Virus record (IMG/VR): IMGVR_UViG_3300011113_000104
Span: 1 to 25,354 of that record
Direction: 5' to 3' (one strand)
Length of the DNA stretch: 25,354 bases
Source: a virus
Taxonomy: Duplodnaviria; Caudoviricetes
In this document: positions 1-25,354 of the stretch, piece by piece
Position numbering within the stretch: the first letter of the stretch is position 1
Layout: the number at the start of each line of letters is the position of its first letter
The notes under the pieces: generated by a model
Databases searched by the model: none
What the model was told of the DNA's origin: nothing
The model's input: the letters and a program-made list of their open reading frames with translations, nothing else
Made by a program: the position numbers and the translations under genes

Positions 1-1
1 T

Positions 2-2221
2 TTTGTTTACAGACAAACAACACAAGTATTTCGTGATGTTAGTGGCTGGTATCACATTGTTTTAGCAATTGATACAACTCAAGCAACAGCAAGTAATCGC
101 ATAAAACTGTATGTAAACGGAACACAGGTTACTGCTTTTGCTACTAGTTCAGACCCAACACAAAATACAGACTTTCCAATTAACGCAGCTTCATCTCATA
201 CCTTGGGCCGAGATACTTCTCAAGGAGTATACTTCAACGGCTACATGACCGAGGTTTACTTCATAGACGGTCAAGCCTTAACGCCATCCTCATTTGGTGA
301 AACAGATTCAGCAACAGGTGTATGGAAGCCTAAAGCCTACTCTGGCACATACGGTACTAACGGGTTCTACCTCAAGTTTGCAGACAACTCAGGAACTACT
401 AGCACAACGCTAGGCAAGGACAGTTCAGGCAACGGTAACAACTGGACACCTAATAACTTCTCTGTAACCGCTGGTGTAGGTAATGACTCCTTAGTAGATT
501 CGCCCACATCCTATGGAACCGATACTGGTGTTGGTGGTGAGGTGCGTGGAAATTACTGCACCATGAACCCTTTGACGGTTCCAACATTACCAACCCTTGC
601 CAATGGAAATTTAGACGTATCGGTATCTGCTACTGGTGTAAAAATAGCGCAAGGAACATTTCAGTTTCCATCAAGCGGTAAGTGGTATTACGAATGTACG
701 TTTAATAACGCATCTTCTGGCGTTAATGGTATGTTCATTGGCATTACATCTCCAACCAGAGGGCCAAACGTAACACGTTCTACCGCAGGAGCATATTTCT
801 TTTATGCCTCTAGTTCTGGATTGTTAAATAGCAACGGAACCGATGTTGTCTCAGGTCTTTCTACAATCTCTGCCAATGAAGTATTTAAGGTAGCGGTAGA
901 TATTGACAACAGCAAGGTTTGGATTGGACGAGGAAGTACTTGGTATAACTCAAGTGGTGGAACTACTGGTGACCCCGCTGCTGGGACTAACCCAACATTC
1001 TCTATTAGTGCTAGTGGCTTAACCCCCATGTCTGGCTTTGATGCGTCTAGCGTTAGCCTGTCCATGAACTTTGGACAGAGAACATGGGCGCAGACTTGCC
1101 CCTCTGGCTTCAAAGCGTTATGCACACAGAATCTGCCTACGCCAACAATAGGTACAACTAGCACAACACAGGCGAATGATTACTTTAATGCTGTGTTGTA
1201 TACAGGTAACGGCGGCACTCAAACGGTGAGTGGTGTTGGATTTCAGCCTGATTTTGTTTGGGCAAAAGGAAGAAGCGTTGCCTATTCAAACCGTCTTTAT
1301 GATGTAATTCGTGGTGCTACTAATTCTTTGGTGTCAAATAATACTGATGGAGAAGCAACTCTAACAACCCAACTTACTGCGTTTGCGTCTGATGGGTTTA
1401 CCCTTGGAAGCGATGTTGGTCTGAATCAATCATCAGCAACTTATGTCGCATGGAACTGGAAAGCGGGTAGCTCTAATGTCACTAACACGTCTGGCACTAT
1501 AACAAGTACGGTAAGAGCAAACACTACTAGCGGATTCTCGATTGTTACTTATACGGGTAACGGTACAAATGGAGCAACAATTGGACATGGTCTTGGCAAC
1601 ACACCAAAAATGTTCATCACTAAAAATCGTAACGGATACAATTCATCTAATGGTTTTAATGACTGGTCTGTATATCATGTAAATTCACCTGTTTACACTG
1701 GTGGGGCGGCAATAGATGGAACTGCAAGACAGGCTTTGTGGTTACACCTAACTGCTGCCGCTAGTAACGGTGTTGGTGGTTTTCCAAAAGGGCCAACAAG
1801 TACGGTGTTTACACCAAACCAATCGGCGTATGACAACGCTTCTGGTCAAACCTATGTTGCCTATTGCTTTGCCGAAGTTGCTGGGTTTAGTGCCTTTGGT
1901 GGTTATTCTGGTAATAGTTCTGCGGATGGGCCGTTTGTCTATACAGGATTTAGACCGAGATATGTGTTGATTAAAAGTGCGTCTGGAGGTTCTGGTTCTT
2001 GGGATATACACGATACCGCTCGGTCTCCTTATAACGTAATGCAAGCACAATTGTATGCTGATCAGAGTGCGTCAGAAGCGTCTAATAGTGTTCAGATTTT
2101 GGATGCACTTTCTAACGGTTTCAAAATTCGTGGTTCATCAGGAGACATGAACCTTAGTGGCGCAACTTATATCTACGCTGCCTTTGCCGAATCACCATTT
2201 AAGTATTCTCTTGCGAGGTAA
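2..2221 (+). CDS. Tail fibre / receptor-binding protein with ConA/LamG-like and SPRY-like domains (5' partial)
   Basis: The frame is open from position 2 (FVYRQTTQVFRDVSGWYHIVLAIDTTQ...KLYVNG, LamG-like), so the TTG at 203 is not the true start. It has a SPRY-like GKWYYE motif, three C-terminal repeats (FNAVLYTGNG / FSIVTYTGNG / FSAFGGYSGN) and a G/S/T/N-rich composition. Confidence 0.8.
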   Translation, partial: FVYRQTTQVFRDVSGWYHIVLAIDTTQATASNRIKLYVNGTQVTAFATSSDPTQNTDFPINAASSHTLGRDTSQGVYFNGYMTEVYFIDGQALTPSSFGETDSATGVWKPKAYSGTYGTNGFYLKFADNSGTTSTTLGKDSSGNGNNWTPNNFSVTAGVGNDSLVDSPTSYGTDTGVGGEVRGNYCTMNPLTVPTLPTLANGNLDVSVSATGVKIAQGTFQFPSSGKWYYECTFNNASSGVNGMFIGITSPTRGPNVTRSTAGAYFFYASSSGLLNSNGTDVVSGLSTISANEVFKVAVDIDNSKVWIGRGSTWYNSSGGTTGDPAAGTNPTFSISASGLTPMSGFDASSVSLSMNFGQRTWAQTCPSGFKALCTQNLPTPTIGTTSTTQANDYFNAVLYTGNGGTQTVSGVGFQPDFVWAKGRSVAYSNRLYDVIRGATNSLVSNNTDGEATLTTQLTAFASDGFTLGSDVGLNQSSATYVAWNWKAGSSNVTNTSGTITSTVRANTTSGFSIVTYTGNGTNGATIGHGLGNTPKMFITKNRNGYNSSNGFNDWSVYHVNSPVYTGGAAIDGTARQALWLHLTAAASNGVGGFPKGPTSTVFTPNQSAYDNASGQTYVAYCFAEVAGFSAFGGYSGNSSADGPFVYTGFRPRYVLIKSASGGSGSWDIHDTARSPYNVMQAQLYADQSASEASNSVQILDALSNGFKIRGSSGDMNLSGATYIYAAFAESPFKYSLAR

Positions 2222-2223
2222 TT

Positions 2224-2745
2224 ATGTTTCAACTAAACGGTAATCCCATATCAATCGACTCTGAACAAATCATCGGTGGTATACGCTATCCGCACCTGCG
2301 TGACCCTGCCCTGCGCGAGCAGTTAGGCGTGACTGAGGTAGCAGACCCAGAGCAGTATGACCAGCGGTTCTACTGGGCCGCAGGCTTGCCAAAGCTGCTA
2401 GATGATAGAGAAGAATCTGACGAGGAAGGTAATCCTCTCTACGTCAAGGTCTTGGGCGTGGTCAACGGTGAGCCTGCGATGGTGGACTCCACAGAGCGTC
2501 TAGTTACCAAAGGACTCAAGAGCCAATGGACTGCACAGGTCAAGGACACGGCTGGCAAGATGCTTGCCCAGACCGACTGGTATGTATGGCGTAAGTTTGA
2601 AAGAAACATCGATGTGCCTGCTTCAGTGGCTACGAAGAGAGCCGCTATCGTTGCTGAGTGCGATAGGCTTGAAGCTGCTATCGCTGCCTGTGCAGATGTA
2701 GAGGCATTGATTGGGGTTATTAGTAATCAAAACTGGGGTGAATAA
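2224..2745 (+). CDS. Putative tail fibre assembly chaperone
   Basis: Lies directly after the fibre gene. The C-terminal 'MLAQTDWYVWR...R..IV' motif resembles phage tail fibre assembly proteins. Confidence 0.6.
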   Translation: MFQLNGNPISIDSEQIIGGIRYPHLRDPALREQLGVTEVADPEQYDQRFYWAAGLPKLLDDREESDEEGNPLYVKVLGVVNGEPAMVDSTERLVTKGLKSQWTAQVKDTAGKMLAQTDWYVWRKFERNIDVPASVATKRAAIVAECDRLEAAIAACADVEALIGVISNQNWGE

Positions 2746-2912
2746 TGTCATCAGCAGACCAAGTTAAAGGACAACTTGATACCCATGAGGCAGTATGCGC
2801 TGAACGCTATGCAGGCATCAACGCTAGGCTAAAGAGATTAGAACAGATCCTGCTTGGGACTACTGGTTTTATCGTAGTTCTATTGCTCAGCTTAGTTCTT
2901 AAGATAGGTTAA
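2745..2912 (+). CDS. 55-aa coiled-coil plus C-terminal TM protein (XhlA/holin-like)
   Basis: Not in the ORF track. TAATG overlap with the upstream stop; translates to MSSADQVKGQLDTHEAVCAERYAGINARLKRLEQILLGTTGFIVVLLLSLVLKIG and fills the gap exactly. Confidence 0.75.
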   Translation: MSSADQVKGQLDTHEAVCAERYAGINARLKRLEQILLGTTGFIVVLLLSLVLKIG

Positions 2913-2913
2913 T

Positions 2914-3261
2914 ATGAGTAGACGAGTATCCGCTGCAGCAACTAGGACCAGTGCTACTAAGGTAACGCTGTTAACTGTACCTACCAAGAACACTGGTGTA
3001 TGGCAGGTGATGTATATTATTAGCACCTCTGGTGTTGATAGCCCACAGGTATTCTGGTATGACAAGTCTGCCAATGTAGAGTACAAGGTAGTTGGCGGTA
3101 AGAACTTAAATGCTGGTGATTATATTCTGCTAGACGGTAACGCTGCGGTTATCATGCAGGAAGGTGATGAGATTCGGGTTCAGAATAGTGGTACAAATTC
3201 TGTAACCTACATAGCAACAGTAGAGTTTGTACCTGAAACTGCAGTTCAATTCCAATATTAA
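2914..3261 (+). CDS. Hypothetical beta-rich protein, possibly virion-associated
   Basis: 115-aa ORF tightly packed in the late operon, with an alternating beta-strand pattern. Confidence 0.65.
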   Translation: MSRRVSAAATRTSATKVTLLTVPTKNTGVWQVMYIISTSGVDSPQVFWYDKSANVEYKVVGGKNLNAGDYILLDGNAAVIMQEGDEIRVQNSGTNSVTYIATVEFVPETAVQFQY

Positions 3262-3270
3262 GGAGACGTT

Positions 3271-3438
3271 ATGCCAATGGTAGACGGAAAGAAATACCCT
3301 TATACTAAGAAGGGCAAACAAGCAGCAGCATCGGCAAAGATCAGCAAGCTGCGTAAAGAAGGTATGCCTCAGAAACAGGCCATAGCTGTTGGCCTATCAA
3401 TGGCAGGATTAGCTAAGAAGAAGAAAGCTAAGAAATGA
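3271..3438 (+). CDS. 55-aa lysine-rich basic microprotein
   Basis: Not in the ORF track. SD AAGGAG upstream; MPMVDGKKYPYTKKGKQAAASAKISKLRKEGMPQKQAIAVGLSMAGLAKKKKAKK, with a KQAIAVGLS motif seen in small phage proteins. Confidence 0.75.
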   Translation: MPMVDGKKYPYTKKGKQAAASAKISKLRKEGMPQKQAIAVGLSMAGLAKKKKAKK

Positions 3439-3581
3439 AACAAGGACTCTACTCTAACATCTGGGCCAAGCGTAAGCGGATAGCTGAGGGATCTGGTGAG
3501 AAGATGCGTAAGGTCGGCTCCAAAGGCGCTCCTACAGCTAAGGCATTTAAACAAGCTAAGAAGACTGCGAAGAAAAAATAA
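3435..3581 (+). CDS. 48-aa lysine-rich basic microprotein
   Basis: Not in the ORF track. ATGA overlap upstream and TAATG overlap downstream; MKQGLYSNIWAKRKRIAEGSGEKMRKVGSKGAPTAKAFKQAKKTAKKK. Confidence 0.75.
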   Translation: MKQGLYSNIWAKRKRIAEGSGEKMRKVGSKGAPTAKAFKQAKKTAKKK

Positions 3582-3826
3582 TGGTAAAGAAAGTATATCA
3601 GAACCCAGAAGGTGGCTTAAACGCCAAAGGCAGGGCATACTTTAAAGCTAAGGAAGGTGCTAACCTGAAGCCTCCAGTGTCATCTAAAGAGGCTGCTAAG
3701 TCTCCTAAGAAGGCAGCTAGGAGGAAGTCTTTCTGTGCTCGTATGAGTGGTGTACCGGGGCCTATGAAGGATGAGAAGGGCAGACCAACTCGCAAGGCTC
3801 TGGCATTAAGGAAATGGGATTGCTAA
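3581..3826 (+). CDS. 81-aa basic protein (DUF6321-like, RRKSFCARM...W.C motif)
   Basis: Translationally coupled ORF carrying GGLNAKGR, RRKSFCARMSG and RKALALRKWDC motifs. Confidence 0.7.
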   Translation: MVKKVYQNPEGGLNAKGRAYFKAKEGANLKPPVSSKEAAKSPKKAARRKSFCARMSGVPGPMKDEKGRPTRKALALRKWDC

Positions 3827-4483
3827 ATGGCAAACAAAACTTATCTAGAATTAGTTAATGATGTGTTAGTTAGACTTCGTGAGAACGAGGTTACTTCCGT
3901 CAATGACACTACCTACTCCAAGCTTATTAGCAAGTTTGTTAATGACGCTAAGAGACAGGTAGAGGATGCATACAACTGGAATGCACTGTCTGAGACCTTA
4001 ACTGTCTCTACCACGGCTAACTTGTTTAACTATGTTATGACTGGTGCTGGTATTCGATTCAGGATCTTTGACGTACTGAATGACACAAGTAACTGGTTTA
4101 TGGAGAATGCTTCTACCAGTGACATGAATAATTGGTTCCTTAATCAGGCTCCTGAGTTAGGTTCTCCTCGTTACTTTAACTTTAACGGAGTAGACTCTAA
4201 CGGAGACACACAGGTAGACCTATATCCGATTCCTAATGGTACATATACCCTTAACTTTAACATCATTAAACCACAAGCAGAGCTAGCACTAAACAGCACT
4301 CAGATCAAGGTTCCAGCAGAGCCAGTTATCTTCTTGGCCTATGCTAAAGCCTTGGCAGAGCGTGGAGAAGACGGTGGACTAAGCAGCTCTGAGGCTTACG
4401 GATTATATCAAACCTCCTTAGCAGACCATGTAGCTAACGAGGGCAACCACTATCCAGATGAATTTACTTGGGATGCTGTCTAA
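3827..4483 (+). CDS. Tail tubular protein A / head-tail adaptor (T7 gp11-like)
   Basis: N-terminal 'TYLELVNDVLVRLRE' helix, a size of 218 aa, and position immediately before the nozzle gene. Confidence 0.7.
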   Translation: MANKTYLELVNDVLVRLRENEVTSVNDTTYSKLISKFVNDAKRQVEDAYNWNALSETLTVSTTANLFNYVMTGAGIRFRIFDVLNDTSNWFMENASTSDMNNWFLNQAPELGSPRYFNFNGVDSNGDTQVDLYPIPNGTYTLNFNIIKPQAELALNSTQIKVPAEPVIFLAYAKALAERGEDGGLSSSEAYGLYQTSLADHVANEGNHYPDEFTWDAV

Positions 4484-6336
4484 TGGCTTCACCTTCGCAG
4501 ACCGCTAGTATTGCAGCACCGGGATTCTTTGGACTAAACATCCAAGAGTCTGCAGTGTCGTTGTCTTCTGGCTTTGCGCTAGAGGCTAACAACTGCGTCA
4601 TTGACCGCTATGGTCGTATTGGTGCTAGACGTGGCTGGACTCCTGTGAACTCTTCGGTTAATGCAGACTTAGGCGCTGCTAACCCAGTAGAGTTTATGTT
4701 TGAGTTAACTGACAACGGATCTAGTCAGTTCATCAGTGCTGGTAACAATAGACTGTTTACTGGTACTACTACTATGACTACTAGGGCTGTACGCAATCAG
4801 GCTAACAGTGCAGACCTAACATACACGATTACTGGTAACAACTGGCAAGGGGCTGCTATGCCCTACGGTGATGGTGTCGATGCAGAGCCTCATGCCTATC
4901 TGGTCCAGACTGGTCACCCTATGCTGGCCTACCATAGACTACCAAGTCCCGGCACGGGTGCTACTTTCACAGTCTCTACTGTCTCTAGCGGCGCTATCAC
5001 TGCCCTGACAGTAACTGCTGCTGGCTCAGGATACAATGTAGGAGACATCCTTACTCTGTCTGGTGGAACTACTGCTGCTACAGTCACTGTGGCTACCTTG
5101 TCTGGCACTGGTGTAGCTACTGTAACGATTACCACAGGTGGTGCTGGTTACTCTGTCTCTAACGCCCTGACAAGCACAGTGACAACCATAGCTAATCCAC
5201 ACTCTCACACAGGTTCATACGGCTTCCAGAGGCTTGGTGACATAGGGACAATGCCTACGGGGTATTCTGTTGGTGACTTCGCCCCTAACTGCGCTTTAGC
5301 GGCCTATGGACGTATCTGGGTAGCAGACATAGCAGGAGACCCACAGACGGTCTACTTTAGTCGCTTACTGGACGGATCAGACTTCCAAGGTGGGGACTCT
5401 GGTTCTCTGTCCTTAAACTCTGTCTTTCCTAACACAGACAAGATAGTAGCTATTGCAGCGCACAACGGATTCCTTATTATCTTTGGTCGTAATAACATTG
5501 CTGTATATGCTAATCCTGTGGATGTTACAACACTGGTCTTAGCAGACTTCATCCCTAATGTTGGTTGTATCGCTAGGGATTCTGTGCAGAGCACTGGTAC
5601 GGACATCATCTTCTTGTCTGACTCTGGTATCCGTAGTCTTCAAAGGGTTATTCAGGAGAAGTCTCTACCTATGCGAGATATCTCCAAGAATGTACGAGAT
5701 GACCTTATGTCTAGTGTGGCCTCTGAGACAGCGGCTAACATCAAGTCTGTTTACTATGATAGGGATGCCTTTTACCTCCTTAGCCTGCCTATCACCAAGT
5801 CAGTGTACTGCTTTGACATGAGGACTCCTTTGCAGGACGGGGCAGCTAGGGTGACTACTTGGACCAGTATTGAGCCTAAGTCCTTTATAGTGACTAACTC
5901 TAAAGACCTTTACATTGGCAAACCCGGATATATTGGTAAGTACTACGGTCATGCAGACAATGGGGCTGAGTATCGGTTTAGCTACTATACCAACTACTTT
6001 GACTTTGATCAACCCACCTTAGAAAAGATCATGAAGCAGATTGGCTTTGTGGTTATTGGCGGTTCTAACCAAAACGTGGCTGTCAAGTGGGGCTTCGATT
6101 ATAACGAAAATTACTTTGCTTTTACAAAAAGACTTGACACGGCAGTAGTTTACGAGTATAATATAGGTGAATATAATATTGCTGAGTTCTCAGACGGAAT
6201 TGTATTGGACAAGTTCAAGATACAGGCTGGAGGTACAGGCTCTGTTATGCAGATTGGACTAGAGGCTGAGATCAATGGTAACCCTATCTCTATTCAGAGG
6301 ATTGACGTATATATTAAACAAGGAAAACAAGCATGA
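4483..6336 (+). CDS. Tail tubular protein B / nozzle (P22 gp10-, T7 gp12-like beta-propeller)
   Basis: The true start is probably ATG 4483 (TAATG overlap) rather than 4468. Motifs include 'PGFFGLN', 'VGCIARDSVQ', 'IIFLSDSGIRSL' and 'DISKNV'; about 617 aa. Confidence 0.75.
   Translation: MASPSQTASIAAPGFFGLNIQESAVSLSSGFALEANNCVIDRYGRIGARRGWTPVNSSVNADLGAANPVEFMFELTDNGSSQFISAGNNRLFTGTTTMTTRAVRNQANSADLTYTITGNNWQGAAMPYGDGVDAEPHAYLVQTGHPMLAYHRLPSPGTGATFTVSTVSSGAITALTVTAAGSGYNVGDILTLSGGTTAATVTVATLSGTGVATVTITTGGAGYSVSNALTSTVTTIANPHSHTGSYGFQRLGDIGTMPTGYSVGDFAPNCALAAYGRIWVADIAGDPQTVYFSRLLDGSDFQGGDSGSLSLNSVFPNTDKIVAIAAHNGFLIIFGRNNIAVYANPVDVTTLVLADFIPNVGCIARDSVQSTGTDIIFLSDSGIRSLQRVIQEKSLPMRDISKNVRDDLMSSVASETAANIKSVYYDRDAFYLLSLPITKSVYCFDMRTPLQDGAARVTTWTSIEPKSFIVTNSKDLYIGKPGYIGKYYGHADNGAEYRFSYYTNYFDFDQPTLEKIMKQIGFVVIGGSNQNVAVKWGFDYNENYFAFTKRLDTAVVYEYNIGEYNIAEFSDGIVLDKFKIQAGGTGSVMQIGLEAEINGNPISIQRIDVYIKQGKQA
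6134..6162 (+). promoter_or_regulatory. Perfect sigma70 consensus promoter inside the nozzle gene
   Basis: TTGACA (6134-6139), 17-nt spacer, TATAAT (6157-6162); an A-tract lies upstream. Confidence 0.65.
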
Positions 6337-7004
6337 GTAACTATGTAAAAGCTACTAACTTTGCTGTCAAAGATGGCCTAGCCTCTGGCAACCCTTCTAA
6401 GATCATCAAGGGTACAGAGATTGATACTGAGTACAATGCTATTGCCTCTGCTGTGTCTTCTAAAGCAGACCTAAATAGCCCTACCTTCACAGGTACGCCA
6501 GCAGGCCCTACAGCTTCCTCTGGTACTAATACTACTCAGCTAGCCACTACAGCCTTTGTAACCACTGCTATAGCCGCTGCTACGGCTGCCCTAGTACCCT
6601 CTGGTATGATCATGATTTGGTCAGGCTCAGTAGCCTCTATACCGTCTGGGTGGACGCTCTGTAACGGATCAAACAGTACTCCAGACCTGCGGGATAAGTT
6701 TGTTGTAGGCGCTGGATCAACTTACGCTGTAGGTAATACAGGTGGTTCTGCAAATGCTGTTGTAGTAAGCCATACTCACACCGCTACAGTGACAGACCCC
6801 GGTCACTTACACTCAATAGCTGCTGGTAGAAATACTGGTGCAGGCTTGGTTGGCGGTGGTGGAAATGCGTTAGATGCTAATTTAACTAGCAACACAGGTT
6901 CTAACACAACAGGTATTAGTGTTGGAATTAGTACTACTGGCTCGTCAGGCAACAACGCTAACCTGCCACCGTACTATGCTCTTTGCTACATTATGAAGAC
7001 CTGA
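6333..7004 (+). CDS. Short tail fibre / needle protein with phage tail collar domain
   Basis: Collar motif 'PSGMIMIWSGSVASIPSGWTLCNGSNSTPDLRDKFVVGAG', HTH/HLH metal-site motifs and the 'NLPPYYALCYIMK' terminus. Confidence 0.8.
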   Translation: MSNYVKATNFAVKDGLASGNPSKIIKGTEIDTEYNAIASAVSSKADLNSPTFTGTPAGPTASSGTNTTQLATTAFVTTAIAAATAALVPSGMIMIWSGSVASIPSGWTLCNGSNSTPDLRDKFVVGAGSTYAVGNTGGSANAVVVSHTHTATVTDPGHLHSIAAGRNTGAGLVGGGGNALDANLTSNTGSNTTGISVGISTTGSSGNNANLPPYYALCYIMKT

Positions 7005-7288
7005 TGTATAAGTTTCCAGTAGTAAATAGACAAGAATATATAATGTACTTGGAGTTGTTTAGTAACTTATACTGGCTTCATACTGATGTGTTTAAGTGGT
7101 CAAAAGAAACAAAGAAACATTATATTAAAGATTTAAACCAGCTTCAATCACTACTCAATGCTCCTCTGTATGGCTTAGTAGATAATGATAAGTTAGGGAA
7201 GTTTGGAGAAACACTAGGTTTTAGATACATTAAAGACTTATTAGGGAATGACGGACAAATGTATAAGATATATACGAGGAGTTTATAA
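7004..7288 (+). CDS. Small GNAT-fold-like virion assembly protein (T7 gp13 / P22 gp14 position)
   Basis: Likely start at ATG 7004 (TGATG overlap). 'NDKLGKFGETLGF' resembles GNAT motif B, and the gene sits between the tail and ejection genes. Confidence 0.5.
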   Translation: MYKFPVVNRQEYIMYLELFSNLYWLHTDVFKWSKETKKHYIKDLNQLQSLLNAPLYGLVDNDKLGKFGETLGFRYIKDLLGNDGQMYKIYTRSL

Positions 7289-8328
7289 TGGGTAAGTTTA
7301 TTGGCGGTATAACTGATGCTGTAGGCTTAACAGATATCAAAGGCACACAGCAACGAGGAGAACAAGCCGCTGCTGCTCAACGTGAAGCTGCGTTAAGAGG
7401 TGCTCAGGTATCTGCATTTAGACCAGTCGGGATGACTTCTCGATTTGGTACTGGGCAGTTTGACATCACAGATGTTGGTGGTGTTCCTCGTGTTACTGGA
7501 GCCAGCTACACGGTAGCGCCTGAGCTACAAGCCCTACAGAACCAGATAATGGGTTTAACAGGAGGTGCTGTCACCACTGCTCAAGAAGCTCAGATGGCTG
7601 CTCAGCCTCTAGGGGCTGCTGCTCAACGGCTATTTAATCTTGGTGGTCAGTATATCTCTGAGTCTCCAGAGGCTGCTCGTCAGCGTATCTTTACTCAACT
7701 ACAAGAAGCAAGACTACCAACACAACTACAAGAAGAACAAAGACTAGCGTCTGGCGCATTTGGTCGTGGGCGTGCTGGTTTAAACATTGGTGGCATGGGT
7801 CAGCCTGAACTCTATACTTTGGCTCGTGCTCGTGAAGCACAACGTGCTCAAGATATTGTCTCAGCAGAACAGCAAGCACAGCAACAGGTTCAGTTTGGTG
7901 GTGGTTTATTTGGATTAGGCGCTCAACAACTTGGGCAGCAGTATGCTATCCCGACACAGGCTCTTGGTCCTCTACAGTCTTACCTCGGTACTGTTGGTAC
8001 TATTGAAGAGCTTGGTCAGCAACCGTTTAAACTAGGCTTACAAGTTGGAGGTGCTGCTCAGTCTGGCGCTAATGTTGGTTCTCAGTTATTGCAGTCTGGT
8101 TTGTCTAGTGCTGCTACTACTCAGCAGCGTGCTGGTGATGCTGCCTCTGCACAGCTTACTAACTTTATGAATCAAGCATTAGGTGCTGCTGTTGGCGGTT
8201 TTACTGGTGGTTTTGGTGGTTTTGGAGGAGGCGGGGGGCCTACAGTATATAGTGGATATGGAGCAACATCACCATATCAAGCTACGGGTAATCCATTTGG
8301 TTCTACATATGGAATGTTTAATAGATAA
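7288..8328 (+). CDS. Internal virion / DNA ejection protein 1
   Basis: G/A/Q-rich helical protein with a glycine-rich hydrophobic C-terminal segment; first of four large genes after the tail module. Confidence 0.65.
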   Translation: MGKFIGGITDAVGLTDIKGTQQRGEQAAAAQREAALRGAQVSAFRPVGMTSRFGTGQFDITDVGGVPRVTGASYTVAPELQALQNQIMGLTGGAVTTAQEAQMAAQPLGAAAQRLFNLGGQYISESPEAARQRIFTQLQEARLPTQLQEEQRLASGAFGRGRAGLNIGGMGQPELYTLARAREAQRAQDIVSAEQQAQQQVQFGGGLFGLGAQQLGQQYAIPTQALGPLQSYLGTVGTIEELGQQPFKLGLQVGGAAQSGANVGSQLLQSGLSSAATTQQRAGDAASAQLTNFMNQALGAAVGGFTGGFGGFGGGGGPTVYSGYGATSPYQATGNPFGSTYGMFNR

Positions 8329-8338
8329 GGACTAAGCT

Positions 8339-9151
8339 ATGGGAATGTCATCACAACAAATATTACAGAGTGATCCAGAGTATCTGCGTAGACAGATGGC
8401 TCAGCAAGAGATGCAACGTCTTAATCCTACAGGTGGTGCTGCAGGTGCTATTGGTGCATTGCTTGGCAGAGGTCTTGGAAATGTAGCTTCTGGACGTGGG
8501 TTCATGGATACTGGAGATGCAGGTCTTCGTAGGGTTTCAGAAGTTCAGCGTATCTTAAGTAGTGTTCCTTTTGATCCCCAGAATCCTGCAACATATTATG
8601 AATCAGTAGCTGCTGCTTTACAGCAAGGCGGTTATGGTGACTTAGCTCCTGAAGCTCTAAAGCAAGCAGCACAGGCAAGAACACAAGCTAAAGAACTTTC
8701 TCTAAGAGAACGTCAGATAGGTACTCAAGAAGCAGAAGTAGAGATAAAGAAAGCAAAAGCTACACAAGGCAATGTAACTAACTTTGTTACCAAGAAGGGT
8801 GATGCAATTATTGAAAAAGAAGGTAGGATGTATGTTCAGAAAGTTGATGATGATGGTGTAGTTTCTCTAGATCCTTATAAGAAAGCAATACATGGTGCGT
8901 TTGAAACTAAAGCAGATTATGCAGCAGCACAGGCTGCAGCAGGTGGAGTAGTTCGTCAGCCTATCGTTGACCCACGTACTGGCTTTACTACTGGGTACAT
9001 TATTCTTGATCGTAACGGAAATGAGATTCGCCGTGAGACATTTGGTGCTCAAGGTGCAGGCGCTGGTACGGCTCCTCAAGGAACTGGTGGTGGAGGCGCT
9101 GTGCCTAACATCTATCAACAAGAACTTGAAAGACGTTTAAAGAATAAATAA
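8339..9151 (+). CDS. Internal virion / DNA ejection protein 2
   Basis: SD AAGGA, a GxxxG-type segment (GAAGAIGALLGRGLG), a coiled coil, and synteny. Confidence 0.6.
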   Translation: MGMSSQQILQSDPEYLRRQMAQQEMQRLNPTGGAAGAIGALLGRGLGNVASGRGFMDTGDAGLRRVSEVQRILSSVPFDPQNPATYYESVAAALQQGGYGDLAPEALKQAAQARTQAKELSLRERQIGTQEAEVEIKKAKATQGNVTNFVTKKGDAIIEKEGRMYVQKVDDDGVVSLDPYKKAIHGAFETKADYAAAQAAAGGVVRQPIVDPRTGFTTGYIILDRNGNEIRRETFGAQGAGAGTAPQGTGGGGAVPNIYQQELERRLKNK

Positions 9152-10767
9152 TGGCTGAGATAAATCAATCTGTTTTAAAATCTCTATCTATATCTGACTT
9201 ACGAGCACTGTCAGAAGGTAATCTTGAGGCCGTATCTATACCAGCATTAAAGTTACTAGCTGGAGAAGAGTTTGGTACTGGAGAAACCTTAGCTCGTAGT
9301 GCTGAGCGTGGGGCTACTGGATTTATTCGTGGTGGTGCTGATGTACTACGTAAAGCAGGTATTGATGTAGGAGCTACTGAGCAGACTGGGGTTGTGCCAG
9401 AGGGTTATGTTGATCCGCTAACTGGTATGCTTGGTGCTCCAGTATCTCCTGAAACAACTAGCCTTGCTACTCCCGGTCAGCGTCAACTAACAGACTTTGA
9501 ACGAGAGCAAGAGTATAGAGCAATGCTTGAGCAAAGACCAGTAACTGCTATTGGTGGTTACTTAGCTGGTGCTATTGCAGGCGATCCTACAAACTTAGTT
9601 GCTTTTTCAGCTAAGACAGCACTGCAAGGTGCTAAGCAGTTAGGCGCATTAGGTGGCGCTCAAGCAGCTATTGAACCAGTATACGAAGAGTTTGGTGATT
9701 CTCGTCTTCGTAACATAGCCTTTGGTGCAGGAGGTGGTGCTGTCTTTGGTGCTGGCTTTGGCGCACTGGCTGGTAGGTTTGCTCGTAAGGCTGATGAAGC
9801 TGCTGCTAAGATGGAAGGTGATGTACCTGCTGTTACAAAGACCAGAGAAGAGATTGAGGCAGAGCTTCCTCCAATTACTCCAGTAGACCAGCAACCTACA
9901 CTACTGTCACGCTTACCTGATACAGACCAAGCTATAGTAGATAAGGTACTTGCTCGTTATGAGGACGTAGACTTATTACCAAATAAAGCATTTGACGAAG
10001 TAGCTGATGCTTTAGAGTCTACTAATCCACAAGCTGCTGCACTGTTTCGTGGTGCAAAAGAACCGCCAGATACTGTGGCACAGCAACAGGCTGCTCTACT
10101 AAAAGCAGACTTTGACCAGAAAGCTTCAATCAAAAGTGCAAAGGTTACTGACGATGCGTTTGCTGAGTCAAGTTCATACTTAAAAGCAGAGAAGACTGGA
10201 GATTACAGGGACTTCTTAACTGATCCTATTCGTAACTATCCTCTGTCTCCTACTCAGTTTGCTAAGATGATTGCTCCTGAGAACCCATTCAAGGGACAGA
10301 ATCTTAAGACCGCTCTATCAAGAGATGAGAAAATGACTGATGCTTTATCTCAACTTATTGGGCCAACCTTTGGTAGGTTTAACAGAGAGAAAGCAGCAAA
10401 GACTTGGGAGCAGGTAGAGATTAAAGGAGAGTCAGTTCCTTATGAGACTGTTGTCTCTGCATTTGTTAACCGTAAGCAAGAAGAGGTGCTAGGTGCGGAG
10501 CTTACATCCAAGATTTCAAAAGCACTTGCATCAGAATTAAACCAACTTGACCAATTAAAAGATGTAGCTAGGCTAGCTAAAGAGCAGAACAACGAAGAGA
10601 TGTACGCTTACATTGCTCAGAGGTTTGCTACTGTCAATGCCTTATCATCCTCACTTGATGGCAACATCAGTAATCTAGGACGTGCTCTGGCATATACTAA
10701 ACAGGTTAAGAAAATTATAAATTCAAACGGTACGTTACCACCGTATCTTGGAGGACTTAAGTGTTAA
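9151..10767 (+). CDS. Internal virion / DNA ejection protein 3
   Basis: 538 aa with glycine-zipper membrane segments (GGYLAGAIAGDPTNL; AFGAGGGAVFGAGFGALAG). Ends in ...GGLKC. Confidence 0.7.
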   Translation: MAEINQSVLKSLSISDLRALSEGNLEAVSIPALKLLAGEEFGTGETLARSAERGATGFIRGGADVLRKAGIDVGATEQTGVVPEGYVDPLTGMLGAPVSPETTSLATPGQRQLTDFEREQEYRAMLEQRPVTAIGGYLAGAIAGDPTNLVAFSAKTALQGAKQLGALGGAQAAIEPVYEEFGDSRLRNIAFGAGGGAVFGAGFGALAGRFARKADEAAAKMEGDVPAVTKTREEIEAELPPITPVDQQPTLLSRLPDTDQAIVDKVLARYEDVDLLPNKAFDEVADALESTNPQAAALFRGAKEPPDTVAQQQAALLKADFDQKASIKSAKVTDDAFAESSSYLKAEKTGDYRDFLTDPIRNYPLSPTQFAKMIAPENPFKGQNLKTALSRDEKMTDALSQLIGPTFGRFNREKAAKTWEQVEIKGESVPYETVVSAFVNRKQEEVLGAELTSKISKALASELNQLDQLKDVARLAKEQNNEEMYAYIAQRFATVNALSSSLDGNISNLGRALAYTKQVKKIINSNGTLPPYLGGLKC

Positions 10768-12653
10768 AAAACCAAGACGCTTGCAAGAAAGCTATTGATG
10801 CATATTTTGATGGGATTCGTGCAATAGATGGACTAGCTATTGATGAGGGCGCAAAGACAGCAATGAAAGCTAAGGCAACTAAAGAGGTTGCCACATCTCC
10901 CGGCTTTCGTCAGCGTATGTCTGAGATTGTAGTCAACTCATTTATCTCATCTGTTGGAACACCATTAGTAAACTTATACTCTACACTTGTTAAGGCTCCT
11001 TTCCTTATTGCTGAACGTGCATTGCTTGGTCTTATGCCGGGAAACAAAGTTAAACTAGGAGAGACCACTGCTATGATGCGTGGTTTCTTTGATGGTTTAG
11101 CAGAGGGTATTGGCTTTTTAAAAGCTGGATACAGTGAGGGAATGCCTTTAGATAAGACTTTAGTTGATACATCTACAGCGTTTGGCAGATCCGTATCTTC
11201 TGGACCTATTGAAAAAGCTATAGCTCCTATTGTCACAGTGCCTACTAAAGCTGCTGTTGCAGTGGACGAGTTCTCTAAAGCTATCTTCCGTAGGATGCAG
11301 CTTAATGCTAAAGCATATCGCATATCTCGCAGCGTCCCTGAAGGTAAACTTAATGGTAAGACCAGAGATGAACTATACGATTCTATTCGTACTATAGATA
11401 TCTCTGACCCAACCAAGGTAGGAGCTACTCGTGCATGGCAGGAAGAACTAAAGAAGGTATCTCCTGACTTAGCTGACGAGCTTATTAACTTTGCTAAGAT
11501 TCAAACCTTCCAGCAAGATTTAGGTGAGCTTGGCAACATGATGATTCGTGCTAAGACTAAAGTCCCTGAGCTTGTATTCATTGCTCCATTCATTAAGACA
11601 CCTATTAATATTCTAAAGGACGCTCTGTCCTATACTCCAGTTAGTCTTGCAATGAAACAATTCAAAGGCAAGAAGGACGAGGCAGCAGCACGTATGCTGT
11701 TAGGTGCTGGGCTAGGATTGATGACTGCCAAATCTGTAATGGATGGTAACTTAACTGGTAGTTATCCTAAAGATCCGGGACGTAGAGAGGCGATGATTGC
11801 TGCAGGTATTCCTGAATACTCTATGAAGATTGGTGATCGTTGGTATTCTTATTCACGCATTGAGCCTTTGGCTACTGTCTTGGGTATTACTGCTGACGGT
11901 GTGGAGACAATGATTGACTACCTTCGTTTACCAGATCCAGAAAAGAAAGCTGAGAAACTAGCAGTTGATTCAGTACTTGCAATCACAAAGAACCTAACTT
12001 CTAAAACATTCCTTGAAGGTATCACTGGATTCCTACAGGCTGTCCACGATCCTGAGAGATATGGTGGTTCATATATCAATAGCTTTGCAAGCGTATTGGT
12101 TCCGGGTGCTGTAGCTCAGTTTGCCCGTGGTGCAGACCCTGTTATGCGAGAGATCAATAGTTTTAGTGATGCCTTGCAAAACAGACTGCCCGGATTAAGA
12201 ACTACTCTGCCTGTTAAGTATGATATCGTAGGAGAAGCTAGAGAGAATCCTTCATATGGGTTGATGGGTACATTTGGTATTGCTACTAAAGAAGCAGCAC
12301 AAACACCATTACAGAAAGCCATTGATGATGTTGGCTTTACATATACTAAACCAGAGAAGAAGATTCGTGGTGTAGAACTAGATGCTTCTACTTATGAGAA
12401 ATACGCTAAGACATCAGGACAACTGATTAATGAATTACTAACACCAATAGTTGAAAGTCCTGAGTTTAATAACTATACCAAAGAACAAAAAAGATTTATC
12501 ATGAAACGAGTAGCAGAGCGTGGTAGATTAGCCGCTACTAACATTATGTTTGGTGAGAAGATGTCTTCAGATCCTGAGTTCGCTACTGAGTTCCGCAGAC
12601 AAGTCTTGAAGAAACGAGGAGTAAGGGCAACCGAAGAAGACTTGGAGGATTAA
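10761..12653 (+). CDS. Internal virion / DNA ejection protein 4 (large polyvalent protein, LPD38-like C-terminus)
   Basis: GTG start with SD GGAGG at 10750-10754. Motifs 'PFIKTPINI', 'WYSYSRIEPLATVLG' and 'NLTSKTFLEGI' are typical of large podovirus core proteins. Confidence 0.7.
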   Translation: MLKNQDACKKAIDAYFDGIRAIDGLAIDEGAKTAMKAKATKEVATSPGFRQRMSEIVVNSFISSVGTPLVNLYSTLVKAPFLIAERALLGLMPGNKVKLGETTAMMRGFFDGLAEGIGFLKAGYSEGMPLDKTLVDTSTAFGRSVSSGPIEKAIAPIVTVPTKAAVAVDEFSKAIFRRMQLNAKAYRISRSVPEGKLNGKTRDELYDSIRTIDISDPTKVGATRAWQEELKKVSPDLADELINFAKIQTFQQDLGELGNMMIRAKTKVPELVFIAPFIKTPINILKDALSYTPVSLAMKQFKGKKDEAAARMLLGAGLGLMTAKSVMDGNLTGSYPKDPGRREAMIAAGIPEYSMKIGDRWYSYSRIEPLATVLGITADGVETMIDYLRLPDPEKKAEKLAVDSVLAITKNLTSKTFLEGITGFLQAVHDPERYGGSYINSFASVLVPGAVAQFARGADPVMREINSFSDALQNRLPGLRTTLPVKYDIVGEARENPSYGLMGTFGIATKEAAQTPLQKAIDDVGFTYTKPEKKIRGVELDASTYEKYAKTSGQLINELLTPIVESPEFNNYTKEQKRFIMKRVAERGRLAATNIMFGEKMSSDPEFATEFRRQVLKKRGVRATEEDLED

Positions 12654-12654
12654 T

Positions 12655-13092
12655 ATGAGCGAAGTTACTGGGGCTGCAAAAGCAGCAGTAGCTGGTATTC
12701 GTGAAGCGTTAGCAGTAGGTAAAGAACTAGAGTCAGTTACCAAAGACATACAAGAACTAGGTAAAGCTGACCTTCAGGCCAGAGCATCATTCAGACGTAA
12801 ACAAAAACAAAGACCATCAGATACCTCTGTCTTCTCAGCGGTAGAAGAATGGCGTGGGGTCTACGAGATTAAGAAGATAGAAGAAGAACTAAAACAAGAC
12901 ATCATATCTAAGCACGGTGAAGCTGCTTGGGAGGAGGTCTTAGTAATTAAGGACAGAATCCTGAGAGATAACAAGGATCTGACTGACGAGTATGGCAGAG
13001 ACCTTCACAAGCTAGCCATGCTCAAGTGGTACTGCTTCATAACTGCTTTCGTATTGGTTAGCTTTTTCTACGTACTTGGATACAAACCTTAA
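12655..13092 (+). CDS. Coiled-coil protein with C-terminal TM helix, lysis-cassette associated
   Basis: SD GGAGG; C-terminal 'WYCFITAFVLVSFFYVLGY' TM segment; directly upstream of the holin. Confidence 0.65.
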   Translation: MSEVTGAAKAAVAGIREALAVGKELESVTKDIQELGKADLQARASFRRKQKQRPSDTSVFSAVEEWRGVYEIKKIEEELKQDIISKHGEAAWEEVLVIKDRILRDNKDLTDEYGRDLHKLAMLKWYCFITAFVLVSFFYVLGYKP

Positions 13093-13101
13093 GGACTGTC
13101 T

Positions 13102-13587
13102 ATGATTACCCTATTTTCTACCCTTGTCTCCTTCTTGGCTGGTGGTCTGCCTAAGTTCCTAGACTTTTTCCAAGATAAGTCTGATAAAAAACACGAATTA
13201 GAGCTAGCCAAATTGCAGATGGCTAGGGAATTGGAGATGGCAGAGAAAGGGTTCCTAGCTCAGGCTAGGGTGGAGGAGATTAGGACTGACCAAATTGCAA
13301 TGCAGACTGCAGTTCAGGAGAAGGAAGCCCTCTATGCCCACGATATAGCCATAGGGCAGGGAGCTAGCAAGTGGGTCATAAACCTGAGAGCCAGCGTTAG
13401 GCCAGTCATTACCTACGGTATGTTCTTAATGCTGGTGATGGTCAATGTGTTTGGGTTCTTCTACGCTTGGAAGCAGAATGTTCCATTTGATCAAGCTCTG
13501 AACCTGCTCTGGGATGAGGACTCAGCCATCATCTTCTCGTCTATCATAGCATTCTGGTTTGGGTCACAGACATTCAATAAGAAATGA
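13102..13587 (+). CDS. Holin (3TM, GTA-holin-like)
   Basis: 'LRASVRPVITY' and 'IIAFWFGS' motifs, three hydrophobic segments, and an ATGA-type overlap region with the lysozyme start. Confidence 0.75.
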   Translation: MITLFSTLVSFLAGGLPKFLDFFQDKSDKKHELELAKLQMARELEMAEKGFLAQARVEEIRTDQIAMQTAVQEKEALYAHDIAIGQGASKWVINLRASVRPVITYGMFLMLVMVNVFGFFYAWKQNVPFDQALNLLWDEDSAIIFSSIIAFWFGSQTFNKK

Positions 13588-14075
13588 AAGTATCCAAAGA
13601 ATGCATCGAGATGATAAAGCACCACGAAGGGGTAAGGACACGCAGCTACAGATGTCCAGCTCTGTTGTGGACCACGGGGGTTGGTCATGTCATAGACCCC
13701 AACCATATCAGGGTTCCTTTTGAGGAGCGTAAAAACCTCGCAATACCCAGTGGGTGGGATAGAACTCTGTCTATGGCAGAGGTTGATGACATACTTGCTA
13801 AGGATCTCCTCACGTTTGAGAGAGGTGTACTACGACTGTGTCCTACTAATCTTACTCAGTCTAGGTTTGATGCACTCGTCAGCTTTAGTTTTAATGTGGG
13901 ACTGGGTAACCTCCAGCGTAGCACAATAAGACAGAAGCATAACAGGGGTGAGTTTGAAGGGGCTGCAGAAGCTTTCATGCAGTGGACGAAAGCTGGAGGA
14001 AAAGTCCTTCCCGGCCTTGTTAAGCGCAGGAAGGATGAAAGCACACTCTATTTAAAAGTTGATAAGAATCCGTAG
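13584..14075 (+). CDS. Endolysin, GH24 phage lysozyme
   Basis: 'IKHHEG...YRCPALLWTTGVGH' (E-X8-C-X5-T triad), 'FDALVSFSFNVG' and 'GKVLPGLVKRR.E'. Confidence 0.92.
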   Translation: MKVSKECIEMIKHHEGVRTRSYRCPALLWTTGVGHVIDPNHIRVPFEERKNLAIPSGWDRTLSMAEVDDILAKDLLTFERGVLRLCPTNLTQSRFDALVSFSFNVGLGNLQRSTIRQKHNRGEFEGAAEAFMQWTKAGGKVLPGLVKRRKDESTLYLKVDKNP

Positions 14076-14177
14076 GAACGCAAAGTCTACTACAATATAT
14101 CGTTCTTCATCATCTACAACTTCTACATACTCAAAACCAAACATCAATCCAGATATAATACATAGGTCTATATTCAT
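14052..14177 (-). CDS. 41-aa hypothetical protein, last gene of the minus-strand arm
   Basis: Not in the ORF track. ATG 1 nt after the RNR stop; MNIDLCIISGLMFGFEYVEVVDDEERYIVVDFAFLRILINF; overlaps the lysozyme 3' end by 24 nt. Confidence 0.6.
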   Translation of the reverse strand: MNIDLCIISGLMFGFEYVEVVDDEERYIVVDFAFLRILINF

Positions 14178-14178
14178 A

Positions 14179-16068
14179 TCAAATCTCACAGTGACCTGCG
14201 ACACACGCTAATGTCTGTGCGCCTTCGACATTGTCATCTTCTTCCTTGAGGTTCTCCCACACAATATCTGTAGGCATCTTAGATAGAAGCTCTTCATACT
14301 GCTCTTTAGTACACTCCTCATAAGGAGCTTGTCGATAAGAACCACCATCCCAAGGTAGGAATGAGATACCACTAAGCTCATCGAAGTTCCTCCATACCCA
14401 CGCTCCTACGTCCATCCACTCATCTTCCTTGACAGAGATAGTCACTGAAGGCTTGTGCTCACACCAGTGACGCTGGTACATCAACCACAGGTCAAGGTGT
14501 TGCATAGCTGTTAGGTCATCACGAGTACGAGAAGACTCTGGTGCTTTCACTGGGAAAGAAAACACAGCAGTGCTATCAGGTCTCATGACACAGTCCTCTG
14601 TAGGAATACCAGAGTCTGTGAGGAACTTGGTCAGCGGGTCTTTCTTGTCACCACGAACACGGCGAATATAATAGTTACTATGTCGAGTATGAATACCAGA
14701 GGCAGAATTAACAAGTTGAGAAACAGTGCCGCTAGGTTTGACACAAGTAATCGCAGCAGACACAGGGATTCCCAAGCGAGTTGCAAACTCATTGTTGGTA
14801 TTAACTGAGACCTCCCGTAAGTATTCAAGAGACTGCGTAGTGCTTTCACATACCCTCCCCATCCAAGGATTATCTAAGATACCAGTTAATGATACACCAA
14901 GTAAACGCTCATCCTCAGTGTTCTTTTGCCACACCTTACGCAGGTATGGGAAGTGCGTCAGAGTGCTCTGGAACGTGCCTAAGATTGTAGCAACCCTAAC
15001 CTTCTTAGCTATGTCAGCTACAGTGTCCTCTGCGCGTACTACTACTTCAGTCAGGTTACAGAACTGATAAGGGCGCAGGATAATCTCTGAGCATGGGTTC
15101 GTACCAAAGTCATAGCTAGCATCTCTGCGTCCGTTCTTCTCAGCCTGAGTCTTGCTTGCCTCTCGTGAGAAGATACCCCGCTCACCTGAGTGACTGTTGT
15201 ACAGGCTAGTCCACTCTGCAAGGAACTGACCAATATCAGGCTTCGAGGTATAGGCTGCAGAGTTATTAGCCAATGCTCTCTGACTGTTATGCTCCCACCA
15301 GCTACCAGACTTACAGGAACGCATACGGTCATCCTCAAGGTCCGACAAAGAAATCATTGCGCTTCGTCTAACTCCACCCACAACAACAACTTCCCCGATC
15401 TTGCAGAGAAGATCATGACATTCGATTGATGTGAGTTTGCGGCCAGCTGCTCCTCTAAATTTGTTGGTAGTAAACTTAAAAAGCTCGTCCAAAGGTCCGG
15501 GTCCAGAAGCCCTTCCTCCGAAAGTTTTAAGCCTAGCTCCGGCAGGTCTAATTTTGGATAGGTCATACCTTGCCACTTCCCCAGAGTATAGAAGAGCGAT
15601 GAGTTGGCGAAGAGCCTTTGCCCATCCTTCTTTACTGTCCGCAACCACAATAGTAGTCTGACTATCAAACAACTGGTCTGGGACTTCAGGTAACTGATCA
15701 ACATACTTATGCTCCACAGAAAAGCCTACGCCTGTGCCACAGAGTAGGATGTACATCGCCTCATCGAATGCTTTAGGGTCATCGATAGGTAGATAGCTAC
15801 AGTTGTAGCCAGCAGTGTTGTCACGATCCAGTGCCTTACCTGCTGTCATGATAGCCCTCATAGATGGCATAACATCTAGGTTCTTGACAGCGTTGACAAG
15901 CTCTGCTCGTAGCTCAGCATCAGGTGAGAACTTATACTTCTCATCCAGATGATTAAACATAAAATTAAAGTAGCGGTCTACTGATTCATCCCAGTGCTCA
16001 CGCCGATTCTTCTCAGGTAGAAACCTGCTGTAACGACTCTTTGCAATAAACTGCTGATAGTAATCCAT
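14179..16068 (-). CDS. nrdJ: Class II (adenosylcobalamin-dependent) ribonucleotide reductase
   Basis: GYNCSY, VVVGGVRRSA, TNPCSEI, KPSGTVSQL and EHKPSVT motifs, and a C-terminal redox pair CVAGHC; no beta-subunit gene is adjacent. Confidence 0.93.
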   Translation of the reverse strand: MDYYQQFIAKSRYSRFLPEKNRREHWDESVDRYFNFMFNHLDEKYKFSPDAELRAELVNAVKNLDVMPSMRAIMTAGKALDRDNTAGYNCSYLPIDDPKAFDEAMYILLCGTGVGFSVEHKYVDQLPEVPDQLFDSQTTIVVADSKEGWAKALRQLIALLYSGEVARYDLSKIRPAGARLKTFGGRASGPGPLDELFKFTTNKFRGAAGRKLTSIECHDLLCKIGEVVVVGGVRRSAMISLSDLEDDRMRSCKSGSWWEHNSQRALANNSAAYTSKPDIGQFLAEWTSLYNSHSGERGIFSREASKTQAEKNGRRDASYDFGTNPCSEIILRPYQFCNLTEVVVRAEDTVADIAKKVRVATILGTFQSTLTHFPYLRKVWQKNTEDERLLGVSLTGILDNPWMGRVCESTTQSLEYLREVSVNTNNEFATRLGIPVSAAITCVKPSGTVSQLVNSASGIHTRHSNYYIRRVRGDKKDPLTKFLTDSGIPTEDCVMRPDSTAVFSFPVKAPESSRTRDDLTAMQHLDLWLMYQRHWCEHKPSVTISVKEDEWMDVGAWVWRNFDELSGISFLPWDGGSYRQAPYEECTKEQYEELLSKMPTDIVWENLKEEDDNVEGAQTLACVAGHCEI

Positions 16069-16071
16069 ATA

Positions 16072-16236
16072 TTATTCTTCCCAGTTAACTAAGTTTTGTA
16101 ATCTGTCTGCTTGGTCTTCTATTATATCTTCAAATCTTTCTACTATATCCTCAGACCTTAACGCTAGTTCTTCAACTAATGTTATCTCATCCCACCTCTT
16201 CAGTCTTTCCTTGATCTCTTCTAATGTTAGGGTCAT
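16072..16236 (-). CDS. 54-aa acidic helical hypothetical protein
   Basis: Not in the ORF track. MTLTLEEIKERLKRWDEITLVEELALRSEDIVERFEDIIEDQADRLQNLVNWEE fills the gap between DUF3310 and nrdJ. Confidence 0.7.
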   Translation of the reverse strand: MTLTLEEIKERLKRWDEITLVEELALRSEDIVERFEDIIEDQADRLQNLVNWEE

Positions 16237-16238
16237 AT

Positions 16239-16267
16239 ATTATATCACACCTTGTAATACTTGTCAC
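16239..16267 (-). promoter_or_regulatory. Sigma70 promoter upstream of nrdJ
   Basis: On the minus strand: GTGACA, 17-nt spacer, TATAAT, with an extended -10 TG. Confidence 0.6.
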
Positions 16268-16595
16268 CAACTTTATCATAATTTTCTATTAAGAACTCAA
16301 GATAATGCTTGGCCTTCTCAAGGTCTTGCTTGCCTGCCTTCTTACGATGACGAGCTACATACTTAATTACATTACACGCCCAAGGGTCTAAGCCCCAATA
16401 TAGGAACACATCCCAAGGCTCGATGTTAGACTTGTAATGATCGCCTCCAATCTGCTTAGACTTGATGTAGTCACCTAGTGTCTTGACATCTACACTGGTA
16501 GCCCTATCAAATGCTTGGTCTACATTGTGTAAGTTGATTGGTTCAAGTTGCTGTACCCTGTACCAGTCTGAAGGTGTTGCGTTATCAATGCTCAT
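16245..16595 (-). CDS. DUF3310 (SaV-like) domain protein
   Basis: 'KQIGGDHYK', 'NVIKYVARH.KK.GKQDLEKAKHYLE'. Confidence 0.85.
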   Translation of the reverse strand: MSIDNATPSDWYRVQQLEPINLHNVDQAFDRATSVDVKTLGDYIKSKQIGGDHYKSNIEPWDVFLYWGLDPWACNVIKYVARHRKKAGKQDLEKAKHYLEFLIENYDKVGDKYYKV

Positions 16596-17352
16596 ACTTC
16601 TTCCTTAAGTAGTTAAGACTAACTGGCATCTCATCGAAGCTACCATTGTTGACCTCGTGCAGCATCCAGATACCACGCCAGTACTTGTTACCTTGGCTAC
16701 CTAGATAGTCCTCGTCATGCAGGTAGCAACAGCCACTAAACAAACCAGTAATCTGTGAACCATCAGCACGATTAGCATAAGCTATCTGTCTATTCTGTAC
16801 ATGGCCCATCACTGCAGACATATGCTTCTTAGACAGCAGAGCAGCAGCAGAAGTTACAGCACGCCCCATAACGCCAGAAGTAAAATAATGAGCATACACA
16901 ACACCATCAATGACAATAGGTTCAAGGTACGGTATAACTTCCCAACCACAATGTTCGTAGTTAAGGTCGCTGAGACCAATAGTTCCATCCAGTTTAGGGT
17001 CTCCTTCGATAGCTCTGGAAATTCTTTCTTCATGATTTCCAAGAGTGAGTACCATTCTTGGTTTGTATTGTTTCTCCTTGTTCCGCTTTGCTCGTTCATT
17101 GTATTCCTTGATTGGTGCTAGCAACATCTCCATTGCTTTGTTAGTAACATCGATGTCAGTCTTGTAGCGTCTGCCTTCAAAACACTTACGGCCTACATCG
17201 TAGCTCGACAGGCTAGGCATATCAGCAAAGTCACCAATCTGTACAATAACATCAGGCTTCTTCTCTGCAAGGTACTTACCTACCCATGTCAGGTAACTAA
17301 GATCAACACCGTCCTTAACTTGGCAGTCAGGGATTATGGCATGAACAGTCAT
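16585..17352 (-). CDS. Calcineurin-like metallophosphoesterase
   Basis: DxQ (IIPDCQ), GDFAD, LGNHE, H and GHxQ metal-binding motifs in canonical order. Confidence 0.87.
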   Translation of the reverse strand: MTVHAIIPDCQVKDGVDLSYLTWVGKYLAEKKPDVIVQIGDFADMPSLSSYDVGRKCFEGRRYKTDIDVTNKAMEMLLAPIKEYNERAKRNKEKQYKPRMVLTLGNHEERISRAIEGDPKLDGTIGLSDLNYEHCGWEVIPYLEPIVIDGVVYAHYFTSGVMGRAVTSAAALLSKKHMSAVMGHVQNRQIAYANRADGSQITGLFSGCCYLHDEDYLGSQGNKYWRGIWMLHEVNNGSFDEMPVSLNYLRKKYEH

Positions 17353-17654
17353 TGTGCGTCCTTGTCTTCGTTGTCTAGTGGTTCTACTTTAGCAGTGGCG
17401 ATGTACTGCTCTGGGCCAATTGTCTCAAACAAACCATCAGTCTCCATGCCATATGGGTCTTTGATTACAACACGCTCCATGACTCCACTGTAACCAGAGG
17501 TCTCTAAGAACTTACAGAATTCATAGAGTATCTTAGGCCATGCAACGAAGTCTGCAAAGTAGTGACGAACCTTGACAGTTGAAGCCTCTGGGTATTCTGT
17601 AGGCTCTCCTTCCTGAAACTCAGAATCATAAATGAATCGATAAACTTTACTCAT
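17349..17654 (-). CDS. Hypothetical protein
   Basis: 101-aa ORF overlapping its neighbours by a few nt; SD AAGGAG. Confidence 0.7.
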   Translation of the reverse strand: MSKVYRFIYDSEFQEGEPTEYPEASTVKVRHYFADFVAWPKILYEFCKFLETSGYSGVMERVVIKDPYGMETDGLFETIGPEQYIATAKVEPLDNEDKDAQ

Positions 17655-17988
17655 ACTTACTCCTTAATAGATTAAAGAAATACTCTGCGTCTACCACAGC
17701 CAAGGGCTTATCTCTGTTTTGTTTGATGATGCAAACAGGCTCGTATCCTCCTGCGTTTCCTCTGGCTTGTTCGTAATAACCGTATACTGAGATAGCTGCT
17801 CTGGACTTGCATTCCAAACTAATTGGCAAGACCCGTCTGGCTGCTGGACTGAGTAGCAAATCCTCCCCGGAGACGCCCATACTAACTGAGCGAACATCGT
17901 CTGCCTCCAGATTGAACTTGGCTAGTATTAGATCTCTTACCCACTTTTGCAGGTGTCTTCCTTTGGACTTGGCGCTGCTCGGTTTCAA
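17647..17988 (-). CDS. Holliday junction resolvase-like PD-(D/E)XK nuclease
   Basis: 'SAKSKGR.LQ', 'GED' and 'SLECK' motifs; TTG start with an AAGGA SD. Confidence 0.72.
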   Translation of the reverse strand: MKPSSAKSKGRHLQKWVRDLILAKFNLEADDVRSVSMGVSGEDLLLSPAARRVLPISLECKSRAAISVYGYYEQARGNAGGYEPVCIIKQNRDKPLAVVDAEYFFNLLRSKYE

Positions 17989-18238
17989 GTGTTATATCCT
18001 TTCTCACTTTAATCCACTGCTTAGGTAGATGCATACGGGCATTGCTGTTGTCCATAGAGACTGTATTAGCAATGCACAGTGCGTCATCTGTTTCATCAAT
18101 AATCCACCCAATGCTGTGACAAAGGTGAACCTCTGCTTTAACATCCTCTTGCCATTCCACATCTGCTACTGCGTCAACCCACTGGATGTACTGCAAAGGG
18201 CAGGTGACCAAATCTGGTTTTCGTTTCTTCGTATCCAT
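17882..18238 (-). CDS. Hypothetical protein (IxWxDA...CxSIGW family)
   Basis: The core 'YIQWVDA...CHSIGWIIDETDD' fills the gap between the exonuclease and the resolvase; the start is uncertain. Confidence 0.6.
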   Translation of the reverse strand: MDTKKRKPDLVTCPLQYIQWVDAVADVEWQEDVKAEVHLCHSIGWIIDETDDALCIANTVSMDNSNARMHLPKQWIKVRKDITLETEQRQVQRKTPAKVGKRSNTSQVQSGGRRCSLS

Positions 18239-18870
18239 AACAATTGTCCATTCTCCAAGACTCTAGTTTCATCGTTGTCGTATGCTTCGAGTACTGCTTT
18301 GTACATATCGGCTTCGGTAATACAGTCCTCTAGAATCTTTGCCGCCTTCTTTGGACCTATTCCTTTTAGACCTATAATGTTATCAACTCTATCGCCAGTC
18401 AGTAACTGCATATAGAAATGTTTGATAGCTTGTTGGTCATCAATCAGGTACTTCGTATCCTTAATAAAGTTGTAGTGCCAACCACGAATCATATCAAGGT
18501 CTTTGTCGATGGACATGATGATATATTCTTCGATGTCTCCAATCTCATAAGCCTTGATACCTATAGCGTCATCAGCTTCCTGCCCCTCTACTACTTCACA
18601 GCCCCACGCTTTCTCAAGATACTCTCGAATCAATGCATAATGTTTAGGTTTAGTACCAACTCGATTACCTTTGTATGGTGCTGTTACTGCGATGTCCTTT
18701 CGGTAGTTGTTGGAACCAGTGAGATAACCTTGGTAGTCTCCTACCCAAGGCTTCATCACTAGCTCCTCCATAAACTCAGCACATCGTGCCAAGCACAGTT
18801 TGTCATTAACATCTTCGGAAGCGAATCCAATTCTGTAAGTGACGATGTCGGCATCGATGAGTGCTAACAT
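18166..18870 (-). CDS. 5'-3' exonuclease / RNase H (T7 gp6-like)
   Basis: LIDAD, YKGNR, EADD, SIDKDL, GDRVDNIIG and the H3TH GIGPK motif. Confidence 0.9.
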   Translation of the reverse strand: MLALIDADIVTYRIGFASEDVNDKLCLARCAEFMEELVMKPWVGDYQGYLTGSNNYRKDIAVTAPYKGNRVGTKPKHYALIREYLEKAWGCEVVEGQEADDAIGIKAYEIGDIEEYIIMSIDKDLDMIRGWHYNFIKDTKYLIDDQQAIKHFYMQLLTGDRVDNIIGLKGIGPKKAAKILEDCITEADMYKAVLEAYDNDETRVLENGQLLWIRRNENQIWSPALCSTSSGLTQ

Positions 18871-19103
18871 TACTTCTTCAGAAACGCAGCCATAGCTTCG
18901 AGTGCCTGTGCTGCTTGCTTCTTACTGGAGAACTCGTTGTCGTTGATAGTTACAGAACCATCAGAAGACACAGAGAACTTGAAGAAGTCTGAACCCCATA
19001 CTGTATGATTAAGTCCATCAACCTCTACCTCAAACACAGACTCTACTGGTGACACCTTGAAGTTAAACTTAGGTGACGGGGATGTTGCTTTCTTTGCTGT
19101 CAT
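18870..19103 (-). CDS. Hypothetical protein
   Basis: 77-aa ORF, SD AAGGA, TAATG coupling to the exonuclease. Confidence 0.7.
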   Translation of the reverse strand: MTAKKATSPSPKFNFKVSPVESVFEVEVDGLNHTVWGSDFFKFSVSSDGSVTINDNEFSSKKQAAQALEAMAAFLKK

Positions 19104-19114
19104 ATTATATCCTT

Positions 19115-19129
19115 TAGATAGTTATCTAT
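19115..19129. repeat. Palindromic element TAGATAGTTATCTAT, copy 1
   Basis: Intergenic, between the ssb stop and the next SD; arms TAGATA/TATCTA. Confidence 0.8.
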
Positions 19130-19528
19130 TTATAGTACGTTGTCATCGGCAGTAGCGTCTGCACCTGCATACTCAATCAGCTTGGTGACAGTTAGCTTGT
19201 TGATGCCAGCACTAACACCGCTCTTACCATTCTTGTTGTAAGCATAGGGTTTGATCAGCGCAATGCCTCGTGATCCATTGGCTACTTTGCAAGTGACCCT
19301 GTTACCGTCTGCATCAACAGTGGTGATAGGATAGTTCTTAGACTTAGCAGTAATGAAAAAACCTTTTTCTTCTTTATTGCGAACTGAGATACCAACTTCT
19401 TCCAATGCCTTAATAGCAGGCTTGGATAGGTTGCACAGGTCTACCTGATACTTACCCGACATCTGATTAGGGGTATCAAGAAATGCCCACATTAAATCAG
19501 CTTCAATCTTAAGAGGTTTTAAATCCAT
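19130..19528 (-). CDS. ssb: Single-stranded DNA-binding protein (T7 gp2.5-like)
   Basis: 'WAFL..PN.MSGKYQVDL' and 'VANGS' motifs, an acidic C-terminal tail, and position between polymerase and exonuclease. Confidence 0.7.
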   Translation of the reverse strand: MDLKPLKIEADLMWAFLDTPNQMSGKYQVDLCNLSKPAIKALEEVGISVRNKEEKGFFITAKSKNYPITTVDADGNRVTCKVANGSRGIALIKPYAYNKNGKSGVSAGINKLTVTKLIEYAGADATADDNVL

Positions 19529-19574
19529 AATGTTCTCCTGAACAAGTTAAGTTAAAAGTTACAGCTACCATAAT

Positions 19575-19602
19575 ATTATAGCACATCAGTGTAGTTTGTC
19601 AA
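19575..19602 (-). promoter_or_regulatory. Sigma70 promoter upstream of ssb
   Basis: On the minus strand: TTGACA, 16-nt spacer, TATAAT, with an extended -10 TG. Confidence 0.75.
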
Positions 19603-19789
19603 TATCCTCCTGTTTCACCTTATGAAATGTTGCCATCATCAGGGCAGTACTGAAGATGGATTGTAGTTCGTCCATGTCCTGAACTGAAGTCTTCATATGG
19701 ATAGTCTTGTCCTTACGTACACAAAGGAGGACAACATCTTCCATCCCTTCCCAGAACTCGTCTGTCTTATCTAGTGGGTGTTTGCCCAT
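19586..19789 (-). CDS. Hypothetical protein
   Basis: 67-aa ORF overlapping the polymerase 3' end; AAGGA SD upstream. Confidence 0.6.
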   Translation of the reverse strand: MGKHPLDKTDEFWEGMEDVVLLCVRKDKTIHMKTSVQDMDELQSIFSTALMMATFHKVKQEDIDKLH

Positions 19790-21429
19790 GTTTTTCCTTT
19801 CTTGTACTCACCATCCAAAGGGCATCGTAACTTCAGTACTTTACCCGCTTCCCTGATACTCTGTACTGCGAGGATGCCTACCATATCTGCCTCATCCTCA
19901 AGGCATTCTATCTGCCACTCGTCATGCACGTTGGCTACGAAGTGTGCATCAAGCTGGGTCTTCCTAAGCTTCTCATCCAACAGGACAAGAGCCTGCTTCA
20001 TAACTATTGCACCAGCACTCTGAAGCAATGTGTTGAGTGCGCTGTGCTGGGAACGGATCTGTAACCTGCGTCCATCAAGACCTTCAATCGTCCCTCCCGC
20101 TGATAGGTTTTCAACCTTGGTCCTAAGCTTTTGTAGGCTTGGCGTGTTCCGAAGAAAAGCACTCGTGAGGTCTTTACCTTCTTTAACTCCACCACCAACA
20201 ATCGCCCCAATTTTGGCAGGCCCTGCACCATAGAGCAAGGCATAGATAAAAGTCTTGGCCTGCGCCCGTGTAGCAAGACCTGCAGCCCTTTGGTTTTTCG
20301 TGTGGACATCAGTTCCCAACTCTTGCGATCCCTCTGTAACTGTCTTGACATACTCCTGATCCTTCATGTAATGAGCCAGCATCCTAAGTTCTAAGGCGCT
20401 AGCATCAGCACCTACCAATAGATAGTTATCTATTACTGTCCAACAATCCCTGCACTCATGTCCCCAAGGACTACTACTGCTAGGAACCTGAGCCATGTTG
20501 GGGCTGTGGTGTGTCATCCGTCCCGTGACTGCTCCGTTGGTGATGACCTTACCGTGAACCCGTCCGTCTTCAGATACAGCAGTAAGCCATGACTTAACCT
20601 GAGCCACCCGTTTCTGAATGAGTAGGTATTCGGCAATGAGCTTCGCTTCTGGTATATCAACTCCATCCAAGACTGACTCATCTACAATCACCGCTCCTTT
20701 CTCAGTATGCTTAGTAGGTTTCCATCCCTTGCTCATCAGACGCTTAGCTATCTGCTGACGAGAACCCGGATTGAATACCTCAACGTCATCCTTTAACTGC
20801 TTGCCTGTCTTCTCGCTAACTCTTTGGGTAGTGATAGGAGGGAAGATGATTTGGAGTTCGTGTTCTATCTCGCAAAGCCTACGCTCCCAATCGCCTACCA
20901 AACCCATAGCCTTAGCTACGTCCAACTTAAACCCACGCCTCTCCTGACCAGTTACAATCCACTGAACCTTGTGCTCAAGTTCGACTGACTGCTCAGAGAA
21001 ATCTAGTAGTTCCTTCTTCAAATAATTGTACAACTCACCACAGATTGTTACATCTTCCTTACAGTACTCCACCATCTCAGGCGTTAGGCCGCCCTCGAAA
21101 TCTTCGTACTCCTTCTTGGTTCTGCTTACGAGCCTTGCTAGATTTGCTAGGCTGTGACCCCCGTCCCTTGTAGGGTTTGACAGTCTTGACATAACCAGTG
21201 TATCCCGAACTTGGTTCATCTGAATCGTAGTCTTCCAGACCCTGTTCAATACTGGAAAGTCGAAGCTGATCCCGTTGTGTCCTACTATCAATGTAGCCTT
21301 CTTGATAAACTCTTGAAAGCTTTGTGCCTCTGTCCATACCATCACTTCCTTAGTATCCAGATTGTAAGTACAACAACACCAAATAGTGTCGTGCCTAAGA
21401 TTAGTTTCAATATCAAGTGCGATTCTCAT
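19771..21429 (-). CDS. polA: Family A DNA polymerase with 3'-5' exonuclease (T7 gp5-like)
   Basis: ExoI DIET, ExoII HNGISFD, ExoIII YCKED; motif A DASALELR, motif B RAQAKTFIYALLYG, motif C VHDE. Confidence 0.95.
   Translation of the reverse strand: MRIALDIETNLRHDTIWCCCTYNLDTKEVMVWTEAQSFQEFIKKATLIVGHNGISFDFPVLNRVWKTTIQMNQVRDTLVMSRLSNPTRDGGHSLANLARLVSRTKKEYEDFEGGLTPEMVEYCKEDVTICGELYNYLKKELLDFSEQSVELEHKVQWIVTGQERRGFKLDVAKAMGLVGDWERRLCEIEHELQIIFPPITTQRVSEKTGKQLKDDVEVFNPGSRQQIAKRLMSKGWKPTKHTEKGAVIVDESVLDGVDIPEAKLIAEYLLIQKRVAQVKSWLTAVSEDGRVHGKVITNGAVTGRMTHHSPNMAQVPSSSSPWGHECRDCWTVIDNYLLVGADASALELRMLAHYMKDQEYVKTVTEGSQELGTDVHTKNQRAAGLATRAQAKTFIYALLYGAGPAKIGAIVGGGVKEGKDLTSAFLRNTPSLQKLRTKVENLSAGGTIEGLDGRRLQIRSQHSALNTLLQSAGAIVMKQALVLLDEKLRKTQLDAHFVANVHDEWQIECLEDEADMVGILAVQSIREAGKVLKLRCPLDGEYKKGKTWANTH
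20417..20434. repeat. Palindromic element AATAGATAGTTATCTATT, copy 2 (inside polA)
   Basis: 8-bp perfect arms around GT; encodes VIDNYLL just before motif A. Confidence 0.8.
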
Positions 21430-21435
21430 CCTAAT

Positions 21436-21444
21436 ATTATATCA
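21436..21444 (-). promoter_or_regulatory. Extended -10 promoter directly before polA
   Basis: TGaTATAAT on the minus strand, 6 nt before the ATG; no recognisable -35. Confidence 0.55.
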
Positions 21445-23025
21445 CAGTTCTTTGTCTTCGTGTGTCTCACTCATTCGTCCAGTGATACGGTCATAGTACA
21501 AGGCACAGGCTGGGCCAGTCAAACCACTGAATCGATTCTTCAGAACCCTGACTCGTGTGGTGTGTCGCTCCTTCAGATCCTCTGACTGACCATTGCGCTC
21601 AAGACCTAACACCATGTCAGACAACTGACCTATAGAGCCAGACCCACGCAAGGCAGACAGGGACGTAGCCGCGCCCTCCTCGTGACCCTTACCATCAGGA
21701 CGCTTAAGATGTGACACGCAGAACAGTGCTATGCCTGTGCTCTGCACAATCATCCTAAGTTTGGTCATGATTTCATCTAAGGCTTTTCGTTCATCACCAT
21801 TGTCCTGTGCAGATACCACGATACTAACGTGATCAAGAAAAATATACTTGCAATCAAGAGCCTTAGCCATGAAACGAACTCTGTTGATAATGTTGTCGAT
21901 TGCAGTAGAGCCAAAGTGATCAAAAAGGAAGACACGACCAGTACCCAGTGTAGCGTCAAAAGCAGGTCGTAGTTCTTCATTCGTAGCCTCAGTGTCAGGT
22001 AGGTGCAATGGTTTGTTAGCCGCCAAGCTCATGATACTCTTGGCAGTACGCTTCACAGATTCCTCAAGGAACAGCAAGCCAATATTCTCATCGTTGCTGT
22101 TGTTCAGGATGTGGTACACATTCTCTCGCAGAAACTGTGACTTACCTAGCCCTGAGCCTGCAGTGATTGTGATTAACTCACCCTCTCGTATGCCATAGGT
22201 CAGGTCATTAAGACCAGAGAACGGATACTGAACCTTAGCTAACTCGACTGGCTGATTGACCAAGTCCCACAACCCAGCGCCATCGATGATACCATCAGGC
22301 GTGAACCTCTCAGCCTGCCACCAAGCATCTACGAACGCTTTGCCTTCGCCTTGTCCGTTGTATTCGCAGGCATCCTTAAGGTCTTTGGTTCCTTTAAATA
22401 TCTTGGCTTTAGTTCCAAGGACTTCAGCAACCTGCTCAGCAGCAGTTCGGCCTGCATCATCACTGTCAAAGCATAGGACAATGTTCTCGAATGAGTCGAG
22501 CCATTCGTAGTTCGCTTTGATATCCTGTACTGCATTACCTGCACCATTCCTAACAGAAACCACAGGGTACTTAGAACCCAGCATCTGATACGCCGCCGCA
22601 GCGTCAAACTCTCCCTCGCAAATAGTGACATACTTACCCCCTTTGTTAAATAACTGCTGCCCAAAGAGAGCACCTTGTTGCCACGAACCCTCGATGCTAA
22701 AGCGTTTGTCATCAGTGTTGCGTTTCTTGTACGCAACTAATGTGTCCCCATTGTAGTAGGGAAAGTAATAGAAGTTATCCTTCACCCCTATGCCATAGGT
22801 CTGACAGGTCTCACGAGTCAGTCCTCGATCAACCACAGAGCCATAGGTCAGGTCATGTACATTAGTCATCTTAGATTGAACCTTGGTTAGGTTTGGTTTC
22901 ATATCGCTCTTAGTTACTTTCTTCTCACCACATTTAAAGCACAGACTACCCCAGTCATAGTAGGTTAGTGCATCACTACTGCCACAGTCTGGACAAGGCT
23001 GGTGTGCCTTGAGTTGCTCAGCCAT
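21442..23025 (-). CDS. DNA primase-helicase (T7 gp4-like)
   Basis: Zn finger CPDC...CFKC, TOPRIM EGEFD and FDSD, Walker A GSGLGKS, LDH, VSHL and LRGSG. The likely start is ATG 23025 with SD GAGGAG. Confidence 0.95.
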   Translation of the reverse strand: MAEQLKAHQPCPDCGSSDALTYYDWGSLCFKCGEKKVTKSDMKPNLTKVQSKMTNVHDLTYGSVVDRGLTRETCQTYGIGVKDNFYYFPYYNGDTLVAYKKRNTDDKRFSIEGSWQQGALFGQQLFNKGGKYVTICEGEFDAAAAYQMLGSKYPVVSVRNGAGNAVQDIKANYEWLDSFENIVLCFDSDDAGRTAAEQVAEVLGTKAKIFKGTKDLKDACEYNGQGEGKAFVDAWWQAERFTPDGIIDGAGLWDLVNQPVELAKVQYPFSGLNDLTYGIREGELITITAGSGLGKSQFLRENVYHILNNSNDENIGLLFLEESVKRTAKSIMSLAANKPLHLPDTEATNEELRPAFDATLGTGRVFLFDHFGSTAIDNIINRVRFMAKALDCKYIFLDHVSIVVSAQDNGDERKALDEIMTKLRMIVQSTGIALFCVSHLKRPDGKGHEEGAATSLSALRGSGSIGQLSDMVLGLERNGQSEDLKERHTTRVRVLKNRFSGLTGPACALYYDRITGRMSETHEDKEL

Positions 23026-23317
23026 TGTTCTTCTCCTCATGTTCACGTTTTGCCGTTTCATCAACACGTTCTTGGCTTATGTTTACGGCATCGACATCAG
23101 GGGTAACTTCAGGGGTGCAATAGTTAGGTTTACCCCCGCAGTAAGACTTGACTGGCGGTTTTTCTTCCTGCGCTAGTGCTTGGCGTAGTGCTTCTTGTGC
23201 TTCCTTCCCAATACAAGCAAACCTCCATCCAAAATTAGCGCAAGGGTCTGTCAAACCATCTTCCCAAATGTCTAGGGCTTGCAACGCTAAATCTGCTGCT
23301 TTGCGTAGGTCAGCCAT
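23018..23317 (-). CDS. Hypothetical modular early protein
   Basis: Likely start ATG 23317 (SD AGGAG); MADLRKAADLALQAL...LRQALAQ. Confidence 0.65.
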   Translation of the reverse strand: MADLRKAADLALQALDIWEDGLTDPCANFGWRFACIGKEAQEALRQALAQEEKPPVKSYCGGKPNYCTPEVTPDVDAVNISQERVDETAKREHEEKNNG

Positions 23318-23543
23318 TAGTCTTCTCCTGATATGGACGAACAAACCACAGAGGGCAGGCAGTGACAGTACAATGCTTCACCTCGTCTGTTGCTCCGTGA
23401 CAGCAGTCATAACACTTGGCATTGATGCTCTTGCGTAGGCTCTCAGGGTCTTCACGCCAGTGGTCAATGGGTGTCTTGTGCTTGTACCCAGACCTCTTGG
23501 CAGCGTTAGCCTTAGCTAAATTAATCATCAGTTTCTCTTGCAA
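23310..23543 (-). CDS. Small Cys-rich (probable Zn-binding) protein
   Basis: 'INAKCYDCC...EVKHCTVTACPLW'. The likely start is TTG 23543, with GGAG 6 nt upstream. Confidence 0.65.
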   Translation of the reverse strand: MQEKLMINLAKANAAKRSGYKHKTPIDHWREDPESLRKSINAKCYDCCHGATDEVKHCTVTACPLWFVRPYQEKTNG

Positions 23544-23555
23544 TTTGAACTCCAA

Positions 23556-23571
23556 ATAGATAGTTATCTAT
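23556..23571. repeat. Palindromic element ATAGATAGTTATCTAT, copy 3
   Basis: Intergenic, with 7-bp arms, immediately upstream of the GGAG SD of the Cys-rich ORF. Confidence 0.8.
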
Positions 23572-23626
23572 GGTTAGGTATCAGGATAATCAGGGACAGC
23601 ACATGAAATGCAAGCCAAGGTGCAAT

Positions 23627-23818
23627 TCAGAATGCCACATCGCCTAATTGACTGAAGTCACTAACCCTCTTATCCAACTCCTTGCGTTGCTCTAGCAGGA
23701 CAGCCACATCCTTGATGACTTGGTTTGTCCCTAATAATTCTACGTAGTCTGCCACGTCATTAAGACAGAACCAGTAGTGTGCTTCTTCTTGAATCTGTTG
23801 TTGCTCTTCATAGTTCAT
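23627..23818 (-). CDS. Hypothetical protein
   Basis: 63-aa ORF, SD AAGGA, first gene after a strong promoter. Confidence 0.7.
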   Translation of the reverse strand: MNYEEQQQIQEEAHYWFCLNDVADYVELLGTNQVIKDVAVLLEQRKELDKRVSDFSQLGDVAF

Positions 23819-23879
23819 ACTTAGTATCCTTATTAAGATAATAATAATATTAAAGAACTCTTTAGATTACTTAATAGAT

Positions 23880-23908
23880 ATTATAGCATACTTAAATATC
23901 CAAGTCAA
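23880..23908 (-). promoter_or_regulatory. Sigma70 promoter for the replication operon
   Basis: On the minus strand: TTGACT, 17-nt spacer, TATAAT, with an extended -10 TG; an AT-rich leader follows. Confidence 0.75.
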
Positions 23909-24113
23909 GACTATGATCCACACACATATCGCTATAATCATCATCATCTTGTCTACAATCTTCTTCCTCAAGATCACTCCTGTCCAAAGTTAAAACATCA
24001 TCTTTTATTGTACCATAACAATTGTTACAGAGGTCTAAATACTCTTCAGTCTTTAGGGTCTTTCGAGTTGCCTCGAAGTCTGTCAGTGCTGCGTTGCAGC
24101 TAAGACATCTCAT
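23892..24113 (-). CDS. Zn-ribbon protein with acidic tail
   Basis: MRCLSC...DLCNNC then a D/E-rich C-terminus; the likely start is ATG 24113 (ATGA overlap). Confidence 0.7.
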   Translation of the reverse strand: MRCLSCNAALTDFEATRKTLKTEEYLDLCNNCYGTIKDDVLTLDRSDLEEEDCRQDDDDYSDMCVDHSLDLDI

Positions 24114-24280
24114 ACTTCCACCCACTTTCGATTAGCCCAGTCATAACTAAAGAGCGCACCTTCCTTAGTAATGCCATACAAGTTATTGTTTCTGTCAAAA
24201 GCAATTGACACAAACATCCGACAGTCTGCAATGACAATGTCTTGTACCACTTCTTCAACCACCTTCTTAGTCCTCGCCAT
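24110..24280 (-). CDS. Hypothetical protein (56 aa)
   Basis: MARTKKVVEEVV...; the likely start is 24280, with a purine-rich SD. Confidence 0.6.
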   Translation of the reverse strand: MARTKKVVEEVVQDIVIADCRMFVSIAFDRNNNLYGITKEGALFSYDWANRKWVEV

Positions 24281-24443
24281 ACCATTCCCTTCGTTCTTTA
24301 AGAGTGTCAATCAACTTTAACTTTTCCTTGTCATCCATGATTGACCAGTTCTCAATCTCCATGCGTGAGCGGAGACATCCAACACATAAGCCAATGTCAT
24401 ATTCAATCTGACATACATCGATGCAAGGACTATTTACGGTCAT
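24267..24443 (-). CDS. DUF1289 family small Cys-rich (putative Fe-S) protein
   Basis: 'SPCIDVC...CVGCLRSRMEIENW..M...EK' signature; SD GAGGAG 7 nt before ATG 24443. Confidence 0.8.
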   Translation of the reverse strand: MTVNSPCIDVCQIEYDIGLCVGCLRSRMEIENWSIMDDKEKLKLIDTLKERREWYGED

Positions 24444-24519
24444 CATCATTCTCCTCAGCAATTCCATACAATACAGCAAAGATAATAACACAAGCCATCA
24501 CTAGCAAGAAGTTTATCAT
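24430..24519 (-). CDS. 29-aa single-TM microprotein
   Basis: Not in the ORF track. MINFLLVMACVIIFAVLYGIAEENDDDRK; ATGA overlap with the upstream stop. Confidence 0.5.
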   Translation of the reverse strand: MINFLLVMACVIIFAVLYGIAEENDDDRK

Positions 24520-24662
24520 TTCATAGCCGCCATTGTCAAGCCGATATTCCCGATAGAATAACCTATAAACGCTATGCCTAAGCCAGTGTTGCCTTTGATA
24601 AGTAGGTCAACACTAACTACTGCATAGACAACACCTATGATTGCGATAAGCCATGCTGACAT
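24516..24662 (-). CDS. 48-aa two-TM membrane protein
   Basis: Not in the ORF track. MSAWLIAIIGVVYAVVSVDLLIKGNTGLGIAFIGYSIGNIGLTMAAMK; TAATG coupling. Confidence 0.7.
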   Translation of the reverse strand: MSAWLIAIIGVVYAVVSVDLLIKGNTGLGIAFIGYSIGNIGLTMAAMK

Positions 24663-24934
24663 TATTTCTTATCCTTCTCGTGTAACTCCTTAGCCTTGAC
24701 ATACACAGTTGCTGAGTGTAAGCCAATGACATAGTCGAGTTTACCAACAACACCCCAAGCCTTCTCCTTAATAGCAGTCTCCCGCATATCAATCATCTTG
24801 GCAAGGATAAAGATCTCAGCATGGTCTTGATTCTCGACAACCTCTTCGAGTTCTGCGATGCGGGTCTTCATCCAATCAACCTCATCTTTATAGTTCTCGT
24901 AATAAATCCAGTCTTCCTTGTCTATAGTAGACAT
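24662..24934 (-). CDS. Hypothetical coiled-coil protein
   Basis: SD AAGGAG before ATG 24934 (MSTIDKEDW...); an alternative in-frame start exists at 25003. Confidence 0.6.
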   Translation of the reverse strand: MSTIDKEDWIYYENYKDEVDWMKTRIAELEEVVENQDHAEIFILAKMIDMRETAIKEKAWGVVGKLDYVIGLHSATVYVKAKELHEKDKK

Positions 24935-24962
24935 ACGCTTCTCCTTATGTTTACCTGCACCA

Positions 24963-25217
24963 CTACGCTGCGAATACTTCGCTACAAAGTTGCGCTGCTT
25001 CATCACATTCCACCCTTGCCTGTGTCTCAATCCAGACATGAGCGCCACATGACAGAGGCTTGTCAGGACTGTAAACGATTTCCGAATCACCATGTATCTT
25101 CACACGATGAGCATACATATTACTCTTATAAGTCTTAACTGTCAAGACAGGTAAGTTATCCCCTGTCTTGCGGTTATGCTTGATGTTGTGCTGATTTACA
25201 TGGATGATTGTTTTCAT
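24963..25217 (-). CDS. Conserved phage hypothetical protein (IHVNQH...LSCGA.VWIET)
   Basis: 84-aa ORF with a motif I recognise from aquatic phages; ATGA overlap upstream. Confidence 0.7.
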   Translation of the reverse strand: MKTIIHVNQHNIKHNRKTGDNLPVLTVKTYKSNMYAHRVKIHGDSEIVYSPDKPLSCGAHVWIETQARVECDEAAQLCSEVFAA

Positions 25218-25354
25218 AATGTCCCTGCCTGTACAATAAATATCTCAGGAATAAAGTCTACCATACTCTTGAGTTTTGTCAAGGAAGTCTTAGGTGAAAT
25301 GCTATCGCCTTCCTCGTCAGTACCCAAGACCAGTGCCTTGCCACACAAAGGTGT
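25214..25354 (-). CDS. Hypothetical protein, C-terminal fragment (DUF3846-like)
   Basis: Open to the window edge: TPLCGKALVLGTDEEGDSISPKTSLTKLKSMVDFIPEIFIVQAGTL*. Confidence 0.55.
   Translation of the reverse strand, partial: TPLCGKALVLGTDEEGDSISPKTSLTKLKSMVDFIPEIFIVQAGTL

Follow-up and report, generated by a model that had tools for sequence, protein, structure and literature searches.

The ejection genes of the tailed phage (Caudoviricetes) represented by IMG/VR record IMGVR_UViG_3300011113_000104 (the window, 25,354 nt) end in two adjoining reading frames, A and B, with a cysteine at each of the facing ends, raising the question of whether the two products are covalently joined and, if so, where the bond is formed. 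The original prediction held that these are the sole cysteines of the four ejection ORFs and that the chains are stapled in the oxidizing periplasm of the host. Both codons and the counts were confirmed: the 1784 residues (346+270+538+630) contain just A-C538 and B-C8, where ~18 cysteines are expected from the mean of the 23 ORFs of the window (1.03%). The probability that two randomly placed cysteines flank one of the three junctions, one among the final 8 residues before it and the other among the first 12 after it, was p = 1.8e-4, these two ranges having been picked after the data were seen. The predicted two-gene arrangement was also found, with an in-frame TAA ahead of the start of B and a Shine-Dalgarno-like GGAGG 6 nt upstream of the GTG at 10761, from which B is probably translated; the end of A and start of B overlap by 7 nt (Table 1). 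Production of an A-B fusion by frameshifting or readthrough was considered improbable and rejected, since the TAA at 10758-10760 would stop an earlier slip, the junction geometry varies by clade and no shared slippery run was seen.

Table 1. Positions in the window of the four ORFs, the A/B junction and the two cysteine codons.
Feature	Coordinates	Strand	Description
Upstream ORF	7288..8328	+	346 aa; Cys-free, Gly/Ala/Gln-rich; likely gp14-like ejection protein, by position
Upstream ORF	8339..9151	+	270 aa; Cys-free; likely gp15-like ejection protein, by position
A	9151..10767	+	538 aa; putative N-terminal half of gp16/IVP-D-like internal virion protein
A/B junction	10750..10763	+	GGAGG 10750-10754; in-frame TAA 10758-10760; GTG 10761-10763
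B	10761..12653	+	630 aa; putative C-terminal half of gp16/IVP-D-like protein; almost all-helical, basic
A-C538 codon	10762..10764	+	TGT; last residue of A, followed by TAA
B-C8 codon	10782..10784	+	TGC; sole Cys of B, where the first predicted helix (6-23) begins

The gene order is adaptor, nozzle-like, collar, a small ORF, the two upstream ORFs, A, B and lysis genes, which places A and B as the final large genes of the ejection operon, downstream of the tail genes. Scans for promoters and terminators across 6900-14300 gave results near shuffle level. The best cultured match of the phage polymerase was to a pelagiphage (50%). Of the four ORFs, only A and B have family matches to internal virion proteins; the upstream two are putative ejection genes by position: ORF 7288-8328 had no match in Pfam and PHROG searches, and ORF 8339-9151 had a weak match to PHROG 16389, of unknown function. 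A matched PHROG 342 (E 2.3e-8) and aligned with the N-terminal half in 29 of 29 near one-piece proteins. B matched PHROG 6651 (E 4e-40) and, by tblastn at 22-33% identity, proteins of cultured phages annotated as 'internal virion protein D'; its IVP-D matches include those of pelagiphages, roseophages and cyanophages of the T7-like type. In Foldseek, the structural model of B (pLDDT 75, pTM 0.69; residues 1-9 of low confidence) resembled large polyvalent proteins and internal virion proteins of viruses, one of the latter being from a pelagiphage (E 1e-15, TM 0.67). A search of A against 50,697 phage records returned no match and no cultured representative was found; searches of solved structures by sequence gave chance-level matches only. 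These family comparisons identify A and B as two parts of one internal virion protein of the T7 gp16 type, N-terminal and C-terminal half respectively, which in relatives is a single chain. The likeness to the T7 gp16/IVP-D family (PHROG 6651, PHROG 342) includes the position at the operon end, the helical fold and N-terminal hydrophobic segments, which in A are Gly/Ala-rich and lie at residues 134-152, 156-174 and 189-207. Candidates for entry into the inner membrane are three conserved low-charge segments in A, one reaching Kyte-Doolittle 1.5; B has weaker ones and a low-charge hydrophobic stretch at 65-83. In contrast to the two chains found here, T7 gp16 is one chain of 1318 aa with an N-terminal lytic transglycosylase, a domain that Pfam and PHROG searches did not detect in A. 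A cluster neighbouring B in feature space, at 0.96, carries LPD38.

The distribution of the pair was examined in 139 related loci. A locus scan with P0231 alone yielded none, and an alignment scan did yield loci. Both cysteines were present in 77 split loci and no cysteine lay near the junction in 45 one-piece loci; two of the remainder had deletions at or beside the junction and 15 were uninformative. This is the distribution expected from the proposal that the pair belongs to split versions and is absent from fused ones, and fused homologues do exist, as 29 near one-piece proteins match both A and B, every one of them Cys-free (29/29). Exactly one cysteine, within the last two residues, was found in all 58 A-type homologues, and exactly one, within the first 12 residues, in 97 of 105 B-sized homologues, the other eight being those in which the N-terminus of B is missing. 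Cysteine filled the A-C538 column in each of the 52 aligned rows; the B alignment had one cysteine per row in 80 of 80 and the B-C8 column was occupied in 79. Elsewhere in the family cysteine is scarce, with 21 among the 198,349 residues of 142 further representatives. In complete three-piece loci (n = 18), cysteines flanked each side of both breaks. Many of the loci are near-copies, ~20 split lineages being left at 70% identity, and the effective sample size is the five changes on trees built without the junction: four between split and fused states, each forced by well-supported branches, and one for the extra break. Cassette swapping between phages can distort such trees.

The cysteines are also in register with the backbone of the fused proteins. 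The original prediction placed the GRAL motif near the end of A and the E..VNS.IS motif near the start of B within one polypeptide in other podovirus core proteins, and this was seen in the fused relatives. The GRAL helix of A lies at about residues 510-525, and the path from GRAL to E55 via the cysteine pair was 75-77 residues in all 10 split pairs that could be measured, out of 12 examined, compared with 73-77 in the 22 measurable fused proteins (31 examined) and 82-84 when the halves were added end to end.

A structural precedent is available in cyanopodophage A4 (Anabaena phage A-4L), for which cryo-EM revealed a disulfide between gp27 C1715 and gp26 C5 in the mature particle (PMC12002296; PDB 9K2V). 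As in the window, A4 has four ejection genes, the last two with one cysteine each at the facing ends (residue 1715 of 1717 in gp27, residue 5 in gp26), which are the only cysteines of either protein. The A4 proteins differ in being much larger (1717 and 1114 aa for gp27 and gp26), and HMM and hhalign comparisons detected no homology between them and the A/B family. The precedent therefore applies by pattern only, as no sequence homology was detected to the A4 or the epsilon15 pair.

A disulfide between the facing cysteines of A and B probably takes the place of the missing peptide bond; it would arise by spontaneous oxidation within the particle once released, not in the host periplasm. The halves would dock non-covalently in the reducing cytoplasm during assembly and, by analogy with A4, the disulfide would close after lysis. 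The bond would then keep the two halves paired in equal numbers and in sequence as they unfold and thread the narrow tail like a single chain. The A/B junction lies ~330 residues C-terminal to the conserved hydrophobic segments of A, which, by comparison with the model of T7 gp16, suggests that it is on the cytoplasmic side after ejection; B has its own hydrophobic stretch and the topology after ejection is therefore uncertain. Were the junction to reach the cytoplasm of the next host, the bond could conceivably be reduced, making the link reversible.

The covalent joining of the halves claimed in the original prediction is thus made likely by the split pattern and the A4 precedent; the site of formation it proposed is not. 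That the halves exit unlinked and are joined in the periplasm, possibly by DsbA, to give a redox-gated DNA channel, is improbable. Ejection proteins do cross the periplasm, and the discussion of one paper proposes that phages may rely on host DsbA for disulfides while also allowing for spontaneous oxidation. However, the sole observed bond of this type, that of A4, is present in particles before host contact, the predicted topology of the A/B junction, C-terminal to the hydrophobic segments of A, points to the cytoplasm, and Cys-free fused relatives occupy the same gene slot, so that a redox switch is unnecessary for function. Less improbable, although still unlikely, is a disulfide that serves only to pin the packed core, aiding assembly or shelf life, and is dispensable for threading the halves together. 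The A4 authors say that their bond stabilizes the packed core and do not present it as a tether (PMC12002296), disulfides stabilize other virion parts, and the split/fused rule is accounted for almost equally well. Set against this are the restriction of cysteines to chain ends in register with the one-piece backbone and their near absence elsewhere in the family, given that a stabilizing bond could sit anywhere along the interface.

Sharing of a metal ion such as zinc by the two thiols, with no disulfide, would be compatible with the reducing cytoplasm during assembly, and an Asp five residues past B-C8 is conserved (67 of 80 rows). No conserved His or additional Cys was found near either end, however, and in A4 a disulfide was built into the density, making such a site very improbable. 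A gene overlap could by itself place a cysteine at the end of A, as NTG-YTA-A forces TGY before the stop; with the 7-nt overlap this occurs when B begins Met-Leu, in the window's own clade, and the rest would be chance. This account is almost certainly incorrect and was rejected, since the pair persists with a TAATG overlap, with a short intergenic gap and with the A-side cysteine as penultimate residue (17 cases, against 61 as last residue; codons TGT 55, TGC 23), the cysteine of B is outside the overlap and the second break has its own pair. Other candidates were rejected for B or the junction: a split intein (no Hint domain match), a lipoprotein cysteine (only seven residues, mostly polar, precede B-C8, with no signal peptide and lipobox) and a large polyvalent protein with LPD38 (PF18857; no Pfam match in B at E 0.01).

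It is possible, at somewhat less than an even chance, that a general rule holds for short-tailed phages, in which injected proteins are nearly Cys-free and any gene break evolves a terminal cysteine pair aligned with the site of the lost peptide bond, the cargo exiting as one disulfide-linked thread cleavable in the cytoplasm of the next host. If true, phages would possess a backbone substitute set by oxidation and released by reduction, leaving them free to divide ejection genes, to rejoin them and to exchange them. A covalent end-to-end link offers a concrete answer, testable by two point mutations in cultured phages (A4, epsilon15), to the question of how several ejection proteins keep their order and proportions on passing from the capsid into a narrow tail, and it would predict sensitivity of the phage to reducing or anoxic conditions and explain the occurrence of ejection genes as one, two or three pieces. 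The cysteine pair would also serve as a simple sequence rule to spot and order ejection genes in uncultured phages. A literature search of main texts outside subscription journals found the A4 case only and no paper stating the pair as a rule; the A4 sections consulted handle their one bond as a local detail, without connecting it to split genes or fused relatives or extending it to other phages (PMC12002296).

Phages related to Salmonella phage epsilon15 also favour the disulfide reading of A and B, by pattern. A/B and epsilon15 gp16/gp17 were not significantly similar by hhalign (probability 1.5% and 7.8%), and the A profile matched Skadi-3 gp29 with E 2e-8 in a 22-protein set, a homology that is marginal at best. 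Epsilon15 gp17 has been assigned to the IVP-D family (PMC4819975), and the literature search found no paper noting a cysteine pair in these phages. The original prediction had named one, correctly: the gp16 and gp17 group of epsilon15, which includes phiV10-like phages, BcepC6B, VP2, Skadi-3, Ab31 and others, showed the same terminal pattern in nine of nine phages, with the upstream cysteine in the last 8 residues and the downstream cysteine at 5-12. The group differs from A in that the upstream cysteine lies 4-7 residues ahead of the end.

In the window, a virus record, the structural genes occupy the plus strand, and a T7-like replication module encoded on the minus strand converges on them, a LUZ24-like layout. 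Two adjacent plus-strand ORFs, A (538 aa) and B (630 aa), matched PHROG 342 (E 2e-8) and PHROG 6651 (internal virion protein, E 4e-40), respectively. A tblastn search with B retrieved 55 phage records at 22-33% identity, many annotated internal virion protein D; the same kind of search with A gave no match to phage records. The AlphaFold2 model of B, built from an 80-sequence alignment (pLDDT 75, pTM 0.69), was nearly all-helical with a helix at residues 6-23 and pLDDT below 50 for residues 1-9, and its top matches among predicted viral structures were internal virion proteins and large polyvalent proteins. One-piece homologues (29 proteins, 1051-1230 aa, 36-50% identity to B) matched A in the first half and B in the second, and hold in a single chain the GRAL motif from near the end of A and the E..VNS.IS motif from near the start of B, as the original prediction stated for other podoviruses. 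At E 1e-30, a profile search returned >12,000 cluster representatives; among the best 150 listed, nearly all were long and one-piece, a form that the profile tends to rank high. These matches identify A and B as the two halves of one protein of gp16/IVP-D-like type. Upstream of A, two further ORFs are putative ejection genes by position only.

The original prediction grouped these four ORFs as ejection genes and counted only two cysteines among their 1784 residues, both at the A/B junction. The count was correct: C538 of A and C8 of B are the only ones, compared with approximately 18 expected from the mean of 23 window ORFs. Random placement of both at one junction has p = 1.8e-4, for junction ranges chosen afterwards. 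The GGAGG, GTG start and in-frame TAA described for B are likewise present in the sequence.

Features of the window and of compared viral loci
Feature	Record	Coordinates	Strand	Observation
A	window	9151-10767	plus	single Cys, C538, the final residue
B	window	10761-12653	plus	single Cys, C8
In-frame TAA	window	10758-10760
DUF6321 protein, 81 aa	window	3581-3826		C52 and terminal C81; no facing partner, since the next ORF is Cys-free
ORF	window	4468-6336		Cys 3 and Cys 4 depend on the listed TTG start; real start likely near 4483, since close relatives begin five codons later
Small ORF	window	6983-7288		in the slot of the epsilon15 GNAT-like gene (gp13) preceding the ejection genes; no family match
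Replication module	window	14179-23067	minus	class II ribonucleotide reductase, exonuclease, ssDNA-binding protein, family A polymerase, primase-helicase
Intervening gene, 85 aa	Acinetobacter phage MD-2021a (L148)	3177-3434		Cys-free, between two Cys-tipped partners, which thus need not adjoin
gp50, gp51	LUZ24 (L123)	5038-8205, 8356-9873		large virion proteins, no Cys in either, consistent with one-piece forms
gp14, gp15	epsilon15 (L122)	11586-14669		gp14 has Cys2 and gp15 two internal Cys, so epsilon15 internal proteins are not all Cys-free
Deletion	locus L020	about 6010		both Cys codons kept; frameshifting deletion of ~55 nt shortly after the intact B Cys codon
Deletion	locus L132	about 4555		~79-nt deletion across the second junction

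The cysteines follow the state of the gene. Among 120 matches listed, 105 were B-sized. In 97 of these there was exactly one Cys, lying among the 12 N-terminal residues; the eight Cys-free proteins all lacked the N-terminus of B. The other 15 matches were long and contained no Cys. All 58 A-type proteins (31,571 residues; four are first pieces of three-piece forms, which have an extra break within the A part) had exactly one Cys, always in the last two positions. The near one-piece proteins were Cys-free (29/29). In 58 longer proteins totalling 87,777 aa there were 16 Cys, at scattered positions; another 142 representatives had 21 in 198,349 aa. The pair was kept in split homologues and absent from fused ones: of 139 viral loci, 77 were split with both Cys present and B otherwise Cys-free, and 45 classed as one-piece, a few of them distant and starting elsewhere (e.g. 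L087, L114, L117), were Cys-free over a stretch reaching from 60 residues upstream of the junction position to 40 downstream of it. The remainder comprised 13 loci without the start of B, two truncated at the edge of a contig, and two exceptional loci, L020 and L132, whose deletions are either assembly errors or defective variants. Many loci are near-copies, leaving ~20 split lineages at 70% identity. The 18 complete three-piece loci (5 + 13) had Cys on both sides of each of two breaks; the middle piece (~200-214 aa), which has homology to the C-terminal portion of A, had one near each end, and A of the window has none at the equivalent internal position. These loci are a natural replicate of the Cys-at-break pattern.

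Trees were computed from the core of B after trimming the first 45 profile positions (382 cores reduced to 197 representatives at 70% identity; FastTree 83, IQ-TREE runs of 40 and 43 rows). The trees required four changes between split and fused, each imposed by branches with good support. When rooted on distant one-piece proteins, they placed at least two lineages of one-piece form (proteins P0123; P0121 with P0122) within split clades, and these lineages had lost both Cys. Three-piece forms were a single clade (95/93), one further event. All five changes coincided with gain or loss of the pair, five events being the true sample size on a tree that recombination may distort.

In the clade of the window, the 7-nt A/B overlap forces TGY ahead of the stop. 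A distant clade (~27% identity to B) retained both Cys with a TAATG overlap, and in other loci the genes are separated by a short gap and the Cys is penultimate. These geometries rule out the terminal Cys of A as an overlap artefact. The upstream Cys was the last residue in 61 loci and penultimate in 17, encoded by TGT in 55 and TGC in 23.

In the window, the path from the G of GRAL to conserved E55 of B is 76 residues long when routed via C538 and C8. It was 75-77 in all ten split pairs that could be measured (12 examined), regardless of whether the Cys was residue 7, 8 or 9 of B, and 73-77 in one-piece proteins (22 measurable of 31), whereas end-to-end addition of the A and B chains gives 82-84. 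The agreement indicates that both Cys sit on the course of the one-piece backbone with the first residues of B surplus, and this register suggests that C538 and C8 lie close together.

The terminal pair that the original prediction named for epsilon15-like phages is present in epsilon15, gp16 having a single Cys at 629 of 634 and gp17 a single Cys at 5. All eight further phages, chosen to span hosts from 40 listed among 132 records matching gp17, had the pattern (nine phages in all). Profile and profile-profile comparison established no homology of these pairs with A and B. In PMC4819975 gp17 is assigned to the IVP-D family, and the term 'cys' is absent from its main text. Mature particles of cyanophage A4 are reported to have a disulfide in the pre-ejectosome that joins gp27 Cys1715 to gp26 Cys5 (PMC12002296). 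These are the only Cys of both proteins in the A-4L record, which was taken as A4 on the match in gene numbers, lengths and Cys positions; no sequence homology of gp26 or gp27 with A or B was found.

Phage assembly takes place in the reducing cytoplasm. A disulfide probably forms between A and B and, since the A4 bond precedes host contact, it would likely close in the particle after lysis. We lean towards a bond that would stand in for the backbone, keeping the halves together while packed and while passing unfolded through the tail; the chief alternative is a staple whose role is stabilisation alone. The original prediction instead had two ejected chains joined in the periplasm as a redox-gated DNA channel. 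Arguing against such a gate, Cys-free one-piece relatives occupy the same slot, so that a redox switch is not required, and the conserved hydrophobic segments of A (134-207) precede the junction by ~330 residues. In the T7 gp16 model, the part that follows the first membrane segment is cytoplasmic (PMC8954989). By analogy the junction may lie on the cytoplasmic side after ejection, a topology made uncertain by a weaker hydrophobic stretch of B at 65-83.

In the mostly open-access literature covered, this bond type has been published once, in A4. Paper and term searches there, which took in PMC8954989, PMC10172136, PMC13434306, PMC13576161, PMC13730344 and bioRxiv 10.1101/2025.06.11.659172 and 10.64898/2026.09.03.749273, found no statement of the split/fused rule or the epsilon15 pair. 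New here are the gp16/IVP-D family case, the three-piece replicate, the register test and the nine deposited epsilon15-like phages.

Two three-piece loci, L134 and L128, were compared with window 4468-14075 (nozzle-like protein, small ORF, first ejection ORF and lysis proteins). The neighbouring proteins were 89-99% identical to those of the window (L134 91-99%, L128 89-96%) and the A/B cassette only 25-36%, indicating that the cassette was swapped as a unit and that two- and three-piece cassettes are interchangeable.
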